Part shown: positions 1-45,006 of the stretch, piece after piece | Numbering within the stretch: the stretch's first letter is position 1 | How the letters are laid out: each line of letters opens with the position of its first letter | Virus genome (UHGV): UHGV-0282798 | DNA length: 45,006 nt | Reading direction: 5' to 3' (one strand) | Source of the DNA: a virus | Notes under the pieces: model-generated | The model's input: the letters and a program-made list of their open reading frames with translations, nothing else | What the model was told of the DNA's origin: nothing | Databases searched by the model: none | Program-made: the position numbers and the translations under genes

Positions 1-919
1 CATTAGTGTGGCCCGAGCGACCAGAGGCGTCAGGGTAAACCGTAACCGTATGGCCCGGATACCGTATCCTGACATTATTGACGAAGTCGTCGGTATTATG
101 GCTGACAAACTCATCAACAACCGTCGGGTTGCCGTCTTCAATAACGCTCACGGTGGCGCAACAGCCGCCGATGTTAAAGTCCAACCCTATGTGCAGAGCG
201 TCTCCATTCTGCAAGGTGCGGGTGGAGTCATGTGTGCTTCGTTTGAAATAGTGATACACCTTATTGGCCGTCAAACTGACAAATTCACCGTTGATATACA
301 TATCGGCCAAAGCCGCGTCGTAGTTCCTTCGTATCTGCTCGACGTAGCCTTCAGGTAAATATGGGTTCGACAATGTAGATGCCTTAATCAGTTCCGTAGA
401 ACTGTCGGCGTTAGTAACCCAATAGTCATACACAAATCCGGAGAATCCCTGGTCAGGTGTAGTCACGGCGGCAATACTGTTCCCGCCCCTACACGGTTGT
501 CGGGTACGCTCTGAAATCTTACGCCACACCAGAGACGCCTGTTCTTTAGTAAGCACGTCAAGTTCGTCTGCGACAGAATGCGCCACCTCAAAAGCGATTA
601 GACGGTTCGGGTTGTCGTATGACCTGAAAAACATAGTACCGTAACCTTTAACATGGATACTGTATTCTGATTTGTTGAGGTCATACTTAAGCCCCATCAT
701 ATTCAGGTCATCAACCACACCGGGAATGGCACGCAGCTTCAACAGGTCATACGTGGGCATGGTGTACAGGGTGTTTATCCCTCGCTCTCGCAACATGAGA
801 TACAGGAGACGCATCGTGGCCGCGCGGGACTTGCCTGCCCCCAGTCCAGCGACAATAGCTGGATGTGTCTTTGTACTGAATACAAAGTCCTGTTGGGGTT
901 CTGTTAATGGGATATCCAT
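1..919 (-). CDS. terL: Terminase large subunit, N-terminal ~306 codons (continues in frame at 44690-45006)
   Basis: Own minus-strand translation from ATG 917-919: MDIPLTEPQQDFVFSTKTHPAIVAGLGAGKS (Walker A) ... AFEVAHSVADELD (Walker B-like). Open to position 1, so absent from ORF track. ATG overlaps terS stop. Confidence 0.8.
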   Translation of the reverse strand, partial: MDIPLTEPQQDFVFSTKTHPAIVAGLGAGKSRAATMRLLYLMLRERGINTLYTMPTYDLLKLRAIPGVVDDLNMMGLKYDLNKSEYSIHVKGYGTMFFRSYDNPNRLIAFEVAHSVADELDVLTKEQASLVWRKISERTRQPCRGGNSIAAVTTPDQGFSGFVYDYWVTNADSSTELIKASTLSNPYLPEGYVEQIRRNYDAALADMYINGEFVSLTANKVYHYFKRSTHDSTRTLQNGDALHIGLDFNIGGCCATVSVIEDGNPTVVDEFVSHNTDDFVNNVRIRYPGHTVTVYPDASGRSGHTN

Positions 920-1470
920 TACTCGCCCCCCGGTTTAACAGCCTTAACGAAACGAATCTCGATAGGTTCAGAACCCTCGCCAGTCGATTCTTCTTTCTTA
1001 TTCAGCCCCAGCTTCGCAGCGGCAAACGTAGCAGAGATGCCAGCAGCCCCTGTCTCAGTGAAATACGCCTCTTCCAGCGCCTGTGCTGTTTCATAGGCTT
1101 CTGCAAACGCGGGTATCTCACGCAGCCACAGCTTGATAATCGGGATAGTGACGCCGATGTGTAGGGCAAAGCGGGCCAGTGACGGGGGTTTATCCTGAAT
1201 AAGCGGGCGTTCGTCACCCTTAGACGTAGGTACGAGTTCCCACGACGTGCGGTCGAAGAACTCGATTAACTCGTCGCAATAGTCCGGGTCCCACAACGCG
1301 GCGGAATTACGGGATGATTGATAAAGGCTCTGTTTACCGCGCGGTCGTTTACGGCGACGGTTTGCGCTAACAGCTTCTTCATGTGCAGCTTGCACCACCT
1401 CTGGCGATGGCTGCTTAAGTTTCAGCTTCATAGAATCCCCTTGCATATGCGTCTGACCATCAGAGCGCAC
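919..1470 (-). CDS. terS: Terminase small subunit (putative)
   Basis: 183-aa ORF immediately upstream of and overlapping terL; basic N-terminus, region DPDYCDELIEFF...AKLGLNKK resembles small-terminase DNA-binding proteins. Start may be internal (MKLKLKQ). Confidence 0.5.
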   Translation of the reverse strand: MRSDGQTHMQGDSMKLKLKQPSPEVVQAAHEEAVSANRRRKRPRGKQSLYQSSRNSAALWDPDYCDELIEFFDRTSWELVPTSKGDERPLIQDKPPSLARFALHIGVTIPIIKLWLREIPAFAEAYETAQALEEAYFTETGAAGISATFAAAKLGLNKKEESTGEGSEPIEIRFVKAVKPGGE

Positions 1471-1650
1471 CAGACGCGCCCTGCGCGTCTAAAGGGATTA
1501 TATAAGGGGATTGGGCGGGATGTACAGAAAAGCCCTCCGTAGAGGACTTGTATCAGTTATATAGGCCGTGTCGTGGTGCTCTTTTACCATCGCCGCCGTA
1601 ATGGTCGTTAGCTACGGCGATAGCCCATGCGTTAGGCATGATTAACAGTT

Positions 1651-1830
1651 TCATTTTAAGAATCTCAGCGCGGCGTCCGCGATACCGGACACCACTAGCC
1701 CGAAAAACATAGGCCACCAGATATATCTTGGCAGATTGGTAAATGTTTCGGGCTTAGTCCAGAAAGCCATTAAAAACGCGAGCCAAAACACCATATAACT
1801 AATGTTGCTAAGTAATTCTAAAATATTCAT
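1651..1830 (-). CDS. Small membrane protein (59 aa)
   Basis: Own translation MNILELLSNISYMVFWLAFLMAFWTKPETFTNLPRYIWWPMFFGLVVSGIADAALRFLK; two hydrophobic segments; ATGA overlap with upstream gene; below ORF-track size cutoff. Confidence 0.3.
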   Translation of the reverse strand: MNILELLSNISYMVFWLAFLMAFWTKPETFTNLPRYIWWPMFFGLVVSGIADAALRFLK

Positions 1831-2063
1831 TCCCCGCTCTCCCCTTTAGCAATGCGTTGCTCAGTTTTAGTGATACCCCGGCGCGTGAATAACACCGGGC
1901 TGGTCTTAACGTGCGTCATCAGACGGTTGTTATAAATTACGTGGCGCTCGCAATCAACGTCTTTGCTGTACTTCGCAATCGTCATTTCGTTTATGCCAGT
2001 TTGCCGGCATGTCTCGGCCATCGTGCCGAATTCTTTAATCAGGTTCGGAATGCTGGTAATCAA
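1827..2063 (-). CDS. Small helix-turn-helix-like protein
   Basis: ORF track; segment MAETCRQTGINEMTIAKYSK looks like an HTH; start may be the internal Met. Confidence 0.4.
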   Translation of the reverse strand: MITSIPNLIKEFGTMAETCRQTGINEMTIAKYSKDVDCERHVIYNNRLMTHVKTSPVLFTRRGITKTEQRIAKGESGE

Positions 2064-2341
2064 TTTGTCTCTCCTTTAGTGACAGTAATGTCTTTCTTAT
2101 CCAGGTCTACAAAAATCGTATGTGCACCGCTTGTGTAAACGTGGCACCGCGGGACTAGGCTTTCTGTGGTCCATAAAAACTCTTGCGGACGACCGGCACG
2201 CACTCTCCTAATTTCAAACTTGCCGTATTTAATGACAACCCCGTAGTTATGTGTTGCAGATGGGTTGCAGAATTTACTATAAACGGCTTCTTCTATCGCA
2301 GATTCAATATCAGTGAATCTCGAAGCAACAGTACGTGCCAT
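2060..2341 (-). CDS. Hypothetical protein
   Basis: ORF track; stop/start overlap with neighbours in a co-directional gene chain. Confidence 0.4.
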   Translation of the reverse strand: MARTVASRFTDIESAIEEAVYSKFCNPSATHNYGVVIKYGKFEIRRVRAGRPQEFLWTTESLVPRCHVYTSGAHTIFVDLDKKDITVTKGETN

Positions 2342-2344
2342 TAT

Positions 2345-2614
2345 TTACAACTCCACATACCCAACACCCCACATAACTAACATCCCGACCGCTACTCCAA
2401 TCAGAATAGATACTGTCGTATTTGCCCATGTCCGCTGGCTACGCAAAGTCTCGGCGTTCTCCAGAATGTTGCGAACACGCGTTAAGTGTTCAATCTCCAG
2501 TTTCGCGGCTATCAGTTCCTGGGATGCTTTTGAATACTTGCCGTTAATCTTGTCCAACGCTTTTTTAAGGTCTTTGTTGTTCTTCTTGAGTTGCTCAATC
2601 TGTTCCATACTCAC
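2345..2614 (-). CDS. Coiled-coil protein with C-terminal transmembrane anchor
   Basis: ORF track; N-terminal heptad-like EQIEQLKKNNKDLKKALDK, C-terminal hydrophobic stretch VSILIGVAVGMLVMWGVGYV. Confidence 0.45.
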   Translation of the reverse strand: MSMEQIEQLKKNNKDLKKALDKINGKYSKASQELIAAKLEIEHLTRVRNILENAETLRSQRTWANTTVSILIGVAVGMLVMWGVGYVEL

Positions 2615-2817
2615 CCCACTATCTCATCGCCAAGCCACGCCGTTTCTCGTATATCGTCGACCACACACGCGGCGTGCTCACGGCTAATTGCAAAAATGTA
2701 GAAGCTGAACTTCTTCCCGTCGGCGTCGATGTGGTTAACCGCGTAAGGTTTCCACAGGACGCCATCAATCACTACTGGCTCAGGCGCTTTCATCTTCTTG
2801 CCCGACAAAATTGTCAT
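2611..2817 (-). CDS. Hypothetical protein
   Basis: ORF track; overlapping stop/start with flanking genes. Confidence 0.4.
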   Translation of the reverse strand: MTILSGKKMKAPEPVVIDGVLWKPYAVNHIDADGKKFSFYIFAISREHAACVVDDIRETAWLGDEIVG

Positions 2818-3079
2818 ACAGCGGGATTATTACGTCAGCCCCGTCCTTTGAAGCTGCGGTTGCCGTGTTGTAATAAGCCAGAGAAGAACTGTCGTCACCG
2901 ACGAACAACCCAGCATACACGTTCGGTTCTTGCGTCTTAATAGCCAGTAGCTCTTTAAACGCCTTCAGCTGAAACTCACCGTTAATTGACAGTTGCCCGC
3001 CTAACGTCTGTTTCTCCGACTCTAGCACCAGAATACGGCGCTCAAGTGATGCGATTGTAATTTTAGGCATTGGTGTCAC
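2780..3079 (-). CDS. Hypothetical protein
   Basis: ORF track; start probably at a later Met to relieve overlap. Confidence 0.4.
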   Translation of the reverse strand: MTPMPKITIASLERRILVLESEKQTLGGQLSINGEFQLKAFKELLAIKTQEPNVYAGLFVGDDSSSLAYYNTATAASKDGADVIIPLYDNFVGQEDESA

Positions 3080-3248
3080 CTTTGTTCAGATTGAAGCGGT
3101 TAATCAGTTCACGGCGTGTCTCGTAAAGCGACTCAACCATTTGCTCGGCTACAGCGATTTTGGTATTCAGGACGTGCATCACGTGGCCGATGTCTACGCC
3201 GCCGTTAACAGCCTCTACCATCATCTTTTCGTATTCACGGTCGGTCAT
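3063..3248 (-). CDS. Hypothetical protein
   Basis: ORF track. Confidence 0.4.
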   Translation of the reverse strand: MTDREYEKMMVEAVNGGVDIGHVMHVLNTKIAVAEQMVESLYETRRELINRFNLNKGDTNA

Positions 3249-3403
3249 TCTTTACGCTCTCCCCACATGCGATTGAGATACTTGTTCTTGTCCGGCCCAG
3301 GGAAACTGTTACGTTTCATCAGTTCCTCGCGTGTAGGGAACGGGGTGTTACTTACTTTACTGCCTACTCGTAATGGTTGGCTTACTTGACCTTGTTCGCT
3401 CAT
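3245..3403 (-). CDS. Small ORF (52 aa)
   Basis: Own translation MSEQGQVSQPLRVGSKVSNTPFPTREELMKRNSFPGPDKNKYLNRMWGERKE; RBS AGGAGAGAAGAA before ATG 3401-3403; ATGA coupling with next gene. Confidence 0.3.
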   Translation of the reverse strand: MSEQGQVSQPLRVGSKVSNTPFPTREELMKRNSFPGPDKNKYLNRMWGERKE

Positions 3404-3549
3404 TTCTTCTCTCCTGCGTAAGCTGCTTTCAGTGTTTGCATCGCAGCGAACCAGAACGCGTCAGCGGGGATACTGCTACTAAGGTTACTAACGGCGATAC
3501 GTGCCATCAGTTGTGCGTCTTTGAATGCTTCGATATCTGTGATTTTCAT
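3400..3549 (-). CDS. Small ORF (49 aa)
   Basis: Own translation MKITDIEAFKDAQLMARIAVSNLSSSIPADAFWFAAMQTLKAAYAGEKK; RBS GAGTAGAGAAG; first gene after promoter at 3589-3617. Confidence 0.3.
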   Translation of the reverse strand: MKITDIEAFKDAQLMARIAVSNLSSSIPADAFWFAAMQTLKAAYAGEKK

Positions 3550-3588
3550 CTTCTCTACTCCGTTCTCGTTCTCGTTGTCGATGAAGTA

Positions 3589-3617
3589 AATATAATAGGG
3601 TCTACGGTAATAGTCAA
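3589..3617 (-). promoter_or_regulatory. Sigma70-type promoter (minus strand): TTGACT-17-TATATT
   Basis: Reverse complement of 3589-3617 reads TTGACT attaccgtagaccctat TATATT; sits between tandem terminators and the next minus-strand gene. Confidence 0.35.
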
Positions 3618-3639
3618 CTAGTCATTACAGAAAATAGAT

Positions 3640-3671
3640 AAAAAAAATCCCGGCTGGGTCAGGGCCGGGAT
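3640..3671 (-). terminator. Intrinsic terminator (minus strand)
   Basis: Stem ATCCCGGC (3647-3654) / GCCGGGAT (3664-3671), 9-nt loop; on the minus strand the hairpin is followed by an 8-U run (plus-strand A-run 3640-3647). Downstream of the endolysin gene. Confidence 0.6.
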
Positions 3672-3740
3672 AAAACTGGAGAGTAGAGGGATGAAGCAGG
3701 AGGTGATTTAAGTATCGTCGGATTAGTCTTAGGTGTCAAT

Positions 3741-3774
3741 TGGTAAAATAAAACCCGGATTCGCGGTCCGGGTT
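3741..3774 (-). terminator. Intrinsic terminator (minus strand)
   Basis: Stem AACCCGGA (3752-3759) / TCCGGGTT (3767-3774), loop ttcgcgg; minus-strand RNA continues UUUUAUUUUACC. First of two tandem terminators after the lysis operon. Confidence 0.55.
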
Positions 3775-3902
3775 TCGGTCATAAGCCCCTGAACCCTACG
3801 CAGTCTCCACCGCTTGGGCTGCTGCTTCAGGTTTACCAGGGCTTAGTATGCAAGCACAAGCAGCGTGGAAGTAATTTTACTAAATGCCTTCGTATTCGTC
3901 CA

Positions 3903-4439
3903 TCATTTAACGGCTCTCCCAATAGCCTCAGCCTCTTGCCACGGTTTACCGTCGAACAGCGCCAGACGCCCGGCTGCACGGCGACGCAGGCCGAGTAATG
4001 GTTTGCCGTTCTGGTTGATGAACAGCGCCAGCTTGGCACGCAGTGTTGCAATATCACCTGAGCGCAGCGCCTTACCCGTGCCAGTAGTAGCCGCAATCAC
4101 ACCAGCACCCGCGTTGTAGACCAGGTCACACACAGCGTCGAACTGCGCCTGTGTCAGTGAATGGTGCGCCACCGAATCCACCGCAGCTACGGCCTTAGCC
4201 ATATCGCGATTAAGTAACAGGAGGCCTTGTCCCGGTGTGATGGTCTTGCCTGGAGTCACGTCCGGCCCGTAGTGGCCGTAGCCAATAGTAAGGTACTTCT
4301 CATTCGGCGTAGCACGATACGCAGTTCCGCGGAATCCCTCGAACGCAGCACAGAAATGCAATCCATTATCTGAAATATTTCGAGACACGCTTATGTCCTC
4401 CGTATGACAGCCACGCCTGACGAATCTGGCGCAGCGCAA
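3903..4439 (-). CDS. Endolysin, phage lysozyme (GH24) family
   Basis: EGFRGTAYRATPNEKYLTIGYGH and LTQAQFDAVCDLVYNAGAG match T4-lysozyme-type motifs. Likely true start is GTG at 4386-4388 preceded by GGAGG (ACGGAGGACATAAGC GTG), giving about 162 aa. Confidence 0.8.
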   Translation of the reverse strand: MRCARFVRRGCHTEDISVSRNISDNGLHFCAAFEGFRGTAYRATPNEKYLTIGYGHYGPDVTPGKTITPGQGLLLLNRDMAKAVAAVDSVAHHSLTQAQFDAVCDLVYNAGAGVIAATTGTGKALRSGDIATLRAKLALFINQNGKPLLGLRRRAAGRLALFDGKPWQEAEAIGRAVK

Positions 4440-4638
4440 CTAATGTGATTAATGTCTCAGGCAGCGTAGGTGACATGCTGCCCTGTAACAGGTGGATGCA
4501 TCCGGCGGCGCAGACGATAGCAGTCAGGATATAGAGCACCCGGCCAAATAATCCGTCGTCCACGCTGGGGTGATACACATTAAACAGCGATGCGCCCCCG
4601 ATGGCCAGCATACCGCCGAACCAGAATAACTCATTCAT
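4366..4638 (-). CDS. Holin or antiholin-like membrane protein (2 TM)
   Basis: Hydrophobic segments FWFGGMLAIGGASLF and LYILTAIVCAAGCIHLL; immediately upstream of endolysin. Confidence 0.5.
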   Translation of the reverse strand: MNELFWFGGMLAIGGASLFNVYHPSVDDGLFGRVLYILTAIVCAAGCIHLLQGSMSPTLPETLITLVALRQIRQAWLSYGGHKRVSKYFR

Positions 4639-4939
4639 CCGGGCCTCCTCGACGTGAGATGTATTCCCCGGCGACGATACCGGAGAGGCGGGAATAGATG
4701 GGCATCCAGAGAATGGCGATGATGAATCCGAGGCCAGCTATCTCTCGCTCCCCAGTAATGCCAAACCATTGCGCGGCAAGAGGTGCACCAAACACGGCAC
4801 AGGTGAAGCCGGTTGCAATAAAGCAGAAGCCGTCAATGGGGCCAGAAATAACGGACTTATGTTGTCGTAGTCCGATTACCCCTCCGGCTAGCGCGGCAGC
4901 GAGAAGCCAGCCCGTCACTGTTTCAGTAAATTTATCCAA
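4631..4939 (-). CDS. Holin-like membrane protein (3 predicted TM)
   Basis: Three hydrophobic segments with a charged C-terminal tail RRGGPDE; position in lysis cassette. Confidence 0.55.
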   Translation of the reverse strand: MDKFTETVTGWLLAAALAGGVIGLRQHKSVISGPIDGFCFIATGFTCAVFGAPLAAQWFGITGEREIAGLGFIIAILWMPIYSRLSGIVAGEYISRRGGPDE

Positions 4940-4998
4940 GATGAATCCTCCAGGTGCGTATTAAGTATGCAGTAACTGGAGGATACCACGGGTAGGAA

Positions 4999-5439
4999 TT
5001 ATCCTAATAGTTGTTTGGTAATAATCTTGCCGCCGGTGTTGGTGTCGAACTTCGATGCAACAGCTACGCCGCCATGTGCTGAATAACCACATTCCATAGC
5101 CGCCAGTGCATAAGGAGAGCCGGACCCAACGGCGGCAAAACCGTCTGCAATAGGGATAACAGAGCTTAGTGCACAATCCCATGATTTATAGAACGCGACT
5201 TTATACACCTTTTCTGTGTCTTTCACGAACACAAGGGCTTCGAAATCGAAGTCGTATGATTTTGGATTAAGTACGCCATTATCACGGATTAGCATAACCC
5301 CAACTCCTGCGTCCCCGGCTACCCCAATTATGAAATGGTCATTCTCGTATATCTTTGTGTCTGTGTTGTAACAGTTACTCCCGCACACAACACAGGTGTC
5401 ACAGGCCATTGTCTTTCCGTCAAACGCGATAGTCGTCAT
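4999..5439 (-). CDS. HslV/proteasome-beta-like Ntn-hydrolase with Cys4 insertion
   Basis: N-terminus MTTIAFDG (Thr directly after initiator Met); KIYENDHFIIGVAGD parallels HslV RLYNDKVIAGFAGG; AAVGSGSPYALAA parallels HslV IAIGSGGPYAQAA; inserted CDTCVVCGSNC cluster. Confidence 0.6.
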   Translation of the reverse strand: MTTIAFDGKTMACDTCVVCGSNCYNTDTKIYENDHFIIGVAGDAGVGVMLIRDNGVLNPKSYDFDFEALVFVKDTEKVYKVAFYKSWDCALSSVIPIADGFAAVGSGSPYALAAMECGYSAHGGVAVASKFDTNTGGKIITKQLLG

Positions 5440-5786
5440 TTATGTCTCCAGATGTATTGTCGTCTCTGTGGTTTCGTCGGGATATCTTCATACCCCAGCG
5501 ATTTCCAGTAATTAAATAACCGGTTAGCGATTGCTGCGCGTTCCTGTGTTTTAAACTCACCCAGGTTAACTGCCTTCCCGTTCTGGAACCCACAGGCGCG
5601 GATAGCTTTGCGCCTGGCCTGAATCTCCGGGTACAGCGCGTTACGGCGGCGCTTGTGTATTCGGGCGGTTGCTCTCGGTGACAGCGGCACGAGGCCGCTT
5701 CGTTTCAGGATGTCAGTTGCCCGGCTCATGCCATCCTCCCACATTTCGAGCATGTCTGGAAGTCGTCCACATCGTGCATAACCCAC
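5436..5786 (-). CDS. Small AP2-like DNA-binding protein
   Basis: NGKAVNLGEFKTQERAAIANRLF resembles the AP2 core (LGxFxTxEEAAxAY). Probable start is ATG at 5727-5729 (MSRATD..., ATGA overlap with upstream stop). Confidence 0.4.
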   Translation of the reverse strand: MGYARCGRLPDMLEMWEDGMSRATDILKRSGLVPLSPRATARIHKRRRNALYPEIQARRKAIRACGFQNGKAVNLGEFKTQERAAIANRLFNYWKSLGYEDIPTKPQRRQYIWRHK

Positions 5787-6055
5787 TCATGCTTGCATAC
5801 CTGCGCATCCTCTTTACGGCAACCGGACTGCCCCGTAACATCTTCAACCCCTTCCACGTGTGTAACGGCCCCACAGTTCACGCACTCGACATAATCCGGG
5901 AACTGGTCTTTGTATTTCTGTAACTCGGCTTCGAGCGCCATTAAATCAGAGTACCGCACGCGCACATACTCGCCGCTATATTGGGCCTCCGGCGACAGTG
6001 TACGCCAGTCGAATAGTTTAATCATCACCGCGCCTCCGTAAATCGCGAAGCGCAA
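5726..6055 (-). CDS. Zn-ribbon protein, paralog A
   Basis: C-terminal SGCRKEDAQVCKHEWVMHDVDDFQTCSKCGRMA, paralogous to the C-terminus of 6465-7034. Probable start ATG 6023-6025 (MIKLFDW) preceded by GGAGG. Confidence 0.5.
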   Translation of the reverse strand: MRFAIYGGAVMIKLFDWRTLSPEAQYSGEYVRVRYSDLMALEAELQKYKDQFPDYVECVNCGAVTHVEGVEDVTGQSGCRKEDAQVCKHEWVMHDVDDFQTCSKCGRMA

Positions 6056-6335
6056 TAATCCCGTCTAACATTCCGATGGCGTGGTCGACTGTGAAATCCT
6101 CATCCTCACAAAGATTCCGCAGATGTAATACGGCCTTGACCAATTTATGGTAATCCTCTGTGTAACAAAGCTCGCCCTCTTCCGCGCGCTGTTCGTTTAA
6201 CTGAAATAGCGTTGCGCCAGGTACAGTACCAAGCGGAACAGCATTAAAAGTACGAATAGTCATGTTATTTCTCCTGTTTACCAAGTCGCTTAGGTGAGCA
6301 AATAGCGCGTACCTCTGAATCGTTGGGCTTGTCAC
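6018..6335 (-). CDS. Hypothetical protein
   Basis: ORF track; likely start at internal ATG 6261-6263 (MTIRTFNAV...). Confidence 0.4.
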   Translation of the reverse strand: MTSPTIQRYALFAHLSDLVNRRNNMTIRTFNAVPLGTVPGATLFQLNEQRAEEGELCYTEDYHKLVKAVLHLRNLCEDEDFTVDHAIGMLDGIIALRDLRRRGDD

Positions 6336-6468
6336 CCTGGAACAGGAAGTGCGCGTTCTCTGCGGCGCGTGCCGCTGACTGGCACGCCTCCATCGAGTAA
6401 AACGTTTCCGATGTCGCCAGGTGCATCTGGCCTGCGGACAGTACCCATATAAATAAGATGCTGGTCAT
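6265..6468 (-). CDS. Small protein with N-terminal hydrophobic segment
   Basis: MTSILFIWVLSAGQMHLA looks like a signal or TM segment. Confidence 0.4.
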   Translation of the reverse strand: MTSILFIWVLSAGQMHLATSETFYSMEACQSAARAAENAHFLFQGDKPNDSEVRAICSPKRLGKQEK

Positions 6469-7034
6469 TTCAGTTTAGCCCCGCAATCAAGACACTTTTT
6501 AGTAAAACCCGGCGCAAAGCCTTTGCGCAAACCGACGGTATTAGCGTGTTGGCAATCGCTCGATTCCGATTCTTGCTTACCGCATTTAGCGCAAATGAAG
6601 TAGTCCCCTTTTTCATCTAGCACCCAATCATGCTCGCATTCCTGAGTATCTTCCTTACGGCAATCAGATTGCTCAGGTTCATGCGGAAACTTATTAGCTA
6701 GAACGGATACCTGCCTACCGAGTAAATTAAGCGCTTTCTGCAGCTCTGTCTCCCGCGCCGACGCATCGCGTAACTGATTCTTAAGTGACTGCAACTCATG
6801 CGCCAGGTCTTCGCACTGGTTGTTATTTACCTGCTGACGTAAACTGTCTTTCAGCGCTCGTATTTCGTCGTCCTTACCGGCGATATGCTGCTGTAGGTTG
6901 TGAATTACCTGCTTGACCTCATCAAGGTCGGATATCCGCACAGACACATCGAAAGATGTGACATCTTTCTTATTTACCTGCTGCCGTAGCTGGTCAATCA
7001 GGTACTCGAATACTACATCATTTGCGTTCTGCAT
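6465..7034 (-). CDS. Coiled-coil protein with C-terminal Zn-ribbon, paralog B
   Basis: Long heptad-like region then SDCRKEDTQECEHDWVLDEKGDYFICAKCGKQ plus a second CxxC (CLDCG). Confidence 0.55.
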   Translation of the reverse strand: MQNANDVVFEYLIDQLRQQVNKKDVTSFDVSVRISDLDEVKQVIHNLQQHIAGKDDEIRALKDSLRQQVNNNQCEDLAHELQSLKNQLRDASARETELQKALNLLGRQVSVLANKFPHEPEQSDCRKEDTQECEHDWVLDEKGDYFICAKCGKQESESSDCQHANTVGLRKGFAPGFTKKCLDCGAKLK

Positions 7035-7161
7035 TTTTAGCCTCTCTGTTCATAAGTTCCAGTAATAACCTAGCTGTTTGGCGCTCACGGGTGTTTCTCG
7101 GTGACGAGGCGTAGAACTCTAGCACCTCGCGTGATGGTTCTTGTGCGGTTTTACTGTTCAC
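7018..7161 (-). CDS. Small basic ORF (47 aa, GTG start)
   Basis: Own translation (M)NSKTAQEPSREVLEFYASSPRNTRERQTARLLLELMNREAKNAERK; RBS GGAGAG before GTG 7159-7161; just downstream of promoter 7191-7219. Weak. Confidence 0.25.
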   Translation of the reverse strand: MNSKTAQEPSREVLEFYASSPRNTRERQTARLLLELMNREAKNAERK

Positions 7162-7190
7162 TCTGTCTCTCCACTCGTTGGTGTAAATGA

Positions 7191-7219
7191 ATAGTAGCCT
7201 ATTCTATCTCAGTGTGCAA
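7191..7219 (-). promoter_or_regulatory. Sigma70-type promoter (minus strand) TTGCAC-17-TACTAT with AATAG-N4-CTATT dyad
   Basis: Reverse complement: TTGCAC (7214-7219), 17-bp spacer, TACTAT (7191-7196); dyad AATAGTAGCCTATT at 7190-7203. Confidence 0.45.
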
Positions 7220-7525
7220 GTAAATTTTATTGGCGTGTTATAGAATCTATGAACGACAGTAACGCGCGCTCCGCTTCTGCTTCTCTTTCTTCAAGCGACC
7301 AGGTAGCGGATTCCTCTGTTGCCGTTGCTATATCTGTTTTCACATCAATCATCGTGTTGATTAACGCGATTAGTCGTTCGGCCTGTTCTTTAGTAATCAT
7401 TGTTGCATCTCCTGCAATAGTCGCTTCTATTGTTGCGTTTGGTGAAATAGAACAAAAATGAGAAAAATGATACGCTGCTGTGTAGCAGCGTAAGTCACAA
7501 AGCCAAATAGTAACCTATTGACCTG

Positions 7526-7735
7526 TTACACCAGCGATGGTGGCTCGGGTAACGGCATCCGGTGAGTTACATTAGCTTCATCGTAATAGGATGAGTCATA
7601 CGAATGAATCTCCCAACTAACATAATCTCCATATCGGAGATAGTACCCCTCGTGGACTTGTCTTAAGTCGTCGTAAACAAGTACGTCCTCGCCTTCTTCC
7701 GGCATCCGCTCACTACACTTAATCCACTCACCCAT
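7526..7735 (-). CDS. DUF551-like small protein
   Basis: WIKCSERMPEEGEDVLVYDD ... VTHRMPLPEPP matches the pattern I recall for the DUF551 family. Confidence 0.45.
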   Translation of the reverse strand: MGEWIKCSERMPEEGEDVLVYDDLRQVHEGYYLRYGDYVSWEIHSYDSSYYDEANVTHRMPLPEPPSLV

Positions 7736-7885
7736 ATCTCACCTCGGATTTGCAACAGACAACACACCAGCTTTCCACGCCCGCCACGCGAGACGAGTCT
7801 TAACGTTCAGGTACTCTTTCTTCGAACCCTTATTAACCGGCAGACCCTCGACGACGGCCCACCGTTCGAATGCTTCTCTCATAAC

Positions 7886-8131
7886 TTAGTCCTCATCATC
7901 TTCTAAGTCGGGGTACACTATGAAATCGCCAAGCCTTTGCAACTCTGCACCTGCCATAAAATAACCAAGTGCTTCGGCTCTTTCGGAATCTGTTTTAAAC
8001 TCAGACAGAGGATATCTTTCGTAGAACTTGTTAATTAATAGCGCATGGTCAAACTTAGTTGCATCATAATTTTTCATAACTAATAACTCCGATAACTTTA
8101 GATTTCTCGCGCCGGGTGCAACCATGCTCAA
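7886..8131 (-). CDS. Small protein with acidic C-terminal tail (PDLEDDED)
   Basis: ORF track; C-terminus repeats the DLEDD motif found in the SSB tail and the primase linker; start may be internal (MKNYDATK). Confidence 0.4.
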   Translation of the reverse strand: MSMVAPGARNLKLSELLVMKNYDATKFDHALLINKFYERYPLSEFKTDSERAEALGYFMAGAELQRLGDFIVYPDLEDDED

Positions 8132-8315
8132 TGTAGTAGCGCGCCTGCTTGACGCTTTCGCAACGCGTCAACGTAACCCACCAGAACAACCCGACCCTCA
8201 CCTGCACGGCGGGTGTAATTCGTTTCTCACCGAAGGCGGTAACCCACTCTTCGCTAACTATGCGGTATTTACTTAACACGGCAACCTCCCTCAGAGTCGT
8301 CGGCACGAGCATCAT
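8064..8315 (-). CDS. Hypothetical protein
   Basis: ORF track; co-directional early gene chain. Confidence 0.4.
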   Translation of the reverse strand: MMLVPTTLREVAVLSKYRIVSEEWVTAFGEKRITPAVQVRVGLFWWVTLTRCESVKQARYYIEHGCTRREKSKVIGVISYEKL

Positions 8316-8478
8316 GATTCGATGCCGTTCGGATAGAACGCAAACTATGTAGCATTCTCCCGGCGGAAGCTGTGATAATCGTTACCCCATCTAAAATAAC
8401 AACCTCGTACCTGTTTACCCGGAAATGCACTTTCTCCAGTTTATGATGTTTCAGCTCTTCAAATAATTCTTCCATCAC
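8269..8478 (-). CDS. Hypothetical protein
   Basis: ORF track (GTG start in track; ATG at 8473-8475 is more likely). Confidence 0.4.
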   Translation of the reverse strand: MMEELFEELKHHKLEKVHFRVNRYEVVILDGVTIITASAGRMLHSLRSIRTASNHDARADDSEGGCRVK

Positions 8479-8672
8479 TTCACCCCTTTGAATTTAAAAT
8501 TGTTGCCGATGAGTTCTAAATACTCCGCGCTTACAGTTGCATGGCCGCCAGTAAATACATTGCGAAGTTTACAAATGGCAGCACTGCCTCTGTTGTTGGT
8601 GGAAAATACGGAGTACAAACATCCCGACTTTTTACTACGGACCAACTGACCCTTCTTAAACATAACCCTCAC
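8475..8672 (-). CDS. Hypothetical protein
   Basis: ORF track; likely start ATG 8661-8663 (MFKKGQLV) with GAGG RBS. Confidence 0.4.
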   Translation of the reverse strand: MRVMFKKGQLVRSKKSGCLYSVFSTNNRGSAAICKLRNVFTGGHATVSAEYLELIGNNFKFKGVK

Positions 8673-8697
8673 CCCTCTGTCTCGTTTCGATAAGTGA

Positions 8698-8726
8698 ATA
8701 GTATCCTATTATGTTTGGGTGTGCAA
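8698..8726 (-). promoter_or_regulatory. Sigma70-type promoter (minus strand) TTGCAC-17-TACTAT with dyad
   Basis: Reverse complement: TTGCAC (8721-8726), 17 bp, TACTAT (8698-8703); dyad AATAGTATCCTATT at 8697-8710; about 30 bp upstream of the first minus-strand early gene. Confidence 0.45.
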
Positions 8727-8899
8727 GAGAATAGTTACGTTGCCGTTGTGATTCTTTCGTTTCTTAAAAGAGTACGCAACGCAGGGGGTGGGCATTAGCC
8801 CACCCCAGCGGAGTGAAGTACTCTCTACCTTGCTCACGGCAACTATAGAAACTTTTAATTATCAGTGACTTGGGTATTTAGGCGGGATTAACAATAGAC

Positions 8900-9000
8900 T
8901 ATGGCCCTTCCGAATGCGGGCAGCGACACTACACTCAGTGCTAACGCACCGCTCCGTTCTCCTGCCGCACCGCGGTCGCTTGTTCATACTTCACAAGCTC
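8900..9000 (-). ncRNA. Conserved structured 5-prime leader RNA or small RNA (putative), copy 1
   Basis: About 100 nt downstream of the repeat promoter are conserved between copies with compensatory changes in two hairpins; the only ORF through it is not conserved in copy 2. Confidence 0.35.
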
Positions 9001-9006
9001 AGGTGG

Positions 9007-9035
9007 AGCTTAGCATATTTTTAGTGAAAAGTCAA
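9007..9035 (-). promoter_or_regulatory. Sigma70 promoter inside repeat copy 1 (minus strand): TTGACT-17-TGcTAAGCT
   Basis: Reverse complement: -35 TTGACT (9030-9035), 17-bp spacer, extended -10 TGC TAAGCT (9007-9015); identical in copy 2. Confidence 0.5.
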
Positions 9036-9083
9036 TATCAGTAGCATCTTTTGTATCTTAGTAACTTTGTTGTTGCTTTTTGC

Positions 9084-9112
9084 TTGAAGTACCATTATCT
9101 TAGGTACTTCAA
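9084..9112. promoter_or_regulatory. Perfect 10-bp inverted repeat (TTGAAGTACC / GGTACTTCAA)
   Basis: 9084-9093 and 9103-9112 with a 9-nt loop, about 20 bp upstream of the ATG of the first plus-strand replication-block gene. Confidence 0.4.
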
Positions 9113-9130
9113 CAACTGAGGGGTATTTAG

Positions 9131-9274
9131 ATGAAGATTTGCCAGATGTGTAGGAAAGAAAAAGAAGAAGGTGCATTCCTTAAACGTTATGACAGAAAAG
9201 GAACGCGTAGTTATTGCCGTGAATGTTTCAATGCATACCGCAAACAATTAAGAGAGGCTAAGAAGAATGCATAA
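9131..9274 (+). CDS. Small Zn-ribbon protein (47 aa)
   Basis: Own translation MKICQMCRKEKEEGAFLKRYDRKGTRSYCRECFNAYRKQLREAKKNA (CxxC ... CxxC); GAGGGG RBS; below ORF-track cutoff. Confidence 0.4.
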   Translation: MKICQMCRKEKEEGAFLKRYDRKGTRSYCRECFNAYRKQLREAKKNA

Positions 9275-9716
9275 ATACTTAGATGAGTTTCTGAAATCGT
9301 TAAACCTGATATTAGCCGAGAACCCGGGAGCGTCACTGCATGACATTAAATCGGCAATAGAACTCGACGGGCCAATTAGTGCCGTGATTTCATTGCTTGG
9401 GTATTTCGGGGAGATAGACCGTGTTTATGATGGTAGTAAATATCTGTATTGGGTTAAAGGCGGTAAGCCATCCAATGTTATATCAGTTCCTTTTCCCGAG
9501 AAGGGCCAACTTACGGAGTTACAAAAACTAGTCTATGGAAAATGTCTTGAACAGCAAGGCCGACGCATCACCCCTAGTGCGGTATACGCCCTGGTAAAAG
9601 ATGACGTCACCAATCTTGGTGCTGTCTGTACCGCTATGCGCGGACTTTCTAAAAAAGGTTTGTTGATTAAGGTGTGTGATGGCGTGTATGCTCTTGCAGT
9701 ACCAAACGCCAAATAA
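9267..9716 (+). CDS. Winged-helix-like DNA-binding protein
   Basis: ORF track; two similar half-sequences (LHDIKSAIELDG... and SAVYALVKDDVTNLGAVCTAMRGLSKKGLL) suggest tandem winged-helix folds. Confidence 0.45.
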   Translation: MHKYLDEFLKSLNLILAENPGASLHDIKSAIELDGPISAVISLLGYFGEIDRVYDGSKYLYWVKGGKPSNVISVPFPEKGQLTELQKLVYGKCLEQQGRRITPSAVYALVKDDVTNLGAVCTAMRGLSKKGLLIKVCDGVYALAVPNAK

Positions 9717-9774
9717 AAGAAAGCCCCGACGCGGTGAACGCCGAGGCCAAATTACTTGCTGAAGGAAATACAAC

Positions 9775-12042
9775 ATGTCCGATGTAATTTTATCCTACTC
9801 GTGGTCCCGTCGCAACGCGCGGGCAGAGAAAAAGGATATAAACGTCAGAACTACACACACGGCAACACTGGACGACCTGAAAGAGTTAATCCAGCCGCTC
9901 GATGCTGTTCGTGACGGAATTAACCCTAAGACAGCACCTGGCTATATTACTGCCGCGTGCGACTCAACGCACAGCACCGTAAAAGACCCGGAAACCGGTG
10001 ACTTTAAGCAAGCGCGTAAGGGTTTTTTCTATCGTTGCGACGCATCTGTAAGCAAATCGTCACTGGCGTATCTGGACTTCGACAGCGCAACACCGGAAGA
10101 GTATCAGGAAGCGGTGCGCCTGGTTAAGCGCAGCCGCCAGGCTATGTGCCTCTACACCACGGCATCGCATACCGATGAGTCTCCTCGCTTTCGCGTCGTC
10201 ATGCCGCTGGGACGCCCGGTCGAAGGTGGCGACATCATCCGCGTTCGTCATGGATTGCTCGGGCACTTCTTCAAAGGCATGGGTGCTGACCGCAGCGGGT
10301 TCACTCTGTCACAGCCGATGTACCTGCCGCCGGTTGGCGCTACCGTTATCTGGTCACGCCGCAATGACCTGATTGACCCGGACGAGTTACTGGAGGGTAT
10401 CCCCGCCGTTGACGTCAGCAGCGCATCGGATTACCAGATTCCGGAAGAACTGCGCACCGCGTTTACTGATGCGTTCGAGGTACTGGCGTTTGAGTACGGC
10501 GGCATCATGACGCCACGCGGCCTTAAGATGCCAGCTACACCGGAACACGCAGAAAACTACAGCGATCCAACACCGCGCCTGGACGACTTCCTATTGTGCT
10601 TTCCGCGCGAAGGGTACGAAGCGCCTAACGTAACCATGATTCACGACACCGACATTACCGCAACCGAAGGCATGTCGCCGAAGGAGGTGTGGAAGTATGC
10701 GTGTGATGCGACCGGGTTGCCGTTCAGTGAAGTCGCTGAGGCAATCGGCTGGGGTGCGCGTGAATCAGTTTCATGCAGCCTGGACGACCTGGAAGACGAT
10801 GAGGACTCAGAGGAGGACGAGTTACCAGAACCGGTAAAGGCTGATTTCGTCGTTGAAGGGTACATGCCGTCAGATTGTATCTGGGATATTGTCGGGGAAT
10901 CTGGCACGTACAAATCATTCTATACGCTGGGTATGATGTATCTCAGCGCCGCTGGTTACCGGTTTGCGGGGGCGGATACCCAGCGTTGTCACCATTTCTA
11001 TATCGATGGTGAGGGTGGTGCAGCCACACGTACACGTATCGATGCCCTCGCGGCTAAATATGGCGAGGAAGGTAAAGATTACGTACATGTCATCGATATG
11101 GGCGAAGTCGGCAAACTGAAAAGCCTGATTAAGTTAATGCGCGAAACCGCTGGCGATGAGCCAATAGGCATGGTTGCATTCGACACCCTTAACCAGACGC
11201 TGGCCCTGACAATCGATAAGTTCGACGAGAACAGTTCATCGACGGCAATCGGCATGGGTAAAGTTATCGCCATCCTGAAAGAAGTACGCGACGCAACTAA
11301 AGCCGCAGTAGGCGTTGTTCACCATACGCCGAAAGGCGGGAAGAAAGCACGTGGTAGCGGGGCACTGTATGCGGGTGTTGACGTGGAACTGACAATTGAG
11401 CGTGCAACCGACCGTCAGATAAACGTATATCACTCGAAATTTAAGCACGGGCCTCAACAGAAGACTGTTGGCATGGTTCTGGAGTCCGTACAGTTCCGTG
11501 AAGCCCCGCCGCCGAAACAGTACCGCGCGGTTGAGTTCCTGGGTAGCACAGAGGAATACGGCACAATCGTTAACCTCGACCTGCCGGAGCCGCACAAGGC
11601 GCTTGTGTTGATGCCGTGGGGCTTTGAACCGTTCAAGACCGACGAGGAGAAAGAGCGGGAAGAAGGGCTGACAAAGGAAGGTAAAGAAAACGTACGTAAA
11701 ACCGTAGAGAACGCCGTCAACAGCTCAGAAGCCACAATACTGGCAGCGTTTGAACTGGCGGAAGGAACCTACAACGGAAACGAAGGTATCACAGTAGCCG
11801 CAGCGAATAAGCTGGCACAGTCCGACCCCAACGCAAAGGCGTTTAACTCCAAAGAAGCCATAGAACGCGGGAAGATTAAGAAAATGGTTGAGGCCGGGTA
11901 TCTTGTACCGGGGACTGACGAAAACAATCAGATAATACCGGGCCGTTACAGACTTAACACCAGGATAACAGATAACAAGATTCCGAAGACAATATACGAA
12001 CCGAATGAAATGCTGACAGTGACCGAGGAGGATTTGGAATAG
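9775..12042 (+). CDS. Primase-polymerase (AEP) fused to RepA/DnaB-like helicase
   Basis: N-terminal AEP-like motifs (LDFDS, TTASHT); C-terminal P-loop GESGTYKS and Walker-B-like VAFDTLNQ; acidic linker DDLEDDEDSEEDE; C-terminus TVTEEDLE. Confidence 0.7.
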   Translation: MSDVILSYSWSRRNARAEKKDINVRTTHTATLDDLKELIQPLDAVRDGINPKTAPGYITAACDSTHSTVKDPETGDFKQARKGFFYRCDASVSKSSLAYLDFDSATPEEYQEAVRLVKRSRQAMCLYTTASHTDESPRFRVVMPLGRPVEGGDIIRVRHGLLGHFFKGMGADRSGFTLSQPMYLPPVGATVIWSRRNDLIDPDELLEGIPAVDVSSASDYQIPEELRTAFTDAFEVLAFEYGGIMTPRGLKMPATPEHAENYSDPTPRLDDFLLCFPREGYEAPNVTMIHDTDITATEGMSPKEVWKYACDATGLPFSEVAEAIGWGARESVSCSLDDLEDDEDSEEDELPEPVKADFVVEGYMPSDCIWDIVGESGTYKSFYTLGMMYLSAAGYRFAGADTQRCHHFYIDGEGGAATRTRIDALAAKYGEEGKDYVHVIDMGEVGKLKSLIKLMRETAGDEPIGMVAFDTLNQTLALTIDKFDENSSSTAIGMGKVIAILKEVRDATKAAVGVVHHTPKGGKKARGSGALYAGVDVELTIERATDRQINVYHSKFKHGPQQKTVGMVLESVQFREAPPPKQYRAVEFLGSTEEYGTIVNLDLPEPHKALVLMPWGFEPFKTDEEKEREEGLTKEGKENVRKTVENAVNSSEATILAAFELAEGTYNGNEGITVAAANKLAQSDPNAKAFNSKEAIERGKIKKMVEAGYLVPGTDENNQIIPGRYRLNTRITDNKIPKTIYEPNEMLTVTEEDLE

Positions 12043-12070
12043 GTAAAAAGAAAGGGGCGTTAAGCCCCTT
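12041..12070 (-). terminator. Intrinsic terminator for the repressor gene
   Basis: Stem AAGGGGC (12052-12058) / GCCCCTT (12064-12070); on the minus strand it is followed by UCUUUUUACC. Lies between the convergent primase and repressor genes. Confidence 0.5.
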
Positions 12071-12275
12071 CACCCAACGCCAGCCACTTGGCGTCTACTT
12101 GCAGCACTTCCGCCAGTTTAAACAGCGTTGCCGGGCGGACGTCCTGAGTTACCCCGAGTGCAAGCTGGTTAATCGCGCCCTGGGAAACGCCCGCAAGGAC
12201 CGCCAGACGGCGCTGGGAGATACCGAGTTCTTTACGGCGTTGCTCTACACGGATGCCTAGTTCAGATGGTTGCAT
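12060..12275 (-). CDS. XRE-family HTH transcriptional regulator (Cro/CI-like)
   Basis: 71 aa; QRRKELGISQRRLAVLAGVSQGAINQLALG is a classic XRE HTH. Confidence 0.75.
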   Translation of the reverse strand: MQPSELGIRVEQRRKELGISQRRLAVLAGVSQGAINQLALGVTQDVRPATLFKLAEVLQVDAKWLALGEGA

Positions 12276-12305
12276 GTCAATTACTCCTTAGTCAGTTGAT
12301 ATGTG

Positions 12306-12368
12306 AATAGTACCATATTAATTATTTTAGAAAAGCCCATTGACACGTGAATAGTTCGCTATTATAGT
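12306..12368 (+). promoter_or_regulatory. Promoter TTGACA-17-TATAGT with two AATAG-N4-CTATT dyads
   Basis: -35 TTGACA 12340-12345, -10 TATAGT 12363-12368; dyads AATAGTACCATATT (12306-12319) and AATAGTTCGCTATT (12350-12363); divergent from the repressor start at 12275. Confidence 0.5.
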
Positions 12369-12400
12369 TAGCCTATACCAAACGAGAGGAGAGAAACAAA

Positions 12401-12550
12401 ATGATTAACAACCGCAAAGCAAAGGTTCTGTTGGGCCTTGATATCGCATTTGGAACTAAAGAAACCGCACGCTATCGCGTAAGCAACAATCGTGTTGGCT
12501 TCTTCGACAAAGCTACAGGCCAGTTAGTTAAAACCGTTAAATATAAATAA
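12401..12550 (+). CDS. Small ORF (49 aa)
   Basis: Own translation MINNRKAKVLLGLDIAFGTKETARYRVSNNRVGFFDKATGQLVKTVKYK; RBS GAGAGGAGAGAAACAAA; first gene after the promoter. Confidence 0.4.
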   Translation: MINNRKAKVLLGLDIAFGTKETARYRVSNNRVGFFDKATGQLVKTVKYK

Positions 12551-12565
12551 ACAGGAGAGAAACAA

Positions 12566-13066
12566 ATGTTAGACCAATTCTTAAAATTACTGGAACGTTT
12601 CGTAGTTGCACATGAACTGATTGCTGCGAACAGCGCGAAAGAACCTGTGATTGGCTCCCCGGAACATTTTGCTGAGTTTTGTAAGTTGCAGGGTGTAAGT
12701 GTAAAAGAGGCTTTAACTAAACCTTCAAAAGAAATCCCGGTCGAAGGTGAAGACATCGTCGACACTAAACCGGCAGAAGAAGAGAAGCCAAAACGTAAGA
12801 CGCGTAAAGCTAAAGTAGAGGAACCAACGCCAGAACCGGAAGAAGAGAAAGAAGAAGTCGATTACCAGTCTCTTCGTGACCAGATTCAGGCTATCGATGA
12901 TGCAATTAACGAAGGTCCGAGTGATGCTGCGTGTGACGATTCTGATGAACTGCTGGAAGAGTTCACCGGTAAGAAGATGAAGATTGCCGCGATTAAAGAC
13001 GAAGACCTGGCCGAGTACCTGGAACGCCTCACGGCAATCAAGAACAAGTATTTCGAAGAAGAATAA
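12566..13066 (+). CDS. Acidic hypothetical protein
   Basis: ORF track; RBS AGGAGAGAAACAA nearly identical to that of the preceding small ORF; Glu/Asp-rich with a K/R patch. Confidence 0.5.
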   Translation: MLDQFLKLLERFVVAHELIAANSAKEPVIGSPEHFAEFCKLQGVSVKEALTKPSKEIPVEGEDIVDTKPAEEEKPKRKTRKAKVEEPTPEPEEEKEEVDYQSLRDQIQAIDDAINEGPSDAACDDSDELLEEFTGKKMKIAAIKDEDLAEYLERLTAIKNKYFEEE

Positions 13067-13121
13067 CTACTTAACTTATGGTGCCATCATACGTGAGGGC
13101 ACCAAACTGAGGGTCGGAATT

Positions 13122-13610
13122 ATGGATTGGCATGAGATATTCGACTATGACCGCGCCACAGGAAAATTGTATTGGAAAATACAGCCATCTCATGCGGTTA
13201 AGCCGGGTGAAGAGGCTGGAAGTGTGGGAACTGAGGGTTATGTAGATGTTGGTTTTGCAGGCCGTTTATATAAGGCGCATCGCATTATATGGGATATGAT
13301 GAACACTGACGATAAACTAACGCCGAACCACCAAATAGACCACATAAACCATATCAGAACGGATAATAGGATAGAAAATTTAAGGAAGGTACACCACTGT
13401 GACAACGCCAAAAATCAAAGCATGCGCGTAGACAATACCTCAGGTGTCGCGGGAGTATACTTCGACCGAACTAATAGAAAATGGAGGGCCCGCATTAGGG
13501 CGAGTGGCACGACCATTTGTTTGGGGAGATACGATAGTTTAGAAGAAGCCGCATGCGCACGCCAGAAAGCAGAAGAGATTTACGGGTTTCACAAAAATCA
13601 TGGGGGGTAA
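13122..13610 (+). CDS. HNH-AP2 homing-type endonuclease
   Basis: HQIDHINHIRTDNRIENLR (HNH) followed by AGVYFDRTNRKWRARIRASGTTICLGRYDSLEEAACARQKAEEIYG (AP2). ORF track starts at 12984; ATG 13122 (MDWHEIF) with RBS avoids overlap. Confidence 0.75.
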   Translation: MDWHEIFDYDRATGKLYWKIQPSHAVKPGEEAGSVGTEGYVDVGFAGRLYKAHRIIWDMMNTDDKLTPNHQIDHINHIRTDNRIENLRKVHHCDNAKNQSMRVDNTSGVAGVYFDRTNRKWRARIRASGTTICLGRYDSLEEAACARQKAEEIYGFHKNHGG

Positions 13611-13613
13611 AAG

Positions 13614-14855
13614 ATGATTTTAAAAGAACGCGGCGGCAATAACGACGTACATGCCTTACTGTCGCCGTCAGGGGCTAAAAAGTGGCTAAGTTGCGCTGCA
13701 TCACTGGCATGTGAAAAAGATATTCCCAACACGTCTGGTAAAGCTGCCGTTACAGGGACCGCGTGTCACACCATAGCGGAGATGCACCTTAACCAGTACA
13801 TCAAAGGCCCTGCGTTGCCGTTAGAGCGTGAAGTTGGTGCTTATGTTCTGGACGAGGGTAAGGGCCAGATTAAGGCGCTAATCAGCCCGATGAAAGGCGC
13901 GGTACTGATTACGGCGGACATGATTGAGCAGGTGCGCAAGTACACCGACTACTGCAAAGCGATTATCGACGTTGCCACTTACGCCAAGCTGGAGATGCGC
14001 GTCAATCTTACTGAGGTATTGCATCCGGGATATGAAGGCGTTGAGACGTTCGGAACCGCCGACCTTGTTGCCGTGCAGGAACTGGCAAACACTGACGAGC
14101 ACATGTTAATTATCGGCGACCTGAAAACAGGACGGCATCGTGTCGAAGCGAAAGAAAACAAGCAGCTTATGCTTTACGCTCTAGGCGTTTATCGCCGACT
14201 CAAGAGACGCTATAACATCACAGTTGTGCGCCTGGTCATCTTCCAGCCGTACGCTGGCGGGGCGTCGGAGTGGGACATCTTGGTTGAAGGTCTGGAACTG
14301 TTCGCTAAGTTTGCACAGAAACGTGCGCTGTTAGCCCTTGATGCGTATTTCCGTGGCAAGAAGAATCTGAAAGCGTCGGACTTCAGGCCGTCGGTCGATG
14401 GTTGTCAGTGGTGCCGGTTCTCTGAACAATGCGCCGCTCGTACAAAGACGGTTAATTCTGTACTGGCGGAAGAACTGGAAGACGACTTTGCGCTGGAACT
14501 TACGCCGGAGCAACTCGTCGCCGAGTATGAGAAGTTGCCGCTGTTGCGCCAGCACATCGACAAGGTTGAGAAAGCGATGGTCGCCGCATTGCATTCTGGT
14601 AAGAAAGTTCCTGGGTACAAGCTGGTTGAAGGTAAGATGGGCAATCGTGCGTGGAAAGACGCGGAGAAAGTAACAGAACTCTACGGCGACAAGCTGACTA
14701 AAGAAGTGCTCATGACGCCAACCGAAGCTGTTAAAGTGCTACCGGAAGAAGAACTGAAAGACTTCATCACACGTAAGCCCGGTGCCCCATGCGTCACAAC
14801 GGCAGACGACAAACGTCCTGAGTGGAATCAGGTAACAGAGGAGGATTTAGAATGA
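13614..14855 (+). CDS. PD-(D/E)XK exonuclease, Cas4/RecB-like
   Basis: Motifs GTADLVAV, IGDLKTG, QLMLYALG and the Cys cluster DGCQWCRFSEQC (C-x2-C-x5-C) plus an N-terminal Cys; C-terminus ends TEEDLE. Confidence 0.7.
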   Translation: MILKERGGNNDVHALLSPSGAKKWLSCAASLACEKDIPNTSGKAAVTGTACHTIAEMHLNQYIKGPALPLEREVGAYVLDEGKGQIKALISPMKGAVLITADMIEQVRKYTDYCKAIIDVATYAKLEMRVNLTEVLHPGYEGVETFGTADLVAVQELANTDEHMLIIGDLKTGRHRVEAKENKQLMLYALGVYRRLKRRYNITVVRLVIFQPYAGGASEWDILVEGLELFAKFAQKRALLALDAYFRGKKNLKASDFRPSVDGCQWCRFSEQCAARTKTVNSVLAEELEDDFALELTPEQLVAEYEKLPLLRQHIDKVEKAMVAALHSGKKVPGYKLVEGKMGNRAWKDAEKVTELYGDKLTKEVLMTPTEAVKVLPEEELKDFITRKPGAPCVTTADDKRPEWNQVTEEDLE

Positions 14856-15088
14856 TTCGTAAAATGTTCGGAGTAATTGGCGGTTTTGTAGCGTTTTTAA
14901 CCTATCACGCTCTAATACTGCCGCTGGTTATAATGCTTCTTCCGTTTTTCGTGTATACCGCCTTTAAGTGCAGGAAAATAGAACTAGAGGATTTGGTGTA
15001 CGCCAAAGAAGTTGAGTGGGTGCGTAATTTGAAGTGGCCCAACGTATACCTAACTATAGTTGAGAAAATAACTGGCTGGAAGGGTTGA
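14852..15088 (+). CDS. Small membrane protein
   Basis: ORF track begins at 14822; ATG 14852 has RBS GAGGAGG. Hydrophobic segments FGVIGGFVAFLTYHALILPLVIMLLPFFVYTAF. Confidence 0.4.
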   Translation: MIRKMFGVIGGFVAFLTYHALILPLVIMLLPFFVYTAFKCRKIELEDLVYAKEVEWVRNLKWPNVYLTIVEKITGWKG

Positions 15089-15113
15089 CACCTGAATAGC
15101 AAGCTATTATAGT
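15085..15113 (+). promoter_or_regulatory. Promoter TTGACA-17-TATAGT with perfect dyad
   Basis: -35 15085-15090, -10 15108-15113; dyad AATAGCAAGCTATT 15095-15108; about 55 bp upstream of the SSB gene. Confidence 0.5.
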
Positions 15114-15167
15114 TCTAATCACTGGCCGGGCAGCTTCCCGGAGTAAACTGAAAAGCGAGAAATCAAG

Positions 15168-15794
15168 ATGGGCATTAAACTGAATCTGCGTAAAGTAAAC
15201 ACTGCATGGGTTAACGTATTCGAACGCGAAAAAGACCGTGAAAACGATGATGGCTCAATCACTAAAGGCCAGTACAGCGCGACTATTATCCTGCCGTCTG
15301 ACCATGCTCAAATCGACGCACTCTACGACACTGTTTACGCGGTAGTTGAGGAAGCGTTAGGTGCAGCGGCTGCCGAGAAGTGGATGAAGTCCAACTACGG
15401 CGAGGGTAAGCACATGGATAAATGCGCGATTAAAGACATTGCTGAGCGTGACAATCCGTTTGAAGACTTCCCGGAAGGCTTCTACTTCAAAGCGAAGGCA
15501 CAGAAACAGCCGCTGATTGTGACCTCTAAAAAAGGTGAGACTCAGGTAGAGCAGGACTTCAACGTAGACGGCGAACAGATTGAAGGCGAACAGGTTTACA
15601 GCGGCTGCGTTGCTAACGTAAGCGTTGAAATCTGGTTCAGCCAGAAATATAAAGTCCTCGGCGTTAACCTGCTGGCAATTAAATACGTCGGTGAAGGTAA
15701 AGCGTTCGGTGGTTCTAAAGTCGCCGCGAGCGTCGATGACCTGGAAGACGACGATGAAGATGAAGCACCACGCCGCGAACGTCGTCGTCGCTAA
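15168..15794 (+). CDS. ssDNA-binding protein, T7 gp2.5-like (putative)
   Basis: N-terminal pattern KLNLRKVNTAWVNVFE ... YSATIILPSDHAQIDAL resembles the gp2.5-like (DUF2815) family as I recall it; acidic tail VDDLEDDDEDE. Confidence 0.5.
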   Translation: MGIKLNLRKVNTAWVNVFEREKDRENDDGSITKGQYSATIILPSDHAQIDALYDTVYAVVEEALGAAAAEKWMKSNYGEGKHMDKCAIKDIAERDNPFEDFPEGFYFKAKAQKQPLIVTSKKGETQVEQDFNVDGEQIEGEQVYSGCVANVSVEIWFSQKYKVLGVNLLAIKYVGEGKAFGGSKVAASVDDLEDDDEDEAPRRERRRR

Positions 15795-15814
15795 TATCTG
15801 AATCAATTTAACTA

Positions 15815-15839
15815 AGGCCCTTCATTGGGCCTTTTTATT
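15815..15839 (+). terminator. Intrinsic terminator
   Basis: Stem AGGCCC (15815-15820) / GGGCCT (15827-15832), loop ttcatt, then TTTTATT. Confidence 0.6.
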
Positions 15840-15853
15840 AAGGGTACAAAATA

Positions 15854-16009
15854 ATGTTTTTCTGTAAGCACGTTTATCGCTATATGAAACCACTTCCGTG
15901 GTATGCAGATGAGTACCGGGCCGGGTACAGACATGTGTGGATTTGCCGTGATTGTATGAAAATAAGATTAAGCGAAACGAAGGCACTGGATTTAAGGAAA
16001 AAGAAATGA
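15854..16009 (+). CDS. Small Cys/His-containing ORF (51 aa)
   Basis: Own translation MFFCKHVYRYMKPLPWYADEYRAGYRHVWICRDCMKIRLSETKALDLRKKK; stop overlaps the polymerase ATG (ATGA). Confidence 0.3.
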   Translation: MFFCKHVYRYMKPLPWYADEYRAGYRHVWICRDCMKIRLSETKALDLRKKK

Positions 16010-18255
16010 GTTACCTGTTCTTAGACTTTGAAACATTCTCCGAAGCCGATTTGAAGAAAGTCGGTTCCTACGCTTACGCCGAACATCCGTCAACCGAAGT
16101 GCTTATCTGTACATACGCTTTTGACGACGCGCCGGTGCAGGTATGGGATTGCACAGACGGCAGCGACATGCCTGGGGATTTGCATCGCGCGTTACGCCGT
16201 CTGGTGAAGCCAAACAGTCGCATCAAGATGGTGTGGCATAACGGTGGACTTTTCGATAGGCTCATCATGAAGCACTGCTGGGGCTTTGATATTCCGGTAA
16301 GCAACACCATTGATACGATGATTTGGGCGTTTCGTCACGCGTTGCCGGGTTCTCTTGATGCACTGTGCGAAGTGTTGGGCGTATCTGCGGACAACGCAAA
16401 AGACAAACGCGGCAAGGCGCTGATTCAGCGTTTCTCTAAACCGACGCCGAAGAACTACAAAATCCGCCGTTACACCGCAGAAACACACCCGGACGAGTGG
16501 GCACTGTTCATCAAGTACGCCGTTAGCGACATCACTGCGATGCGTGAAGTATTCCATAAGCTGCCGCGGTGGGGTAACTCCGAGTTCGAGGACCGCGTAC
16601 TGGAACTGGACCAGTTAATCAATGACCGGGGGTTTAAGGTTGACGTAGCGCTGGCGGAAGCCGCGATTGCAGCCGTGGAGAAACACAAAGCGCAGTTACA
16701 AGAAGAAGCCCAACGCAAATACGGCGGCTCGCTTACGGGTAAAGACTTTCTGCCTATTCTGCGCGAACTAGCTCCTGCGCACCGCATCCACAACGCACAG
16801 AAGTCTACGCTTAACGACCTGCTGGCGGACGATGATTTACCGGACGACGCACGCACGATTATCGAAATGCGCCTCGGGGCCGCGTCCACAGCGTCAACGA
16901 AATATAACCCGCTACTGTTGGGCCGCTCTTCTGACGACCGACGTCGCGGTTGTATCCAGTACGGCGGGGCCAAGCGTACGTTACGGTTTGCGGGTAAAGG
17001 CTTCCAGCCGCAGAACCTGGCGCGCGGGTACTATCACGACGACCCGAAGAATAAAAAGAAGAAAGTACGTTATGACTGGATGTCAGAGAAGGACTGGTGG
17101 AGAGTAACACACCCATTGTCCTACGGAATCGACCTGTTGTTTAAAGGCCGTGCACACCGCCGTTTTGATGTAGCCAAACTAACGGCATCGACGGTGCGTA
17201 GCTGCATCATACCGGAAGCAGGACATAAGTTTGTCGTCGCCGATTACTCTAACGTTGAAGGCCGTGGTTTGGCGTGGCTGGCTGGAGAAGAAACCGCGCT
17301 CGATACGTTCCGCGCCGGGCTGGATATTTACTGCGTAACCGCGGGTAAGATGTTCGGAATGGACCCTGATTACATTCTCGAAAGCCGTAGTGACCTACGC
17401 CAGATTGGTAAAGCCTGCGAACTGGGTCTCGGCTACGCAGGCGGCGTAGGTGCTTTCGTTCAGTTTGCTAAGAACCTCGGCTTAAACCTTGTTGATATGG
17501 CAAAAACAATGGACGGGACATTCCCCGACCATATATGGGCCGCTACTGCACGCGGCTATGAATGGGCACGTATTCAGGAAGCCAAGCGACCTCCGCGGCC
17601 AGGTGAAAAGGATGACCGACCATCGTATATTCTTGATAAGAAAGTGTGGCGTACCTGCGACGCTATCAAGCGCATGTGGCGTGAGTCACACCCGGAAACA
17701 GTAGCTTTCTGGCGTGATATTGAAGACGCGGCTATGGCGGCTATCCGCAACCCTGGCAAAGAGTTCACCGCAGGCCCGCGCGGCGTTAAGTTTTCGCGTA
17801 ACGTGGAGACAGACAACAACGGCAACAAAGTCGCTGGTTGGTGGTTGCGCATGACGTTGCCGTCAGGTCGCGTTATGTCCTACCCGGGCGTCGGGTTAAG
17901 CGTGTCGAAAGAAACAGACGAAGATGGAAAAGTGTCTACTAACGTGCGCATCAAGTACCAGGGCGAGAACCAGCTAACCCGTCAGTGGGGTTTCCAATAC
18001 ACCTACTCTGGTAAACTGGTGGAAAACTGCACTCAGGCGCTATGCCGTGATTTGCTGGCTAATGCGCTGCTGAACGTCGAAGCAAACGGCTATCCAATTG
18101 TACTTCATGTCCACGATGAGATTATCTGCGAGACACCAGACACTCCCGAGTACACGGTGGCTGAACTTGAGCGGTTGATGTGCGAATTACCGGAATGGGC
18201 CGAGGGGTTCCCTCTTGTAGCGGAAGGTCAGGAGTTAAAACGTTATGCTAAGTAA
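16006..18255 (+). CDS. DNA polymerase, family A, with 3-5 exonuclease domain
   Basis: Exo motif FLDFETFS; Pol A motif A DYSNVEGR, motif B RQIGKACELGLGYAGG, motif C VLHVHDEI. Track ORF begins at an in-frame TTG (15952); ATG 16006 has an AAGGA RBS. Confidence 0.85.
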   Translation: MSYLFLDFETFSEADLKKVGSYAYAEHPSTEVLICTYAFDDAPVQVWDCTDGSDMPGDLHRALRRLVKPNSRIKMVWHNGGLFDRLIMKHCWGFDIPVSNTIDTMIWAFRHALPGSLDALCEVLGVSADNAKDKRGKALIQRFSKPTPKNYKIRRYTAETHPDEWALFIKYAVSDITAMREVFHKLPRWGNSEFEDRVLELDQLINDRGFKVDVALAEAAIAAVEKHKAQLQEEAQRKYGGSLTGKDFLPILRELAPAHRIHNAQKSTLNDLLADDDLPDDARTIIEMRLGAASTASTKYNPLLLGRSSDDRRRGCIQYGGAKRTLRFAGKGFQPQNLARGYYHDDPKNKKKKVRYDWMSEKDWWRVTHPLSYGIDLLFKGRAHRRFDVAKLTASTVRSCIIPEAGHKFVVADYSNVEGRGLAWLAGEETALDTFRAGLDIYCVTAGKMFGMDPDYILESRSDLRQIGKACELGLGYAGGVGAFVQFAKNLGLNLVDMAKTMDGTFPDHIWAATARGYEWARIQEAKRPPRPGEKDDRPSYILDKKVWRTCDAIKRMWRESHPETVAFWRDIEDAAMAAIRNPGKEFTAGPRGVKFSRNVETDNNGNKVAGWWLRMTLPSGRVMSYPGVGLSVSKETDEDGKVSTNVRIKYQGENQLTRQWGFQYTYSGKLVENCTQALCRDLLANALLNVEANGYPIVLHVHDEIICETPDTPEYTVAELERLMCELPEWAEGFPLVAEGQELKRYAK

Positions 18256-18376
18256 ACTGATTATCGCGGTACTGGCGGGATTTGCCGCCGGTGTCTACTG
18301 TCACGAGGGCCAATACGGCATGATTGTCGCCGTAGTGGGCATGTTCATCGCAATTTATCTGTGGGTGCTGGAATGA
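18245..18376 (+). CDS. Tiny membrane ORF (43 aa)
   Basis: Own translation MLSKLIIAVLAGFAAGVYCHEGQYGMIVAVVGMFIAIYLWVLE; overlaps the polymerase stop. Confidence 0.25.
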   Translation: MLSKLIIAVLAGFAAGVYCHEGQYGMIVAVVGMFIAIYLWVLE

Positions 18377-18462
18377 AAATTTACTGGTTCTATGAAGAAG
18401 ACCGTCGAATCTGCCCGCGCTGCGGTATTGAGCATACAAAACGCGAGGGGTGCGTATTATGA
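18373..18462 (+). CDS. Tiny Zn-ribbon-like ORF (29 aa)
   Basis: Own translation MKIYWFYEEDRRICPRCGIEHTKREGCVL; ATGA coupling on both sides. Confidence 0.2.
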   Translation: MKIYWFYEEDRRICPRCGIEHTKREGCVL

Positions 18463-18611
18463 CAATGTTTGTATTTTGGACGATGGTAACCCTGCTCGCA
18501 CTGCTACTCGGCGCAGGAATAGCCGCGATGTTCTGTTATAGCCTGTTCTTTAAGTTTGTTGGCGTTGCCGTCCTCGGTGGAGCTTTCCTTACATGGGTTC
18601 TGCGCGCATGA
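18459..18611 (+). CDS. Tiny membrane ORF (50 aa)
   Basis: Own translation MTMFVFWTMVTLLALLLGAGIAAMFCYSLFFKFVGVAVLGGAFLTWVLRA; ATGA coupling to the VRR-NUC gene. Confidence 0.25.
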   Translation: MTMFVFWTMVTLLALLLGAGIAAMFCYSLFFKFVGVAVLGGAFLTWVLRA

Positions 18612-18892
18612 CCCCGGAAGGCAAGATTCAGAAATACGCAAAAGAGAGGTTCGAGGCCCTGGGCGGCCTCGTTAGAAAATTGTCGTACGAAAATAGAGTA
18701 GGCGCTCCTGACCTGCTGGTGATTCTCCCCTGGAGCATCGTCTGGTTCGTCGAGGTGAAGAAAGACGAAAACACGAAGCCAGACCCGCACCAGCTACGTG
18801 AGCACGAGCGGATGCGCAAACGCGGTGCAAATGTTTTTGTCGTTGGTTCGTTTAAACAGGTTGACGACCTAATAGCGAACTATTATAGTTAG
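18608..18892 (+). CDS. VRR-NUC domain nuclease
   Basis: GAPDLLVIL ... FVEVKK ... Q pattern typical of VRR-NUC. Track ORF 18593; ATG 18608 (MTPEGKIQ). Confidence 0.55.
   Translation: MTPEGKIQKYAKERFEALGGLVRKLSYENRVGAPDLLVILPWSIVWFVEVKKDENTKPDPHQLREHERMRKRGANVFVVGSFKQVDDLIANYYS
18861..18889 (+). promoter_or_regulatory. Promoter TTGACG-17-TATAGT with dyad
   Basis: -35 18861-18866, -10 18884-18889; dyad AATAGCGAACTATT 18871-18884; lies inside the 3-prime end of the VRR-NUC gene. Confidence 0.45.
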
Positions 18893-18922
18893 GCACACAC
18901 CAACAATATAAGGAATTGAGAA

Positions 18923-19114
18923 ATGAAACACGAATATGACCGCAAACCCGCACGTGACATCGTACCTGGTGACATGATTTTCAACGTTAAGACCCGTCGT
19001 CCTGTTGCCGTTGATACGGTGTACGTCGAGTCGAATGGTAAACTGGTTATCGAAGATGTAACTGGTAACGTTACGGCGTTCGGGCGTAAAGAGTTAGTTC
19101 TGGTGGCGAAATGA
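18923..19114 (+). CDS. Hypothetical small protein
   Basis: ORF track; ATGA coupling to the next gene. Confidence 0.4.
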   Translation: MKHEYDRKPARDIVPGDMIFNVKTRRPVAVDTVYVESNGKLVIEDVTGNVTAFGRKELVLVAK

Positions 19115-19794
19115 TTGTCTGGTCATTGTTTGACGGTTCGGGCCTTATGGCCCAACCGTGGGCAGAAGCAGGCCATACTTGCTATTGTTTCAACTACGAC
19201 GGTGCCGACCACGGCGACTACGCACGATTGGGCGCAAAAGTTGAACACGAGAACATCCACTATATAAACGCGTGGATTGATAATAAGTTCGACTTCGAGG
19301 TTGCGCCAGATATTATTTTTTCGTTCCCTCCGTGCACAGATTTAGCCGTTAGTGGCGCTGCGCATTTCGAAACCAAGCGGAAGAAGAACCCAACGTTTCA
19401 GGTAGGGGCCGTTATCACATGTAAAGTGGCTGCGCGTCTGGCTAAAAAGTACAACGTACCCTATATGATTGAGAACCCGGTTAGCGTTCTTTCGTCTTTA
19501 TGGCGTAAACCCGATTACGTGTTCAATCCTTACGACTACGGAGGTTATCTACCGGAAAACGACACACATCCAATGTTCCCAGAGTACATAAAACCGAGGG
19601 ACGCGTACCCTAAAAAGACATGTCTTTGGGTGGGTAATGGTTTCGTAATGCCGGTTAAGTCGGGTGTTGCCGTGGGTGATGGGTATTCTGACCAGCACAA
19701 CAAACTTGGCGGTAAATCAGTGCGGACAAAAACAATCCGCAGCCTCACCCCGCGGGGTTTTGCAAAAGCAGTTTACGAGGCTAATCATGTCTAA
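19111..19794 (+). CDS. Compact C5-cytosine-methyltransferase-like protein (~227 aa)
   Basis: Motif I SLFDGSG; motif IV DIIFSFPPCT (PC, but T replaces the usual Q); motif VI MIENP (ENV-like); RSLTPRGFAKAV resembles motif IX; no room for a normal target-recognition domain. Confidence 0.5.
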   Translation: MIVWSLFDGSGLMAQPWAEAGHTCYCFNYDGADHGDYARLGAKVEHENIHYINAWIDNKFDFEVAPDIIFSFPPCTDLAVSGAAHFETKRKKNPTFQVGAVITCKVAARLAKKYNVPYMIENPVSVLSSLWRKPDYVFNPYDYGGYLPENDTHPMFPEYIKPRDAYPKKTCLWVGNGFVMPVKSGVAVGDGYSDQHNKLGGKSVRTKTIRSLTPRGFAKAVYEANHV

Positions 19795-21211
19795 GTTTCA
19801 AAGGCGCGAGTACCAGAAACTCATGACTTCGTTCATGTTGCGGCACCATCGCTGTAACATATGGGCGAGCATGGGCGCCGGGAAGACTGGCAGCGTACTG
19901 TGGGCATTAAACCGACTGTTCCGCAACGGTCAAATTAACGATGACGACCGCGTGTTAATCCTTGCCCCGTTGCGCGTTGCGTCCGGCACATGGCCAGCAG
20001 AACAAGAAAAATGGCAATTCCCGTGTCTACGTGTCGTCGATGCAACTGGTTCGGAGAAGCGCCGCATCGCGGCGCTGGAGTCTGACGCTAACGTGGTGTG
20101 CACGAACTACGAAGTTATCGAGTGGCTGATTGACTACTACGGCAAAGACGACTGGCCTTTTACGGTTATCGTTGCCGATGAGAGCACGAAACTGAAGTCA
20201 TTCCGCAGCCGTTCTGGAGGTAGCAAGCGGGCAAAGGCGCTCAGCAAAGTGGCGTTCGGTAAAGTTAAGCGTTTTATCAACCTGACTGGTACGCCGTCGC
20301 CGAACGGCCTCAAAGACTTGTGGGGTCAGAACTGGTTTATCGACGCTGGCGAGCGCCTGGGGTCGTCGTACACGGCATTCACCGACCGATGGTTTAACTC
20401 TGTACAGAAAGGCAAATCCGCGATGGCGCGTGAGTATCATGCGCGCCCTGGCGCGGATAATGAAATTCACCAGAAGATGAAGGACATCAGTCTTACGATT
20501 GATGCCGCTGAGTGGTTCGGTTGTGAAGCGCCGATTATTGTTCCAGTTGAAATCGACCTGCCGAAGAAAGCACGTCAGGCGTACATCGATATGGAGGAAA
20601 AGTTATTCGCGGAACTGGAGAGCGGGGAAGTTGAAGCGGCTAACGCGGCGGCGAAGACGTCGAAGTGTTTGCAGATTGCATCCGGTGCCGTATATGTATC
20701 CGGGCCAGACGGCGACGCAACCAAAGACTGGGAGAAAGTGCACGACACGAAACTTGATGCTCTTGAGTCAATTGTTGAGGAGTTACAGGGTTCGCCGCTA
20801 TTGGTGGCCTATCAGTTCAAGCACGAACTGGAGCGTATCCTTAAGCGATTCCCGCAGGCGCAGGCGTTTTCTAAAGGTGCGAAGGGTAATAAGCAGATGG
20901 AAGCGTGGAACCGAGGAGAGATACCTATGCTATTGATACACCCAGCCTCCGCAGGCCACGGGCTGTCGCTACAACACGGCGGGCATCACATGGCTTTTAT
21001 GAGTCAGGGATGGAACCTGGAACACTATTTGCAGGTTATCGAGCGAATAGGTCCGGTAAGGCAGATGCAGTCTGGGTACAAACGGTCGGTATTCATTTAT
21101 CAAATAATAGCCCGAGATACTCTTGATGAAGTTGTCTCCGCTCGTACAGACGAGAAAAGGTCTGTACAGGACGAACTACTTAACTATATGAAGAGAAGGA
21201 GTAAGAAATGA
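19787..21211 (+). CDS. SNF2-family helicase
   Basis: GAGKTG (Walker A), ADESTK (DExx), LTGTPSPN, HPASAGHGLSLQ. Track ORF 19664; ATG 19787 (MSKFQRREYQ) overlaps the upstream stop. Confidence 0.75.
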   Translation: MSKFQRREYQKLMTSFMLRHHRCNIWASMGAGKTGSVLWALNRLFRNGQINDDDRVLILAPLRVASGTWPAEQEKWQFPCLRVVDATGSEKRRIAALESDANVVCTNYEVIEWLIDYYGKDDWPFTVIVADESTKLKSFRSRSGGSKRAKALSKVAFGKVKRFINLTGTPSPNGLKDLWGQNWFIDAGERLGSSYTAFTDRWFNSVQKGKSAMAREYHARPGADNEIHQKMKDISLTIDAAEWFGCEAPIIVPVEIDLPKKARQAYIDMEEKLFAELESGEVEAANAAAKTSKCLQIASGAVYVSGPDGDATKDWEKVHDTKLDALESIVEELQGSPLLVAYQFKHELERILKRFPQAQAFSKGAKGNKQMEAWNRGEIPMLLIHPASAGHGLSLQHGGHHMAFMSQGWNLEHYLQVIERIGPVRQMQSGYKRSVFIYQIIARDTLDEVVSARTDEKRSVQDELLNYMKRRSKK

Positions 21212-21396
21212 AATTGTTTTGTGTTAGCTCAAACGTACCTGAGTTCAAAGAGGGTGAAGAATATCTGGCCTACTATAACGGCATTGAGTACCGCGTAATT
21301 TATGATGACTCGGGCTACATAATCGCCGATTACGATGATGACTCGGGCTACATAATCGCCGAGTTCTTTAACGACGGTTTGGTGGAGTTCGAATGA
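21208..21396 (+). CDS. Small protein with internal tandem duplication
   Basis: ORF track; protein contains DDSGYIIA twice. Confidence 0.4.
   Translation: MKLFCVSSNVPEFKEGEEYLAYYNGIEYRVIYDDSGYIIADYDDDSGYIIAEFFNDGLVEFE
21304..21360 (+). repeat. Perfect 24-bp direct repeat separated by 9 bp
   Basis: gatgactcgggctacataatcgcc at 21304-21327 and 21337-21360. Confidence 0.8.
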
Positions 21397-21533
21397 TGAA
21401 CATCATAGCCCCGATTCCGGCATTGCAAAAACGTATCAAGGAACTTGAGGAGGAGGTTCTACGACTACGGCAGCAAAGAGATGCCGCTAATGCGCAACTG
21501 GCGTTTGTACTGGAGAAGTTATCAGAAGAGTAG
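21393..21533 (+). CDS. Small coiled-coil ORF (46 aa)
   Basis: Own translation MMNIIAPIPALQKRIKELEEEVLRLRQQRDAANAQLAFVLEKLSEE; overlaps the upstream stop; last plus-strand gene before the terminator. Confidence 0.3.
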   Translation: MMNIIAPIPALQKRIKELEEEVLRLRQQRDAANAQLAFVLEKLSEE

Positions 21534-21538
21534 AGAAA

Positions 21539-21568
21539 AGGCCCCAAACGGGGCCTTAGTTTTAGATA
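21539..21568. terminator. Bidirectional terminator hairpin between convergent blocks
   Basis: Stem AGGCCCC (21539-21545) / GGGGCCT (21550-21556), loop aaac, then TAGTTTTA; near-identical to the hairpin at 34422-34441. Confidence 0.6.
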
Positions 21569-23400
21569 GATACATTACCAGCAACCTTCCACACACCAGA
21601 GCCAACATGAACCCATTTATAAGGTTGCCCTGCAATCGGCGTAATAAGCTCCCATCGTGCCCCGTTTCCGAATTGTGTAACCGACACGTCAGGCGGAACG
21701 CTCCCGTATACGTGTGCAATGCCATTAATGAGGTACCCGGTAGCAGTCCAGGATGAAGTACCCCAAACGGTGTAATTACCATTATAGTGTGAGTAGTTTA
21801 GCCATGATGTTGAAGCCCCCCACAGGACTCTGGAAGCCTCCGGTGCAACAGTGTTATCAATGTTAAGAGTAGTGTCATTAACTTGCCAGTATTTGCTAGT
21901 ATGTGAGCCAGAGAACTCTGGTAAGTAACTTGCTGTAATCGTCACACCGCATTGTGTAAATATGCATGCAACCACACCTGTATCCACAAGGTTAACACCA
22001 CGGAACCCATTAATAACCATTCTTGACTGATTACACTCAAAGAAACTTCCGTGTATTTCTTCGGCCCCACAGCCATCCATCACTACACTAGTACACCCTA
22101 AGAATACATAAGCGGAACCAGTTACATAATCCGCGGCACAACCTTTAAGATTGGAATAAGTAATGTTAGTAAACTTATATGCCCAACGGGATACATTCCT
22201 GACATAAACATTATTTAAGTTAAAGGTCGTACCACCAGTATCTACAGAAATACCATCTTGAACATCTTTAATGAGAAGTGAATCAAACACCTGAAGCCAG
22301 CTATCACTTGTTCGGTACCCTGTCATCACGTTTTCTATATACAGGTCTTCTAATCGAACCATGTAACTAATCGCGCTATAGATGCCATAGGCATTTTTGG
22401 CGGGAGCAGCTCCAATTAAGCTCATCCCAGTTATTCCTCCGGAACGACTAAAGTTACCGGTTAAATCACCAGCCTCACTGGAATCCATATCTATAGCGGC
22501 GATAAAATCAAGCGAAAAGCTATGCGGCGCACCCTGCCATATACGATCAGGAACTGTTTTAATATCGTTGCCTGTTTTGCGTAGGCCGCAGGAGTCTCTG
22601 CCAATCCCCTCCCACATGACGCGGGGAGGGCGTATAGCTCCATACTTAATATCATAAAAATCTGAGAATCTTAACTTACCTCCAGTCTGTGGAAGGCAAG
22701 AATGAATACGCTCAAGAGCTTCACTGTTTTGCTCAGCTGTACGAGATGCCATCATGCCGCCGTTCTCTACCGGAATATCGATGTGGCTTCCTGCTCTCTT
22801 CCAGCGCTTACCTCCGGGGGTAACAAAAATATTCACACCATCATCAGCTTCAGAACTGGAAAAGGCTATAAATGTTCCTCCCCCAAGCCCGGGTGTGTCA
22901 GAGTAGTAGCCGCGTACCGTGATAACTTGGTTAGATACGGTTGGTTCTATCGTCCGCAGAGTAGCCACATCGGGGCAAGTTCCTACTAATTTTTCTCCGT
23001 CGATTTCGGATAATTCTTCGCGTAAATTCGGGTCGGTCTGCGGCTTCCAGTTAAAGTTACCAACCGGGTTAAATGATGCGGGGACAACAACCGGCAACGT
23101 ACCCGCATACGAGTACCACGTCTTGCTTACAGGGTCATACACCACTTTGTCGCGGTCATTAACTGTTAACGTACCGCCGGTGGAAAAGTCCCACGATACA
23201 GGAGAAAAACCTGCATCGCGCAACACGGCCGGAAGCGTCTTCTGTGTCTGCCCGGTAACCTGATTTGTCGCGTAATCGATATCAGCGCCACCAGCAACAC
23301 CACCGGATTTACCGGTGATAACTTCGGCTTCGAAAATCTGGTGCTTCTTGGCGGTTTGCAAATCCGCCAGGCTTAGAACGTCACCGCATCCGCTTGACAT
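21562..23400 (-). CDS. Tailspike / receptor-binding depolymerase (putative beta-helix)
   Basis: 612 aa; last gene of the tail module; Gly/Ser/Asn/Thr-rich repetitive core; distinct N-terminal ~120-aa module MSSGCGDVLSLADLQTAKKHQIFEAEV. Confidence 0.6.
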   Translation of the reverse strand: MSSGCGDVLSLADLQTAKKHQIFEAEVITGKSGGVAGGADIDYATNQVTGQTQKTLPAVLRDAGFSPVSWDFSTGGTLTVNDRDKVVYDPVSKTWYSYAGTLPVVVPASFNPVGNFNWKPQTDPNLREELSEIDGEKLVGTCPDVATLRTIEPTVSNQVITVRGYYSDTPGLGGGTFIAFSSSEADDGVNIFVTPGGKRWKRAGSHIDIPVENGGMMASRTAEQNSEALERIHSCLPQTGGKLRFSDFYDIKYGAIRPPRVMWEGIGRDSCGLRKTGNDIKTVPDRIWQGAPHSFSLDFIAAIDMDSSEAGDLTGNFSRSGGITGMSLIGAAPAKNAYGIYSAISYMVRLEDLYIENVMTGYRTSDSWLQVFDSLLIKDVQDGISVDTGGTTFNLNNVYVRNVSRWAYKFTNITYSNLKGCAADYVTGSAYVFLGCTSVVMDGCGAEEIHGSFFECNQSRMVINGFRGVNLVDTGVVACIFTQCGVTITASYLPEFSGSHTSKYWQVNDTTLNIDNTVAPEASRVLWGASTSWLNYSHYNGNYTVWGTSSWTATGYLINGIAHVYGSVPPDVSVTQFGNGARWELITPIAGQPYKWVHVGSGVWKVAGNVSI

Positions 23401-23412
23401 ATAGAGTCCTCT

Positions 23413-25980
23413 TTAACTAAAACCGTTGCTGAATCCGTCGGAGAAACCGCGACCGAAAGGCGCGACGCCGTCGTATTTGTAGAAGTCCGCTTCGTAGTTA
23501 ATCCCGGTAATCTTAACTGTTCTGTCGTCTCCCGGGTCAACTGTAGAAACAAGAATCATCTGAGCATTATGCCTTGCTTCGTTGCCGAATGAAAACTCAG
23601 TTTTTAGCGCACTATTACCCGCGTAAATTGCTTCTTGAGGTGCGGATAACATAATCACCTCGCGATCGTGACTTCCAGGAACCACCGCGACGCTCTGAAC
23701 TCCGCCATCTCGCCTCTTAAGAATCAATGAGTGGTCGTCTCCGGGGGTAAACGTAACAGGTTGTGATAGCGTCAGCGCAAGCCCATTAATGGCAACAACA
23801 TAGCCATCTTGCGGGGCCATACGCGAACCTTTTACCACACTTACCGCACGCCCAGGCATTGCAAAAACCCCTTCTTCTGTCGCCGTGAATGATACTGTTA
23901 CCTTCTTCAACAGGTTTTTCTGGTATCGACGATATGCGGACCAGTACGCCTGTCGATAATTACGGATACCTTTAGAGTCATACGTTTCTGTGTTGACTCC
24001 ACCTTCCGCTGGAATACTAATAGTCTCTTTGACGTTAGTATCTGGGTCGATGTAGGAGAATTTGAGACTATCGTATACCTGAGCGTCGTTAAACGTGCGT
24101 GTCCACTTCTCCGTAGCGGTAGTTTTGCTGCGGTGGGTGAACACCATTTCAGGCCCCATTCGAGGGCGTTCGAAATCCAGAAGAATATCGGCACCTCTAC
24201 GGTATGGGGTGCAGAAAATTGCTTCCGCTATCGTAGTTACTATGTCCTGCATAGTAGTTTTGTAATCATCGAATGTGTAGCAGAATTGCCCTGCCTCGGC
24301 GTTCCCGAAATAACTTTCAATCTCAGCCTGCGTGGCCAGCAACTTATCCATGTTAGCCGTGGTGAGATTGAGGTTTCCTACAACTGGGTCGCGAGCAAGC
24401 CGTATCAGGGACTGCACTGCCTGTGTGTTAGGTGTCATAACTGTATCAAAAACACCGTTGCCCAGGTACTTGTACACCATCTCGGTAGCTACCATGCGCA
24501 ATTGAGGCTGTTTAACCTCTGCGGCGCGGGGTGTCTGCTTACGCGCAGAATGTACCGTTGTACGGTTGCCATAGTGAGGGGTGCGGTCTATTGACTGCCC
24601 GTAGAGGTTTACATAAGTAACTTCGTCGACAACTGTACCTTCGAAATCAAGGTCCAGATTGGTAACACGGCGCATACGAACCCGAACTTTAGACGGCGAG
24701 GGGAGGTCGGCGTATATTGTAACGCCAGTGTAATCCTGGCTACGGCCTGTAACTGTTCCTTGTTTTGTGTACACCGGGCCATACGGTTGCCCGTCAACAT
24801 CCAGTAACTGGTACTGCATTTCAACGACAACAGATGCCCGTGTTTTATTCTCACCGTTGTCCTTGTACATGCCGTTTGCCGCAGCAACGTTAGTTACCAC
24901 TCGTTCTACGTTTATGCGGTTGATATAAGCCCAGTCTGTAAGGCTGGCGGTATAGGTATCCTGCGGCCCGATCAGATGTTTACCCTGAACGTTATCTATG
25001 GGGTACGCCGTTGTCCCTATTAAATTCCATTGTGACTGGTTGTTAGAAATATCAACTACCAGGGTAGTGTCACTAACAGAAATAACTGGGTAATAACCGG
25101 AAAGATTTACCTCACCGCCAAGGCCGCCAGGAGTAGTATCTGCAAACACTCCATCAAAGAATGCTATTTGACCAACAGAAAGAACATCATAGAATCCTGC
25201 GTCCGGTCCGGTAACTGTGCCAGTTGAGCCAGAGCGCTGTACGGTGAACAACCCAACATTAACCTGTACGTCATTCTGGGCTTTAAGTACTACGCCATCT
25301 ACTTCGTTTGACGCTACGGTGATGTAAAGCCCCTGATCGATAGGGTCTCCGATGCGTAATTGTGGTGTGCTAGTGTTATTTGGCGACGTGAACGGTGTGT
25401 ATATTTCTACCGAAGTGCCCGTGATTTCTTGTACTCGCGTATCACCGTCTGTTACATCTTCCGGTTTAATATCCAGATACCCACGCCCGGCGTCATAGTA
25501 GCCGTATTCAACGACCGTACCAGATGCATTGAACACCTTGTAAGTGGTCATAAGGTCGTTAGGGATGGTCTGAACCCTGCCGCAGATGTCATAAGTTCGC
25601 TCGTATGGGCGAGCTTTGTTGTTGCGGTCGGTCAGACTATTGTTAGGGGAGTCGGCTTGCTGGTTAGCAAGATTGTTAGACACGCCCTTCGTTGACGGTG
25701 TGAGTAATTTAGCTAGCGGTTTAAGGATGATGCTGAATACTTTCATCACGCCTTTGACTACCCCGCCGCCAGCACCTTCCAGGACGTGAAAAACGGCATC
25801 CTGTTTTAATGCGTCAAAATCTTCTGTTACGTCGTTATCCTCTCCTATTTCTTCGAGGAAAACGCGAAACGGCACACCATCAGGGATATGGTTTACGACG
25901 AAATTCAGCGGCGAGTCGTTATGCCGTTTTTGCGTAAACGTCCCGTCTTCGTTACGGGTGTAGTGGATGACTATCGCCAA
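23413..25980 (-). CDS. Tail tip / central fibre protein (gpJ-like, putative)
   Basis: 855 aa, position after the K/L-like genes; call is by size and position only. Confidence 0.5.
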   Translation of the reverse strand: MAIVIHYTRNEDGTFTQKRHNDSPLNFVVNHIPDGVPFRVFLEEIGEDNDVTEDFDALKQDAVFHVLEGAGGGVVKGVMKVFSIILKPLAKLLTPSTKGVSNNLANQQADSPNNSLTDRNNKARPYERTYDICGRVQTIPNDLMTTYKVFNASGTVVEYGYYDAGRGYLDIKPEDVTDGDTRVQEITGTSVEIYTPFTSPNNTSTPQLRIGDPIDQGLYITVASNEVDGVVLKAQNDVQVNVGLFTVQRSGSTGTVTGPDAGFYDVLSVGQIAFFDGVFADTTPGGLGGEVNLSGYYPVISVSDTTLVVDISNNQSQWNLIGTTAYPIDNVQGKHLIGPQDTYTASLTDWAYINRINVERVVTNVAAANGMYKDNGENKTRASVVVEMQYQLLDVDGQPYGPVYTKQGTVTGRSQDYTGVTIYADLPSPSKVRVRMRRVTNLDLDFEGTVVDEVTYVNLYGQSIDRTPHYGNRTTVHSARKQTPRAAEVKQPQLRMVATEMVYKYLGNGVFDTVMTPNTQAVQSLIRLARDPVVGNLNLTTANMDKLLATQAEIESYFGNAEAGQFCYTFDDYKTTMQDIVTTIAEAIFCTPYRRGADILLDFERPRMGPEMVFTHRSKTTATEKWTRTFNDAQVYDSLKFSYIDPDTNVKETISIPAEGGVNTETYDSKGIRNYRQAYWSAYRRYQKNLLKKVTVSFTATEEGVFAMPGRAVSVVKGSRMAPQDGYVVAINGLALTLSQPVTFTPGDDHSLILKRRDGGVQSVAVVPGSHDREVIMLSAPQEAIYAGNSALKTEFSFGNEARHNAQMILVSTVDPGDDRTVKITGINYEADFYKYDGVAPFGRGFSDGFSNGFS

Positions 25981-26336
25981 AATTCAATCTCCTGATATGT
26001 GTCGCGTAAATCGTCCAGACGGTCGAGACGCACTTGTCTGGACGCTAACTCGCAGTGGCTTACCATTCCATCATAATACACGCCCGCATGCCACACTACA
26101 CGCCCTCGGTGATAAGTACCAAGCAACACGGCGTCATAATTCTGCGGACTGGCAGCGCGTTCCAGACCTTTCGGGTCGGAGTGCCCTGCATCAAACGCCG
26201 AGTCTATCGCAGTTGGTGATGTTACGTCGAAAGCTGGCGTAGATAGCCCAGCATCACCGCGCACCCTGCGTACGTGATGCCAACAATTGTAGCGACGAAA
26301 GTCATAAGGGAGGCCCGTATAGGCAGTGATACTCAT
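25971..26336 (-). CDS. NlpC/P60-like tail assembly protein (gpK-like)
   Basis: YDFRRYNCWHHV has the Cys-Trp-His signature of NlpC/P60 peptidases. Track ORF extends to 26489; ATG 26334-26336 (MSITAYTG) overlaps the upstream stop. Confidence 0.5.
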   Translation of the reverse strand: MSITAYTGLPYDFRRYNCWHHVRRVRGDAGLSTPAFDVTSPTAIDSAFDAGHSDPKGLERAASPQNYDAVLLGTYHRGRVVWHAGVYYDGMVSHCELASRQVRLDRLDDLRDTYQEIEFWR

Positions 26337-26848
26337 GACAAAAGTACCCCACGCAACAGCGGTATTTCTTCCGGTGTCATCAGGATTCCTGTCTGCCGTT
26401 GGTTGAGCATAGGCGTTCCGGTCTCTGCGGTGAACACGCCTTTTTCTTGCGTCAACGTCTGCAACTCGTACACTACAGGGCCGTCGCACGGGTACGACAG
26501 GTCTGTGCTTACGTATCTTCGAAATATGAATTTAGGTAACTCTGTATTGCTATACGGGATGCGGTCCATCTCTTCATCGAGAATGTTAAGAACATCTGGC
26601 AGTGAGAACGAGGCCGTCTGGTCCATATCATTATTGTTCGCGGCGTTCTTGGCGTCCATCGGCGTGGCCTCGAACGTAACAGTTTCGCCAGTTTCAAGAG
26701 TGGCGGTAAGGTCAGACGTCCCGCGCACAAGCAACCACCGCTTCGAGAGAAGCGGGTGCGTTATTTCAAGAGTAATGTAATCCAGTTCGCCGTCTGGGTT
26801 TGATGCCAGCTTACGGCGATAGGCTGCTTCTACTGATTCCTGACTCAT
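26333..26848 (-). CDS. Minor tail protein (gpL-like, putative)
   Basis: Position between M-like and K-like genes; no decisive motif. Confidence 0.4.
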   Translation of the reverse strand: MSQESVEAAYRRKLASNPDGELDYITLEITHPLLSKRWLLVRGTSDLTATLETGETVTFEATPMDAKNAANNNDMDQTASFSLPDVLNILDEEMDRIPYSNTELPKFIFRRYVSTDLSYPCDGPVVYELQTLTQEKGVFTAETGTPMLNQRQTGILMTPEEIPLLRGVLLS

Positions 26849-26851
26849 AAG

Positions 26852-28237
26852 TTAACCGTCCACATTAAAATCAATACGGGTTATATATTTACTACCCCAC
26901 GCAGAATCCGCTTGGGGGATGGTGGCGTAGTTATCTACTGCGGGCACGTTTACGGTAGAACCATCAGAGTATGTAATGTCGATGCTTGTCGCACCATTCA
27001 TGGCTACTTTTGCCGATGCCATAGGTCTTGCTACCGGTGATGCATCGGTTACTATTGGCGATGTGGAGAACTCGCCTTTTTCTATTTGAGGCGAGGACAC
27101 GATGATGCCACTGACACCATCGCCAGCAAACGATGATACGGTCGCTGTTTGGTAAACCCCTACCGCCAGATTTAAGCCGCTGAACCCACCCGACGGACCA
27201 GTTACTGTTTCAGTAGCCCGATACCATCCGCCTCCTATAGATGTTATTGTGGAGTATGCTTCGCCATCTACAATGGCCCCGGATGTAAGGTTTACTATCG
27301 CGGAAGAGATGTGCGTAGTGTCCTGATTTGCCGCGCGGAGTCTGGCGAAATCATACCCATTCGCCTTAAAAAATACACTGAATGTGTATTTTTCACCTTC
27401 TAAAATCTGTGCGGAAACGGTCTGGTTAACTGTGTGAACACCTGTGTCCCCATTTGGGGTAATAGCGAAAGATGAAGCCAAGCTCCCGTCGTAACTGGAT
27501 GTTGTCCTCTGCTTGAACCACGCCGAGTTGCCGAAATTATTGCTAAAAGTAAGTATGTTTTCCGCTGCGGTTTCAGGGGGGACGCGCCCGGCGGCAACAC
27601 CACCGATAAACGTAAGAGGCCATTCATTGGTGGTGGACTGCACAAGATTGCCGTTCCGGTTGATATAATAAACCCGCGGCCCGTCATACACAACGCGGCT
27701 ATCAAGAGTCGACGCCAGAAGGTTAATCGGTGGGTATCCTGCAGGCCCTTCATTGCTCCAGATGCGCGGGAACGTCGTTTCGTAGTTAGCATATATTTTC
27801 ATGAAACTGCCCAGACGATCCCCGTAACAGCCGTACAAATCCGGAAGATTCTTCGTAAGGCATGTATCTTCCTGAATAGCTGTTCTCTCTGCCGTGGCGG
27901 TGAACGTAATTACCCAGTTCTTACCGTCGTCGGTGCTATCACTAATCGTCGATGTGATGAGTATCTGGTGGTCCTCGATGCCCATACCTGTATCATGCGG
28001 CATGATAAACGAGGACGCACCGCCGTCGATGTTGTTCAGGAAGCTATAAAACGCCTGGCGCCCGAGAGAAGACACTACTAGCGTTACGCTAATTGGTACC
28101 GGTTCAAAGTACGTGTCTCTCCCCTGGCGGGGTAAGCCGCCCTGAACCTCTGTGCGCCAGATATTACTCCCCCTTGTCTGAGAGTACCCCTTCGACACTA
28201 TAGGCTTTAAACTTGTTGGAAATCTTAAAGAAGACAT
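26852..28237 (-). CDS. Minor/distal tail protein with long C-terminal extension
   Basis: 461 aa; first gene after the tape measure; Gly/Ser/Thr/Asn-rich C-terminal ~300 aa suggests a carbohydrate-binding or fibre-like module. Confidence 0.45.
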   Translation of the reverse strand: MSSLRFPTSLKPIVSKGYSQTRGSNIWRTEVQGGLPRQGRDTYFEPVPISVTLVVSSLGRQAFYSFLNNIDGGASSFIMPHDTGMGIEDHQILITSTISDSTDDGKNWVITFTATAERTAIQEDTCLTKNLPDLYGCYGDRLGSFMKIYANYETTFPRIWSNEGPAGYPPINLLASTLDSRVVYDGPRVYYINRNGNLVQSTTNEWPLTFIGGVAAGRVPPETAAENILTFSNNFGNSAWFKQRTTSSYDGSLASSFAITPNGDTGVHTVNQTVSAQILEGEKYTFSVFFKANGYDFARLRAANQDTTHISSAIVNLTSGAIVDGEAYSTITSIGGGWYRATETVTGPSGGFSGLNLAVGVYQTATVSSFAGDGVSGIIVSSPQIEKGEFSTSPIVTDASPVARPMASAKVAMNGATSIDITYSDGSTVNVPAVDNYATIPQADSAWGSKYITRIDFNVDG

Positions 28238-28272
28238 AGTAAGATACTCCTATTATTTTAGGAGATACTAAC

Positions 28273-28923
28273 ATGATACCCACAGAAAAAGTAGCTAAGA
28301 GTATGTGGCTGCGCGCGAATTATCCCGCGAACAAAAGCAGCAAAACTAGGCGTGCAACTATATGCGATTTTGGCATAAATGATGCCGATTATGTGGTTAG
28401 TCCTAAGATAAACGGCAACCGTGAGCCGTGTCCTGCGTACGCTACGTGGCGAGGGATGATCCAACGTTGCATAGACGTCGAGTATAAAAACAAAAGACCT
28501 GCATACAAGGATGTAACTGTGTGGCATGGGTGGCAAAGGTTTATGTCCTTCCGTAGATGGTGGCTTTGTAATTACGTAGAAGGATGGGAACTAGATAAGG
28601 ACTTATTCTCTGGTATTAATAAGATATACAGCCCCACCACTTGCATTTTTATTCCGCAATGGTTGAATGTTTTTCTACTGGAAAGGAAAAATAGTGGGTC
28701 ACCTACAGGTGTTTTTTATGAAGAATCAAGAGGTAAATTTAAAGCCTCAGTGAAATATGAGAAAAAAACTATTAATCTAGGACGTTTTGAAACTCAGGAA
28801 GAAGCGCTAGATGCCTACATCGCTGAAAAGATAAGGATAGCAGAATCAAGAAGATGCGAGATAGAGGCGATAAGAGAAGGTATGTTCGCCCGCGTTATCG
28901 CCTTGATAAAAGAGGGGCGTTAG
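28273..28923 (+). CDS. AP2-domain protein, putative free-standing endonuclease with atypical N-terminal domain
   Basis: C-terminal AP2-like GVFYEESRGKFKASVKYEKKTINLGRFETQEEALDAYIAEK; Trp-rich N-terminal domain (YATWRGMIQRC ... VWHGWQRF) with no HNH motif visible; opposite strand to flanking tail genes. Confidence 0.5.
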   Translation: MIPTEKVAKSMWLRANYPANKSSKTRRATICDFGINDADYVVSPKINGNREPCPAYATWRGMIQRCIDVEYKNKRPAYKDVTVWHGWQRFMSFRRWWLCNYVEGWELDKDLFSGINKIYSPTTCIFIPQWLNVFLLERKNSGSPTGVFYEESRGKFKASVKYEKKTINLGRFETQEEALDAYIAEKIRIAESRRCEIEAIREGMFARVIALIKEGR

Positions 28924-28932
28924 CCCCTACCT

Positions 28933-31257
28933 TTAATACCCCGGCTGACCGCGAGTAGAGCGGCGAGCTTTAGAAATCGGTGAGTTGTTATCCTGTAACT
29001 GCGACGCTACTGTTTCACTGATTATAATACGTAAACGCCCTTCGTCATCACGTTCTGTTACAGCAGAATCTACGCGCCCCGTAGTGTTATTAACTATAGT
29101 GACGTTATCACCGCCGGACTGGCCACCGTTTTGCCCCATAATCTCTTTCATCTGCTGCGCAGTTCGTACGCGCGATGCGCCAGCAGGCATGATAACTTCC
29201 GGTTTGCCGCGTTCTGCGATGGTAGACATCTGCCCCGCTGATAACTGACCGCCCTGCTCACGTGCCGAGCGGATTTTGGCGATATTAGCCAGCCCCGCGG
29301 CAACGGCAGTACCTGCGGCAACCGGTGCCAGGAATGGGCCGACAACCGGTATCGCTGCGGTAGACTTATATGCTTCGATAGCCGAGGTGTATGTTGCGAT
29401 AGTGGCCTGGGCAATAGCAAACGCTTTATACGCGGTGGACGCCTCGCCAAATGCCGTTTTAGCATTAGCTGCCATGTCACCGAAAGAACTACCTAAAGCC
29501 TCGGCGCGCTTCGTAGCATACTGCTCATTGATAGCGTTAAGCGCCGCCTGATACTGTTCCTCGTTAATAAGCCCCTGTTCTCGATACTTATCAGCGACAG
29601 CCAGTTTCTGCTGTTCCTGGATGTCGAGGAGCTCAAGCTCAGCGGCGTTCTGCCCCATAATCTGGGCCATGAAGTCATCGCCTTTCTGCTGCTTTTCCTG
29701 CTGCTCTTTTCTTTTCTTATCCAGTTCTTCCTGTCTGGCCTGCTCGGCTGTGAGCATAATTTGAGTTTTGGCGTTTTCGTATTGCTGCTGGCTTATCGTT
29801 CCTGCGCGGTTGAACTCTTCAAGTTTTGCCAGTTTCTGCTCTTCGGCCGCCGTGATGCGAGAAATTTCATCTCCGGTTGTACGGTCAACCGTAGCAAGGA
29901 AATCTTCCGCGGCTTTCTTCTGGCGTTGTGCCGCCGTTTCTTCACGTTTGGCCTGCGCCGCCAGACGTTTCTCGTTCGATTTAGCCTCGCGGTCTGCCTT
30001 CTCTTTCTCGGTCTTGTCAATGCGGGCGATGTCTTGCTGTGCTTCCGTGTCACGAGCAGCATTATACGCGGCGATCTGTTCTTTGGTTACAGCTTCACGT
30101 TTAGCAAACGCCTGCTTATCCAGTTCAGCTTGCGCCCGGATGCGCTCACGGTCGCTTAAGATGGCGATTTGCTGATTCTTGACGATAGCTTCGTTCTGCT
30201 CCTGGAACCTCTGCGTGGTTGAGTTAACGTTACGACCGAGATTCTTTTGGGCTTCCGCCGCTGCGTTTGCGGACTTCTCCGCGTTCTCCAGTGCTGTGGC
30301 GTTCTTGTTGGCGTTGTCTGTCAGGCGGATAAGTTCCGGATTCAACTGTTTTGTGTTACCGAGCCAGTCGGTAAACACATCGGCGATGCGGCGGGCATTC
30401 TCGGCGGTTGGCTCTTTGTTAAACGCGCTCTGCGCCGCTATCATCTCCAGCGCCTGGTCACGGTTAACCCCGAACTTACTGCTAAGCTCCGCTATATTCT
30501 GCGCCAGCATGTTGACGCCTACGATGTTACCCTCGTAAGTGCCGCCAAGTTTTTCTAACGTGTCGCCTACATCCGCACCCTTAGAGACCAATGCATCGTA
30601 CTGGCTAATAGCGGATGCCGTGGAGGCTTTCCATGTCTCCCATGACTCGGCGTCCTCGCGGACAGCTTTAGCTGTTTGCTGCGCGATAAGGTCTGCGTTA
30701 GCCTTAGCCAGAGCAAGCTGAGTCTCCGCCGCTTCTCTGCTGATTTGGGTAAGCTGGATAAGGCCGTCTGTCAGTTCGAGGGAGCCAGATGCCGTTTGCT
30801 GGAAGGTGTCTTTTAACTGTTTCTGCGCGGCTTCCAGGTCTTTTGAACTGCCTTCTGCTTCGGTTAGCGATTTGTACAGGACACCGCCGATTGCCGAAGC
30901 AAGAGCAATCACAGCCCCGAGCACCGCGCCACCAGGTCCGAAAGCACCAGCAAGCTGCGAACCTTGTTGCCCGATTGCTACGAATGCAGACGTGCCGGAT
31001 TGCAACTGGACTACCATGTCCTGCACCTGGAAGCCAACCTGCCCTGCAGCGTTACGGAACTTAGCGAAACCGTCGGAGGCCGCTTTAGACGTAGCGGAGT
31101 TTACTTTATTAACGTCCGGCGTTAGTTTGTTTACGGATGTGTCCGCCCGGTCTGCGGATGCCGCCATAGCGTCAAGCTGTTTAGCGGCCGCATCAGCGCC
31201 TTCTGTTTTTACTCTGGCAATTAGGGAAGCCGTATCAGCCATCTTCTCTGCCCTCAA
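28933..31257 (-). CDS. Tail tape measure protein
   Basis: 774 aa, Ala/Gln/Glu/Lys-rich coiled-coil composition; between chaperones and distal tail genes. Track start is TTG; ATG at 31240-31242 with GAGGG RBS. Confidence 0.8.
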   Translation of the reverse strand: MRAEKMADTASLIARVKTEGADAAAKQLDAMAASADRADTSVNKLTPDVNKVNSATSKAASDGFAKFRNAAGQVGFQVQDMVVQLQSGTSAFVAIGQQGSQLAGAFGPGGAVLGAVIALASAIGGVLYKSLTEAEGSSKDLEAAQKQLKDTFQQTASGSLELTDGLIQLTQISREAAETQLALAKANADLIAQQTAKAVREDAESWETWKASTASAISQYDALVSKGADVGDTLEKLGGTYEGNIVGVNMLAQNIAELSSKFGVNRDQALEMIAAQSAFNKEPTAENARRIADVFTDWLGNTKQLNPELIRLTDNANKNATALENAEKSANAAAEAQKNLGRNVNSTTQRFQEQNEAIVKNQQIAILSDRERIRAQAELDKQAFAKREAVTKEQIAAYNAARDTEAQQDIARIDKTEKEKADREAKSNEKRLAAQAKREETAAQRQKKAAEDFLATVDRTTGDEISRITAAEEQKLAKLEEFNRAGTISQQQYENAKTQIMLTAEQARQEELDKKRKEQQEKQQKGDDFMAQIMGQNAAELELLDIQEQQKLAVADKYREQGLINEEQYQAALNAINEQYATKRAEALGSSFGDMAANAKTAFGEASTAYKAFAIAQATIATYTSAIEAYKSTAAIPVVGPFLAPVAAGTAVAAGLANIAKIRSAREQGGQLSAGQMSTIAERGKPEVIMPAGASRVRTAQQMKEIMGQNGGQSGGDNVTIVNNTTGRVDSAVTERDDEGRLRIIISETVASQLQDNNSPISKARRSTRGQPGY

Positions 31258-31507
31258 ATATTCCGTCTAAGCCCATGATAACCTCGGCTTCGAACAAACT
31301 TATGCCGTAACCGGCGACATCACGAAACGCTACCAAATCTTGCCATTTGAGCGCATCGCGCGGGATTATAACGATAGTATCATCTGTTTCGCGCTGTAGG
31401 AATTTAATGGCACGGTATTTCTCGAACACGTCGATAAGAGAAACGGGGCATTCTGGCCCCGTCGCTTCTTTCATCTGCGGTTCTTTAATCACACCCATTG
31501 CGATCAA
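31235..31507 (-). CDS. Tail assembly protein (gpT-position ORF)
   Basis: 90 aa between chaperone and tape measure; track start is TTG; its frame is -1 relative to 31597-32013 but is closed by a stop at 31544-31546. Confidence 0.35.
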   Translation of the reverse strand: MIAMGVIKEPQMKEATGPECPVSLIDVFEKYRAIKFLQRETDDTIVIIPRDALKWQDLVAFRDVAGYGISLFEAEVIMGLDGIFEGREDG

Positions 31508-31596
31508 AGCTGCTTGATGCCCCGCCGCGATGTCGTCGAATTGCTTACGTTTCTGGCGGTCGACAAAGCACCATTGCGCAAATTCATACAGCGCTT

Positions 31597-32013
31597 TTAC
31601 TTTTCCGAGAGTTTCTCGCGGCTATCGGTGTGGTGTTTAACTACGGCTTCTGCCAGTCCGCTGTACTGGTCTAACAGGTTAGCCAGCGCCTCTTTGCTGA
31701 ACGGCTCGTCGAATGACCAACCGGTGACGATGTCGACAGCGAGCTGCTTGTTCAGGTCCATCACCCGCCAGCCCTTCTCATCGTTATAGCGCGCCCAGTT
31801 ATTCAGCGCCTCGCACTCTTTATCTAATGGCGCAAGTTCTTCCGTAAGGCGTCGAATTGCCGTTGTGTAGGCGCGGCCTGCACGAACACCCGCATCACAA
31901 TCGGGGCCAATGACCTGCAGCCATTCGCCGGAGTCTTTACCGCTCGGCAGGAGGATAGGCATTTTAGTACCAGTAGCGTGGCGGTCGGCAAAATAAAAAT
32001 CAGAAAGTTTCAT
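31597..32013 (-). CDS. Tail assembly chaperone (gpG-like)
   Basis: 138 aa; position upstream of the tape measure; acidic C-terminal half. Confidence 0.5.
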   Translation of the reverse strand: MKLSDFYFADRHATGTKMPILLPSGKDSGEWLQVIGPDCDAGVRAGRAYTTAIRRLTEELAPLDKECEALNNWARYNDEKGWRVMDLNKQLAVDIVTGWSFDEPFSKEALANLLDQYSGLAEAVVKHHTDSREKLSEK

Positions 32014-32120
32014 TCTTTGATCCTTTGGTTAAGAGGTTACAGGTTAAGGTTGACGCGCCAGACGGGAACCACCCGCTTTTCGTGTGCGACACTAGGCGCA
32101 AACTTATTCTAGCACACTAC

Positions 32121-32149
32121 TTGCACACCCCAATATAATAGGGTACTAT
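32121..32149 (+). promoter_or_regulatory. Promoter TTGCAC-17-TACTAT with dyad (island promoter)
   Basis: -35 32121-32126, -10 32144-32149; dyad AATAGGGTACTATT 32137-32150; same TTGCAC/TACTAT class as 7191 and 8698. Confidence 0.5.
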
Positions 32150-32179
32150 TCACCTACACCAACAATGGAGGGATTTAAA

Positions 32180-32371
32180 ATGTCAAGTTTACCAGTTTCC
32201 TTAATTCTGTTTGCACTTCTCGCTTATTTCGCGCCTTTCCTGGTTGCGTACTTCCGTAATCATAAAGCGAAGTTGGCAATATTCATGGCTAACCTGTTTC
32301 TTGGCTGGGTTCTGCTGCCGTGGGTATTTATTTTAATATGGGCTTGCAACTCGAACGTGAAAGAGAAGTAG
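32180..32371 (+). CDS. Imm-like small membrane protein (superinfection-immunity-type, putative)
   Basis: AYFAPFLVAYFRNHKAKLAIFMANLFLGWVLLPWVFILIWA fits the pattern I recall for the superinfection-immunity family. Track ORF 32165; ATG 32180 has a GGAGGG RBS. Confidence 0.45.
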   Translation: MSSLPVSLILFALLAYFAPFLVAYFRNHKAKLAIFMANLFLGWVLLPWVFILIWACNSNVKEK

Positions 32372-32409
32372 GCTACTATAAGACAAATCCTAAACACGAG
32401 GAAGTAAGC

Positions 32410-33540
32410 ATGGCCCATAAGAAAATAACCGACGAACAGTTACAGGAAGAATTGAACGCCGGAATGAAGAATGCAGACATCGCCCGTAAATACGGCATCT
32501 CAGACCGCGTAATTCGTATCCGTAAAGCGAAGCTGGCTAAGAAAGGCGTAGGCCACGGGCGTGACGTTAGTCACCTTGTCCCGGACGGCTACAAAATTAA
32601 AGGGACCTCGTCACTGGTGGACGAGTTCGGCAACACTAAACTTCAATGGGTTAAGACCGACACCGATGCCGAACGTCAGGTCGAGTTGATGAAAGCCGTA
32701 ATCGAAGGCATGAAGTCGGAGATTACTCCAGTTGCACCAGTTAAAGCCGTTCGCGCCAAACGTGACGATAAACTACTCAATCTTTACACGGTATCTGATT
32801 TCCATCTCGGTATGCTGGCCTGGGCCGACGAGAGCGGCGACGACTGGGATATGAAGATTGCGGAAGACCTGTTCTCTCGCTGGTTCGATGCTGCGTTCCA
32901 GAAAGCGCCAGATGCAGGAACAGGAGTTATTAACCTGCTTGGCGACCTTGCGCACTTCGATAGTCTGGATGCCGTTACACCTGCAAGCGGCCATGTTCTT
33001 GACGCGGACACGCGCTATCAGAAACTGGTCCGCTACATGATTCGTATGGTTCGCCGTGTTATTGATATGGCGCTGGTTAAGCATAAAAATGTTCGCTTGC
33101 TTATCGTGCAAGGGAACCACGACGAAAGTGGAATGATTTGGTTAGCTGAGATGTTCAGTACGCTGTACGACAATGAGCCGCGTGTGTTTGTCGATACTTC
33201 ACCAGATGTTTACAAGATGGTGCAACACGGCAAAACGACGCTGTTCTTTACACACGGGCATAAATGCCGGTTTGAGGTTGTCGAACCAATTATGATAGCT
33301 AAGTTCAGAAAAGCATTTGGAGAAAGCGAGTACAGTTACGCGCATGTAGGGCATCTCCACCATCAAAAGATTGTAGAAAGTAGGAATATGGTAGTGGAGC
33401 AACATCGCACTCTCGCGGCGAAAGATGCATATGCTTCCCGCGGCGGGTGGATGTCTAAGAGGTCCGCTAATGTCATAACCTATAGTTCAGAGTTCGGGGA
33501 AGTAGGTAGGCTTTCAATCTCACCGGAGATGCTAAGATGA
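32410..33540 (+). CDS. HTH domain fused to calcineurin-like metallophosphoesterase
   Basis: N-terminal HTH (MKNADIARKYGISDRVIRIRKAKL); phosphoesterase motifs SDFHLG, LGDLAHFD, VQGNHDE, FTHGH, HVGHLHH. Track ORF 32320; ATG 32410 (MAHKKITDEQ) preceded by GAGGAAG. Confidence 0.65.
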   Translation: MAHKKITDEQLQEELNAGMKNADIARKYGISDRVIRIRKAKLAKKGVGHGRDVSHLVPDGYKIKGTSSLVDEFGNTKLQWVKTDTDAERQVELMKAVIEGMKSEITPVAPVKAVRAKRDDKLLNLYTVSDFHLGMLAWADESGDDWDMKIAEDLFSRWFDAAFQKAPDAGTGVINLLGDLAHFDSLDAVTPASGHVLDADTRYQKLVRYMIRMVRRVIDMALVKHKNVRLLIVQGNHDESGMIWLAEMFSTLYDNEPRVFVDTSPDVYKMVQHGKTTLFFTHGHKCRFEVVEPIMIAKFRKAFGESEYSYAHVGHLHHQKIVESRNMVVEQHRTLAAKDAYASRGGWMSKRSANVITYSSEFGEVGRLSISPEMLR

Positions 33541-34007
33541 AGTACCTTGATGTTTCAAAACAATTTAAATACTGCCCTGATACGGGGCAGGTTACCAGGA
33601 TATCTACTGGTGCTGAGGTTGGTACGGTTGGTGTAAGAGGATATCTGTGCTGCGGTATGGGTGGTAAAACAGTATATGTCCACCGCGTAGCATGGTGTCT
33701 TTATAATAAATGTGACTTAGACAGGAAAACACAAATAGACCACATAAACCATAACAGGCTAGACAATAGAATAGAAAATCTACGCGCCACCGACAATACA
33801 GGGAACAGTAAAAATAAAACTATGAGAAAGATAAATAAATCCGGGGCTACAGGTGTAAGTTTCCACAAAGCCGCGGGTAAGTGGCGCGCGTTTATAAAAG
33901 TTAACTACAAACAAGTGCATTTAGGGCTTTACGACGATTTTGATGTAGCGGTTGCCGCGCGTAAAGCCGCTGAGAGTAAATACGGTTTTCATGAAAACCA
34001 TGAGTAG
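33537..34007 (+). CDS. HNH-AP2 homing-type endonuclease
   Basis: HRVAWCLYN ... QIDHINHNRLDNRIENLR (HNH) and GVSFHKAAGKWRAFIKVNYKQVHLGLYDDFDVAVAARKAAESKYG (AP2); paralog of 13122-13610. Confidence 0.75.
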   Translation: MKYLDVSKQFKYCPDTGQVTRISTGAEVGTVGVRGYLCCGMGGKTVYVHRVAWCLYNKCDLDRKTQIDHINHNRLDNRIENLRATDNTGNSKNKTMRKINKSGATGVSFHKAAGKWRAFIKVNYKQVHLGLYDDFDVAVAARKAAESKYGFHENHE

Positions 34008-34018
34008 GAGAGCTATTT

Positions 34019-34249
34019 ATGACTTCAAAATATAACCGCACAATGACAAATACCCACGGCAGCACTATGACAGTAGACGTTTATGATGTGCTGCGGGCCT
34101 TCGACATCCGCGACCCAGCACTGCAACACGCTTTGAAGAAATTATTGTGCATGGGCTTGCGTGGACACAAAGACACCGGGACGGACTTAGCGGAAGCAAT
34201 TGAAAGTCTGGAGAAGTTACGAGAGTACCGGAGTAATATTGATGAGTGA
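34019..34249 (+). CDS. Hypothetical small protein
   Basis: ORF track. Confidence 0.4.
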   Translation: MTSKYNRTMTNTHGSTMTVDVYDVLRAFDIRDPALQHALKKLLCMGLRGHKDTGTDLAEAIESLEKLREYRSNIDE

Positions 34250-34418
34250 AAATATTATGAAAACGATATATGTAATCCGTGTATACGACGAAGAATGGGA
34301 CGAGTGGGTTGATATTTACGCTGTAGGTAGTAAGGAAGAGGCCTCTAAAGAGATGGCAGAACGGAGTGACCGAGGTCAGTTAACTAACTTCTACGAAATG
34401 CCATTCAAAAGTGAGTAA
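34200..34418 (+). CDS. Hypothetical small protein
   Basis: ORF track; true start probably an internal ATG (MSENIMKT or MKTIYVIRV). Confidence 0.35.
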   Translation: MKVWRSYESTGVILMSENIMKTIYVIRVYDEEWDEWVDIYAVGSKEEASKEMAERSDRGQLTNFYEMPFKSE

Positions 34419-34421
34419 GAA

Positions 34422-34448
34422 AAGGCCCCGAAAGGGGCCTTAGTTTTA
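34422..34448. terminator. Terminator hairpin closing the plus-strand island
   Basis: Stem AAGGCCCC (34422-34429) / GGGGCCTT (34434-34441), loop gaaa, then AGTTTTA; sits between the island and the convergent major tail gene. Confidence 0.6.
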
Positions 34449-35618
34449 TGCGTAGGTGATACGCTGGATAACAATAGACGACTGGTACTGATTGCCGGTA
34501 GCCTGGCCTTCGATGGACTGAGTGATTGACTCTGGTCCGCCAATCTCTGGCGTAACCGCCGTAAGTTCTGCGCGTTTCAGGCTGAAAGACATAGCCCCGT
34601 TTACCCCCGCCAGAATAGAGTTAATCTCTACCTGCTGTTCGTTGATAAACTTCTGAATCATCGCCATGTCGTACAGCTTACCGGAGATAGAGAAGGTGTT
34701 AGCCGCGCGACCACGTTCCACGAACGCAACGCTACTGTTGCCGAGTTCGAACTGCGCAGAAGCACCGTTGTCGTTTGTGATGGTCAGAGTATCGCAACGC
34801 AACGGCGTAGAACCGTCGAACACGGACACATCTACGGATGAGAACGGCTCATCGGTAAACGTCACCTGAGAGAAATCAGAACCTGCTGGCGGTGCAGAAA
34901 GAATCTCCTGACTTAGACCGATGAACGGGAAGCTGCCTGTCACCATCGCGTTTACGGCCTGTTCAATGGTGAATCCGGAGATTTCCACGCCTTTGGTCAA
35001 CATGTACGCGTCCGGGTTCCCGCACTGTCCTTTGAACCATGTCAGGATGGAGAACGTCTTACATGCGTTACTGGTTTCCAGTTTGTCGCCGGTTTTAGCG
35101 TCGGTGGTTACAGTCTCTGCTGTCAGCGTGTGCTGAATGCCCGCACCCGTAACTACAAGAGCAGAAACCGCGGTCACGATAAACGGTTTTGCGTTGTCGC
35201 CGGTTAAGTCGGTGAACGCAATCAGGTCGCCAACTTCTACACCGTCAGTAATGAAGCTACCGGCAGCGCGGGTGAATGTTTTACCTGCTGGGGCGACCGT
35301 AATTTCAGCACCCGTAATCTCCACCCCATCCTGCCACGTAGAAGTCATCGCGCCCGCGAGGAAATCATCCTGGCTACGCGAGCTAAGTTCGATGGCGTAC
35401 TCCCCGCTAACCTGCTTATTACCAGTGCGGATGGATGTAGTTTCACGGCTGCCGTCGAGTTCGTTGGAAGTCAGCGCATCGCGGGTTACGGCTGGAACGC
35501 CGCCCGTGTTACGCAACGGCGACCAGACCGGGTTAGTCGGTGTTACGCCCGGGGTATTTTCCACCACATAGAATTGCGCGGTATTCGCGCCCTTAAAAGG
35601 AGTTGTAGCCATATTCAC
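34446..35618 (-). CDS. Major tail protein (putative)
   Basis: 390 aa, Thr/Ser/Gly/Ala-rich; follows tail-completion genes. Positional call. Confidence 0.55.
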   Translation of the reverse strand: MNMATTPFKGANTAQFYVVENTPGVTPTNPVWSPLRNTGGVPAVTRDALTSNELDGSRETTSIRTGNKQVSGEYAIELSSRSQDDFLAGAMTSTWQDGVEITGAEITVAPAGKTFTRAAGSFITDGVEVGDLIAFTDLTGDNAKPFIVTAVSALVVTGAGIQHTLTAETVTTDAKTGDKLETSNACKTFSILTWFKGQCGNPDAYMLTKGVEISGFTIEQAVNAMVTGSFPFIGLSQEILSAPPAGSDFSQVTFTDEPFSSVDVSVFDGSTPLRCDTLTITNDNGASAQFELGNSSVAFVERGRAANTFSISGKLYDMAMIQKFINEQQVEINSILAGVNGAMSFSLKRAELTAVTPEIGGPESITQSIEGQATGNQYQSSIVIQRITYA

Positions 35619-36031
35619 AGCCTCTTGGTGAATGCAATAAAGTTAATTGACAATGGTCGTTTGGCCCATCCGTTTTCTACAATCAGCGGCCCCAGGCTAA
35701 CCGATTGAACCTCGGCGCAGATGTCGTTACGTGAAAATGACTTACCTGCCTTAAACGCCGTGTTAAGTAAGTCTGCCATTTTATTGATTGGCGCGCTACC
35801 TTTCACCGATGCGTAGTTAATGTCCACCTGATAAATACCAGAGCGTTGTTCTGTGAAGAACAAATCCGCCTGTTCTGTATCCGCAAGTAACATGTAACTC
35901 GCCAGATACGGCGTATCGGTTGATGTCGGCGCGTCGATGTTTTCAAGTGCTACCTTGATGCCGTTGGCGGTTCCGAAGGCTACCAGCGGCACATCAAACG
36001 CTTTTGTTAAGTCCTCAAAGTAGCCCATCAT
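35615..36031 (-). CDS. Tail completion / terminator protein (putative)
   Basis: 138 aa between head-tail joining genes and the major tail protein; positional call. Confidence 0.4.
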   Translation of the reverse strand: MMGYFEDLTKAFDVPLVAFGTANGIKVALENIDAPTSTDTPYLASYMLLADTEQADLFFTEQRSGIYQVDINYASVKGSAPINKMADLLNTAFKAGKSFSRNDICAEVQSVSLGPLIVENGWAKRPLSINFIAFTKRL

Positions 36032-36426
36032 TTCACCTTGTTGGCTTCTTCGTTAATGAGTTGCTGGAATCGGGACACATTTATCCTGACCATGCCTTGT
36101 GGGGCCTGTTTCGACCAATGGCCGTACTCCAACCGTTGCGCATACGGCAGATTATTTGTCAGCGTGAACTCGTGCCAGTCTGTAGCTTTCAGAACGAAAC
36201 TCGTAGCGTTTCCGGTTGCCGTGTTTCCTGATTTATCCGTAGCGTCTGTAATTCCGGAAGCGGGGGTACCGCCAGACGCCATCCAGTTCATACGAAAGCG
36301 GCCTGTATCTACCGGACTCGCCTTTATGATAGCGGAAAACAACTTGACAGACACCTGACGCATCACCTTCTCAGGATTCTTCTTCGCCTTTTCCACGAAC
36401 TTAGAGACATCAAGCGCGAAACTCAT
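36028..36426 (-). CDS. HK97 gp10-like head-tail joining protein (putative)
   Basis: RFRMNWM ... LTNNLPYAQRLEYGHWSKQAPQGM resembles gp10-family signatures as I recall them. Confidence 0.45.
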   Translation of the reverse strand: MSFALDVSKFVEKAKKNPEKVMRQVSVKLFSAIIKASPVDTGRFRMNWMASGGTPASGITDATDKSGNTATGNATSFVLKATDWHEFTLTNNLPYAQRLEYGHWSKQAPQGMVRINVSRFQQLINEEANKVK

Positions 36427-36863
36427 TTTCTCACCTGAATAAAATACGCCACGACATCATCGTTAACCATCTTCTTCTCGATACCTACGACAGACCATTG
36501 CTCGCCGCCGGATTGCACCTTGTCTTCCATTTTCGGGACGACACTGCAATCCGCTTTAACAATCATGTCGCCCGCCTGAATCGTCGTACCGTTCACCAGT
36601 CCTGCGTTAACAGGAACCGGAACAGCTTTCAACGGCAGCACTTCATCCGCGGACCGGACATACTCACCGAGAACTTCATCCCACACTTTCGAGCCAGCGC
36701 GAACAAGAGATACCGTGCTACCGAATTTGGTTAGCAGGCGTGTACCGACGCCTTGCATACGTTTACTGAAAGCGGTGCTCATTTTAGCACCTCTTGCAGC
36801 GTCAAAAGAACACCGTAACTGTGCAAGACTGCTGCGGTAAGAAAACCAAAAACTACACCACAT
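36423..36863 (-). CDS. Head-tail adaptor-like protein
   Basis: Position only; start may be an internal Met (MSTAFSKRMQ). Confidence 0.35.
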   Translation of the reverse strand: MWCSFWFSYRSSLAQLRCSFDAARGAKMSTAFSKRMQGVGTRLLTKFGSTVSLVRAGSKVWDEVLGEYVRSADEVLPLKAVPVPVNAGLVNGTTIQAGDMIVKADCSVVPKMEDKVQSGGEQWSVVGIEKKMVNDDVVAYFIQVRK

Positions 36864-36876
36864 GTGAACTTATTCA

Positions 36877-37491
36877 TCAGGCGGCCTCCAGTCTCGAGAT
36901 AACCAGTAATGCGGATGGTGCTGTTCCCCATGCGGTTACGGTAGCCGCTTGTGGATATACGCCGCCGAAGTTGCTTCCGGCGCTATCCCGCATAATCTGA
37001 ACGGCAAACGTCTGGCCTGCGGTTGTGTTAATAACGACGCGAGATTCAATCGGGATTGTAGTATCAGCACTTACCAGTTTAGTAGCTGCTGGCGAGCCGT
37101 ACTGTGCGCCGTTAAGAAGAGTGCGCGATAACAGAATAGACGTCCCGCTAGCACCGGAGCGCCCTGCCTGTAACTTGATGCGAACGGCGTAGTTACCCGC
37201 AATGTTGAACGTAACCAGTCCCGCAGCATTAATCATTACCGGGTCTGAGGCGCTACCCTGCGCGGGACCGAAAGTTAACTGCAATGCCGTATCTACCGCG
37301 GTAGGCGCTTGTGTTACGGTAGACGCGGCACGGAGAACTTCAACCTCTTTAACACCGGGAGTGGCGTAAATAGGTGAGTCCGCCATCTGTGTCATTACTT
37401 CGCGTAACTTCTCGGGTGTGATAAGCCCGGTGGTGTTATCGGGAAGGTTCGCTCCGATAAGGGCGAACATCTCTGTTTTAGTCTTCGCCAT
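36877..37491 (-). CDS. Structural protein of unknown role
   Basis: 204 aa, Ala/Thr/Gly-rich; between connector and joining genes. Confidence 0.4.
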   Translation of the reverse strand: MAKTKTEMFALIGANLPDNTTGLITPEKLREVMTQMADSPIYATPGVKEVEVLRAASTVTQAPTAVDTALQLTFGPAQGSASDPVMINAAGLVTFNIAGNYAVRIKLQAGRSGASGTSILLSRTLLNGAQYGSPAATKLVSADTTIPIESRVVINTTAGQTFAVQIMRDSAGSNFGGVYPQAATVTAWGTAPSALLVISRLEAA

Positions 37492-37493
37492 TT

Positions 37494-38006
37494 TTAGCCC
37501 CGGTACACGTTAAAAGAGAAGCCATTGTTAAGACCACCACACAGTAACGGGCGCAAGGCGTCGTCGGCGGCAGTAATAGCGGTAGTAGCCCCACTGCTGC
37601 CGTTGTTGAAGTATGTCACGGTAACTGCACCTTCCACGCGCTCAGTCTGCACGGAGCGACCGTCCGAGTTAGCACGCACTTCTGTGCCCGCCCCATACGT
37701 GGCGGACGCGATTACCTGCGCAAGAATTACCTGTTTCGGAATGGCATTGTTAGCTACCGGGAATCCGTTTAACGTTACCCCCGTGCGAGGGTACGCCAGA
37801 GGCTGTTCGGCGGATACGCGGCGACCGCACATCTGCGGTTCTGCAAGCCCTACGTAAGTAGCGCCGTTGCGCAGAGCTACTTCGGCGGCGGTATCGTCTT
37901 CCGGTAGCTCAAGGCCATAATTAGCCGCTAACGCGCGGGCGTCAACCAGACTAATGTAACTGTCGGCGTTAGGTACTATCGACCCATCTTCCACGATTAG
38001 CGGCAT
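37494..38006 (-). CDS. Head-tail connector / head completion protein (putative)
   Basis: N-terminus MPLIVEDGSIVPNADSYISLVDA is typical of connector-type proteins; position downstream of capsid genes. Confidence 0.4.
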   Translation of the reverse strand: MPLIVEDGSIVPNADSYISLVDARALAANYGLELPEDDTAAEVALRNGATYVGLAEPQMCGRRVSAEQPLAYPRTGVTLNGFPVANNAIPKQVILAQVIASATYGAGTEVRANSDGRSVQTERVEGAVTVTYFNNGSSGATTAITAADDALRPLLCGGLNNGFSFNVYRG

Positions 38007-38009
38007 AAA

Positions 38010-38189
38010 TTATTCCTCTGACTTACGGCGACGACGCTTAGTACCACCGCCGTTGTTGTGCGCTTCTTCGTTGTCCGGTTGGGTTGCAACCAGTTCATCA
38101 GCCTCTACCACACCGCGAACGGGCATCACCTGACCGTCAACAACGTCAACGTGGGTGTACTTTTCGCGGATTACATAATTATCTGCCAT
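38010..38189 (-). CDS. Small ORF (59 aa) with basic tail
   Basis: Own translation MADNYVIREKYTHVDVVDGQVMPVRGVVEADELVATQPDNEEAHNNGGGTKRRRRKSEE; fills an otherwise empty gap; below track cutoff. Confidence 0.3.
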   Translation of the reverse strand: MADNYVIREKYTHVDVVDGQVMPVRGVVEADELVATQPDNEEAHNNGGGTKRRRRKSEE

Positions 38190-38225
38190 GACCTTTCCTT
38201 ATTACGGCCCCGAAGGGCCGTTGTA

Positions 38226-38576
38226 TTAAGACACAGTTGCTACAGTGCTGCTGGAGATAATATTACCATACACATCGTGAACAACCACTTTATACGTGCC
38301 TGAATCTGCGGTAGTAGTGGACGCCTTCGCATAGGTAGCAGCGTTTGCCCCGGCGATCGCGTTGTTGTTCTTGTACCACTGGTAGGAATATGGCTCCAGA
38401 CCGCCGGTTACCGCGACGGTCAGGGTCATAGTCTGCCCCGCCGTAACTGCGGTGGTAGCCGCGAGCGCGGTAGAAAAAGATGCTGGTGAGATATTCGCCA
38501 TGTCGATTTCAACCTGACCGTCGGCAGGAGAATCGTCAGAAACACCGGTAATACGACGTTTAATTACATCAACCAT
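38226..38576 (-). CDS. Ig-like domain protein (head decoration?)
   Basis: GGLEPYSYQWYKNNNAIAGANAATY ... DSGTYKVVV looks like an immunoglobulin-type domain. Confidence 0.45.
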   Translation of the reverse strand: MVDVIKRRITGVSDDSPADGQVEIDMANISPASFSTALAATTAVTAGQTMTLTVAVTGGLEPYSYQWYKNNNAIAGANAATYAKASTTTADSGTYKVVVHDVYGNIISSSTVATVS

Positions 38577-38588
38577 TTTTAAGCTCCT

Positions 38589-38888
38589 TTAGCTTACAGT
38601 TCCTGCGTTTTTAAGCGCGGTTAACAGGTTCGCTACGGTAGTGCGCAGCGCGGTAACATCGGTTCGGAGTTTATTGTACTCCGCTACAAGCGCATCAAAC
38701 TCTGCCTTAGTCGGGTCTGCGGCGGCCTGAACTCCGGCAGCGGCAGTAATGGCCGCGGGTGCAGCTACAGTAGCTGACTTTTTAACCCCACCAACTACGC
38801 TGGTAGTAGCAGGCGTCACTGGGATATCTAGGTCGCTAAAGTCAACGTTCTGAAGGCTGCGCGGTAAGCCTTTTCCGGTCTTAGCCAT
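38589..38888 (-). CDS. Ala-rich small structural protein
   Basis: 99 aa immediately after the major capsid gene; positional call. Confidence 0.4.
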   Translation of the reverse strand: MAKTGKGLPRSLQNVDFSDLDIPVTPATTSVVGGVKKSATVAAPAAITAAAGVQAAADPTKAEFDALVAEYNKLRTDVTALRTTVANLLTALKNAGTVS

Positions 38889-38947
38889 AATTTACCTCTT
38901 AGTAAATGAAAAGAGGGACCGAAGTCCCTCTCGATTATAGCTTAACC

Positions 38948-39997
38948 TTAAGCACCGACACCAGTTACCAGGAAGGCAATCGGTACATGCTTACGCTCAA
39001 CAACGCGGTTCCAGTTGGAGGCGTTCGCCAGGTCCTGCCAGGAAGCAGAGCGTGCGACAGTCTCGGTGCCGTTGCCGGTGATTACCGCGCTGGTGAAGCT
39101 GTAGCCCAGTGGGTGCAGCAACCAGGTCTTACGGGTCCACAGGGTTTCAACGCCGCCGCCGTTACCGCGAGACGCTTCACGCTCGTATTCCAGCGGGTTT
39201 GACGGATTACCTTCACCGTAACCGATAGCGCCGTTACCGAAGATGGTGGAGATGAACTTACGGCTAGGACCAGTACCGACTACGGTCATGCTGTCGTCAA
39301 CAATCACGCGGTAGCCCTGGTAGGTGGCGAACATGGTGTTGTTGTCAGCGTCTTTGATGAAGTCAATAAGCTGCTGCTTACGGGCCTGCGCATAAACGAA
39401 ACTGTGCATCGCGATAGCACCCAGTACTTCACCACCGTTACCCATCAGAGCATCGCCCATGGTCTGGGTAGCGTCGATGAATGCGCCCGCGTCGAAGCCC
39501 AGAGTCGCGGACACGTCTACTACCATGTCGTTCTGCTCGTGGTAAGCATCGGTCGCGGCAACGTTGTCGTTGTACAGGCCGAGCGCAGTGGCAATCAGAC
39601 GGCGTTGTGCCTGACGCTGCCAGAAGTTATCCAGACGGGACGCTACAGATTGCAGCGGGTTCTGGCTGGTCAGTTCGACAGTCAGGTCAGCCTGGCCAAA
39701 ACCTTCGTTCAGGTACGCAACGCGCGCCATCATCTCACCGGTCTGCACGTTACGCGGGGTTGCGATGTCCTGGTATACGTCGTTCGAGTAGTTTGGCTCG
39801 ATAGAGGTATCAATCGCTTTCCAGAAAGGAATATTAGCGACGTTGGACGGGCCACGAGCAATCTCGGCAGCGTACGGGGTCGGGGTAAGGATACCGGACT
39901 GGAAGAACGCGGTTTTTTCTACCGGGTCTTCTGTCATGTAAGACGCCAGGACCGGGATGTTGCCAGTTACGATATCGCCGATAGTGGTAATTGCCAT
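38948..39997 (-). CDS. Major capsid protein (putative)
   Basis: 349 aa directly downstream of scaffold; strong RBS GAGGAAATAATA before the ATG; positional call. Confidence 0.6.
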   Translation of the reverse strand: MAITTIGDIVTGNIPVLASYMTEDPVEKTAFFQSGILTPTPYAAEIARGPSNVANIPFWKAIDTSIEPNYSNDVYQDIATPRNVQTGEMMARVAYLNEGFGQADLTVELTSQNPLQSVASRLDNFWQRQAQRRLIATALGLYNDNVAATDAYHEQNDMVVDVSATLGFDAGAFIDATQTMGDALMGNGGEVLGAIAMHSFVYAQARKQQLIDFIKDADNNTMFATYQGYRVIVDDSMTVVGTGPSRKFISTIFGNGAIGYGEGNPSNPLEYEREASRGNGGGVETLWTRKTWLLHPLGYSFTSAVITGNGTETVARSASWQDLANASNWNRVVERKHVPIAFLVTGVGA

Positions 39998-39999
39998 TA

Positions 40000-40755
40000 T
40001 TATTTCCTCAGGGCTTTAAGTTGCCGTTCAAATTCGGCAGGGTTCGATTTATACAGAGCTAAACGCTCCGCTTCACTCATGTCTTTAAACGCTGGTGCGG
40101 CCCCGCCGCCTTTGCTACCGGAAGCCCCGCCGCCGGAAGCTGCATTTGCTTTAATCAAATGCGAAAACGCTTTGTGTTCACGCAGGTATTTGCGGAACTG
40201 TTCCGGGTCAGTCGTGATTACGTTGCCGTCTGCTCCGACAAACTTAGTAACCACGTCATCGCCTTCAAACTCGGTCTTAACGAACGGAGCCAGGATGTCC
40301 ACTGCTTCCGGGGTGATAAAGTCACCCGCGAAAGAGCCTAACACCGCTTTACGTTCGCTGCCGAGGATACGCTCCGCCATTCTGGAGATGCGGCCGTCTT
40401 TCTCGGCTAACACCGGGTCATACTGGCTACGAATCGTCTTTTCAAACTCGTCCATCTTACCAGCGGCTTTTAACGCCTCCTGGTGTGCGCGCTGCCGTTC
40501 TTCTTCGGCCTCTTTTGCTTTGCGAGCGGCTTCTTTCTTCTCCGCCAGCAATGCTTCCTGATTAGCCTTAAGCCCGGCTACTTCTTTCTCAATCAGCGCC
40601 TGAACTTCTTCAGCGGTGAACATTTTCGGCGCATCACCGCCGCCAGATTTATCTTCTGTCCCAGCTTCTTCCTGGAACGGATAACGTAAAAAACGATTCA
40701 TAGTCAGTATGTCCCCTGGACGTTGGAATCCGGGCCACCCGGATTTACATGTCAA
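40000..40755 (-). CDS. Capsid scaffolding protein (putative)
   Basis: Charged helical protein (EEVQALIEKEVAGLKANQEALLAEKKEAARKAKEAEEERQRAHQEALKAAGK) immediately upstream of the capsid gene; likely start ATG 40699-40701 (track start is TTG). Confidence 0.55.
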   Translation of the reverse strand: MTCKSGWPGFQRPGDILTMNRFLRYPFQEEAGTEDKSGGGDAPKMFTAEEVQALIEKEVAGLKANQEALLAEKKEAARKAKEAEEERQRAHQEALKAAGKMDEFEKTIRSQYDPVLAEKDGRISRMAERILGSERKAVLGSFAGDFITPEAVDILAPFVKTEFEGDDVVTKFVGADGNVITTDPEQFRKYLREHKAFSHLIKANAASGGGASGSKGGGAAPAFKDMSEAERLALYKSNPAEFERQLKALRK

Positions 40756-40783
40756 GAATAAATTATTCCAACATGCAAGGCAA

Positions 40784-41047
40784 CTATTCCAGAATATTCC
40801 TCACGTAATCCTGCAACATGAACACTTTCAGCCTCAGTTGCCGTACACATTCAGCGTTCTGAACGTCGATAGCCAAATCCTCGTCAGCATCACTACTTGG
40901 CGGTGCCAGCTTGCACGGCGGCTGCATCATTGTCGTATCCGGGGATGGAATTGGCGTTTGCGACGGCGCGGGACTTGAGTTGCACGCGCTCAGGGTCAAA
41001 AGTGCACACGCTGCGGCTAGGCGTTTTAATGTACTTAACGACTTCAC
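40784..41047 (-). CDS. o-spanin (Rz1-like lipoprotein)
   Basis: Signal peptide with lipobox LTLSAC, Pro-rich mature part; +1-frame gene overlapping the 3-prime half of the Rz-like gene. Confidence 0.6.
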   Translation of the reverse strand: MKSLSTLKRLAAACALLTLSACNSSPAPSQTPIPSPDTTMMQPPCKLAPPSSDADEDLAIDVQNAECVRQLRLKVFMLQDYVRNILE

Positions 41048-41279
41048 GGGTAATCACCTCTGATTTCGTCTTGCCTTCGTTGTCGGCGGCTGCGGCCTTT
41101 GACTCATCCTGCTGCTGCCGTTGTGTCTTCTTAGCTAACTCAGCCTTCGCTTTTTGGGTTTGTTCGGTAACGAGGTCAAGCCGTCCCGCATCCCAGCCGC
41201 GGTTGTATTGGTACCCCCCGTACAGCCATACCGTAAGCAAGCCTGCCGCCGTTAGTGTTGCTGTGTTGCTTAGATTCAT
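40893..41279 (-). CDS. i-spanin (Rz-like)
   Basis: N-terminal TM (TATLTAAGLLTVWLYGGY) then a charged helical periplasmic region; overlaps the Rz1-like ORF. Confidence 0.55.
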   Translation of the reverse strand: MNLSNTATLTAAGLLTVWLYGGYQYNRGWDAGRLDLVTEQTQKAKAELAKKTQRQQQDESKAAAADNEGKTKSEVITREVVKYIKTPSRSVCTFDPERVQLKSRAVANANSIPGYDNDAAAVQAGTAK

Positions 41280-41397
41280 GTTTCCCCTTTCTCGATAAGT
41301 AAAGCCCCGCCTTAAAGCGGGGCGCTAGTCCTTATCATTTAAACATAGAAACGGCGTAATCTCAGTAAACCAGTTACTCTTTACACAAGCAAAAGAG

Positions 41398-41532
41398 TAT
41401 GGCCCTTCCGAACGCGTCAGCGTAACTACACTCAGGACTTACGTCCCGCTCCGTTACCTGCCCGCGCCGCGGTCGCTCGTTCATACTTCACAAGCTCAGG
41501 TGGAGCTTATCATATTTTTAGTGAAAAGTCAA
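41398..41532. repeat. Repeat copy 2 of the ~135-bp promoter-plus-leader element
   Basis: Aligns with 8900-9035; lies between the terminator at 41591-41617 and the Rz start at 41279. Confidence 0.85.
41504..41532 (-). promoter_or_regulatory. Sigma70 promoter inside repeat copy 2 (minus strand): TTGACT-17-TGaTAAGCT
   Basis: Reverse complement: -35 41527-41532, -10 41504-41509 with upstream TG. Confidence 0.5.
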
Positions 41533-41590
41533 CTATTCGAATAGTTTATTCCAACATTTACAATTGATTGGAATAACTGGAATAATTACG

Positions 41591-41617
41591 AGCCATAAAA
41601 AGCCCCTTTCGGGGCTT
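41591..41617 (-). terminator. Intrinsic terminator (mainly minus strand)
   Basis: Stem AAGCCCC (41600-41606) / GGGGCTT (41611-41617), loop tttc; on the minus strand it is followed by UUUUAUGG. Confidence 0.55.
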
Positions 41618-41621
41618 CAGT

Positions 41622-42083
41622 TTATTCTGGCTTAGTCACCTTCGCCGCTTTGCTTACACCCTCTACACCATCGGCATCGGTAACTTTAACGAAGTATTCA
41701 CCGACCACATTAACCGTCAGAGACAGAGCTTCTTCTGGGGCGTTGACTACTTCCTTACCGTCTTTGTACCAGGTCAGCACATACGGCGCTTTGCCCGCCT
41801 TAACTTCGACAGTGATAGTTGCGCTGCCGTCTGCCAGTTCCGCATCCTGCGGTTGCACAGAGAAATACACGTCGCCAGCGTCCGCCAGATACGGAATCTC
41901 ATAAAGCATACCCGCCGCGGGCAGCGCGATGCCTGTTTTATCCGCAAACGGCATATCGTCTACCGGTGTACCGAGTACACTTTCGTCTTCAATAAACACC
42001 ACGTTCTCACCAGAGCCGGATACACGGGCGTACTGGACTACGCGGCGCGCGGGTACATCGGTTACTTTGAAAAAGCCCATCAT
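41622..42083 (-). CDS. Ig-like domain protein
   Basis: GKAPYVLTWYKDGKEV ... GEYFVKVTD looks like an I-set/Big-type domain; position after the Mu-F-like gene. Confidence 0.45.
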   Translation of the reverse strand: MMGFFKVTDVPARRVVQYARVSGSGENVVFIEDESVLGTPVDDMPFADKTGIALPAAGMLYEIPYLADAGDVYFSVQPQDAELADGSATITVEVKAGKAPYVLTWYKDGKEVVNAPEEALSLTVNVVGEYFVKVTDADGVEGVSKAAKVTKPE

Positions 42084-43159
42084 TATTCCCCTTTCAGATA
42101 ATCAGCAACACGTTTATCGAGTTCCGCCATCTGCTTAAGCGTGAGCGGATTCCCGAAACCATCTACAGATATTACGCGAAACTCTTCCGGCGATATACCG
42201 CTGTTACGGAAAATCTTACCGCGAACAGGGCCGAGTGCTTCATCCACGAACCATGCCGGTTGTTGTTTAAGGAACTCGTAGTAAGTAGTGTCCGCGCTTA
42301 CCTGAGTACCCCCGTCGGCACCCTTAGCTGCACGTTTTGCACCTTTATCCAAGAAGTCGAACTCAGAGCTGATTACTGGCGCAGTGGTACTCCGGCAATT
42401 CGGATGTGCTGGCGGCATCGGCCCCTTACCGATTTCCCACGTCATTCCGTCTCTGGCCCTACAAATCGTACTGGTACGGCTGTCCAGCGTCGACACCCAC
42501 TCGTACTTCTCGATGATGTCGTCGTTCTGGCGGTACGTCTCGTTACGGGCTTCGTTGGATATGTGAGACAGCGCGGTGCGGATTACCGTAGCCGCGTTGC
42601 GCTCAGAGATGTCGGCCAGGCCACCAGCGCCAACAACATTCTTAACAATCTGCCGTGTTGTCTGGCCTTGTACAAAGCCCATCTTAACGCCGGTTACCAG
42701 GCGCGCGACTTCTGTTTCACCCCAGCCTGACATCAGCTTAGTGAAATCAACAGGCTTGTCGCTTAACGATAGCGGCTGAAACTCGGCAGCGGCCCACACC
42801 TGTTCAGCAGTGGGTGTAACAAATTCCGCGTCTACGTTAGCCGTCAGCGTTTTTACATTCCACTCCGCTTCATACGCCGCCAGTTCTTTAAGGTCTTCTG
42901 TCAGCTTTGTTTGCCAGTCGCCTGTAAGTCCGCTCAGTGCTTCTTCCAGGTCGCGTAACAATTTATTCAGTCGCGCAGTGCTGCGACCGTCGTCGCCGAA
43001 TAACAGCACCTGCCGTTTGATTTCGTCTCGCATTTCCTGAAGAAACGGCGCAAGGTCTTTCACTTCACCGGATGCGGTGCGTTGCAGCCATATCTGGTGG
43101 CTGATTAGGGATGTAAGTAAGCTCATAGTTAAATCCTGTGGCGCTAAAGTTAATAGCAT
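42083..43159 (-). CDS. Head morphogenesis protein (Mu F / SPP1 gp7-like, putative)
   Basis: PAHPNCRSTTAPV resembles the conserved motif of this family; position after portal. Confidence 0.55.
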   Translation of the reverse strand: MLLTLAPQDLTMSLLTSLISHQIWLQRTASGEVKDLAPFLQEMRDEIKRQVLLFGDDGRSTARLNKLLRDLEEALSGLTGDWQTKLTEDLKELAAYEAEWNVKTLTANVDAEFVTPTAEQVWAAAEFQPLSLSDKPVDFTKLMSGWGETEVARLVTGVKMGFVQGQTTRQIVKNVVGAGGLADISERNAATVIRTALSHISNEARNETYRQNDDIIEKYEWVSTLDSRTSTICRARDGMTWEIGKGPMPPAHPNCRSTTAPVISSEFDFLDKGAKRAAKGADGGTQVSADTTYYEFLKQQPAWFVDEALGPVRGKIFRNSGISPEEFRVISVDGFGNPLTLKQMAELDKRVADYLKGE

Positions 43160-43195
43160 ACTATAAGAAAGCCCCTTTCGGGGCTATATGCGAAC

Positions 43196-44677
43196 TTACT
43201 GCTGGGCGGTGTCTTGTTGCTGCGCCGACTGCGGAATCTCCCCCGCTACCGGAGTAGCAGCACCCAACGGCAGCGGCGCATCCTCAATAGCGTTCTGAAT
43301 GTCCTCGTCGGTCCAGTCGGTTACCCCCGCCTTACGCAACGCAGCATAATAAGCGGTAGCTGGTAGTAGGCCTGCGTTAATATCCACCATCCACTGTGCA
43401 CGGTCCTGAGCGGTCATCGGCTGCAGGAAGAACTCCATATTCAGCTTGAACTCAATCTCTGTGCCTTCACGCAGCCCTAGCATCGCGGCTACCCAGCGCA
43501 ACGCATCGGTATACGCCATGCTTACATTACGCGCGATTGTCGCCATAACAGACGTATCAGCGCCACGTTGCAGGCGGGCCGATTCTGCAGTGATTTGCTG
43601 CGTCGGGGTAATAAGCTGCGCACCAATCTGAATGGCCTGATTCTCTTTATCCAGCATGTTCTGCTTGGCGAGATTGTTCTCTCCGGCCTGAACCAGAAAC
43701 GCATTACCGCCGTAGCCAATGTTGTGGCCTGAACGCGACCCCATGCGCACGCCGTGAGGGTTGGCTTCGGTCCACTGTTCCATGCTCATATTCTCACCAG
43801 GGGCGATGAACAGAGTGGGCTGGCCCACGACGAAGCTGGATTCCTCATTATCGGCGCTGTTGCGGAAATGCCCGATATTAAGCTCAGCTAACGGTAGCAA
43901 AGGTGCGTCGTCAATGGTGGCATCGTTGTTGCTCGCCCCGATGAACGTGAACGGGATTTTGCCGCGTAACTGTCCGCCAAGTTCCGGGAAGATTTCTTTT
44001 ACTTCACCCTGAGCGCCACCTTCGGCATCGAAGCGGTAAATACGCTGGCGGTAGCGCCCGTCAATCAAATCGAGAACGCGGTATTGCTCACCGAACTTTG
44101 TTTCGAACTCCGCGCCCGGTTCCGAGTATTCCCACACCTCGCGCAACACGACCATCGTCACCCGGTTAACAGAACCGATGCGTGTCAGTCGCCAGTTGAT
44201 GATGTTCTCTGCGGTGTAGAATGCGATGACCGGGTTTAATAATCCCGCGTTCTGTTCGGCTGCCGTTGCCGCAGCAGTCTCCGGCGCGTCCACCAGCAAC
44301 CCACCACGGCCTACCGAGTCAATCTCCATTAGCGTATCCTGCGCGTGCTGCCACAGTCCGACACCGGAACCGTCGGCATTGCGTAACAGGTACTCAAGCT
44401 CAGGCGGGATAATCTGCTCAGGGTCTTTGCGCATCACTGACCCCACCATCCCAGCCAGGGTACGTTTAGTGAAGTTGTAGCAGATAGCGCCGTTCTCGTA
44501 TTCTTCCTGTCGCTGTGCCGCGTAGGTCGGGTCAGGCTCGTTCTTCCCGACGTTGCGCAGGTAGCGGATAAGGTCGCCCTCCAGCGCGTGGCGTACCTTC
44601 TGCCATTTATCGAAGTGGTGCAGCCATTCCCGGTGTTTTGTCTTAACACCCTGATTCTGACCGTTCATAGTTAACAT
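43196..44677 (-). CDS. Portal protein (putative)
   Basis: 493 aa directly downstream of terL and upstream of the Mu-F-like gene; positional call. Confidence 0.6.
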   Translation of the reverse strand: MLTMNGQNQGVKTKHREWLHHFDKWQKVRHALEGDLIRYLRNVGKNEPDPTYAAQRQEEYENGAICYNFTKRTLAGMVGSVMRKDPEQIIPPELEYLLRNADGSGVGLWQHAQDTLMEIDSVGRGGLLVDAPETAAATAAEQNAGLLNPVIAFYTAENIINWRLTRIGSVNRVTMVVLREVWEYSEPGAEFETKFGEQYRVLDLIDGRYRQRIYRFDAEGGAQGEVKEIFPELGGQLRGKIPFTFIGASNNDATIDDAPLLPLAELNIGHFRNSADNEESSFVVGQPTLFIAPGENMSMEQWTEANPHGVRMGSRSGHNIGYGGNAFLVQAGENNLAKQNMLDKENQAIQIGAQLITPTQQITAESARLQRGADTSVMATIARNVSMAYTDALRWVAAMLGLREGTEIEFKLNMEFFLQPMTAQDRAQWMVDINAGLLPATAYYAALRKAGVTDWTDEDIQNAIEDAPLPLGAATPVAGEIPQSAQQQDTAQQ

Positions 44678-44689
44678 TTAATAATCCTC

Positions 44690-45006
44690 TTAAAGTGCGA
44701 AACGAACTGGGGTATTGATAACAGGGCGGACAACAGGGAACAACCTATGCATACAATAGCCTAAACTGTCATTCCAGTCGTCGATAGCTGGGTGAGTTTT
44801 AAACTTCTCCGGTTCACCATTATCGTTATACCCCTGCGTCTCTAGTGACTGCGTTAATTTAGGGCATTTTGAAGTGTTAATCCTCAAACGGCTATGTGAC
44901 AAAAGCGCGTTAACCGCGTTTATTCTGTCTTTAACGAATGGGTTCTTACTTGGAGCGTTAACACGTAAGCCGGCCTTTTCGATGATACCTATGTCGGATA
45001 ATGATG
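44690..45006 (-). CDS. terL: Terminase large subunit, C-terminal ~105 codons (continuation of 1-919)
   Basis: Minus-strand frame is open from 45006 to the stop at 44690-44692 (...SLSDIGIIEKAGLRVNAPSKNPFVKDRINAVN...). Position 1 plus 45006-45005 form one codon (GCA), so the junction is in frame. Confidence 0.75.
   Translation of the reverse strand, partial: SLSDIGIIEKAGLRVNAPSKNPFVKDRINAVNALLSHSRLRINTSKCPKLTQSLETQGYNDNGEPEKFKTHPAIDDWNDSLGYCMHRLFPVVRPVINTPVRFAL

What the first reader, a model, noticed from the sequence alone, without database searches (positions are those of the whole stretch)
32121..34448. Self-contained plus-strand accessory island inserted in the middle of the tail gene module
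Between the tail assembly chaperone (31597-32013) and the major tail gene (34446-35618), both on the minus strand, lies a 2.3-kb plus-strand unit. It has its own dyad-containing promoter (32121-32149) and terminator (34422-34448). It encodes an Imm-like two-TM membrane protein, a 376-aa HTH-metallophosphoesterase fusion, an HNH-AP2 endonuclease and two small ORFs. The combination of a mobile endonuclease, a membrane immunity-like protein and an unusual phosphoesterase under a phage promoter is the signature of a moron or anti-defence / superinfection-exclusion cassette rather than of morphogenesis genes.
Basis: partly seen in the sequence, partly recalled or inferred. Interest (0 to 1): 0.7.

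Follow-up and report, generated by a model that had tools for sequence, protein, structure and literature searches.

The report
Opposite-strand gene cassette in phage tail module
The 2.3-kb plus-strand unit is real, but it is a standard, already-sequenced feature of Kagunavirus/Jerseyvirus phages: a self-transcribed cassette sitting in a hot spot between the tail-tube and tail-chaperone genes, built around a fixed DNA-enzyme-like phosphoesterase and flanked by swappable accessory genes, including a mobile homing endonuclease.

Summary
Between the tail chaperone (31597-32013, -) and the tail tube gene (34446-35618, -) lie five plus-strand genes, with a promoter and a bidirectional terminator. 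The window is a Kagunavirus (Guernseyvirinae), about 93% identical to deposited E. coli phages that carry the same unit.

- Accessory side: related phages have an empty tube/chaperone junction (93 nt), a minimal promoter-Imm-terminator moron, or other cargo there. Within Kaguna/Jerseyviruses the first gene (Imm-like or a 108-aa exported-looking protein) and the genes after the phosphoesterase are swapped freely.
- Mobile element: the HNH gene is 96-98% identical in 39 E. coli and Salmonella phages, with a co-converted flank.
- Core side: the HTH-metallophosphoesterase is present in every Kagunavirus locus found through the tube gene. Its catalytic motifs are invariant. It belongs to a family found in over 2,000 phage genomes, often next to DNA or nucleotide-metabolism genes. 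Its best fold matches are Mre11/SbcD.

I read the unit as an early-type, self-contained non-structural cassette: exclusion protein + DNA/nucleotide-processing enzyme + homing endonuclease. Its parts are ordinary. The enzyme's function has not been tested.

The parts
31597..32013 (-). Left flank: tail assembly chaperone gene. Its start marks a recombination boundary, because two or more TAC/TMP alleles occur among relatives.
   Evidence: PF08748 E 1e-8, phrog_15027 E 8e-65. TAC identity among relatives is either >95% or ~46-51%.
32121..32149 (+). Sigma-70-type promoter: -35 TTGCAC (32121-32126), 17-nt spacer, -10 TACTAT (32144-32149).
   Evidence: Read from the sequence. Scores 8/12, below the scan threshold. 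The same TTGCACA...ATAATAGGnTACTATTCA architecture occurs at 7190 and 8697, in front of minus-strand clusters of small ORFs. Conserved about 105 nt from the TAC start in 45/48 loci, with the Jerseyvirus variant TTGCAT-N17-TATTAT.
32136..32149 (.). Palindrome AATAG-N4-CTATT overlapping the spacer and -10: a likely operator for an unidentified phage regulator.
   Evidence: Motif found 8 times in the window against 0.31 expected. It occurs exactly once per Guernseyvirinae locus, always at this promoter, and never in the Dhillonvirus, Drexlerviridae or marine loci. Matches the PHIRE 'phage promoter' consensus reported for fBC-Eco01 (PMC9825357).
32165..32371 (+). Slot 1 cargo: Imm-family protein with two predicted transmembrane segments (68 aa, or 63 aa from ATG 32180).
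   Evidence: PF14373 at 48.3 bits (cut-off 27.9); phrog_1039 'immunity to superinfection', E 2e-23. Present in 32/53 related loci and mutually exclusive with a 108-aa protein that has a hydrophobic N-terminus (13/53).
32410..33540 (+). Core gene: HTH (sigma-70 region 4/LuxR-like) + beta-hairpin linker + calcineurin-like metallophosphoesterase, 376 aa.
33257..33976 (.). Horizontally transferred tract: the HNH gene plus about 280 nt of the 3' end of the phosphoesterase gene (co-conversion tract).
   Evidence: 93-100% nt identity to Salmonella phage S100 over this tract against 45-90% outside it. HNH+ genomes carry a recoded last ~85 nt of the phosphoesterase gene compared with HNH- genomes.
33537..34007 (+). 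Free-standing HNH (HNH_3 + AP2-like) homing endonuclease. Its start overlaps the phosphoesterase stop codon (ATGA).
   Evidence: PF13392 E 3e-10, phrog_99 E 1e-55. Found in only 39 phage records (29 Salmonella, 10 Escherichia), all 96-98% identical and all next to the phosphoesterase gene. Inserted exactly between the phosphoesterase and ORF4 genes.
34019..34249 (+). Slot 2 cargo: 76-aa protein of unknown function (phrog_2452) with a DUF3310/T7-gp1.7-like fold.
   Evidence: phrog_2452 E 2e-36. No Pfam hit. AF2 pLDDT 88. Foldseek gives distant hits to DUF3310, SaV-like and 'nucleotide kinase' proteins. Mutually exclusive with a HAD_PNKP phosphatase + dNMP-kinase-like pair: 30 / 16 / both 0.
34242..34418 (+). 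Small acidic ORF (58 aa from ATG 34242, or 53 aa from 34257), sporadic among relatives.
   Evidence: Present in 9/53 loci. No family match.
34422..34441 (.). Bidirectional intrinsic terminator hairpin AAGGCCCC-GAAA-GGGGCCTT, shared with the convergent tail tube gene.
   Evidence: Scored on both strands. Conserved in all 5 compared relatives, and duplicated around the extra Roi/Rha-like gene in S100. The same hairpin type follows the relocated phosphoesterase gene in L038 and the minimal Imm moron in L113.
34446..35618 (-). Right flank: tail tube (major tail) protein gene.
   Evidence: PF18906 Phage_tube_2 E 9e-38.

Best explanation
The region is an autonomously transcribed, non-structural gene cassette. 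It occupies an insertion hot spot between the tail tube and tail chaperone genes of Guernseyvirinae-type siphoviruses and runs antisense to the late operon.

It has a fixed frame:
- a host-type promoter whose -10 and spacer are overlapped by a phage-specific palindrome, shared with the promoters of the small-ORF (early-looking) clusters;
- one fixed core gene;
- a bidirectional terminator.

It also has two exchangeable slots.
- Slot 1 holds a small membrane or exported-looking protein, here a T4-Imm-family protein with two predicted transmembrane segments. I infer it acts at the envelope against superinfecting phage.
- The core gene encodes an N-terminal HTH fused to a catalytically intact Mre11/SbcD-like metallophosphoesterase. 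I infer it is a DNA-directed nuclease or phosphodiesterase of phage DNA/nucleotide metabolism (host-DNA breakdown, or end processing for replication or recombination) that works without a Rad50/SbcC partner.
- Slot 2 holds nucleotide-handling or selfish genes. Here these are a recently acquired HNH homing endonuclease, which most likely cuts the 3' end of HNH-less phosphoesterase alleles and spreads by co-conversion, a 76-aa DUF3310/gp1.7-like protein, and a tiny acidic ORF.

Shown: anatomy, conservation, hot-spot behaviour, HNH mobility, intact catalytic motifs and fold.
Inferred: expression timing, the Imm function, the enzyme's substrate, and the HNH target site.
For: Identity and synteny:
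- The window is a Kagunavirus, and the same unit lies at the same place in 417 phage records (annotations).

Promoter and terminator:
-, and PMC9825357.

Hot spot:
- Loci anchored on the tube gene show an empty 93-nt junction (L130/L131), a minimal promoter-Imm-terminator unit (L113), or 0.4-2 kb of other opposite-strand cargo without the phosphoesterase.

The phosphoesterase is fixed but relocatable:
- It is present in every Kagunavirus locus (tube >=87% identical) that extends across the gap.
- In L090 it has been replaced by a 60%-identical allele rather than lost.
- In L038/L068 it stands alone on the opposite strand, with a similar hairpin, inside the head-gene module.

Slot variability:
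- (Imm 32, 108-aa protein 13, both 0; ORF4 30, HAD+kinase 16, both 0).

Enzyme:
- Invariant metal-binding motifs.
- No Rad50/SbcC-like gene among the nine largest ORFs of the replication region that were scanned.
- Neighbours elsewhere: SSB; thymidylate synthase and dCMP deaminase; DNA ligase; helicase, VRR-NUC and Dam.
- Alternative slot-2 cargo is a HAD_PNKP phosphatase (PF25109, E 2e-20) with a dNMP-kinase-like protein (phrog_139, E 2e-44).
- ORF4's fold is distantly like DUF3310/T7 gp1.7-type nucleotide kinases.

HNH mobility:
-.
Against: - No expression data of usable resolution. The one Kagunavirus RNA-seq paper (PMC12645636) classes the Imm-like gene as 'late', together with the DNA polymerase and methylases. 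That fits neither a simple early nor a structural-late label.
- Pfam metallophosphoesterase hits are below their gathering scores.
- No Mre11 capping domain and no Rad50 partner.
- In Dhillonvirus and Drexlerviridae the gene lies next to lysis or terminase genes, which says little about DNA metabolism.
- Imm function is assumed from family membership only.
- The HNH cleavage site was not mapped.
Confidence: 0.55

Rival explanations
1. One reading: the whole unit is an optional moron / anti-defence / superinfection-exclusion island. Every gene, the phosphoesterase included, serves conflict with other phages or with host immunity.
For: - Own promoter and terminator.
- Empty or differently filled site in relatives.
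- Imm-family gene.
- Variable cargo, including Rha/antirepressor-like genes.
- Lower G+C than the flanks.
Against: - The phosphoesterase is fixed in all Kagunavirus and Jerseyvirus loci seen. It is replaced or relocated rather than lost.
- Its family is present in over 2,000 phages of many lineages, mostly among replication or nucleotide-metabolism genes.
- No PADLOC hit except the generic homing endonuclease.
Confidence: 0.2
2. The phosphoesterase is a small-molecule phosphodiesterase that destroys nucleotide immune signals (cyclic oligonucleotides, cNMPs) or alarmones. That would make it a counter-defence enzyme rather than a DNA enzyme.
For: - No capping domain and no Rad50 partner.
- Wide spread among virulent phages.
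Against: - The fused HTH and the conserved beta-hairpin linker argue for a nucleic-acid substrate.
- Neighbours are DNA-metabolism genes.
- Kagunaviruses carrying it show no notable resistance in published defence panels (PMC11990801, tested RM and Old mainly).
Confidence: 0.12
3. The HTH-phosphoesterase is mainly a transcription factor, for example a late-gene activator or the protein that binds the AATAG-N4-CTATT palindrome. The esterase domain would be sensory or vestigial.
For: - The N-terminal domain is scored as sigma-70 region 4 / LuxR-type HTH, with a weak hit to a late transcriptional activator PHROG.
- The gene lies at the boundary before lysis or packaging genes in Drexlerviridae and Dhillonvirus.
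- Some records annotate it as a transcriptional regulator.
Against: - All metal-binding and catalytic residues are invariant down to 28% identity.
- The Campylobacter phage homolog lacks the HTH altogether.
- The palindrome is confined to Guernseyvirinae, whereas the protein is not.
Confidence: 0.08
4. The core and slot-2 genes form a Pnkp-like nucleic-acid end-healing set (phosphoesterase + kinase + 3'-phosphatase) that repairs tRNA or DNA cut by host nucleases.
For: - In 16/53 loci the phosphoesterase is followed by a HAD_PNKP phosphatase and a P-loop kinase-like protein.
- From established knowledge, bacterial Pnkp (Clostridium thermocellum) uses a calcineurin-type phosphoesterase domain for end healing.
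- The Campylobacter phage homolog is adjacent to a ligase.
Against: - The window itself lacks the HAD/kinase pair.
- The kinase-like protein matches dNMP kinases, not polynucleotide kinases.
- No ligase turned up among the window ORFs that were scanned.
- The HTH is unexplained.
Confidence: 0.05

Closest known systems
The same cassette in deposited Kagunavirus and Jerseyvirus genomes (e.g. Escherichia phages 590B, NTEC3, EC3-1, fBC-Eco01; Salmonella phages SETP13, S100)
   Same: Same position between the chaperone and tube genes, same strand, and the same phosphoesterase (85-98% aa). Promoter palindrome and terminator are conserved. The HNH is 96-98% identical where present.
   Different: The window combines the TAC/TMP allele that elsewhere goes with the 108-aa protein with the Imm gene instead. 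Otherwise it is only a particular choice of slot cargo.
Morons of lambdoid phages (promoter-gene-terminator units inserted between late genes)
   Same: Own promoter and terminator, and insertion between two adjacent late genes. Empty sites occur in relatives. The minimal form (L113) is promoter + one membrane-protein gene + terminator. G+C is lower than in the flanks.
   Different: The phages are virulent, so there is no prophage expression. The unit carries a lineage-fixed enzyme gene. Its promoter belongs to the phage's own regulatory motif family.
T4 Imm (superinfection immunity protein, Pfam PF14373)
   Same: Small inner-membrane-type protein with a Pfam match above the gathering score.
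   Different: 63-68 aa against 83 aa in T4 (figure from my own knowledge). The phage is a siphovirus with a different injection apparatus. Function is untested.
Mre11/SbcD nucleases (and the PolD DP1 / Pol delta B-subunit phosphoesterase domains)
   Different: No capping domain and no Rad50/SbcC partner gene seen. It has an N-terminal HTH and a family-specific conserved loop, VTPxSGHxLDADxR. Sequence identity is only 13-17%.
Free-standing HNH homing endonucleases of T-even, T5-like and SPO1-like phages (I-HmuI / Mob-type)
   Same: HNH_3 catalytic motif with a C-terminal AP2-like DNA-binding domain. Intergenic insertion next to a conserved gene, sporadic distribution, near-identity across divergent genomes, and a co-converted flank.
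   Different: Cleavage site and homing were not demonstrated. A second, only 36-43% identical HNH family uses the same and a neighbouring junction in other relatives.

Membership tests
Imm_superinfect (PF14373, T4 Imm family) | Profile match above the curated gathering score | tested here: met
   48.3 bits against a cut-off of 27.9, E 9e-13. phrog_1039, E 2e-23.
Imm_superinfect (PF14373, T4 Imm family) | Small protein with two membrane-spanning segments | tested here: met
   Translation shows hydrophobic stretches at about residues 8-30 and 36-60, separated by RNHKAK. No dedicated TM predictor was run.
Imm_superinfect (PF14373, T4 Imm family) | Blocks DNA entry of superinfecting phage | not testable with these tools
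   Needs expression and plating or DNA-injection assays.
Calcineurin-like metallophosphoesterase superfamily | Five metal-binding motifs: DxH, GDxx(D/H), GNH(D/E), H, GHxH | tested here: met
   D130-F-H132, G178-D179-LAH182, G235-N236-H237-D238, H282-G-H284 and G314-H315-L-H317 are invariant or nearly so in 13- and 59-sequence alignments.
Calcineurin-like metallophosphoesterase superfamily | Pfam profile match above the gathering score | tested here: not met
   Metallophos_2 at 25.3 bits (cut-off 27) and Metallophos at 19.5 (cut-off 21.5). Both are just under threshold. Membership rests on the motifs and the fold.
Calcineurin-like metallophosphoesterase superfamily | Alpha/beta sandwich phosphoesterase fold | tested here: met
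Mre11/SbcD nuclease family | Nuclease domain followed by a capping domain | tested here: not met
   The phosphoesterase domain spans about 119-376, and only 185-190 residues align to Mre11/SbcD chains of 319-476 residues. No extra C-terminal domain is present.
Mre11/SbcD nuclease family | Partner Rad50/SbcC-type ATPase encoded alongside | tested here: not met
   Not among the neighbouring genes in any lineage inspected. The nine largest ORFs of the replication region are helicase-primase, a phrog_3127 protein of unknown function, HNH, exonuclease, gp2.5-like SSB, DNA polymerase, methylase, helicase and terminase. Not every ORF in the window was scanned.
Mre11/SbcD nuclease family | Mn-dependent exo/endonuclease activity on DNA | not testable with these tools
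   Biochemical assay needed.
Free-standing HNH homing endonuclease | Intact HNH catalytic motif | tested here: met
   PF13392 HNH_3 at 39.8 bits (cut-off 24.8). The motif H..(N14)..DHINHNRLDNRIENLR is present.
Free-standing HNH homing endonuclease | Sporadic presence at a fixed site, much more similar between genomes than its flanks | tested here: met
   39 of about 417 related records, all 96-98% identical and all adjacent to the phosphoesterase gene. The tract 33257-33976 is 93-100% identical to a Salmonella phage against 45-90% outside it.
Free-standing HNH homing endonuclease | The HEG-plus allele differs from the HEG-minus allele at the presumed target (self-protection / co-conversion) | tested here: met
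   The last ~85 nt of the phosphoesterase gene are recoded in HNH+ genomes but still encode a similar peptide. The cleavage site itself was not determined.
Moron (Hendrix-type) | Promoter + gene(s) + terminator inserted between genes that are adjacent in related phages | tested here: met
   The empty junction is 93 nt in L130/L131. The minimal unit is seen in L113. The window has a promoter at 32121-32149 and a terminator at 34422-34441.
Moron (Hendrix-type) | Dispensable, variably present within the lineage | tested here: inconclusive
   True for slot 1 and slot 2 genes. False for the phosphoesterase within Kaguna/Jerseyvirus. Dispensability was not tested experimentally.
DUF3310 / T7 gp1.7-type nucleotide kinase (for ORF 34019-34249) | Pfam/sequence profile match | tested here: not met
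   No Pfam hit at E<=1 other than noise. No precomputed Pfam domain in 35 homologs.
DUF3310 / T7 gp1.7-type nucleotide kinase (for ORF 34019-34249) | Shared fold | tested here: inconclusive
   Foldseek hits to DUF3310, SaV-like and 'nucleotide kinase' phage proteins have E 8e-3 to 3e-2 and TM 0.6-0.7. This is a small helical domain.

The most novel reading that the evidence does not exclude
The HTH-metallophosphoesterase (PHROG 704; thousands of sequence clusters; core in T1-like, Dhillonvirus, Guernseyvirinae and many marine phages) is an uncharacterised, Rad50-independent enzyme with a role that no model phage has revealed. It could be a DNA-guided nuclease that couples host-DNA scavenging to nucleotide kinases. 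Alternatively, it could be a phosphodiesterase that erases nucleotide immune signals. It travels as a self-promoted, self-terminated one-gene cassette that can re-insert antisense at different points of the structural operon: the tube/chaperone junction here, and the head module in L038/L068.
Probability: 0.2. Interest if true: 0.6.

Novelty: already known. Interest (0 to 1): 0.27.

Why it matters
As a sequence feature it adds little. The same cassette, with the same annotations, is present in hundreds of deposited phage genomes.

Three points of modest value come out of the comparison.
1. The tube/chaperone junction of this siphovirus group is a well-sampled natural insertion hot spot, running from an empty site through a one-gene moron to a five-gene cassette. 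That could guide payload insertion in Kagunavirus chassis phages used for engineering.
2. The HNH element offers a clean natural example of homing across genus and host boundaries (E. coli and Salmonella phages), with a visible co-conversion tract.
3. The fixed HTH-phosphoesterase is one of the most widespread phage enzymes for which I found no experimentally assigned function. The small, easily rebooted Kagunavirus genome would be a convenient place to determine it.

Tried and rejected
- **Sigma-70 consensus scan.** It did not score the proposed promoter (8/12). I kept the promoter only because of its conservation and its two sister copies.
- **Does the phosphoesterase's HTH bind the promoter palindrome?** I tested co-distribution. 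The palindrome is absent from all non-Guernseyvirinae loci that carry the protein, so there is no support.
- **PDB sequence search with the phosphoesterase.** Nothing significant. NCBIfam gave only noise, including a 0.39 E-value touch of PdeM.
- **PADLOC.** No defence-related hit except the generic homing endonuclease.
- **Rfam on the whole window.** No hit.
- **ORF4 as DUF3310.** Not confirmed by Pfam or by precomputed domains of its homologs. Only a distant fold resemblance remains.
- **Literature.**
  - I found no functional study of the phosphoesterase in Guernseyvirinae, Drexlerviridae or Dhillonvirus.
  - The genome-reduction paper (PMC9825161) concerns a Skatevirus, and its supplements are not held.
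  - The anti-Tmn paper concerns a different gene.
  - The K1B4 transcriptome has time points too coarse to be useful.
- **48/48 presence of the phosphoesterase in the first locus set.** This was circular, because those loci were fetched through that protein. I repeated the test with loci fetched through the tube gene, which revealed the phosphoesterase-less relatives.
- **afdb50 fold library.** Unavailable.


Full report
**What the window is**

A megablast of 31500-35000 finds 417 phage records (286 Salmonella, 111 Escherichia). The best are Escherichia phages 590B, NTEC3 and SCS92, at about 93% identity, all classified Guernseyvirinae/Kagunavirus. The window is therefore a Kagunavirus genome. 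Its replication module lies on the plus strand at about 9.3-21.2 kb: helicase-primase, exonuclease, gp2.5-like SSB, DNA polymerase A, methylase and helicase. A long minus-strand structural block runs from about 44.7 to 21.6 kb.

**Check of the observation**

- 31597-32013 (-) is a tail assembly chaperone and 34446-35618 (-) is a Phage_tube_2 tail tube protein.
- Five plus-strand ORFs lie between them:
  - an Imm_superinfect protein with two predicted transmembrane segments (PF14373, above the gathering score);
  - a 376-aa protein with an N-terminal HTH and a calcineurin-like phosphoesterase domain (phrog_704, E 1e-165);
  - an HNH_3 + AP2-like endonuclease;
  - a 76-aa ORF (phrog_2452);
  - a 53/58-aa ORF.
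- The hairpin AAGGCCCC-GAAA-GGGGCCTT at 34422-34441 scores as a terminator on both strands.
- The proposed promoter, TTGCAC-N17-TACTAT at 32121-32149, matches the consensus in only 8 of 12 positions and was not reported by the scan. Other evidence supports it, as described next.
- G+C is lower in most of the unit (0.42-0.47 against 0.51-0.56) and GC skew reverses.

**The promoter and its dyad**

The dyad is the palindrome AATAG-N4-CTATT, overlapping the spacer and the -10. The 16-mer AATAGTACCCTATTAT (up to 3 mismatches) occurs 8 times in the window against 0.31 expected.

Three copies (7190, 8697, 32135) share the full TTGCACA-N7-ATAATAGGnTACTATTCA layout. The other two stand in front of minus-strand runs of small ORFs of unknown function, which is the usual look of early genes.

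The fBC-Eco01 paper reports the same motif as seven PHIRE-predicted 'phage promoters' (PMC9825357).

In related loci the promoter-palindrome sits about 105 nt from the chaperone start in 45 of 48 cases, whichever gene follows. Jerseyviruses have TTGCAT-N17-TATTAT with the palindrome retained. The palindrome occurs once per Guernseyvirinae locus and never in the loci from other phage groups that carry the phosphoesterase. It is therefore a lineage-specific regulatory site and is not tied to that protein's HTH.

**Is the unit accessory?**

My first comparison used 71 IMG/VR loci fetched through the phosphoesterase. In 48 loci that contain both flanking tail genes, the phosphoesterase is always present, while everything around it varies.
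- The upstream slot holds the Imm-like gene (32 of 53 loci), or a 108-aa protein with a hydrophobic N-terminus (13), or other small hydrophobic proteins. It never holds two of them.
- The downstream slot holds the 76-aa ORF (30), or a HAD_PNKP phosphatase plus a dNMP-kinase-like P-loop protein (16). It never holds both.
- On top of these come sporadic HNH genes, Rha/antirepressor-like genes and tiny ORFs.

That sample was circular with respect to the phosphoesterase, so I repeated the test with 60 loci fetched through the tube protein.
- All loci with a tube protein at least 87% identical that extend across the gap carry the phosphoesterase between the tube and chaperone genes.
- Twenty-five more distant relatives (tube 56-81% identical) do not. 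Two have a 93-nt junction with nothing in it (L130, L131). Several have a single opposite-strand gene for a small membrane protein. L113 is a textbook moron: TTGCGC-N17-TATATT, an Imm-like gene, and the same kind of GGCCCC hairpin. Others have 1.1-2 kb of unrelated opposite-strand cargo.
- In L038 and L068, whose capsid protein is 92% identical to the window's, the phosphoesterase gene (83%) stands alone on the opposite strand, followed by a similar hairpin, between two head-module genes. The window has a 340-nt non-coding gap at that site.
- In L090 the phosphoesterase is only 60% identical, inside an otherwise 96-100% identical cassette.

So the junction is an insertion hot spot and the cassette behaves as a unit. 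Within Kagunavirus and Jerseyvirus, however, the phosphoesterase is kept, replaced or moved. It is not lost.

**The phosphoesterase**

- Distribution: tblastn finds homologs in 2,042 phage records, including Guernseyvirinae, Dhillonvirus (~73%), Drexlerviridae (~42-48%), Vibrio, Microcystis, N4-like roseophages and Campylobacter myoviruses.
- Family size: a profile search of 1.84 billion cluster representatives gives 6,095 clusters, nearly all 370-400 aa.
- Catalytic residues: across sequences down to 28% identity, the metal-binding residues D130, H132, D179, N236-H237-D238, H282 and H317 are invariant. So is a family-specific loop, VTPxSGHxLDADxR.
- HTH: marine homologs have the N-terminal domain scored as sigma-70 region 4. 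The Campylobacter homolog lacks it.
- Missing Mre11 features: there is no capping domain and no Rad50/SbcC gene was seen.
- Neighbours in other lineages: SSB; thymidylate synthase and dCMP deaminase; DNA ligase; helicase, VRR-NUC and Dam. In Dhillonvirus it lies between the lysis genes and terS.

Two further points suggest nucleotide handling. The alternative downstream cargo is a PNKP-type phosphatase with a dNMP-kinase-like protein. The 76-aa ORF's fold (pLDDT 88) distantly resembles DUF3310/T7-gp1.7-type nucleotide kinases.

Taken together, the most economical reading is a DNA/nucleotide-metabolism enzyme. This is an inference. I found no experimental study.

**The HNH gene**

- Its 471 nt are found in only 39 records (29 Salmonella, 10 Escherichia phages), all 96-98% identical and all next to the phosphoesterase gene.
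- It lies exactly between the phosphoesterase stop and the ORF4 start.
- HNH+ genomes carry a recoded final ~85 nt of the phosphoesterase gene.
- Against Salmonella phage S100, identity is 93-100% from 33257 to 33976 and 45-90% elsewhere in the unit.

This is the signature of a homing endonuclease with a co-conversion tract that has moved recently between genera. The window holds two more HNH genes, at 12984-13610 and 28273-28923.

**How it most likely works**

- Shown: a promoter/operator, five genes and a bidirectional terminator form a unit antisense to the late operon. Slot cargo is exchangeable. The core enzyme is catalytically intact. The HNH is mobile.
- Inferred:
  - The unit is transcribed by host RNA polymerase together with the small-ORF clusters that share its promoter type, and is later shut down through the palindrome.
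  - The Imm-like protein acts at the inner membrane against superinfection.
  - The phosphoesterase processes DNA or nucleotides for replication.
  - The HNH cuts HNH-less alleles near the 3' end of the phosphoesterase gene.
- Caveat: the only transcriptome I found classes the Imm-like gene as 'late', together with the polymerase, but with 20-40 min sampling (PMC12645636). It neither confirms nor excludes this.

**Comparison with what is known, and verdict**

Each part belongs to a known kind: moron-type cassette, T4 Imm family, calcineurin-like phosphoesterase with an Mre11/SbcD-like fold, and free-standing HNH homing endonuclease. The very same arrangement is already present and annotated in hundreds of public genomes, and one announcement explicitly notes the T4-Imm-like gene (PMC6763661).

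Its 'accessory island' reading is correct for the site and the flanking slots, but not for the phosphoesterase, which is a lineage-fixed gene of a huge phage family.

Novelty is low. What remains of interest is the unknown function of that enzyme and the tidy natural history of the hot spot.

Noticed in passing
window 28273-28923 (+): A second opposite-strand insert in the tail module: a 216-aa HNH/AP2-type endonuclease (phrog_953, E 6e-65) between a minor tail gene and the tape measure gene.
   Followed up: partly
window 12984-13610 (+): A third HNH endonuclease gene, in the same PHROG (99) as the island's HNH, sits just upstream of the exonuclease gene in the replication module.
   Followed up: no
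window 15952-18255 (+), residues 485-579: The DNA polymerase A ORF has an internal stretch matching an endonuclease PHROG (phrog_93, E 2e-13). This may be an intein or an inserted endonuclease domain. A genome announcement notes that Guernseyvirinae often carry inteins (PMC6763661).
   Followed up: no
window 41279-41622: A 340-nt non-coding gap in the head module, with GC-rich hairpins at both ends and clustered GGAATAAY repeats (41545-41586). In relatives L038/L068 the homologous site, with the same repeats, carries the phosphoesterase gene.
   Followed up: partly
window 7190-7205, 7506-7521, 8697-8712, 12306-12321, 12350-12365, 15095-15110, 18869-18884: Further copies of the AATAG-N4-CTATT promoter/operator motif (8 in all against 0.31 expected). 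Those at 7190 and 8697 have the full promoter layout in front of minus-strand clusters of small ORFs of unknown function.
   Followed up: partly
window 28933-32013 (-) compared with L001-L142: The chaperone and tape-measure genes occur in at least two very different alleles (>92% or ~40-50% aa identity) among otherwise similar phages. The window pairs the allele that elsewhere accompanies the 108-aa slot-1 gene with the Imm gene, so a recombination joint lies at about 32014-32160.
   Followed up: partly
L090 about 7985-9112 (-): The phosphoesterase is only 60% identical to the window's, inside a cassette whose Imm (96%), ORF4 (100%) and tube (97%) genes are near-identical. This is allelic replacement of the core gene.
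   Followed up: no
L082 (Salmonella phage S100) 3220-3244 and 3998-4031: Two copies of the terminator hairpin bracket an extra Roi/Rha-like gene downstream of ORF4, as if a one-gene moron had been added to the cassette together with its own terminator.
   Followed up: no
window 31235-31507 and 31597-32013 (-): The two chaperone ORFs together cover one 259-position PHROG profile (phrog_15027: 1-138 and 170-259) but are separated by 89 nt here. The usual G/GT-type frameshift arrangement was not examined.
   Followed up: no

What the first reader, a model, noticed from the sequence alone, without database searches (positions are those of the whole stretch)
32180..32371. Imm-like superinfection-immunity-type membrane protein at the head of the island
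The 63-aa product has two hydrophobic helices and the sequence YFAPFLVAYFRNHKAKLAIFMANLFLGWVLLPWVFILIWA, which matches my recollection of the conserved core of the superinfection-immunity family (YF.P...A..R.H.....I..N..LGW...GW..LIWA). It is the first gene after the island promoter and has a strong RBS.
Basis: partly seen in the sequence, partly recalled or inferred. Interest (0 to 1): 0.45.

Follow-up and report, generated by a model that had tools for sequence, protein, structure and literature searches.

The report
T4 Imm-like superinfection exclusion gene
This 63-residue membrane-protein gene of an E. coli Kagunavirus phage is a clear relative of phage T4's Imm protein, which stops later-arriving phages from delivering their DNA; it is an ordinary gene, already annotated in related phages, that sits in a swappable slot.

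Summary
An ATG ORF at 32180-32371 (+) encodes the quoted 63-aa protein. It has a GGAGGG ribosome-binding site 7 nt upstream and two hydrophobic segments joined by a basic loop.

- Pfam PF14373 Imm_superinfect scores 48.6 bits (cut-off 27.9) over the full profile.
- PHROG 1039 'immunity to superinfection' scores 1.4e-22.
- T4 Imm itself hits the same Pfam model and aligns without gaps.
- The equivalents of two T4 residues whose mutation weakens exclusion (R33, W50) are conserved here (R26, W43).

The window is a Kagunavirus (Guernseyvirinae) siphophage. Identical or near-identical genes are already annotated 'superinfection immunity protein' in GenBank and mentioned in several papers, so this is already known by homology. 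No member outside T4 has been tested.

New details found here:
- The gene occupies a promoter-proximal cassette slot. About 99 related phages, including the closest relative NTEC3, carry an unrelated 108-aa secreted protein there instead.
- The cassette boundary lies about 6 nt after a conserved TTGCAC-17-TACTAT promoter-like element.
- This window joins imm to a tail-gene type otherwise seen with the other cassette. No deposited phage shares that junction.

The most likely function is to block DNA entry by later phages, probably through their tape measure protein.

The parts
32121..32149 (+). Promoter-like element TTGCAC - 17 nt - TACTAT. An overlapping perfect TATAAT at 32134-32139 has a poor -35.
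   Evidence: Positions. Both hexamers and their spacing are conserved in EC3-1, NTEC3, Bas75 and Salmonella phage SP-101. The element falls below the consensus scan's threshold. Not mapped experimentally.
32153..32156 (+). Left boundary of the exchangeable cassette. It coincides with the predicted transcription start, about 6-7 nt after the -10 hexamer.
   Evidence: All megablast matches from phages carrying the other cassette stop at query position 854-856, which is window 32153-32155. Alignment A2 diverges here.
32167..32172 (+). Ribosome-binding site GGAGGG, 7 nt before the ATG.
32180..32371 (+). imm-like gene encoding a 63-aa PF14373 membrane protein. Predicted helices are 3-16, 18-25, 31-41 and 45-55. 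R26 and W43 correspond to T4 Imm R33 and W50.
32372..32409 (+). Right boundary of the cassette, followed by the spacer holding the next gene's ribosome-binding site (GAGGAAG at 32398-32404). Similarity to phages carrying the other cassette resumes at about 32378.
32410..33540 (+). Downstream gene of the same + strand block: metallophosphoesterase / 'DNA repair exonuclease' with an N-terminal helix-turn-helix-like stretch.
   Evidence: PHROG 704 at 9.6e-166. Pfam Metallophos_2 scores 25.3 bits, just below its cut-off of 27.
33537..34007 (+). Free-standing HNH endonuclease gene inside the block. It is absent from some relatives, such as Bas75 and phage 26.
   Evidence: PF13392 at 3.4e-10; PHROG 99.
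34019..34249 (+). Conserved 76-aa gene of unknown function (PHROG 2452).
34422..34441 (.). Bidirectional terminator-like hairpin AAGGCCCCGAAAGGGGCCTT, closing the + strand block and the converging - strand tail gene.
28933..31257 (-). Tape measure protein (774 aa), the class of protein that T4 Imm binds. It has hydrophobic segments at aa 100-134 and 632-662. It is mosaic: the N-terminal two thirds are NTEC3-like and the C-terminal third is HSE2/phage 26-like.
   Evidence: PHROG 1538 at 8.6e-196; hydropathy; mosaic structure. Its role as the target is inferred, not shown.

Best explanation
The gene encodes a small inner-membrane protein of the Imm_superinfect family (PF14373), a homologue of phage T4 Imm.

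It is most likely transcribed by host RNA polymerase from a conserved sigma-70-like promoter. That promoter heads a short rightward operon embedded in the leftward tail-gene module.

Once inserted in the inner membrane of the infected cell, the protein stops phages that adsorb later from translocating their DNA into the cytoplasm (superinfection exclusion). By analogy with T4, it would do this by binding the incoming phage's tape measure protein and preventing it from opening the inner-membrane conduit.

What is shown: the ORF, its ribosome-binding site, family membership, conservation of the family signature and of the two functionally tested T4 residues, purifying selection, the helical-hairpin model, and the independence of the gene from the lysis cassette.

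What is inferred: membrane location, timing of expression, the exclusion phenotype, which phages are excluded, and tape measure protein binding.
For: Family membership:
- PF14373 scores 48.6 bits against a cut-off of 27.9, over the full profile.
- PHROG 1039 scores 1.4e-22.
- T4 Imm falls in the same Pfam model and gives a gapless BLASTP alignment.
- Signature residues Y16, F17, P19, A23, R26, H28, I34, N38, G42, W43, W48 and W54 match columns that are 92-100% conserved in 150 diverse representatives.

Structure:
- The AF2 model has pLDDT 95.3 and four short helices forming two hydrophobic arms.
- Its only structural neighbours in BFVD are phage 'superinfection immunity' proteins or unnamed entries; four of the six hits carry that name.

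Mechanism in T4 (preprint 10.64898/2026.03.06.709160):
- Imm co-purifies with the tape measure protein gp29.
- R33A and W50A weaken exclusion. Their equivalents, R26 and W43, are present here (register). W43 is invariant and R26 is conserved in 9 of 10 close homologues.

Supporting context:
- The core is under purifying selection.
- The window's tape measure protein has hydrophobic segments, as expected for a membrane-inserting tape measure protein.
- A complete lysis set lies elsewhere: holins at 4366-4939, endolysin at 3903-4439 and a spanin at 40893-41279.
- In the Kagunavirus K1B4 RNA-seq study the homologous gene is transcribed during infection and is placed in the same temporal class as several replication genes, a different class from the capsid and tail genes named (PMC12645636).
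Against: - No member of the family other than T4 Imm has been tested for exclusion. The literature search found only annotations.
- T4 Imm is a divergent member: it lacks H28, N38 and G42 of the consensus and carries a 20-residue C-terminal tail that is absent here.
- T4 is a myovirus whose tape measure protein I did not compare with this one, so a shared target site is unshown.
- The family has thousands of members (7668 50%-identity clusters) and is not restricted to phages. One homologue lies inside a conjugative type IV secretion gene cluster and another next to a penicillin-binding protein gene.
- The T4 binding result comes from a preprint with a roughly 6 Å map.
- The K1B4 study classed the gene as 'late' (peak after 100 min), which fits poorly with an early block, although that study's time scheme is unusual.
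- About a fifth of related phages lack the gene altogether.
Confidence: 0.65

Rival explanations
1. The protein mainly protects the infected cell's envelope from damage by secondary adsorptions (resistance to lysis from without or 'secondary traumatization', stabilising the latent period). Denying entry to competitor genomes would be a by-product.
For: T4 Imm is also associated with resistance to lysis from without, to secondary traumatization and to premature collapse of lysis inhibition (review PMC6832632). A block at the inner-membrane pore step would produce both effects.
Against: In T4 the envelope-protection role belongs mainly to Spackle, with Imm the lesser component. The T4 plaque assays score exclusion directly. 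Nothing in the window separates the two outcomes.
Confidence: 0.12
2. It is a generic small membrane protein of a very large family. Its real role is not phage exclusion, and the family name has been over-propagated from one T4 experiment. Examples of other roles would be membrane homeostasis or blocking DNA entry by other mobile elements.
For: - The family has 7668 representative clusters.
- Homologues occur in many bacterial phyla.
- One sits between the coupling-protein gene and traE in an F-like conjugation cluster.
- Another sits beside PBP and Fic genes in a Kaiserbacteria contig.
- There is no PADLOC or NCBIfam model for it.
Against: The window protein shares the two residues that matter for T4 exclusion. 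It sits in a lytic phage next to the tape measure protein module. It occupies a promoter-proximal accessory slot, typical of genes that act on the host envelope. The conjugation context is itself compatible with a DNA-entry block.
Confidence: 0.15
3. It is a lysis-timing protein (holin or antiholin-like).
For: The protein is small, with two hydrophobic helices. T4 Imm has been said to resemble a holin. The K1B4 paper describes the homologue as 'involved in cell lysis'.
Against: There is no holin family hit. The window has two holins (PHROG 2508 and 2359) directly upstream of its endolysin, plus a spanin, about 27 kb away. The gene is dispensable in about 99 relatives that keep the same lysis genes.
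Confidence: 0.04
4. It is a chance ORF or a decaying remnant.
For: Many chance ORFs of this size exist in the window.
Against: - The Pfam E-value is 7.5e-13.
- There is a canonical ribosome-binding site.
- Identical protein is found in three other phages, and about 350 related records encode a homologue.
- The core shows 15 synonymous-only against 4 non-synonymous codon differences.
Confidence: 0.01

Closest known systems
Phage T4 Imm (gene imm, NP_049660, 83 aa; Pfam PF14373 founding member)
   Same: Both fall in the same Pfam model. The alignment is gapless at 28% identity. Both have two hydrophobic arms with a short basic loop. R33/W50 of T4 correspond to R26/W43 here. Both are small genes of a virulent phage.
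   Different: The window protein is 20 residues shorter, lacking the polar C-terminal tail. It keeps the family consensus H28, N38 and G42 that T4 has lost. The host phage is a siphovirus with a different tail, whose tape measure protein I did not compare with T4 gp29. Its genomic neighbourhood is the tail module, not the replication genes. No phenotype is known.
imm-like genes of other Guernseyvirinae (Kagunavirus EC3-1, EM1, HSE2, Schulenberg; Jerseyvirus SP-101, SS3e, SeF1, UPWr_S)
   Same: They share the same slot, promoter region and downstream exonuclease gene. Identity is 100% to HSE2, JSSK01 and EP-M-A, and 73% to EC3-1. They are already annotated 'superinfection immunity protein' and are mentioned in PMC6763661, PMC5582158, PMC9409062 and PMC8425127.
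   Different: In this window the gene is joined to NTEC3-type chaperone and tape measure genes. Elsewhere those genes accompany the alternative 108-aa cassette, and no deposited phage spans this junction.
HK97 gp15 and P22 SieA (inner-membrane superinfection exclusion proteins that block DNA entry)
   Same: They have the same proposed point of action. gp15 is reported to act through the tape measure protein (cited). SieA blocks DNA entry (PMC10461980, listed).
   Different: These are prophage-expressed proteins. No sequence relationship is indicated: no shared Pfam or PHROG family appeared. They are analogues, not relatives.
[quoted passage not shown]
   Same: They are small inner-membrane proteins that neutralise an incoming helical-bundle pore former. 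The T4 preprint draws this analogy.
   Different: There is no sequence relationship, and the target is a toxin rather than a phage tail protein.

Membership tests
Pfam PF14373 Imm_superinfect / PHROG 1039 | Profile score above the curated gathering cut-off over the whole domain | tested here: met
   48.6 bits against a cut-off of 27.9, profile positions 2-42 of 42, E 7.5e-13. PHROG 1039 at E 1.4e-22.
Pfam PF14373 Imm_superinfect / PHROG 1039 | Direct relationship to the founding member, T4 Imm | tested here: met
   T4 Imm hits PF14373 at 58.2 bits. BLASTP between the two gives 28% identity over 54 aa with no gaps and a pairwise E of 2e-10.
Pfam PF14373 Imm_superinfect / PHROG 1039 | Family signature YF.P...A..R.H.....I...N..LGW...GW.....W | tested here: met
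   12 of 13 signature columns match (each 92-100% conserved among the aligned set of 150 representatives plus the window protein and T4 Imm). The exception is P47, where 91% have G.
Pfam PF14373 Imm_superinfect / PHROG 1039 | Small protein with two hydrophobic arms and a short basic connecting loop (inner-membrane hairpin) | tested here: met
   Hydropathy peaks at aa 4-25 and 32-56 with the loop RNHKAK. The AF2 model has pLDDT 95.3 and helices 3-16, 18-25, 31-41 and 45-55. Membrane insertion itself is predicted only.
T4 Imm-type function | Residues needed for exclusion in T4 (R33, W50) | tested here: met
   By the gapless register these are R26 and W43. W43 is invariant and R26 is conserved in 9 of 10 close homologues. 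The T4 mutant data come from a preprint.
T4 Imm-type function | Blocks infection after adsorption when expressed alone (exclusion phenotype) | not testable with these tools
   Needs plaque and DNA-entry assays. No published test exists for any Guernseyvirinae homologue.
T4 Imm-type function | Physical binding to the phage tape measure protein | not testable with these tools
   The window tape measure protein has hydrophobic segments at aa 100-134 and 632-662, but no interaction data exist. No solved structure of any relative was found.
T4 Imm-type function | Expressed early enough to protect the infected cell | tested here: inconclusive
   A sigma-70-like element is conserved but falls below the consensus scan's threshold. 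K1B4 RNA-seq places the homologue in a class peaking 'late', together with several replication genes, under an unusual 120-min scheme.
Holin / antiholin | Match to a holin family and placement next to the endolysin | tested here: not met
   There is no holin hit. The holins (PHROG 2508, 2359) and endolysin lie at 3903-4939, and the spanin at 40893-41279.
DUF3302 (PF11742), GlpM (PF06942) | Score above the gathering cut-off | tested here: not met
   18.4 bits against a cut-off of 32, and 13.0 bits against a cut-off of 25. These are hydrophobic-composition matches.
T4 Spackle-like periplasmic exclusion protein (considered for the alternative 108-aa cassette, not for the imm gene) | Fold resemblance to a solved exclusion protein | tested here: inconclusive

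The most novel reading that the evidence does not exclude
The first position after the conserved promoter may be a two-allele 'exclusion slot'. It holds either the inner-membrane Imm homologue or an unrelated secreted 108-aa protein (PHROG 14165). Both alleles occur in E. coli and in Salmonella Guernseyvirinae.

Each allele is associated with a different tape measure/chaperone type. In 19 genomes, 6 of the 7 with the NTEC3/Jersey tape measure type (cluster A below) carry the 108-aa gene, and all 11 with the other two main types (clusters B and C) carry imm.

If the two proteins are alternative blocks matched to the tape measure type of their own phage, this window is a natural mismatch: imm joined to the N-terminal two thirds of the 'other' tape measure type. 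It would then be a ready-made test of which part of the tape measure protein Imm recognises.
Probability: 0.15. Interest if true: 0.45.

Novelty: already known. Interest (0 to 1): 0.2.

Why it matters
For the finding itself, little is at stake. It confirms a routine annotation that many GenBank records and several papers already carry.

It has some practical relevance. Kagunaviruses and jerseyviruses are used in phage-therapy cocktails, and a working exclusion gene would affect co-infection within a cocktail.

The cassette dimorphism and the recombinant junction give a cheap experimental handle. They could test whether the tape measure-binding mechanism proposed for T4 Imm extends to siphoviruses.

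Tried and rejected
1. Covariation of the Imm N-terminal helix with tape measure type. The N-terminal helix is hypervariable: 13 of 15 codons are non-synonymous against EC3-1. I tested whether it tracks the tape measure type, as binding specificity would predict. Rejected: phages with 93-97% identical tape measure proteins carry different N-terminal variants (ULINTec2 vs fEg-Eco19; HSE2 vs EC3-1).

2. Consensus promoter scan. No sigma-70 site was reported upstream of the gene. The promoter call rests on conservation only.

3. Solved structures. A sequence profile search and Foldseek against the PDB both found nothing.

5. Bacterial homologue L007 ('Taishania pollutisoli', 62% identical). This turned out to be a Guernseyvirinae-like phage contig with the same gene order, not a bacterial gene.

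6. The genome-contig scan with the broad alignment A3 failed for lack of a conserved stretch. The narrower A4 returned only 9 loci, so the taxonomic spread is a sample, not a census.

7. Rfam found no RNA family anywhere in the window.

8. CRISPRi-ART paper. Its 'superinfection immunity' refers to RexAB and is not relevant.

9. The original T4 Imm papers (Lu and Henning 1989; Lu et al. 1993) are not held in the library. The T4 topology statement is second-hand.

10. Local tblastn did not recover T4 imm with the window protein at E<=1. The relationship rests on Pfam and pairwise BLASTP.

Full report
**Observation**

ATG is at 32180 and the stop codon at 32369-32371. The product is MSSLPVSLILFALLAYFAPFLVAYFRNHKAKLAIFMANLFLGWVLLPWVFILIWACNSNVKEK, and the quoted 40-mer is residues 16-55. 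GGAGGG at 32167-32172 lies 7 nt upstream of the ATG. An in-frame ATG at 32165 has no such site, and homologues start at the position of the 63-aa form.

A 17-residue Kyte-Doolittle scan shows two hydrophobic stretches (about aa 4-25 and 32-56) separated by RNHKAK. T4 Imm has the same plan, with the loop RGSKS.

The gene opens a + strand block (32180-34418) that interrupts the - strand tail genes. Upstream are the tail assembly chaperones at 31235-32013 (PF23812, PF08748). Downstream is a tail protein at 34446-35618 (PHROG 290). A bidirectional hairpin at 34422-34441 closes the block.

**What it is**

- Pfam PF14373 (Imm_superinfect) matches at 48.6 bits against a gathering cut-off of 27.9, covering profile positions 2-42 of 42.
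- PHROG 1039 'immunity to superinfection' matches at 1.4e-22.
- I fetched T4 imm from NC_000866. Its product hits the same Pfam model at 58.2 bits and aligns with the window protein without gaps, at 28% identity over 54 residues.
- A profile of the window protein and its close homologues found 7668 50%-identity cluster representatives at E<=1e-3 among 1.84 billion proteins.
- Across the best 150 representatives the conserved columns are Y16, F17, P19, A23, R26, H28, I34, N38, G42, W43, G47, W48 and W54.
- T4 Imm is the more divergent of the two: it lacks H28, N38 and G42.
- With a 60-sequence alignment, AlphaFold2 gives a confident model (pLDDT 95.3, pTM 0.77). Helices run 3-16, 18-25, 31-41 and 45-55, making two hydrophobic arms, each kinked (at P19 and at G42-W43).
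- Its only neighbours in the viral structure library are phage 'superinfection immunity' proteins or unnamed entries; four of the six hits carry that name, from Aeromonas, Pseudomonas, Serratia and Mycobacterium phages.
- No relative has a solved structure.

**Where it comes from**

The window is a Kagunavirus (Guernseyvirinae) E. coli siphophage. The 3-kb region around the gene is 94% identical to phages NTEC3 and SCS92.

- The identical 63-aa protein is encoded by phages HSE2, JSSK01 and EP-M-A.
- About 350 Guernseyvirinae records encode a homologue.
- Many records already name it 'superinfection immunity protein'.
- The homology to T4 Imm has been pointed out for phage Schulenberg (PMC6763661), for a K1 phage collection (PMC5582158) and for jerseyviruses (PMC9409062 and PMC8425127).
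- None of these papers tested the gene. A search for the Pfam accession found no functional study.

The finding is therefore correct but already known.

**Is it a real, selected gene?**

Against EC3-1, codons 16-63 are 29 identical, 15 synonymous-only and 4 non-synonymous. Codons 1-15 are almost entirely replaced (13 non-synonymous). The core is under strong purifying selection, and the first helix is free to vary.

**How it most likely works**

In T4, Imm is an inner-membrane protein that blocks DNA translocation of secondary phages. It also contributes to resistance to lysis from without (PMC6832632).

A 2026 preprint (10.64898/2026.03.06.709160) reports three things:
- Imm co-purifies with the helical-bundle and transmembrane region of the T4 tape measure protein gp29.
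- A roughly 6 Å map shows Imm contacting the bundle.
- R33A and W50A reduce exclusion.

In the gapless register (T4 position = window position + 7), these are R26 and W43. W43 is invariant and R26 is conserved in 9 of 10 close homologues. R26 and W43 are 97% and 98% conserved across the family sample.

The window's own tape measure protein (28933-31257; PHROG 1538) has two hydrophobic segments, at aa 100-134 and 632-662. This is expected of a tape measure protein that enters the inner membrane.

My best explanation is that the protein sits in the inner membrane of the infected cell and prevents the tape measure protein of later-adsorbing phages from opening the DNA conduit. Membership of the family is shown. 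Location, timing, phenotype, target range and binding are all inferred.

A lysis role is unlikely. The window has two holins, an endolysin and a spanin elsewhere, as does its relative EC3-1.

**Caveats on the family name**

The name rests on one protein, and the family is not confined to phages. A narrow scan of one genome per species found nine loci, eight of them in bacterial genome or MAG assemblies from Bifidobacterium, Acidobacteria, Omnitrophota, Kaiserbacteria, Planctomycetales, Terriglobales, Sulfurovum and one unclassified bacterium.

- One locus (L007, labelled Taishania) is really a Guernseyvirinae-like phage contig.
- One (L010) lies between the coupling-protein gene and traE in an F-like conjugation cluster.
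- One (L011) lies near an integrase and a DUF5131 gene, and one (L012) lies next to PBP and Fic genes.

The conjugation context is at least compatible with a general role in blocking incoming DNA, but it is a single case.

**Promoter and cassette structure**

The consensus scan found no sigma-70 site upstream. Aligning the intergenic region of five phages shows that 32014 to about 32155 is highly conserved even in Salmonella phage SP-101. The conserved part includes TTGCAC (32121), a 17-nt spacer and TACTAT (32144); SP-101 has TTGCAT-17-TATTAT.

Similarity stops about 6 nt after the -10 hexamer, at the expected transcription start. It resumes at about 32378, just before the ribosome-binding site of the next gene.

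Between those points the closest relative NTEC3, the BASEL phages Bas70-76, K1H and phage Jersey carry a different gene. It encodes a 108-109-aa protein with an N-terminal signal peptide and a predicted helical mature domain (PHROG 14165, unknown function). Ninety-nine phage records have it, in both E. coli and Salmonella phages.

In the two complete genomes, one near-complete record and the window that I checked, a phage has one cassette or the other, never both. The statement in PMC8425127 that all jerseyviruses carry imm is therefore not accurate. Baig et al.'s observation that phage P, but not G or L, has the gene fits this dimorphism.

**Link to the tape measure protein**

I compared 19 genomes. 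Their tape measure proteins fall into three clusters and one outlier:
- Cluster A: Jersey, SGPC, pink, the window, Bas75, NTEC3 and K1H.
- Cluster B: ULINTec2, fEg-Eco19, phage 26 and EM1.
- Cluster C: VIPECOTH07, phiEc4, EC3-1, HSE2, SP-101, SS3e and wksl3.
- Outlier: Esher4.

The 108-aa gene is in 6 of the 7 cluster A genomes and in Esher4. imm is in all 11 genomes of clusters B and C, and in the window. Fisher's exact test gives p = 0.0017, but the genomes are related and the genes lie only 3 kb apart, so this is not an independent-sample probability.

The window is the exception, and it is a mosaic:
- 29650-32150 (tape measure N-terminal two thirds, both chaperones, intergenic region) is NTEC3/Bas75-like and has no nucleotide match to HSE2, EC3-1 or phage 26.
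- 32200-32349 (imm) is 96% HSE2-like and has no match to NTEC3.
- 28900-29650 (tape measure C-terminal third) is closer to HSE2 and phage 26.

A junction query (31300-32371) found no record among 50,697 phage genomes that spans it. All cluster A matches end at window 32153-32155.

The region is bracketed by two free-standing HNH endonuclease genes, at 28273-28923 and 33537-34007. These may favour such exchanges.

Whether the association reflects function or only linkage cannot be decided here. My first idea, that the variable first helix of Imm tracks the tape measure type, is refuted by the same table.

**Expression timing**

The only data are from Kagunavirus K1B4 RNA-seq. The homologue was transcribed and placed in the same class as the methyltransferase and DNA polymerase genes, a different class from the capsid and tail genes that paper names. 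The class was labelled 'late' (peak after 100 min) in a 120-min scheme that probably spans more than one infection cycle (PMC12645636). I treat this as evidence that the gene is transcribed on a different schedule from the named tail and capsid genes, not as evidence on when it acts.

**Verdict**

The gene is a canonical PF14373 member and is already annotated in this phage group, so novelty is 'already known' and interest is low.

The modest additions are:
- conservation of the two T4 functional residues;
- the cassette dimorphism, with its boundary at the predicted transcription start;
- the unique recombinant junction of this genome.

Noticed in passing
window 32153-32378; L005 4179-4505 (NTEC3), L004 4176-4502 (Bas75), L017 20001-20330 (Jersey): The imm position is a two-allele cassette slot. 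Ninety-nine phage records, from both E. coli and Salmonella Guernseyvirinae, carry an unrelated 108-109-aa gene there instead (PHROG 14165, function unknown). Its product has a signal peptide, two conserved cysteines and a predicted helical domain. The two cassettes were mutually exclusive in all four genomes checked.
   Followed up: partly
window 28900-32371: The window is a mosaic. The tape measure N-terminal two thirds plus both chaperones are NTEC3/Bas75-type. The imm gene and the tape measure C-terminal third are HSE2/phage 26-type. No record among 50,697 deposited phage genomes spans the chaperone-imm junction.
   Followed up: yes
window 32027-32080: The conserved intergenic block upstream of the promoter holds three GGTTA repeats (starting at 32027, 32035 and 32042, plus GGTTG at 32048). 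It also holds a small hairpin followed by a T-run (CGGGAACCACCCGCTTTTC from 32063). The block is kept from Kagunavirus to Jerseyvirus. It may belong to the divergent promoter or leader of the chaperone and tape measure genes.
   Followed up: no
window 28273-28923 (+) and 33537-34007 (+): Two free-standing HNH endonuclease genes (PHROG 953; PF13392/PHROG 99) bracket the region running from the tape measure gene to the exonuclease gene. Both are present in only some relatives. They are possible drivers of the local mosaicism.
   Followed up: partly
window 34257-34418 (+): A 53-aa acidic ORF (MKTIYVIRVYDEEWDEW...) lies just before the terminator hairpin. It has no PHROG or NCBIfam hit. The stretch 34300-34449 has no nucleotide match in the five relatives compared, where the 76-aa gene is followed almost directly by the tail gene.
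   Followed up: partly
L010 6001-6123 (Omnitrophota MAG JBEKHW010000008.1): A PF14373 homologue sits inside an F-like conjugative type IV secretion cluster, between the TraD/TrwB-type coupling protein gene and traE, with TraG_N, TrbI and TraC nearby. This may parallel entry exclusion, but it is a single locus.
   Followed up: partly
L007 (NZ_JACVEL010000023.1, labelled Taishania pollutisoli): This 13-kb scaffold has the full Guernseyvirinae gene order (tape measure, two chaperones, imm at 62% identity, exonuclease, tail protein). It looks like a phage contig inside a bacterial assembly.
   Followed up: partly
window 32180-32371: The imm cassette has 42.7% G+C, against 50.4% for the whole window.
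   Followed up: no
L003 6773-7462 (SP-101), L017 21951-22562 (Jersey), L020 5858-6900 (EM1), L027 6020-7059 (K1H): The distal end of the same + strand block is also variable. Different relatives carry an anti-repressor-like gene, a polynucleotide kinase plus dNMP kinase pair, or an HNH gene between the exonuclease gene and the tail gene.
   Followed up: no

Follow-up and report, generated by a model that had tools for sequence, protein, structure and literature searches.

The gene and the island that contains it

The window, that is, the whole stretch of 45,006 nucleotides that was analysed, is the genome of a Kagunavirus (K1G-like) phage. The gene under study lies on the plus strand at 32410-33540 and encodes a protein of 376 aa that joins a helix-turn-helix (HTH) to a metallophosphoesterase (MPE) domain. 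Its ATG at 32410 is internal to an open reading frame of 32320-33540 (plus strand), and a Shine-Dalgarno sequence, GAGGAAG, was read from the sequence of the same strand at 32398-32404, 5 nt before this ATG. The product that starts there has the length of nearly all database homologues. The gene matches PHROG 704 and shows 98% identity to a gene of phage EC3-1, and GenBank already contains copies with 94-98% identity.

The island opens with a putative promoter and operator (32121-32150, plus strand), consisting of a -35-like TTGCAC (32121-32126), the palindrome AATAGGGTACTATT (32137-32150), and a -10-like TACTAT (32144-32149) that overlaps the palindrome. A consensus promoter scan gave no call at 32121-32150. 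The palindrome AATAG-N4-CTATT is present in the window at seven exact and four one-mismatch sites, against about one expected, and six early or replication promoters besides that of the island carry it. An extended motif, CTTGCACAC..AATAGGnTACTATTCAc..ACACCAAC, is common to the island site and the sites at 7190 and 8697 on the minus strand. In the Guernseyvirinae, all 20 of the 20 fetched loci have exactly one operator copy, which lies 270-450 nt before the MPE gene begins. The island promoter would be of the type used by the early and replication genes, not by the surrounding tail genes, and the HTH-MPE gene may be expressed early, co-transcribed with a superinfection-immunity gene from an operator-controlled promoter of its own. 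The HTH-MPE protein was considered as the binder of AATAG-N4-CTATT, but a small XRE-type repressor, encoded at 12060-12275 next to two copies of the operator, is the more parsimonious and the more likely binder.

The first island gene (32180-32371, plus strand) encodes a superinfection-immunity membrane protein resembling T4 Imm (Pfam Imm_superinfect, E 9.3e-13; PHROG 1039, E 1.8e-23). Its open reading frame is listed from 32165, but an ATG at 32180 is preceded by a better ribosome-binding site. In 16 loci, a gene of the same type directly precedes the MPE gene (position -1). Downstream, a gene for an HNH homing endonuclease with an AP2-like domain (33537-34007, plus strand; Pfam HNH_3, E 3.4e-10) overlaps the MPE stop codon. 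This gene is a mobile insert and stands outside the function of the enzyme. HNH genes at +1 of the MPE gene form two neighbour clusters, in 5 and 4 of 30 lineages, which may overlap, and T1 has an HNH gene at +1 too.

The last clear island gene is an open reading frame of 76 aa (34019-34249, plus strand), which matches PHROG 2452 (E 2.4e-36, profile positions 150-220 of 235) and PHROG 17613, named 'ATPase' (E 7e-21), and has no Pfam match. Its homology is to the last ~70 aa of phage proteins of ~240 aa, among them one with an ATPase annotation. A remnant of the P-loop gene of K1G was considered and rejected, as BLASTP found no similarity between the two. The island is closed by a bidirectional terminator-like hairpin (34422-34441), which has two near-identical counterparts (family D4), and the major tail gene (34446-35618, minus strand) is convergent with it.

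Domain architecture and the PHROG 704 family

The direct homologue search returned only relatives of at least 94% identity, and the diverse relatives came from a search of representative sequences. Conservation was read from an alignment of 133 relatives with 33-50% identity. The AlphaFold2 model was computed with the same alignment, and a single-sequence model was set aside (pLDDT 39.9). The sequence-only reading had described an N-terminal HTH and an MPE domain with the full set of motifs. Each peptide it quoted (MKNADIARKYGISDRVIRIRKAKL, SDFHLG, LGDLAHFD, VQGNHDE, FTHGH, and GHLHH) was found in the protein, and both domains were borne out by weak but agreeing HTH matches, the modelled helices, and metal ligands that are invariant in the 133 relatives.

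Residues 8-44 (32431-32541, plus strand) are predicted to form a three-helix HTH similar to LuxR/GerE and to region 4 of sigma-70. The profile matches are weak: Pfam GerE at E 0.0087 (16.1 bits against a cut-off of 23.5), the FixJ C-terminus of NCBIfam at E 0.0021, PHROG 836 'late transcriptional activator' at E 1.8e-4, and GerE in the PDB, reached by the family profile, at E 0.033. Each Pfam and NCBIfam match to a known HTH family lies below its curated cut-off. The AlphaFold2 model places helices at residues 8-16, 21-28, and 32-44, with mean pLDDT of 84-96 over blocks of 10 residues. Taken together, these several weak, agreeing matches and the model support a predicted HTH at the N-terminus. 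The HTH columns are occupied in 130 of the 133 relatives. Among 10 scanned members with divergent N-termini, five matched other HTH types of Pfam; one of these five matches reaches the Pfam cut-off, and the member concerned carries two HTHs. The relative P0134 scores above the cut-offs of Sigma70_r4 and HTH_11. The recognition helix is moderately conserved, and the HTH type has been swapped between lineages.

The HTH is followed by a low-confidence linker (residues 45-60, 32542-32589, plus strand), with a block mean pLDDT of 67-69 and values below 50 at residues 49-51. The model and the conservation then indicate a module of a beta-hairpin and a long helix (residues 61-104, 32590-32721, plus strand), with strands at 61-70 and 76-85 and a helix at 87-104. 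G74 and W80 of this module are near-invariant among the relatives.

The catalytic domain, of Mre11/gp47 type, extends over residues of about 119-376 (32764-33537, plus strand). On that strand it contains motif I, D130-x-H132 (32797-32805), motif II, G178-D179..H182 (32941-32955), motif III, G235-N236-H237-D238 (33112-33123), motif IV, H282 (33253-33255), and motif V, G314-H315-x-H317 (33349-33360). The calcineurin-like set DxH, GD, GNH[DE], H, and GHxH is thus complete, and the protein falls within the beta-sandwich phosphoesterase fold. D130, H132, G178, D179, N236, H237, H282, G314, and H317 are invariant in the alignment of 133 relatives, while conservation reaches 90% or more at H315, H182, and D184. 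Because of this invariance, the metal-ligand set is under selection and is no chance match, and the loss of ligands that the sequence-only reading had kept in view was not seen in the profiles. The Pfam scores of the window protein are just short of the gathering cut-offs (PF12850, 25.3 against 27; PF00149, 19.5 against 21.5). The relative P0137 exceeds the PF00149 cut-off (25.1 against 21.5), and close relatives of the window protein have a precomputed PF12850 match. NCBIfam and PADLOC scans gave nothing useful for this domain, with no PADLOC match. A conserved loop C-terminal to motif II, VTPxSGHxLDxDxR, is specific to the HTH-MPE family in the alignment. There are ~60 residues from motif V to the C-terminus, and the model ends with the core strands. 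The substrate cannot be read from the motifs, because these ligands are common to all MPE enzymes.

Residues 4-375 match positions 2-389 of the 390 in the PHROG 704 profile (E 9.6e-166), and the window protein is identical in architecture to this family. PHROG 704, which corresponds to VOG9929 and includes T1 ST16 and K1G gp22, bears the name 'DNA repair exonuclease'; the name is a prediction, and it does not place the protein in a morphogenetic family. At 50% identity the family falls into 4,693 clusters. The phage records that contain it number 2,042, among them T1, Jersey-like phages, Dhillonvirus, and most Drexlerviridae, and many phages of Vibrio, roseobacters, and Campylobacter have it as well. 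The window protein is 44-98% identical to annotated genes of Drexlerviridae, Dhillonvirus, and Guernseyvirinae. It was reported that a gene module with the HTH-MPE gene is found in 508 of 522 Drexlerviridae (PMC13164509). The gene counts as persistent and core in Drexlerviridae, to which T1 belongs, and likewise in Guernseyvirinae and Dhillonvirus. The fusion of HTH and MPE, which the sequence-only reading had called unusual, is instead the fixed, normal architecture of PHROG 704, as judged from the family profile and the HTH occupancy of its members. Our literature search found no functional study of any PHROG 704 member. Family members carry misleading annotations such as 'DNA polymerase II small subunit', 'oxidoreductase', and 'transcriptional regulator'.

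Nearest known systems and gene neighbourhoods

By profile comparison, the closest relatives of the HTH-MPE protein are DNA nucleases, not enzymes like lambda phosphatase. In hhalign, the family profile matched an alignment of eight phage gp47 sequences with 96.6% probability (E 5e-10) over 178-197 columns that span motifs I-V. Against single sequences, the probabilities were 74.5% for T4 gp47, 17.6% for T5 A1, 4.2% for E. coli CpdA, and 3.0% for E. coli SbcD. Among MPE structures, a search of the whole PDB with the family HMM reached only Mre11 of T. maritima and a nuclease MPE of P. putida, at non-significant E values of 0.5-1.3.

The window protein thus has a homologous nuclease domain in common with Mre11, SbcD, and T4 gp47. 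Since only residues 1-230 of the 339 in gp47 align, the window protein is without the capping domain and the Rad50-binding C-terminus, whereas Mre11 is without the N-terminal HTH and the hairpin/helix module. Mre11, SbcD, and gp47 have an ATPase partner (Rad50, SbcC, or gp46), usually encoded adjacently, but none was found for the window protein. A SbcC/Rad50-like protein of SMC/AAA_23 type was absent from the ten larger open reading frames of the window that were scanned, including all six of at least 500 aa. None is annotated in EC3-1, the 98%-identical relative, and none appears among the conserved neighbours in 88 loci. The early observation that the partner is missing therefore holds over this range.

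Archaeal PolD DP1, a 3'-5' proofreading exonuclease, is 12% identical in sequence to the window protein. The N-terminal module of DP1 is an OB fold, in contrast to the HTH and hairpin/helix of our model, and DP1 partners the catalytic subunit DP2, whereas the window phage has no DP2 and has a family A polymerase.

T5 A1 (PHROG 1745), a pre-early MPE protein, is like the window protein in standing alone without Rad50 behind a long N-terminal extension. Some A1 homologues have an HTH-like N-terminus (CcrPW, and a homologue of Vibrio phage 249E41-1 annotated as 'homeodomain-like'), and the neighbours of A1, namely PNK, dmp, and a MazG-like gene, are similar to those of the HTH-MPE family. The segments NHDxxxSxWL and D..Y..G..S....ITY are colinear in both proteins. 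Motif II of A1 differs (HDVxDFxSRNHHN), and the A1 proteins are longer, with 485-595 aa. The relationship is a distant one: the hhalign probabilities for A1 homologues were 39-54% over 31-71 confidently aligned columns, and PHROG 1745 was absent among the PHROG matches of the window protein. We rejected A1 as the nearest characterised relative despite the likeness in motif III and the C-terminal segments, because gp47 scores far better with matched small family alignments. It is reported that degradation of host DNA requires T5 A1 and that A1 suffices for it (bioRxiv 10.64898/2026.04.02.716235). The MPE of cluster A mycobacteriophages (A10ZJ24 gp48 and Bxb1 gp47) is also a phage MPE without a Rad50 partner; phosphodiesterase activity and early damage to host genomic DNA have been reported for gp48, and an HTH is unmentioned in that report (PMC12287305).

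The neighbour survey covered 88 phage loci in 30 lineages and found no universal partner gene of the MPE. In K1G, a HAD phosphatase of HAD_PNKP type (Pfam, 6.7e-20) and a P-loop protein lie directly downstream in overlapping genes, at the position of the HNH gene in the window. The P-loop protein matches dNMP kinase (PHROG 139, 1.5e-44) and not polynucleotide kinase. Such a module adjoins the MPE gene in 3 of the 30 lineages, and the window phage has lost it. In Drexlerviridae without the SH3 gene, PNK and dNMP kinase are reported to be the commonest genes after the MPE gene (PMC13164509). Kinase and phosphatase neighbours would suit a nucleotide-level or an end-healing phosphoesterase too. 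Directly upstream of the MPE gene we found SSB in a Vibrio phage and DNA ligase in Campylobacter phage NCTC12673, and thymidylate synthase lies upstream in an N4-like roseophage. A gene similar to dATP/dGTP pyrophosphohydrolase and a 5'-3' exonuclease gene are near the MPE gene in relatives, and dCMP deaminase is another neighbour from nucleotide metabolism. In Drexlerviridae the lysis cassette follows closely on the MPE gene, and in Dhillonvirus the MPE gene precedes terS. The small open reading frames directly downstream of it in four distant phages showed no mutual relationship by Pfam.

Proposed function and alternatives

We consider it somewhat more probable than otherwise that the protein is a stand-alone DNA nuclease of the Mre11/SbcD/T4 gp47 type, tethered by its HTH, with a role in the DNA metabolism of the phage and perhaps in the breakdown of host DNA. 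The sequence-only reading had favoured a DNA-associated role, and the similarity to gp47-type nucleases and the retention of the HTH in nearly all relatives agree with this. The enzyme would be a two-metal nuclease, probably with Mn2+, and the flexibly linked HTH would supply the contact to DNA that Rad50/SbcC gives to canonical Mre11. It may trim DNA ends for recombination-dependent replication or repair, or it may break host DNA down to nucleotides that are then handled by the products of neighbouring kinase and phosphatase genes. T4 gp46/47 has both roles, and its RefSeq note reads 'required for recombination and host-DNA degradation'.

The alternative that survives best, although we regard it as unlikely, is an end-healing phosphoesterase that removes 2',3'-cyclic or 3'-phosphates, or trims damaged ends, together with a HAD 3'-phosphatase and a P-loop kinase, so that cuts made by defence nucleases in phage DNA or host tRNA are repaired. 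Bacterial Pnkp has an MPE phosphatase module, and the overlapping K1G genes follow the order MPE, HAD_PNKP phosphatase, P-loop protein. A PNK gene 3' of the MPE in many Drexlerviridae and the DNA ligase of NCTC12673 are also in line with it. However, the P-loop neighbour in K1G matches dNMP kinase, and the module is confined to 3 of 30 lineages and absent from the window phage. Where it exists, the MPE would be redundant for the phosphatase step, because a dedicated HAD phosphatase is already there. No RNA ligase was found in the larger window frames scanned or in the EC3-1 annotation, and the closest relatives are nucleases.

Less probable still is a small-molecule nucleotide phosphohydrolase that shapes pools of dNTP/dNDP, NAD, Ap4A, or similar compounds, with an HTH for regulation or localisation. 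The neighbouring dNMP kinase, HAD phosphatase, dATP/dGTP pyrophosphohydrolase-like domain, thymidylate synthase, and dCMP deaminase would suit such an enzyme, and calcineurin-like hydrolases of NAD+ or dNDPs are known in defence systems. Against this, the profile-profile similarity is specific to the gp47/Mre11 nuclease domain, and an HTH in 130 of 133 relatives, with matches to other HTH types in half of the ten divergent members, would be odd for an enzyme of soluble nucleotides. The defence-system papers on such phosphoesterases concern host effectors and not this phage gene.

We give a low probability to a transcription factor or RNA-polymerase-binding switch acting through the sigma region-4-like HTH, with the MPE domain as a sensor or second activity. 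The LuxR/GerE and sigma-70 region 4 resemblance, the weak PHROG 836 match, the gene position before the lysis cassette or terS, and the conserved palindromic operator regulon of the window point in this direction, and T5 A1, also a phage MPE, is a reported RNA polymerase interactor. The catalytic residues are invariant, which argues that enzymatic activity is selected; the moderate conservation of the recognition helix and the swapping of HTH types agree more with general tethering to DNA than with one fixed operator. For the operator of the window, the XRE-type repressor is the better candidate.

A cyclic-nucleotide phosphodiesterase against host defence, an idea raised in the sequence-only reading, is very improbable and found no support; it would destroy the cyclic-(oligo)nucleotide signals of CBASS, Pycsar, Thoeris, or type III CRISPR. 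The gene does adjoin a superinfection-immunity gene in Guernseyvirinae, and the class III cyclic-nucleotide phosphodiesterases CpdA and Rv0805 share the superfamily fold and the ligand set, but no CpdA- or Rv0805-specific similarity was found beyond the superfamily motifs. CpdA reached about 4% in hhalign against 74.5% for T4 gp47, and PADLOC gave no match. The gene is a persistent core gene of whole phage families rather than a patchy accessory, and the HTH would be left unexplained. Known anti-signalling enzymes have other folds, as Acb1 is a 2H phosphoesterase and Apyc1 a metallo-beta-lactamase. A Ser/Thr/Tyr protein phosphatase of the lambda (PPP) type that reprograms host proteins is the least credible, since, although lambda encodes such a phosphatase of the same superfamily, the window protein reads SDFHLG, LGDLAHFD, and GNHD, with no Arg-Gly after motif II, and lacks the PPP signatures GDxHG, GDxVDRG, and GNHE.

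To return to the tethered nuclease, a bolder version, which we put forward tentatively as a possibility well short of even, is that T1-like, Jersey/K1G-like, Dhillonvirus, and many marine phages have in this family the DNase that degrades the host chromosome and scavenges its nucleotides, with an HTH in place of Rad50 that lets the enzyme act on DNA unaided. The adjacent dNMP kinase and HAD phosphatase would then process the released nucleotides, and, during infection by these phages, the enzyme would also generate the methylated-mononucleotide danger signals for systems such as Metis and PUA-Cal-HAD, which sense m6dAMP from degraded host DNA. The gene itself is ordinary, but its family is notable as a widespread phage core gene that has been named by prediction. 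If the proposed function is true, the misleading annotations in the family would be corrected, and several phage groups in wide therapeutic use would gain a candidate enzyme for host-DNA breakdown or end processing. A Rad50-independent, HTH-tethered nuclease would also illustrate how phages reduce the Mre11-Rad50 machine to a single polypeptide.

The metallophosphoesterase gene and its family

The metallophosphoesterase (MPE) gene occupies 32410-33540 (+), within a + strand ORF of 32320-33540 in the ORF listing. GAGGAAG lies 5 nt ahead of its ATG at 32410, and the 376-aa product, which has the same length as nearly all database homologues, contains every peptide quoted in the sequence-only reading. 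The region 32100-33800 was matched by 197 phage records, chiefly Escherichia and Salmonella Guernseyvirinae, with 94% DNA identity to Escherichia phage vB_EcoS-Ro145c2YLVW and 85-94% to the remaining K1G-like phages among the matches listed. The annotation of EC3-1, a 98%-identical relative, shows the usual Kagunavirus layout, with the replication module rightward and the lysis, head and tail modules leftward.

In Pfam, the protein matched Metallophos_2 (1.7e-5) and Metallophos (1.4e-3), both slightly under the cut-offs, and gave a weak GerE-type helix-turn-helix (HTH) match (8.7e-3). Among the PHROGs the assignment was unambiguous, to PHROG 704, 'DNA repair exonuclease' (E 9.6e-166, profile positions 2-389 of 390). 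HMMER, run exhaustively on 1.84 billion cluster representatives, yielded 4,693 clusters at E <=1e-3 and 1,154 at E <=1e-30, most of them of 370-420 aa with the alignment beginning close to the N-terminus. By tblastn, the protein was present in 2,042 of 50,697 phage records, including Guernseyvirinae, Dhillonvirus (73% identity), Drexlerviridae (42-48% identity), Vibrio siphophages, N4-like roseophages, Campylobacter myophages, and Flavobacterium and Microcystis phages; in phage T1 the family gene is ST16 (40822-41955). This phage family is huge, and the gene is one of its typical members and has been annotated before. GenBank names for it are inconsistent: 'DNA polymerase II small subunit', 'oxidoreductase', 'transcriptional regulator', 'DNA repair exonuclease', 'calcineurin-like phosphoesterase' and 'hypothetical protein'. 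Experimental work on any family member was not found in the literature.

Fold, conservation and the HTH fusion

The AlphaFold2 model built with a 133-sequence alignment reached a mean pLDDT of 93.6 and a pTM of 0.81; single-sequence input gave a pLDDT of 39.9. The model comprises a three-helix HTH (residues 8-16, 21-28 and 32-44), a low-confidence linker (45-60), a beta-hairpin (strands 61-70 and 76-85) with a helix (87-104), and the MPE sandwich, which starts near residue 119 and runs to the C-terminus. The best Foldseek matches were Mre11, PolD and Rv0805 (E ~1e-8 to 1e-7), and BFVD holds many phage proteins of this fold that are ~400 aa long, including some whose phages infect Gram-positive bacteria.

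Among 133 representatives with 33-50% identity to the query, D130, H132, G178, D179, N236, H237, H282, G314 and H317 were invariant, and H315, H182, D184, W80 and G74 were at least 90% conserved. T190, L197, D198 and R202 of a family-specific loop, VTPxSGHxLDxDxR, were likewise conserved in at least 90%. Loss of metal ligands was looked for and none was found, D130, H132, D179, N236, H237, H282 and H317 all being invariant. The weak GerE match, the modelled helices and these invariant residues agree with the HTH and the full MPE motif set that had been read from the sequence.

The sequence-only reading had considered the domain fusion unusual. It is instead the hallmark of the family. The HTH columns were occupied in 130 of the 133 sequences. 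In members with divergent N-termini, Pfam matched other HTH types in five of ten scanned (Sigma70_r4/HTH_11, HTH_8, HTH_23/28 and HTH_30/50), mostly below the cut-offs; one divergent member carries two HTHs, and its Sigma70_r4 and HTH_11 matches exceed them. It follows that the fusion is old and fixed, and family members seem as a rule to have some kind of DNA-binding head.

Genomic setting and the operator-like palindromes

The MPE gene belongs to a + strand island within the - strand tail module. The island holds the superinfection-immunity (T4 Imm-like) gene (32180..32371), the MPE gene, an HNH endonuclease gene and small ORFs, and is closed by a bidirectional hairpin at 34422-34441. The palindrome AATAGGGTACTATT (32137-32150) lies upstream of the Imm-like gene. 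Its pattern, AATAG-N4-CTATT, has seven exact sites in the window (7190, 7506, 8697, 12350, 15095, 18871 and 32137) and four with one mismatch (3609, 12306, 41524 and 43152), against about one expected; 11 sites were reached in none of 100 shuffles. The palindromes form a regulon-like set embedded in two promoter classes. The first, TTGACA-N4-AATAGnnnnCTATTATAGTT, is rightward and stands ahead of the replication genes, where three exact copies lie between perfect TTGACA and TATAGT hexamers (repeat family D2). The second, CTTGCACAC-N8-AT-AATAGGnTACTATTCAc..ACACCAAC, occurs at 32137(+), 7190(-) and 8697(-), the island copy having a longer motif in common with two leftward promoters. Each of the 20 fetched Guernseyvirinae loci has one conserved operator copy that precedes the MPE start by 270-450 nt; the remaining 67 loci have none.

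The likeliest candidate for binding the palindromes is a 71-aa XRE/Cro-like HTH repressor (12060-12275, -), annotated as 'repressor' in EC3-1, whose gene faces a divergent region with two operator copies (12306 and 12350). The phage group in which this repressor gene was observed is generally regarded as strictly virulent. We infer that the island would be transcribed, also in its timing, with the early and replication genes and not with the surrounding tail genes.

Other repeats were observed in the window. A direct repeat of ~145 nt (115 nt at 87% and 27 nt at 89%) is found at 8892-9035 and 41390-41532, 32.5 kb apart, and its second copy ends in the one-mismatch operator-like site 41524. A terminator-like hairpin, AAAAGGCCCCnnnnGGGGCCTT, has three copies (21534-21564, 34418-34448 and 41595-41625; identity to the reference copy 94% and 71%), two of which, at 21534 and 34418, sit between convergent genes. 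Just downstream of the helicase ORF ending at 21211, a 33-nt unit is tandemly duplicated (21302-21367, 91% identical, family D10).

When five genes on each side of the MPE gene were clustered in 88 loci from 30 lineages, no universal neighbour was found. HNH homing endonucleases at +1 formed two clusters (5/30 and 4/30 lineages), which may overlap. Endolysins, a dATP/dGTP-pyrophosphohydrolase-like domain protein, DUF3310-like proteins and a FEN-like exonuclease also recurred, and in three lineages the MPE gene was followed by genes for a HAD phosphatase (+1) and a P-loop protein (+2). The latter two genes overlap the MPE gene in K1G (Pfam HAD_PNKP 6.7e-20; PHROG 139 dNMP kinase 1.5e-44); in their place the window phage has the HNH endonuclease (33537-34007, +) and a 76-aa ORF. 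In T1, too, an HNH gene directly follows the MPE gene. Directly upstream are an SSB gene in a Vibrio phage, a DNA ligase gene in Campylobacter phage NCTC12673 and a thymidylate synthase gene in a roseophage.

The HNH/AP2-type homing endonuclease at 33537-34007 has a paralogue at ~13100-13610 (+), with which it shares 51 nt at 84% identity (13332-13382/33732-33782, family D5). The 76-aa ORF (34019-34249, +) had no Pfam hit; its similarity is confined to the last ~70 residues of phage proteins of ~240 aa (PHROG 2452, 2.4e-36; PHROG 17613 'ATPase', 7e-21). It represents, as a stand-alone version or as a remnant, a domain that elsewhere is fused to a larger protein. In Salmonella phage SE131_1NRH, too, it comes after the HNH gene.

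Relationship to Mre11-type nucleases and probable function

Small matched alignments were made from diverse tblastn hits, with nine T5 A1 and eight T4 gp47 homologues. The family profile aligned to gp47 with 96.6% probability (E 5e-10) over 178-197 columns across motifs I-V, covering residues 1-230 of gp47 only, whereas T5 A1 reached 39-54% with 31-71 confidently aligned columns, and close kinship to T5 A1 was rejected. Single sequences ranked as T4 gp47 (74.5%), T5 A1 (17.6%), E. coli CpdA (4.2%) and E. coli SbcD (3.0%). Against the whole PDB at E <10, the only MPE chains found by the family HMM were T. maritima Mre11 and a P. putida nuclease MPE, both non-significant (E 0.5-1.3). The higher gp47 scores, compared with those of T5 A1 and CpdA, show that the catalytic domain is related to the phage Mre11/SbcD branch. 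Nothing in the window protein corresponds to the capping and Rad50-binding parts of Mre11. In agreement with the lack of a Rad50/SbcC partner stated in the sequence-only reading, Pfam found no SMC/Rad50-type protein among ten larger window ORFs, including all six of at least 500 aa. The hits were a helicase-primase, a DUF2800 PD-(D/E)XK exonuclease, a family A polymerase, an SNF2 helicase, a gp2.5-like ssDNA-binding protein and a tail-spike match; the other three tail-region ORFs had no Pfam hit.

An anti-defence enzyme degrading cyclic nucleotides had been suggested as an alternative. The 4.2% for CpdA against 74.5% for gp47 leaves this reading unsupported and rejects close kinship to class III cAMP phosphodiesterases. 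A protein phosphatase and a morphogenetic role are likewise unsupported.

The T4 gp46/47 complex is needed for recombination and host-DNA degradation (RefSeq note). T5 A1, a stand-alone MPE, is reportedly both required for host DNA degradation and sufficient to cause it, and was reported to interact with RNA polymerase (bioRxiv 10.64898/2026.04.02.716235). In a mycobacteriophage, the MPE gp48 is reported to be active as a phosphodiesterase and to disrupt the genomic DNA of the host (PMC12287305). The neighbours of T5 A1 homologues resemble those of this family: in Vibrio, Aeromonas and Flavobacterium phages, the A1-like gene is followed by a gene for PNK, a deoxynucleoside-5'-monophosphatase (dmp) or a MazG-like pyrophosphohydrolase. 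At least one homologue, that of Caulobacter phage CcrPW, has an N-terminal HTH resembling that of the window protein (..FSRKYGVPRSTLQLRLAKAAEGG). A second, distant family of phage MPEs therefore also shows the HTH-MPE plan and the neighbourhood of nucleotide-metabolism genes.

Taken together, the evidence favours a putative Rad50-independent, HTH-tethered DNA nuclease of the Mre11/gp47 type acting in phage DNA metabolism, with host-DNA breakdown and end processing as its most plausible roles, and the family is a reasonable and moderately interesting target for biochemistry.

What the first reader, a model, noticed from the sequence alone, without database searches (positions are those of the whole stretch)
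40784..41279. Spanin pair embedded in the head-gene cluster, 36 kb from holin and endolysin
An Rz-like i-spanin (N-terminal TM, helical periplasmic domain) and an overlapping +1-frame Rz1-like lipoprotein (lipobox LTLSAC, Pro-rich) lie between the Ig-like head gene and the scaffold gene. The holin-like genes and endolysin are at 3903-4939. Lysis genes are usually clustered, so this split placement is atypical and means the spanins are co-transcribed with capsid genes.
Basis: partly seen in the sequence, partly recalled or inferred. Interest (0 to 1): 0.45.

Follow-up and report, generated by a model that had tools for sequence, protein, structure and literature searches.

The report
Known spanin pair among head genes
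The two overlapping genes are the phage's outer-membrane-breaking "spanin" pair, sitting where they sit in every phage of this subfamily (Guernseyvirinae) and already annotated and published as such, so the finding is correct but ordinary.

Summary
On the minus strand, a 128-aa protein with an N-terminal membrane helix (41279..40893) overlaps by 155 nt, in the +1 frame, an 87-aa lipoprotein (41047..40784; lipobox LSAC, Cys22, proline-rich). Both match PHROG spanin families. They lie between the Ig-like decoration gene and the scaffold gene.

The window is a complete, circularly permuted Kagunavirus genome. The same gene pair at the same place is annotated as spanins in K1G, K1ind1, Shashou and others. 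It belongs to the published "Jersey" spanin family, which has the same 155-bp overlap and the same Cys45 and Cys67. Its separation from holin and endolysin has been noted in print.

"36 kb" comes from cutting the circle. Along the direction of transcription the pair lies 7.6 kb downstream of the endolysin.

"Co-transcribed with capsid genes" is only half right. A terminator follows the upstream head gene. Then come a conserved sigma-70-type promoter and a roughly 220-nt structured leader, directly before the i-spanin. No terminator separates the pair from scaffold and capsid genes downstream.

By-product: the leader RNA shows covariation, and this genome holds a second copy at the head of an early operon. 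Novelty: already known. Interest is low.

The parts
40893..41279 (-). i-spanin (Rz-like), 128 aa. It has an N-terminal transmembrane helix (about residues 6-24), a long periplasmic helix, and an invariant Cys92.
   Evidence: ORF. Matches phrog_2536 at E=9.6e-50, with weaker hits to two other Rz-like PHROGs. AlphaFold2 helix 3-80. 278 homologues, some named i-spanin (Schulenburg, Shashou). Cys92 is invariant across 22 sequences.
40784..41047 (-). o-spanin (Rz1-like) outer-membrane lipoprotein precursor, 87 aa, GTG start, +1 frame relative to Rz. Lipobox L-S-A-C with Cys22. The mature protein is 66 aa, with a Pro-rich N-terminal part and Cys45 and Cys67.
   Evidence: Matches phrog_5672 at 4.6e-30 and phrog_1267 at 2.3e-20. 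The sub-threshold hit to NCBIfam P2_Rz1 (14.8 bits, cut-off 27) does not count as membership. Cys45 and Cys67 are the positions reported constant in the Jersey o-spanin family (PMC6139136).
40893..41047 (-). 155-nt dual-coding overlap. It encodes the Rz C-terminal tail and the Rz1 signal peptide plus Pro-rich linker.
   Evidence: Coordinates. The same 155-bp overlap is reported for phage Jersey (PMC6139136) and was found in 30 related loci.
41594..41617 (-). Intrinsic terminator directly after the Hoc-like gene: AAGCCCC-GAAA-GGGGCUU followed by UUUUAU.
   Evidence: Sequence. Fold -14.3 kcal/mol, z = -3.4. A terminator is annotated at the same place in Shashou. Jerseyvirus K25 has a different stem with a U tract at the same place.
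41504..41532 (-). Sigma-70-type promoter ('P_A'): TTGACT, 17-nt spacer, TGaTAAGCT (-35 at 41532-41527, TG at 41512-41511, -10 at 41509-41504).
   Evidence: Sequence. The hexamers and the TG are almost invariant while the spacer varies across 40 unique copies (one copy has CGACT). The same sequence is listed as predicted host promoter HP1 upstream of the spanin of fBC-Eco01 (PMC9825357 Suppl. Table S2). An identical core promoter heads an early operon at 9035-9007.
41396..41503 (-). Conserved structured core of the 5' leader RNA, an elongated stem-loop of about 107 nt. The annotated 36-aa ORF inside it (41484..41374) is not conserved.
   Evidence: RNAalifold gives 18 pairs, 7 with compensatory changes. 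97.5% of cells are paired against at most 39% when partners are slid; covariation score 0.313 against at most 0.058. G-U pairs fit this strand. Covariance-model hit of 126 bits. The ORF's ATG is lost in L038 and in Jerseyvirus.
41304..41323 (-). GC-rich hairpin in the 5' UTR, about 20 nt before the Rz start, followed by UUUACUUAUC. It may be a partial terminator or attenuator, or a stabilising hairpin.
   Evidence: fold -17.2 kcal/mol. Compensatory stem variants GCCCAGC/GCTGGGC and GCCCTGC/GCAGGGC occur in relatives. Jerseyvirus has a different stem with a GUAA loop and no U tract.
40702..40783 (-). Rz1-scaffold spacer. It holds the palindrome GGAATAATTTATTC (40769-40756), TTGACA (40755-40750) and a hairpin (40745-40727). 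It belongs to the scaffold gene's upstream control region, not to the spanins.
   Evidence: The spacer is conserved across the subfamily with compensatory hairpin changes, and stays next to the scaffold gene where the spanins lie 300-1100 nt further upstream.
3903..4939 (-). The rest of the lysis system: two holin-family genes (4939..4631, 4638..4366) and a canonical phage lysozyme endolysin (4439..3903) with no N-terminal membrane segment.
   Evidence: phrog_2359 and phrog_2508 'holin'; Pfam Phage_lysozyme at 8.8e-27. Translation.

Best explanation
The two genes are the phage's only two-component spanin. They belong to the 'Jersey' spanin family of Guernseyvirinae siphophages, with the overlapped architecture.

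Inferred mechanism, from the established lambda Rz/Rz1 model: the i-spanin sits in the inner membrane by its N-terminal helix and reaches into the periplasm as a helical stalk. The o-spanin is lipidated at Cys22, sorted to the outer membrane, and binds the i-spanin by its C-terminal domain. The complexes accumulate harmlessly while held in the peptidoglycan mesh. Once the holin (4939..4366) lets the endolysin (4439..3903) degrade the wall, the complexes fuse inner and outer membranes and complete lysis. Because activity is gated by wall degradation, the spanin genes do not need to be timed together with holin and endolysin. This explains why they can sit elsewhere.

In this subfamily their fixed position is just upstream of the scaffold gene. 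In this genome they most likely form the start of a transcription unit of their own: a terminator after the Hoc-like gene, a sigma-70-type promoter at 41532-41504, a leader of about 220 nt, then Rz/Rz1. Transcripts probably continue into the scaffold and major capsid genes, as far as the terminator at 38932-38911.

Shown here: sequence features, homology, synteny, conservation of the promoter and hairpins, and covariation in the leader. Inferred: lysis function, localisation, promoter activity and transcript extent.
For: Identity as spanins:
- PHROG spanin families at E=1e-50, 5e-30 and 2e-20.
- N-terminal TMD plus a long helix.
- Lipobox with Cys22, Asn at +2, Pro-rich mature N-terminus.
- +1-frame overlap of 155 nt.
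- Periplasmic Cys92 in Rz is invariant. Cys45 and Cys67 in Rz1 are the positions reported constant in this family.
- No other credible lipoprotein or spanin candidate in the genome.

Already known:
- The orthologous genes are annotated 'putative spanin', 'Rz-like spanin', or i-spanin and o-spanin in K1ind1, K1G, Shashou and many other records.
- K1G, K1H, K1ind1-3 and SETP3 are listed in the Jersey i- and o-spanin families (PMC6139136).
- The separation from holin and endolysin is stated for Schulenburg, Golestan and fBC-Eco01.

Synteny:
- An Rz homologue lies upstream of the scaffold gene on the same strand in 57 of 58 IMG/VR loci.
- A lipoprotein ORF follows it in 47 loci by pattern, and in the other 10 with an L-N-G-C variant.
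- Serratia phage Tsm2 has the same order.

Transcription unit:
- Terminator after the Hoc-like gene.
- Promoter hexamers conserved over a variable spacer.
- The same promoter was predicted independently in fBC-Eco01.
- The identical core promoter sits at a divergent junction where a promoter must exist.
- No terminator-like site on the minus strand between 41304 and 38932.
- Insertions of an opposite-strand gene are tolerated between the terminator and the promoter in relatives.
Against: - I found no experimental test of this spanin family (complementation, localisation or lipidation).
- Neither protein reaches any Pfam model at E<=0.01, including the lambda Rz and Rz1 families. The NCBIfam P2 LysC hit is below its cut-off. 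Family assignment therefore rests on PHROGs and on the published clustering.
- SignalP and LipoP could not be run; only a PROSITE-like pattern was used.
- The AlphaFold2 model is of low confidence overall (mean pLDDT 59), and its C-terminal 45 residues are unstructured.
- The promoter's -10 hexamer is weak (TAAGCT, 3 of 6). The tool's own scan did not report it.
- The hairpin at 41323-41304 could stop most transcripts before Rz.
- The one RNA-seq paper on a Kagunavirus does not resolve these genes.
Confidence: 0.88

Rival explanations
1. One reading: the pair has no promoter of its own and is simply one more cistron of a long head-gene transcript, made by read-through from the portal, MuF-like and Hoc-like genes.
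For: All these genes lie on the same strand and are closely packed. The consensus promoter scan reported no minus-strand site in 38800-45006. If late transcription in this phage resists terminators, the terminator after the Hoc-like gene would not matter.
Against: A 342-nt non-coding gap separates the Hoc-like gene from Rz. It begins with a canonical terminator. It also contains TTGACT-17-TGnTAAGCT, whose hexamers are conserved while the spacer drifts, and which is identical to the promoter heading an early operon. The same promoter was predicted independently in a relative. Relatives tolerate an opposite-strand gene inserted at this junction.
Confidence: 0.25
2. The pair is not a lysis device. 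It is a membrane protein plus lipoprotein with another role, such as superinfection exclusion (like the Cor or Llp lipoproteins) or help with DNA entry, which would fit its place in the structural module.
For: No member of this family has been tested in the papers I could search. Neither protein matches the lambda Rz/Rz1 Pfam families. Its position among virion genes is unusual for lysis genes.
Against: The full set of spanin hallmarks is present: a type-II inner-membrane protein with a helical periplasmic stalk, an overlapping small Pro-rich outer-membrane lipoprotein, and conserved periplasmic cysteines. The genome has no other spanin candidate, although it encodes holins and an endolysin and infects a Gram-negative host. 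The pair keeps its two-gene structure through overlapped and separated variants across the subfamily, as reported for spanin families (PMC6139136).
Confidence: 0.04
3. The +1-frame ORF is a chance open frame inside and beyond Rz, and only Rz is expressed.
For: A lipobox-like pattern occurs in about 1% of all start/ORF combinations in this genome. Several GenBank records annotate only one spanin gene.
Against: The ORF extends 109 nt beyond the Rz stop. Its C-terminal part (DADEDLA.DV.NAEC..QLRLKVF.LQ.Y.RNILE) is strongly conserved between Kagunavirus and Jerseyvirus. It matches two PHROG families at E<=2e-20. It has a GAGGTGA Shine-Dalgarno sequence 6 nt before its GTG. In distant relatives the same protein is encoded as a separate downstream gene.
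Confidence: 0.02

Closest known systems
'Jersey' i-spanin and o-spanin families of Kongari et al. 2018 (PMC6139136); genes ORF5/ORF6 of Escherichia phages K1G and K1ind1; CPT_Shashou_008/009
   Same: The genes are orthologous. The 2.1-kb region is about 91% identical in DNA, and the i-spanin is 71-93% identical in protein. The position is the same, between the Hoc-like and scaffold genes. The 155-bp overlap is the same, and so are Cys45 and Cys67 in the o-spanin.
   Different: Only the first 45 or so residues of the i-spanin (the TMD and juxtamembrane part) differ. They are of a rarer variant, shared among the hits aligned only with two metagenomic proteins (P0001, P0002). Variability of the TMD is itself described for this family.
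Phage lambda Rz/Rz1 (prototype two-component spanin)
   Same: The topology, the division of labour and the presumed mechanism are the same: an inner-membrane protein and an outer-membrane lipoprotein span the periplasm, carry periplasmic cysteines, and act after holin and endolysin. The o-spanin gene is in the +1 frame of the i-spanin gene.
   Different: In lambda, Rz1 is fully embedded in Rz and the pair directly follows S and R in one late operon. Here the o-spanin gene runs past the i-spanin stop (overlapped class), and the pair lies 7.6 kb downstream of the endolysin. No detectable sequence similarity to the lambda Pfam families.
Phage T4 PseT.3/PseT.2
   Same: [quoted passage not shown] This shows that linkage is not required for function.
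   Different: The T4 genes are of the separated architecture and lie in an early or middle region, not in the head module. There is no sequence relationship.
Phage T7 gp18.5/gp18.7 (from my own knowledge of the T7 map; not checked here)
   Same: The spanin pair is nested among morphogenesis and packaging genes, between terminase genes 18 and 19. It lies far from the amidase/endolysin gene 3.5.
   Different: The T7 pair is embedded and is lambda-Rz-like in sequence. It follows the holin gene 17.5 closely and is transcribed by T7 RNA polymerase.

Membership tests
Two-component spanin (functional class; Summer 2007, Kongari 2018) | The i-spanin is a type-II inner-membrane protein with a single N-terminal TMD. 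| tested here: met
   Residues 2-26 are uncharged and include the hydrophobic maximum. AlphaFold2 helix 3-80, with pLDDT 81-88 over residues 1-20. TMHMM found a single TMD in the Shashou orthologue (annotation note).
Two-component spanin (functional class; Summer 2007, Kongari 2018) | The i-spanin periplasmic domain is largely alpha-helical (a coiled-coil stalk). | tested here: inconclusive
   The helix continues to residue 80, but residues 68-128 have pLDDT below 50 and are modelled as coil. The model was a monomer built from a shallow alignment. The published prediction for the family is two helices with a beta-containing linker.
Two-component spanin (functional class; Summer 2007, Kongari 2018) | The o-spanin is a small outer-membrane lipoprotein with a signal peptide, a lipobox Cys, and no Asp at +2. 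| tested here: met
   PROSITE-type pattern match AACALLTLSAC, Cys22, K2/K8/R9 in the n-region, +2 = Asn, mature length 66 aa. SignalP and LipoP were not available.
Two-component spanin (functional class; Summer 2007, Kongari 2018) | The two genes are adjacent: embedded, overlapped or separated. | tested here: met
   155-nt overlap in the +1 frame, with the o-spanin extending 109 nt past the Rz stop. This is the overlapped class.
Two-component spanin (functional class; Summer 2007, Kongari 2018) | Periplasmic cysteines are available for intermolecular disulfides. | tested here: met
   Rz Cys92 is invariant in 22 sequences. Rz1 has Cys45 and Cys67.
Two-component spanin (functional class; Summer 2007, Kongari 2018) | The pair is required for outer-membrane disruption at lysis and complements lambda Rz/Rz1. 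| not testable with these tools
   Needs genetics. I found no such test for this family in the searched literature.
'Jersey' spanin family (PMC6139136) | Sequence homology to the i- and o-spanins of Jersey, SETP3 and K1G. | tested here: met
   The region is about 91% identical in DNA to K1G and K1ind1, where these genes are annotated as spanins. It is 73% identical to SETP3. The Jerseyvirus K25 Rz is 64% identical in protein.
'Jersey' spanin family (PMC6139136) | 155-bp overlap, with constant Cys45 and Cys67 in the o-spanin. | tested here: met
Lambda Rz (Pfam Phage_lysis) and lambda Rz1 Pfam families | A match to the family profile above the gathering score. | tested here: not met
   No Pfam family at E<=0.01 for either protein.
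P2 LysC (NCBIfam NF038368 P2_Rz1) | A match above the curated cut-off of 27 bits. | tested here: not met
   14.8 bits, E=0.024. A faint resemblance only.

The most novel reading that the evidence does not exclude
The part that appears undescribed is not the spanins but what precedes them. A covarying, structured leader RNA of about 107 nt lies behind a conserved promoter, upstream of Rz, in both Kagunavirus and Jerseyvirus. In this genome and a subset of its relatives a second copy heads an early operon (9035-8898), and there are signs of gene conversion between the two copies. The most novel reading that the evidence leaves open is that this is a cis-acting regulatory RNA. It could be a put- or nut-like element that makes RNA polymerase resistant to terminators, or a translational or stability switch. 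On that reading it sets the level and timing of the spanin-scaffold-capsid transcript and couples it to early transcription.
Probability: 0.2. Interest if true: 0.5.

Novelty: already known. Interest (0 to 1): 0.12.

Why it matters
For annotation, it confirms that this genome has a complete lysis set (two holins, an endolysin, a two-component spanin). It also shows that gene callers must keep the overlapping GTG-start ORF.

For biology, it is one more documented case showing that spanin genes need not be linked to holin and endolysin. This fits the model that spanins are gated by wall degradation rather than by their own timing. That point is already established from T4 and from earlier descriptions of this same phage group, so the finding changes nothing.

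The only lead worth following is the conserved promoter-leader module upstream of the pair.

Tried and rejected
- Pfam and NCBIfam gave no valid family for either protein.
- Rfam at E<=1 found nothing in 40500-42200 apart from a chance snoRNA hit.
- ARAGORN found no tRNA in the window. The 'tRNA-Ser' annotated at this junction in some Jerseyvirus records overlaps the 3' end of the Hoc-like gene on the opposite strand, and I take it to be a false call.
- The 36-aa ORF in the leader (annotated as hypothetical in Shashou and fBC-Eco01) was rejected as coding. Its ATG is lost in L038 and in Jerseyvirus, and substitutions are compensatory in RNA stems.
- The apparent match of the intergenic region to an 'unrelated' phage (Ec1-ASingh) turned out to be the early-region copy in a partial Kagunavirus-like genome.
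- I first took the 12-mer ATGTTGGAATAA flanking the cassette as a trace of cassette insertion. I rejected this. The downstream copy belongs to a control region that stays with the scaffold gene across the subfamily, even where the spanins lie further away.
- The hairpin at 41323-41304 was considered as a conserved terminator. In Jerseyvirus it lacks a U tract, so its conserved role is more likely structural than termination.
- The covariance model found no leader homologue in Tsm2 or in the more distant loci L088-L104.
- The leader of fBC-Eco01's early region is not homologous to the Rz-upstream leaders of distant clades. Only a promoter core of about 35 nt is shared.
- The RNA-seq paper on Kagunavirus K1B4 and its supplements give no usable values for these genes.
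- The Jerseyvirinae proposal paper (PMID 25663216) is not held.

Full report
WHAT IS THERE

On the minus strand, 41279..40893 encodes a 128-aa protein. In the +1 frame (232 nt downstream of its start), 41047..40784 encodes an 87-aa protein from a GTG start. The two share 155 nt, and the second runs 109 nt past the stop of the first.

The first protein has an uncharged, hydrophobic N-terminus (residues 2-26). AlphaFold2 models residues 3-80 as one continuous helix; the C-terminal 45 or so residues are of low confidence.

The second protein has a positively charged n-region, a hydrophobic core, and the lipobox L-S-A-C with Cys22. Asn follows at +2. Nine of the first 30 mature residues are prolines, and there are two further cysteines at positions 45 and 67.

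A lipobox-like pattern alone is not rare in this genome: 12 of 1187 start/ORF combinations match it. None of the other matches has a plausible signal peptide next to a type-II membrane protein.

Both proteins match PHROG families named 'Rz-like spanin' (E = 9.6e-50; 4.6e-30 and 2.3e-20). Neither matches any Pfam family. The o-spanin only faintly resembles P2 LysC, below the NCBIfam cut-off.

Upstream lies a Hoc-like Ig-domain decoration gene (42083..41622). Downstream lie the scaffold gene (probable ATG at 40701) and the major capsid gene (39997..38948). Two holin-family genes and a canonical phage lysozyme are at 4939..3903.

WHERE THE SEQUENCE COMES FROM, AND WHY '36 KB' MISLEADS

The 2.1-kb region is about 91-92% identical to Kagunavirus phages (Guernseyvirinae) such as K1G, K1ind1-2, ST20 and XY1, and about 73% identical to Jerseyvirus phages such as SETP3.

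A 416-codon ORF that aligns end to end with a large terminase subunit runs from window position 934 down to 1 and continues from 45006 to 44693. The window is therefore a complete, circularly permuted genome opened inside the terminase gene.

Along the transcribed strand the order is: holin, holin, endolysin, small genes, a putative small terminase (by position only), large terminase, portal, MuF-like, Hoc-like, spanins, scaffold, capsid. The endolysin stop and the Rz start are 7,629 nt apart. The 36 kb is the long way round the circle.

ALREADY KNOWN

The orthologous gene pair at the same position is annotated in several records:
- 'putative spanin (x2)' or 'Rz-like spanin (x2)' in K1ind1, K1G and K1ind2;
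- 'i-spanin' and 'o-spanin (contains N-terminal lipobox)' in Shashou;
- similar names in many other records.

Kongari et al. 2018 list Jersey, SETP3, K1G, K1H, K1ind1-3 and others as the 'Jersey' i-spanin and o-spanin families of the overlapped class. They give the overlap in Jersey as 155 bp and note constant Cys45 and Cys67 in the o-spanin (PMC6139136). All three details are found here.

The split from the rest of the lysis genes has been stated in print:
- Golestan: spanins are ORF7/8, against holins and endolysin at ORF66-68 (PMC7203180).

Unlinked spanin genes are also known from T4 (PMC6139136). From my own knowledge of the T7 map, the T7 pair lies between the two terminase genes.

CONSERVATION OF THE PLACEMENT

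I used the scaffold protein to pull 58 loci from IMG/VR, with scaffold identity of 55-99%. In 57 of them an Rz homologue lies upstream of the scaffold gene on the same strand. A lipoprotein ORF overlaps or follows it in every one of the 57: 47 by pattern and 10 with an L-N-G-C lipobox variant. The overlaps are 155 nt in 30 loci, other lengths from 35 to 173 nt in nine, and 4-14 nt in the clade that Kongari et al. class as 'separated'.

Serratia phage Tsm2 has the same gene order. The placement is therefore a stable trait of the subfamily, not a peculiarity of this genome.

HOW THE PAIR IS PROBABLY EXPRESSED

The 342-nt gap between the Hoc-like gene and Rz is not empty. Reading the minus strand, it contains the following, in order:

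(i) A canonical intrinsic terminator lies right after the Hoc-like stop codon (stem 41617-41600, then UUUUAU; -14.3 kcal/mol). Shashou has one annotated at the same place, and Jerseyvirus K25 has a different stem there.

(ii) Next come TTATTCC/GGAATAA repeats, which are also conserved in Jerseyvirus and in a third clade.

(iii) A promoter follows: TTGACT-17 nt-TGaTAAGCT (41532-41504). Across 40 unique copies the two hexamers and the TG are almost invariant while the spacer varies, which is the pattern expected of a working sigma-70 promoter. The tool's scan missed it because the -10 hexamer scores only 3 of 6. The fBC-Eco01 authors' software predicted exactly this sequence as host promoter HP1, upstream of their spanin gene (Suppl. 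Table S2 of PMC9825357).

(iv) A transcribed leader of about 220 nt comes next.

(v) A GC-rich hairpin at 41323-41304 (-17.2 kcal/mol) is followed by UUUACUUAUC. Compensatory stem variants occur in relatives. In Jerseyvirus a different stem with no U tract takes its place. Its conserved role is therefore structural, and termination is at most partial.

(vi) Last come a Shine-Dalgarno sequence and the Rz ATG.

Downstream, no terminator-like site lies on this strand until 38932-38911, after the capsid gene. The 82-nt Rz1-scaffold spacer holds a palindrome (GGAATAATTTATTC), a TTGACA and a hairpin. These are conserved throughout the subfamily with compensatory changes. They stay with the scaffold gene even where the spanins lie 300-1100 nt further upstream. 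That spacer is therefore the scaffold gene's own control region.

My reading (inference, not measurement) is this. The spanins are insulated from the upstream head genes and start a unit of their own, and transcripts probably continue into scaffold and capsid. The scaffold-proximal element may add transcription for the much more abundant capsid proteins.

THE LEADER RNA (A BY-PRODUCT)

The core of the leader (41503-41396) recurs at 9006-8898 with about 88% identity. There it lies behind an identical core promoter (9035-9007), at the divergent junction that heads a minus-strand operon of small early-region genes.

An alignment of 18 distinct copies was made from Kagunavirus spanin-side copies, Kagunavirus early-side copies and Jerseyvirus spanin-side copies. 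It folds into one elongated stem-loop of 18 pairs, 7 of which show compensatory double changes. The controls are as follows:
- 97.5% of cells are paired, against 20-39% when the partners are slid by 1-3 columns.
- The covariation score is 0.313, against 0.009-0.058 for the slid versions.
- None of 500 shuffles reaches the observed values for cells paired, cells with a change on both sides, or covariation score.

One caveat applies: the structure was derived from these same sequences, and the sequences are related to one another. G-U pairs fit the minus strand.

The 36-aa ORF annotated here in some records is not conserved. Rfam has no match.

The covariance model finds two copies in this window and in Shashou. 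It finds one copy, upstream of Rz only, in Jerseyvirus K25, and none in more distant members. BLAST shows that only a subset of Kagunavirus genomes has the second copy. fBC-Eco01 has a different promoter and leader at the early junction. One spanin-side copy (L010/L057) carries an early-side-type internal segment, which suggests gene conversion between the copies.

The spanin-side copy therefore looks ancestral, and the early-side copy looks like a later replacement of an early promoter module. This in turn argues that the module is a functional promoter usable by the host polymerase. What the RNA does is unknown. Processive antitermination, transcript stabilisation and translational control are all open.

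VERDICT

The remaining doubt is the lack of any experiment on this family.

The distance is 7.6 kb on the circle rather than 36 kb. The placement is the norm for Guernseyvirinae, is already annotated and published, and has precedents elsewhere. Co-transcription with the upstream head genes is unlikely, while co-transcription with scaffold and capsid is plausible.

As a finding it is already known and of low interest (0.12). The conserved promoter-leader module in front of the pair is the only element I could not find described.

Noticed in passing
window 41396-41532 (-) and 8898-9035 (-): A promoter (TTGACT-17-TGnTAAGCT) plus a structured leader RNA of about 107 nt is present twice in the genome: upstream of the spanins, and at the head of an early minus-strand operon. 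Covariation supports the fold (7 of 18 pairs have compensatory changes). There is no Rfam match. Jerseyvirus has only the spanin-side copy, and only a subset of Kagunavirus genomes has the second copy.
   Followed up: yes
window 40727-40783 (-): The upstream region of the scaffold gene holds the GGAATAATTTATTC palindrome, TTGACA (with no recognisable -10) and a hairpin. It is conserved across the whole subfamily with compensatory hairpin changes. A near-identical half (ATGTTGGAATAA...TTGAC) lies just upstream of the spanin promoter. This looks like the binding site of an unidentified regulator of these promoters.
   Followed up: partly
window 7189, 8696, 12349, 15095, 18871 (+) and 32150 (-): The palindrome GAATAG-N5-CTATT is repeated inside promoter-like sequences (for example TTGACAcgtGAATAGTTCGCTATTATAGTT). 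It is probably an operator for a phage repressor (a Cro-like gene is annotated in Shashou). The fBC-Eco01 paper reports the same motif seven times but attributes it to a 'phage RNA polymerase'; no RNA polymerase gene is annotated in the Kagunavirus Shashou record.
   Followed up: partly
window 1-934 joined to 44693-45006 (-): The window is a whole genome opened inside the large terminase gene. That terminase is only 39% identical to the one of K1ind1, although the neighbouring head genes are about 91% identical in DNA. This points to a mosaic exchange of the packaging module.
   Followed up: partly
window 41145-41279 (-): The first 45 or so residues of the i-spanin (TMD and juxtamembrane part) are of a rare variant, shared among the hits aligned only with two metagenomic proteins. 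The leader upstream and the rest of the protein are of the common Kagunavirus type. This indicates a very local recombination patch.
   Followed up: partly
L052 1025-1546 (opposite strand); Shashou (L004) 3357-3878: A 173-aa sliding-clamp-like gene on the opposite strand is inserted between the Hoc-like terminator and the spanin promoter in some relatives, and at the portal/MuF junction in Shashou. It behaves like a mobile 'moron' that lands at transcription-unit boundaries. It is absent from this window at that site.
   Followed up: partly
window 40701-40755 (-): The scaffold ORF can be extended to a TTG at 40755, as annotated in K1ind1 (756 nt). That extension would cover the conserved hairpin and TTGACA. 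The ATG at 40701, which has a Shine-Dalgarno sequence and is the start annotated in Shashou and phage wast, is the likely start.
   Followed up: no
L002 3051-3128 (Salmonella phage wast) and similar Jerseyvirus records: A 'tRNA-Ser' is annotated on the opposite strand, overlapping the 3' end of the Hoc-like gene and its terminator. ARAGORN finds no tRNA anywhere in this window, so the annotation is probably a false positive.
   Followed up: partly
window 38003-38016 (-): There is a third, one-mismatch copy of the GGAATAANNTATTC palindrome (GGAATAATTTATGC), at the start of the head-tail adaptor gene.
   Followed up: no

What the first reader, a model, noticed from the sequence alone, without database searches (positions are those of the whole stretch)
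41398..41532. Copy 2 sits directly upstream of the spanin genes; the two copies head the blocks that contain the separated lysis genes
Copy 2 lies between a terminator (41591-41617) that ends transcription coming from the portal/head genes and the start of the Rz/Rz1-like spanin pair (41279), which is followed by the scaffold and capsid genes. Copy 1 heads the minus-strand block (8672 downward) that ends with the two holin-like genes, the endolysin and two tandem terminators (3640-3774). The holin/endolysin and spanin loci are about 36 kb apart yet each lies downstream of a copy of the same promoter and leader, which would be one way to co-regulate a split lysis cassette. A short GC-rich hairpin followed by UUUACUU (about 41300-41325) lies between copy 2 and the Rz RBS and could be an attenuator.
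Basis: inference. Interest (0 to 1): 0.65.

Follow-up and report, generated by a model that had tools for sequence, protein, structure and literature searches.

The report
Promoter plus structured leader RNA cassette
The duplicated 143-base unit in this E. coli phage is a host-type promoter fused to a conserved, folded leader RNA with no match in Rfam; it starts the capsid-assembly operon and is probably not a device built to coordinate the scattered lysis genes.

Summary
Copy 2 (41390-41532, minus strand) lies between a terminator (41598-41619) and the spanin start (41279). Copy 1 (8892-9035) heads the block that contains holins and endolysin. The window is a complete, circularly permuted Kagunavirus genome.

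The repeat is TTGACT-N17-TGnTAAGCT followed by a ~108-nt structured RNA: a 5'-terminal hairpin and a 65-nt irregular hairpin with a conserved internal loop. Covariation across 41 distinct sequences is strong (93% paired versus 30-41% in slid controls). No Rfam family matches. The overlapping ORF annotated in GenBank is not conserved.

The lysis co-regulation idea is weakly supported:
- Copy 1 is missing from about three quarters of relatives that have the same split lysis genes.
- Two other promoters and a terminator lie between copy 1 and the holins.
- Copy 2 alone has a conserved upstream TTATTCC repeat cluster.
- More distant relatives carry an unsplit holin-endolysin-spanin cassette at the copy 2 site without the element.

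Most likely this is a portable promoter-leader cassette acting in cis on its own transcripts, through 5'-end protection and/or read-through control. That mechanism is inferred. A put-like, factor-independent antiterminator is not excluded.

The parts
41546..41585 (-). Upstream repeat cluster found only at copy 2: TTATTCCA-G-TTATTCCA, then 15 nt, then the inverted TGGAATAA. Candidate regulator-binding site.
   Evidence: Three exact 7/8-mers within 40 bp; 0 of 300 shuffles reach this. Conserved at the same offset in class A, F and G loci and absent upstream of copy 1.
41598..41619 (-). Intrinsic terminator-like hairpin that ends the portal / head-morphogenesis / Hoc-like unit.
   Evidence: Member of a 3-copy terminator family (D3).
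41504..41532 (-). Copy 2 promoter: -35 TTGACT (41527-41532), 17-bp spacer, extended -10 TG (41511-41512), -10 TAAGCT (41504-41509).
   Evidence: Only two matches in the window. Invariant across relatives, and the base between TG and the hexamer varies freely. Annotated 'host promoter' in OM272052.1. A one-mismatch operator-like site, 41524-41537, overlaps the -35.
41390..41497 (-). Copy 2 structured leader RNA core, with predicted TSS at 41497/41496. P1 hairpin 41475-41495; long P2-P3-P4 hairpin 41408-41472; tail AAGGGCCAUACUCUUUUG 41390-41407.
   Evidence: The MFE fold shows the same architecture in classes A, B and F. Covariation is shown. CM R1 scores 127 bits. No Rfam hit.
41280..41389 (-). 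Rest of the copy 2 leader, including the conserved block GAUUACGCCGUUUCUAUGUUUA and the spanin RBS.
   Evidence: Nearly invariant among class A relatives even where the spanin N-terminus diverges.
41304..41323 (-). GC-rich hairpin GCCCCGC-UUUAA-GGCGGGGC followed by UUUACUUAU: a weak terminator or structural hairpin 25 nt before the spanin start.
   Evidence: Compensatory change in Shashou (GCCCAGC/GCUGGGC). Annotated as a terminator by ARNold in OM272052.1. Class F has GCCCGGC/GCCGGGC with no U-tract.
38948..41279 (-). Cargo of copy 2: i-spanin 40893-41279, o-spanin 40784-41047, scaffold 40000-40755, major capsid protein 38948-39997.
   Evidence: PHROGs; Shashou annotation.
38911..38932 (-). 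Terminator after the capsid gene. The head-completion and tail-tube genes follow it down to 34446, and the scan finds only chance-level promoter-like sites in that stretch.
   Evidence: This terminator is also present in relatives that lack the leader.
9007..9035 (-). Copy 1 promoter (TTGACT-N17-TGcTAAGCT).
8892..9000 (-). Copy 1 structured leader RNA core (class B): P1 8978-8998, long hairpin 8910-8975, tail 8892-8909.
   Evidence: (116.9 bits). Compensatory differences from copy 2 in P2, P3 and P4.
8785..8806 (-). GC hairpin GGGGUGGGC-UAAU-GCCCACCCC downstream of copy 1, with no U-tract.
8691..8727 (-). Separate operator-bearing promoter (TTGCAC-N17-TACTAT around AATAG-N4-CTATT) between copy 1 and its first gene (8475-8672).
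   Evidence: Retained in K1G, which lacks copy 1.
7190..7492 (-). Terminator 7471-7492 and a second operator-bearing promoter 7190-7222, between copy 1 and the lysis genes.
3640..4939 (-). Holins 4631-4939 and 4366-4638, endolysin 3903-4439, tandem terminators 3745-3775 and 3640-3672.

Best explanation
The repeat is a portable expression cassette. It consists of a sigma-70 promoter with an extended -10 (TTGACT-N17-TGnTAAGCT) fused to a roughly 108-nt structured 5' leader RNA.

The RNA has four notable parts:
- a hairpin (P1) within about 3 nt of the predicted transcript start;
- a 65-nt irregular hairpin (P2-P3-P4) whose base carries an invariant CCG-C-GG / UU-CGG segment with two G.U pairs and a bulged C;
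- a conserved internal loop, G(G/A)AG opposite AG(U/C)GUA, under a freely variable apical stem-loop;
- a conserved tail, GGAAGGG...UCUAUUG.

Copy 2 is the conserved one. It restarts transcription after the terminator that ends the portal/head unit and drives spanin, scaffold, capsid and the genes beyond. Copy 1 is a paralogous cassette placed, in a minority of Kagunaviruses, at the head of the long leftward unit and upstream of that unit's own promoter.

I commit to a cis-acting role: the leader governs the fate of transcripts started at its own promoter. P1 would protect the 5' end. The sequence-conserved core would serve as a docking site, for RNA polymerase or for a protein, that determines passage through the hairpin or terminator structures downstream. 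The link to lysis genes is a by-product of where these operons begin.

Shown: the promoter consensus, the RNA structure and its covariation, the strand, the distribution, the cassette boundaries, and the lack of a conserved ORF. Inferred: the TSS, action in cis, and the stabilisation or read-through mechanism.

Rough split of my belief:
- cis-acting leader 0.65-0.7. Within that, read-through/antitermination-type control about 0.3, stability or processing about 0.3, other about 0.1.
- trans-acting RNA about 0.15-0.2.
- anything else, including a lysis-specific or DNA-level role, the remainder.
For: - Repeat and promoter.
- The same two-domain fold arises independently in three divergent classes.
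- RNAalifold on an unfitted MAFFT alignment recovers P1, P2 and P3 with compensatory pairs.
- On 41 distinct sequences, 93.4% of cells are paired versus 30-41% when partners are slid. Fourteen pairs change on both sides. Covariation score is 0.344 versus 0.056 or less.
- Conserved G.U pairs fix the transcribed strand as the gene strand.
- A divergent class F sits at the same position 1.4 kb upstream of the capsid gene. It has P1 fully re-written (ACGCU/AGCGU) and the same internal loop.
- The ORF is lost or frameshifted in many members: 9-48 aa, with no ATG in classes C and F.
- Cassette boundaries are sharp. K1G keeps the sequence from GUCUAUU onward but lacks the promoter and core.
- Cores are swapped between the two sites in different phages and are always of different class within one genome.
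- The core lies 130 nt or more from the first RBS. At copy 1 it is separated from the first gene by another promoter, which argues against translational control.
- All genes from 8672 through the window ends to 34446 are co-directional and punctuated by terminators.
- No antisense targets for the conserved loops exist in the phage genome.
Against: - No transcript data at nucleotide resolution exist; the TSS is only predicted.
- The downstream hairpin lacks a U-tract in class F and in the G/H leaders, so read-through control of that hairpin cannot be general.
- The terminator after the capsid gene is present whether or not the leader is.
- No partner protein was identified.
- A stabilising role alone would not require conserved unpaired nucleotides.
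- At copy 1 the arrangement (own promoter, RNA, hairpin, then another promoter) also looks like a free-standing small RNA gene.
- The covariation alignment (A3) was fitted to the model, which inflates the pair counts somewhat.
Confidence: 0.55

Rival explanations
1. One reading: the two copies exist to co-regulate a split lysis cassette, giving holin/endolysin and the spanins the same promoter, leader and timing, with the hairpin at 41304-41323 acting as an attenuator.
For: In this genome each copy does lie upstream of one half of the lysis genes, and promoter and leader are near-identical. Cores are interchangeable between the two sites. Gene-level RNA-seq of a related phage places endolysin and capsid-module genes in the same broad 'middle' class (PMC12645636).
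Against: Copy 1 is absent from about three quarters of BLAST-detected relatives that have the same split lysis genes. This includes the phage used for that RNA-seq, which has one place only (row H68). Two promoters and a terminator intervene between copy 1 and the holins. Copy 2 has a private upstream repeat cluster. Its cargo is dominated by scaffold and capsid. The U-tract of the 'attenuator' is not conserved.
Confidence: 0.12
2. The leader is a functional analogue of HK022 put RNA. The nascent two-hairpin RNA binds the E. coli or Salmonella RNA polymerase that made it and renders it resistant to pausing and termination, without phage proteins. Polymerases started at these two promoters would then read through the many terminators of the 19-kb co-directional late region.
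For: The element is promoter-proximal and has two adjacent hairpin domains with conserved bulges and internal loops and a variable apex. Two paralogous copies head two multi-terminator units. At copy 1 it lies upstream of a second promoter for the same genes, which makes sense if only one class of polymerase is terminator-resistant. A precedent exists in a phage of the same host (PMC9378689).
Against: There is no sequence or model similarity to putL/putR. The sizes differ: 21 + 65 nt here versus two stems of about 35 nt in put. Terminators persist in relatives without the element. Relatives replace the core with different leaders. Nothing functional was tested.
Confidence: 0.15
3. The cassette is a small-RNA gene. 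A roughly 195-nt RNA is made from the strong promoter, ends at the downstream hairpin, and acts in trans on host or phage targets or as a protein sponge. Read-through into spanin would be incidental, as with the lambda PR'-tR' transcript and StxS (analogy from my own knowledge of the literature).
For: The unit has its own promoter, a structured RNA and a GC hairpin at both sites. At copy 1 a separate promoter serves the genes. The class A hairpin is scored as a terminator by two methods. The cassette can be gained or lost without the downstream block. A weak promoter-like match (TTTACT-N16-TATGTT / GTCACT-N16-TATAGT) lies between the core and the hairpin in both copies (read).
Against: U-tracts are short or absent: UUUACUU in class A, UUAGCG in class F, none at copy 1. 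No complementary targets for the conserved loops exist in the phage genome. Copy 2 is the only consensus-quality promoter between the upstream terminator and spanin/scaffold/capsid; the only other candidate there is the weak match listed above.
Confidence: 0.15
4. The conserved unit encodes the small protein annotated in some GenBank records (36 aa at copy 2, 41 aa at copy 1).
For: An ATG-initiated ORF overlaps both copies and is annotated as a hypothetical protein in Shashou and fBC-Eco01.
Against: The ATG is missing in classes C and F and in some class A members. Compensating 1-nt indels shift the frame. Predicted products range from 9 to 48 aa with unrelated C-termini. Substitutions follow base-pairing, not codons. 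The candidate RBS is poor.
Confidence: 0.03

Closest known systems
HK022 putL / putR polymerase-utilisation RNAs
   Same: Cis-transcribed RNAs just downstream of sigma-70 promoters in an E. coli phage. Two copies share sequence and head two operons. Each has two stem-loop domains with functionally important bulges (PMC9378689).
   Different: No detectable sequence or covariance-model similarity. Domain sizes differ. The host phage is virulent (Guernseyvirinae), not lambdoid. Only one copy is universal. Antitermination activity is untested.
Lambda-type late leader (PR' - 6S RNA - tR', Q-dependent; StxS in Stx phages). Comparison from my own knowledge of the literature.
   Same: A strong constitutive-looking promoter, then a leader of about 195 nt ending in a terminator-like hairpin, placed directly upstream of lysis genes followed by head genes.
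   Different: No Q-like gene appears in the annotated relative. The initially transcribed -10-like element is poor (TGAGCT). The U-tract is weak and not conserved. Here the RNA itself is under structural selection, which is not a known feature of lambda 6S RNA.
5'-terminal stabilising stem-loops of long-lived mRNAs (e.g. the ompA 5' UTR). Comparison from my own knowledge of the literature.
   Same: A hairpin starts within about 3 nt of the predicted 5' end in classes A and F. Its sequence is free to vary while the pairing is kept. It precedes highly expressed genes and is portable.
   Different: Most of the conserved information lies in a second, larger domain with invariant unpaired nucleotides. 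A simple stabiliser would not need this.
Phage RNase III processing hairpins (T7 R sites, lambda N leader). Comparison from my own knowledge of the literature.
   Same: An irregular hairpin of about 65 nt: lower stem, asymmetric internal loop, upper stem.
   Different: It lies at the very start of the transcript rather than between genes. No cleavage data exist, and no sequence relation was tested or could be tested.
Rfam release 15 families
   Same: None.
   Different: No match at gathering thresholds in the window or in related loci. Only chance-level hits (E of about 1 or more) appear with permissive settings.

Membership tests
HK022 put RNA | Lies in the transcribed leader immediately downstream of a sigma-70 promoter | tested here: met
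   The core begins about 3 nt after the predicted TSS of TTGACT-N17-TGnTAAGCT. The TSS is predicted, not mapped.
HK022 put RNA | About 70 nt forming two adjacent long stem-loops with bulges | tested here: inconclusive
   Two adjacent hairpin domains are present, but they are 21 nt and 65 nt with a 2-nt junction.
HK022 put RNA | Sequence/structure homology to putL and putR | tested here: not met
   putL and putR were extracted from NC_002166 and share CGAACGG / GGAUGA..CAAUG blocks that are absent here. Model R1 finds nothing in the HK022 region (best 4.3 bits).
HK022 put RNA | Factor-independent suppression of termination through the beta' zinc-binding domain | not testable with these tools
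   Needs in vitro transcription or rpoC mutants.
Lambda Q / PR' late control | Q-family antiterminator gene in the genome | tested here: not met
   None is present in the full curated annotation of the close relative Shashou. This check rests on annotation only.
Lambda Q / PR' late control | A -10-like element in the initially transcribed region that causes a sigma-dependent pause | tested here: inconclusive
   TGAGCT, 9 nt downstream of the -10, lacks the key A at position 2. Class F repeats its own -10 (TACGCT) at the same offset.
Lambda N / nut | boxA (CGCUCUUUA-like) plus a 15-nt boxB hairpin with a fixed loop | tested here: not met
   The boxA-like CUCUAUU varies at the critical positions (GUC, AUC, UUC, GGC). 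The apical loop varies freely: GUAA, GUUA, AUUA, CUCG, UCUCAA.
RfaH / ops | GGCGGTAGnnTG in the leader | tested here: not met
   No site in either leader on the transcribed (-) strand; the single 2-mismatch match at 8971-8982 is on the + strand, opposite copy 1's core. Genome-wide matches are at chance level.
Intrinsic terminator / attenuator (hairpin 41304-41323) | GC-rich stem-loop followed immediately by a U-tract, conserved among relatives | tested here: inconclusive
   The stem is conserved with compensatory changes. The tail is UUUACUUAU in class A, which the scan and ARNold both score as a terminator. It is UUAGCGUAU in class F and non-U in classes G/H.
Riboswitch | Conserved aptamer plus mutually exclusive pairing with an expression platform | tested here: inconclusive
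   An aptamer-like conserved core exists. No Rfam class matches. I found only 5-6-nt GC complementarities to the hairpin, and these were not conserved in form.
Protein-coding gene | Reading frame and start codon conserved among homologues | tested here: not met

The most novel reading that the evidence does not exclude
The leader is a second, unrelated family of put-like RNAs. The nascent RNA would dock on the host RNA polymerase and make it terminator-resistant without any phage protein. Virulent E. coli and Salmonella siphoviruses would use it to push transcription through the multi-terminator late region. The interchangeable core 'classes' would then be structurally equivalent variants kept divergent to avoid recombination between the two copies.
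Probability: 0.15. Interest if true: 0.8.

Novelty: new variant of a known kind. Interest (0 to 1): 0.45.

Why it matters
Kagunaviruses and Jerseyviruses are widely isolated as therapeutic and biocontrol phages, yet their gene regulation is essentially unstudied. This work adds three things:
- It defines a compact, portable promoter-leader unit that launches the capsid operon.
- It shows that a 'hypothetical protein' annotated in several GenBank records is probably a structured RNA.
- It identifies a private upstream repeat cluster that may bind a regulator of late transcription.

If the RNA modifies polymerase or transcript fate on its own, it would be a rare factor-independent RNA regulator. 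It would also be a useful part for expression engineering in enterobacteria. If it only stabilises mRNA, it is an ordinary though cleanly defined leader.

Tried and rejected
- **Rfam.** Searched at gathering and at permissive thresholds, on the window and on divergent relatives. Nothing found. No tRNA or tmRNA.
- **Small-protein reading.** Rejected.
- **Homology to HK022 put.** Rejected.
- **ops, boxA/boxB and K-turn readings.** The ops motif was searched. boxA/boxB and K-turn were checked by inspection. None fits.
- **Pseudoknot between the P1 loop (GUAUG) and the tail (CAUAC).** Lost in classes B, C, E and F, so rejected.
- **Conserved UUG mini-ORF after the SD-like GGAAGGG.** Its length varies from 1 to 10 codons and it is absent in class H, so rejected.
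- **Palindrome between the -10 region and the P1 5' strand.** Present in class A, but it becomes a direct repeat in class F. Left as an oddity.
- **Host or prophage origin.** No match in 5,426 complete E. coli genomes. A pattern scan of 185,579 species genomes gave 17 hits. Only two score with the model, and both are phage contigs (L291, L301). Two weak hits lie inside ORFs and are chance.
- **Antisense targets.** None in the phage genome for the conserved loops.
- **Link between the leader and the terminator after the capsid gene.** No correlation.
- **Loose viral-contig patterns.** The exact 14-mer and the loose gapped pattern returned mostly chance hits. The real copies had to be sorted out with BLAST or the covariance model.
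- **Published RNA-seq of a related phage.** It is gene-level only and cannot resolve the leader.
- **Not done.** The metagenome scan was not used. I did not test whether classes G and H are statistically detectable homologues.

Full report
**What the window is.** BLAST of the region places it in the genus Kagunavirus (Guernseyvirinae); the nearest record is PV845598.1. The large terminase gene is split across the two ends of the window. Residues encoded at 2-922 and at 44690-45004 match consecutive halves of the same terminase profile, so the window is one complete, circularly permuted genome. It follows that every gene from 8672 down to 1, and on from 45006 down to 34446, lies on the minus strand. 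This is a co-directional stretch of about 19 kb, punctuated by terminator-like hairpins.

**Checking the observation.** The repeat is real and is the longest in the genome. Copy 1 is 8892-9035 and copy 2 is 41390-41532. Each is about 143 nt, and they are 87-89% identical.
- Copy 2 lies between a terminator hairpin (41598-41619), which follows the Hoc-like decoration gene, and the i-spanin start at 41279.
- PHROGs confirm the spanin pair, scaffold, two holins and endolysin.
- The tandem terminators after the endolysin are at 3745-3775 and 3640-3672.
- The GC hairpin at 41304-41323 followed by UUUACUUAU is there, and it is the top terminator-like site in its region.

**What the repeat is.** Each copy begins with TTGACT, a 17-bp spacer, and TGnTAAGCT. 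These are the only two such sites in the genome. The site is annotated as a predicted host promoter in phage fBC-Eco01.

From about 3 nt after the predicted start, the transcript folds into two domains. The first is a small hairpin, P1. The second is a 65-nt irregular hairpin, P2-P3-P4. The same architecture is the minimum-free-energy fold of copy 2, of copy 1, and of a much more divergent relative.

I collected homologues from viral contigs and from annotated GenBank phage records, then built a covariance model. It recovered 45 instances, 41 of them distinct, and these fall into sequence classes A-F.
- 93.4% of pair cells are standard pairs, against 30-41% when partners are slid by 1-3 columns.
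- Fourteen of 28 pairs show changes on both sides. One P2 pair occurs as C-G, U-A and A-U.
- The covariation score is 0.344, against 0.056 or less in the slid controls.
- This alignment was fitted to the model. However, RNAalifold on a plain MAFFT alignment already recovers P1, P2 and part of P3 with compensatory changes.
- Conserved G.U pairs show that the RNA is read from the gene strand.

What stays constant in sequence is:
- the base of P2 (CCG-C-GG opposite UU-CGG);
- the internal loop G(G/A)AG opposite AG(U/C)GUA;
- the tail GGAAGGG...UCUAUUG.

The apical stem-loop P4 varies freely, and so does the sequence of P1. No Rfam family matches at any threshold.

The ORF that some GenBank records annotate here is not conserved. 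Its start codon is missing in several classes, single-base indels shift its frame, and predicted products range from 9 to 48 residues.

**Distribution and evolution.** The element was found only in Guernseyvirinae-type phage sequences.
- It has no match in 5,426 complete E. coli genomes.
- In species-representative bacterial genomes it appears only on two stray contigs that carry the phage element (L291 with phage-like flanking ORFs, L301 a 738-bp scaffold).
- Among 181 GenBank phages detected by BLAST there are 224 places, so only about 43 carry a second copy.
- Copy 2, upstream of the spanins, is the universal one. Divergent class F copies occupy the same position in Jersey-like contigs.
- K1G lacks copy 1 but retains everything from GUCUAUU onward, including the downstream hairpin and the operator-bearing promoter. 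The cassette therefore has sharp boundaries and is dispensable at that site.
- Core classes are shuffled between the two sites in different phages. In every two-copy genome examined, the two cores belong to different classes. This fits functional equivalence, plus selection against recombination between direct repeats 32 kb apart.
- Slightly more distant relatives have other multi-hairpin leaders that share only the P2 base and a UAGUCUAUU motif (classes G and H).
- Still more distant relatives carry an unsplit holin-endolysin-spanin cassette in the same slot between the Hoc-like and scaffold genes, without the element.

The descriptive part is correct, and the interchangeability of cores supports 'same regulation in cis'. 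Several points argue against a device for coordinating a split lysis cassette:
- Most relatives split their lysis genes in the same way and manage with copy 2 alone.
- The holins have nearer promoters of a different, operator-controlled type.
- Besides the spanins, copy 2 also heads the scaffold and capsid genes.
- Copy 2 alone is preceded by a conserved cluster of three exact TTATTCC repeats at 41546-41585. No shuffle among 300 reproduces this cluster. It is conserved in classes A, F and G and absent upstream of copy 1. This cluster is a candidate regulator site that would make initiation control differ between the two copies.
- The hairpin proposed as an attenuator is conserved as a structure, with compensatory changes. 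Its U-tract is weak in class A and absent in classes F, G and H.
- The only transcriptome study of a relative works at gene level. It puts endolysin and capsid genes in the same broad class, and it does so in a phage that has only copy 2.

**Mechanism.** Nothing here measures function, so this part is inference.
- Translational control of the first gene is unlikely. The core sits at the very start of the transcript, more than 130 nt from the nearest ribosome-binding site. At copy 1 another promoter lies in between.
- A simple stabiliser does not explain the invariant unpaired nucleotides, tandem G.U pairs and bulged C. These features point to a specific partner.
- The 5'-terminal P1, conserved only as a pairing, does fit 5'-end protection.
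- The co-directional, terminator-rich layout gives a read-through or antitermination role a rationale. So does the placement of copy 1 upstream of a second promoter for the same genes. HK022 put RNA is the obvious analogue. However, put shares no sequence or model similarity, and the terminator after the capsid gene persists in relatives that lack the leader.
- A free-standing small RNA remains possible. I found no antisense targets in the phage genome, and the hairpins are poor terminators.

My conclusion is that this is a cis-acting promoter-leader cassette. About equal weight goes to transcript stabilisation or processing and to read-through control. About 0.15 goes to a truly put-like, factor-independent mechanism.

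**Novelty.** The promoter, the terminator-like hairpin and the split lysis genes have been noted in genome papers and records. I found no description of the structured RNA, its covariation, its cassette behaviour or the copy 2-specific upstream repeats, either in Rfam or in the literature searches I ran in the held library. It is a new RNA motif of a familiar general kind.

Noticed in passing
window 41546-41585: Three exact TTATTCC(A) repeats, two direct and one inverted, lie just upstream of the copy 2 promoter. They are conserved at the same offset in class A, F and G relatives and absent upstream of copy 1. This is a candidate binding site for a transcription factor that controls the capsid operon.
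   Followed up: partly
window 40763-40800: Three GGAATA motifs (the same word as the upstream repeats, in the opposite orientation) sit in the short spanin-scaffold intergenic region, just before the scaffold start.
   Followed up: no
window 3609, 7190, 7506, 8697, 12306, 12350, 15095, 18871, 32137, 41524, 43152 (each a 14-nt site): The palindrome AATAG-N4-CTATT occurs 11 times against about 1 expected. It is mostly embedded in sigma-70-like promoters on both strands and so looks like an operator for a phage repressor. One one-mismatch copy overlaps the -35 of copy 2. The motif was published as a 'phage RNA polymerase promoter' consensus for fBC-Eco01 (PMC9825357), although no phage RNA polymerase gene appears in the annotated relative.
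   Followed up: partly
window 21534-21564, 34418-34448, 41595-41625: Three copies of one 31-nt bidirectional terminator hairpin (AAGGCCCC-NNNN-GGGGCCTT) mark the ends of the convergent or successive gene blocks.
   Followed up: no
L037/L227 and L123 (contig IMGVR_UViG_3300045988_039442); other two-copy contigs: Leader core classes are exchanged between the copy 1 and copy 2 sites in different phages. Within any one genome the two cores are always of different class, which suggests gene conversion balanced by selection against long identical direct repeats.
   Followed up: partly
L261 2800-4900; L276 3200-5230: Relatives with 84-90% identical capsid protein carry holin, endolysin and spanin together between the Hoc-like and scaffold genes. 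In L261 a tRNA gene (3166-3240) precedes them. The spanin position in the window therefore looks like the remnant of an ancestral complete lysis cassette.
   Followed up: partly
L257 3919-4180, L260 4120-4390, L268 3853-4170, L270 3731-4050: Other lineages have different multi-hairpin leaders at the same site. They share only the CCG...CGG(R)RGG segment and a UAGUCUAUU motif with the window's element. Whether they are homologous or convergent was not resolved.
   Followed up: partly
window 41498-41509 and 9001-9012; L265 4505-4525: The -10 hexamer is nearly repeated 9 nt downstream as the 5' strand of P1: TAAGCT...TGAGCT here and TACGCT...TACGCT in class F. The two co-vary between classes. The reason is unknown; possibilities include an alternative pairing in read-through transcripts or a pause element.
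   Followed up: no
window 41340-41375 and 8838-8873: Both copies, and K1G at the copy 1 site, share a second conserved block, (T/G)T(T/C)ACTGA...GTTTCTAT(G/A)(T/G)T. It can be read as a weak promoter (TTTACT-N16-TATGTT / GTCACT-N16-TATAGT) firing just upstream of the GC hairpin.
   Followed up: no
window 13332-13382 and 33732-33782; 21302-21367: A 51-nt direct repeat (84% identical) lies 20 kb apart. There is also a tandem 33-nt duplication near the end of the replication block.
   Followed up: no
GenBank MK931440.1 5621-5731 (CPT_Shashou_007); OM272052.1 6200-6316 (fBCEco01_09): Hypothetical-protein CDS features annotated over the leader RNA are probably spurious.
   Followed up: yes
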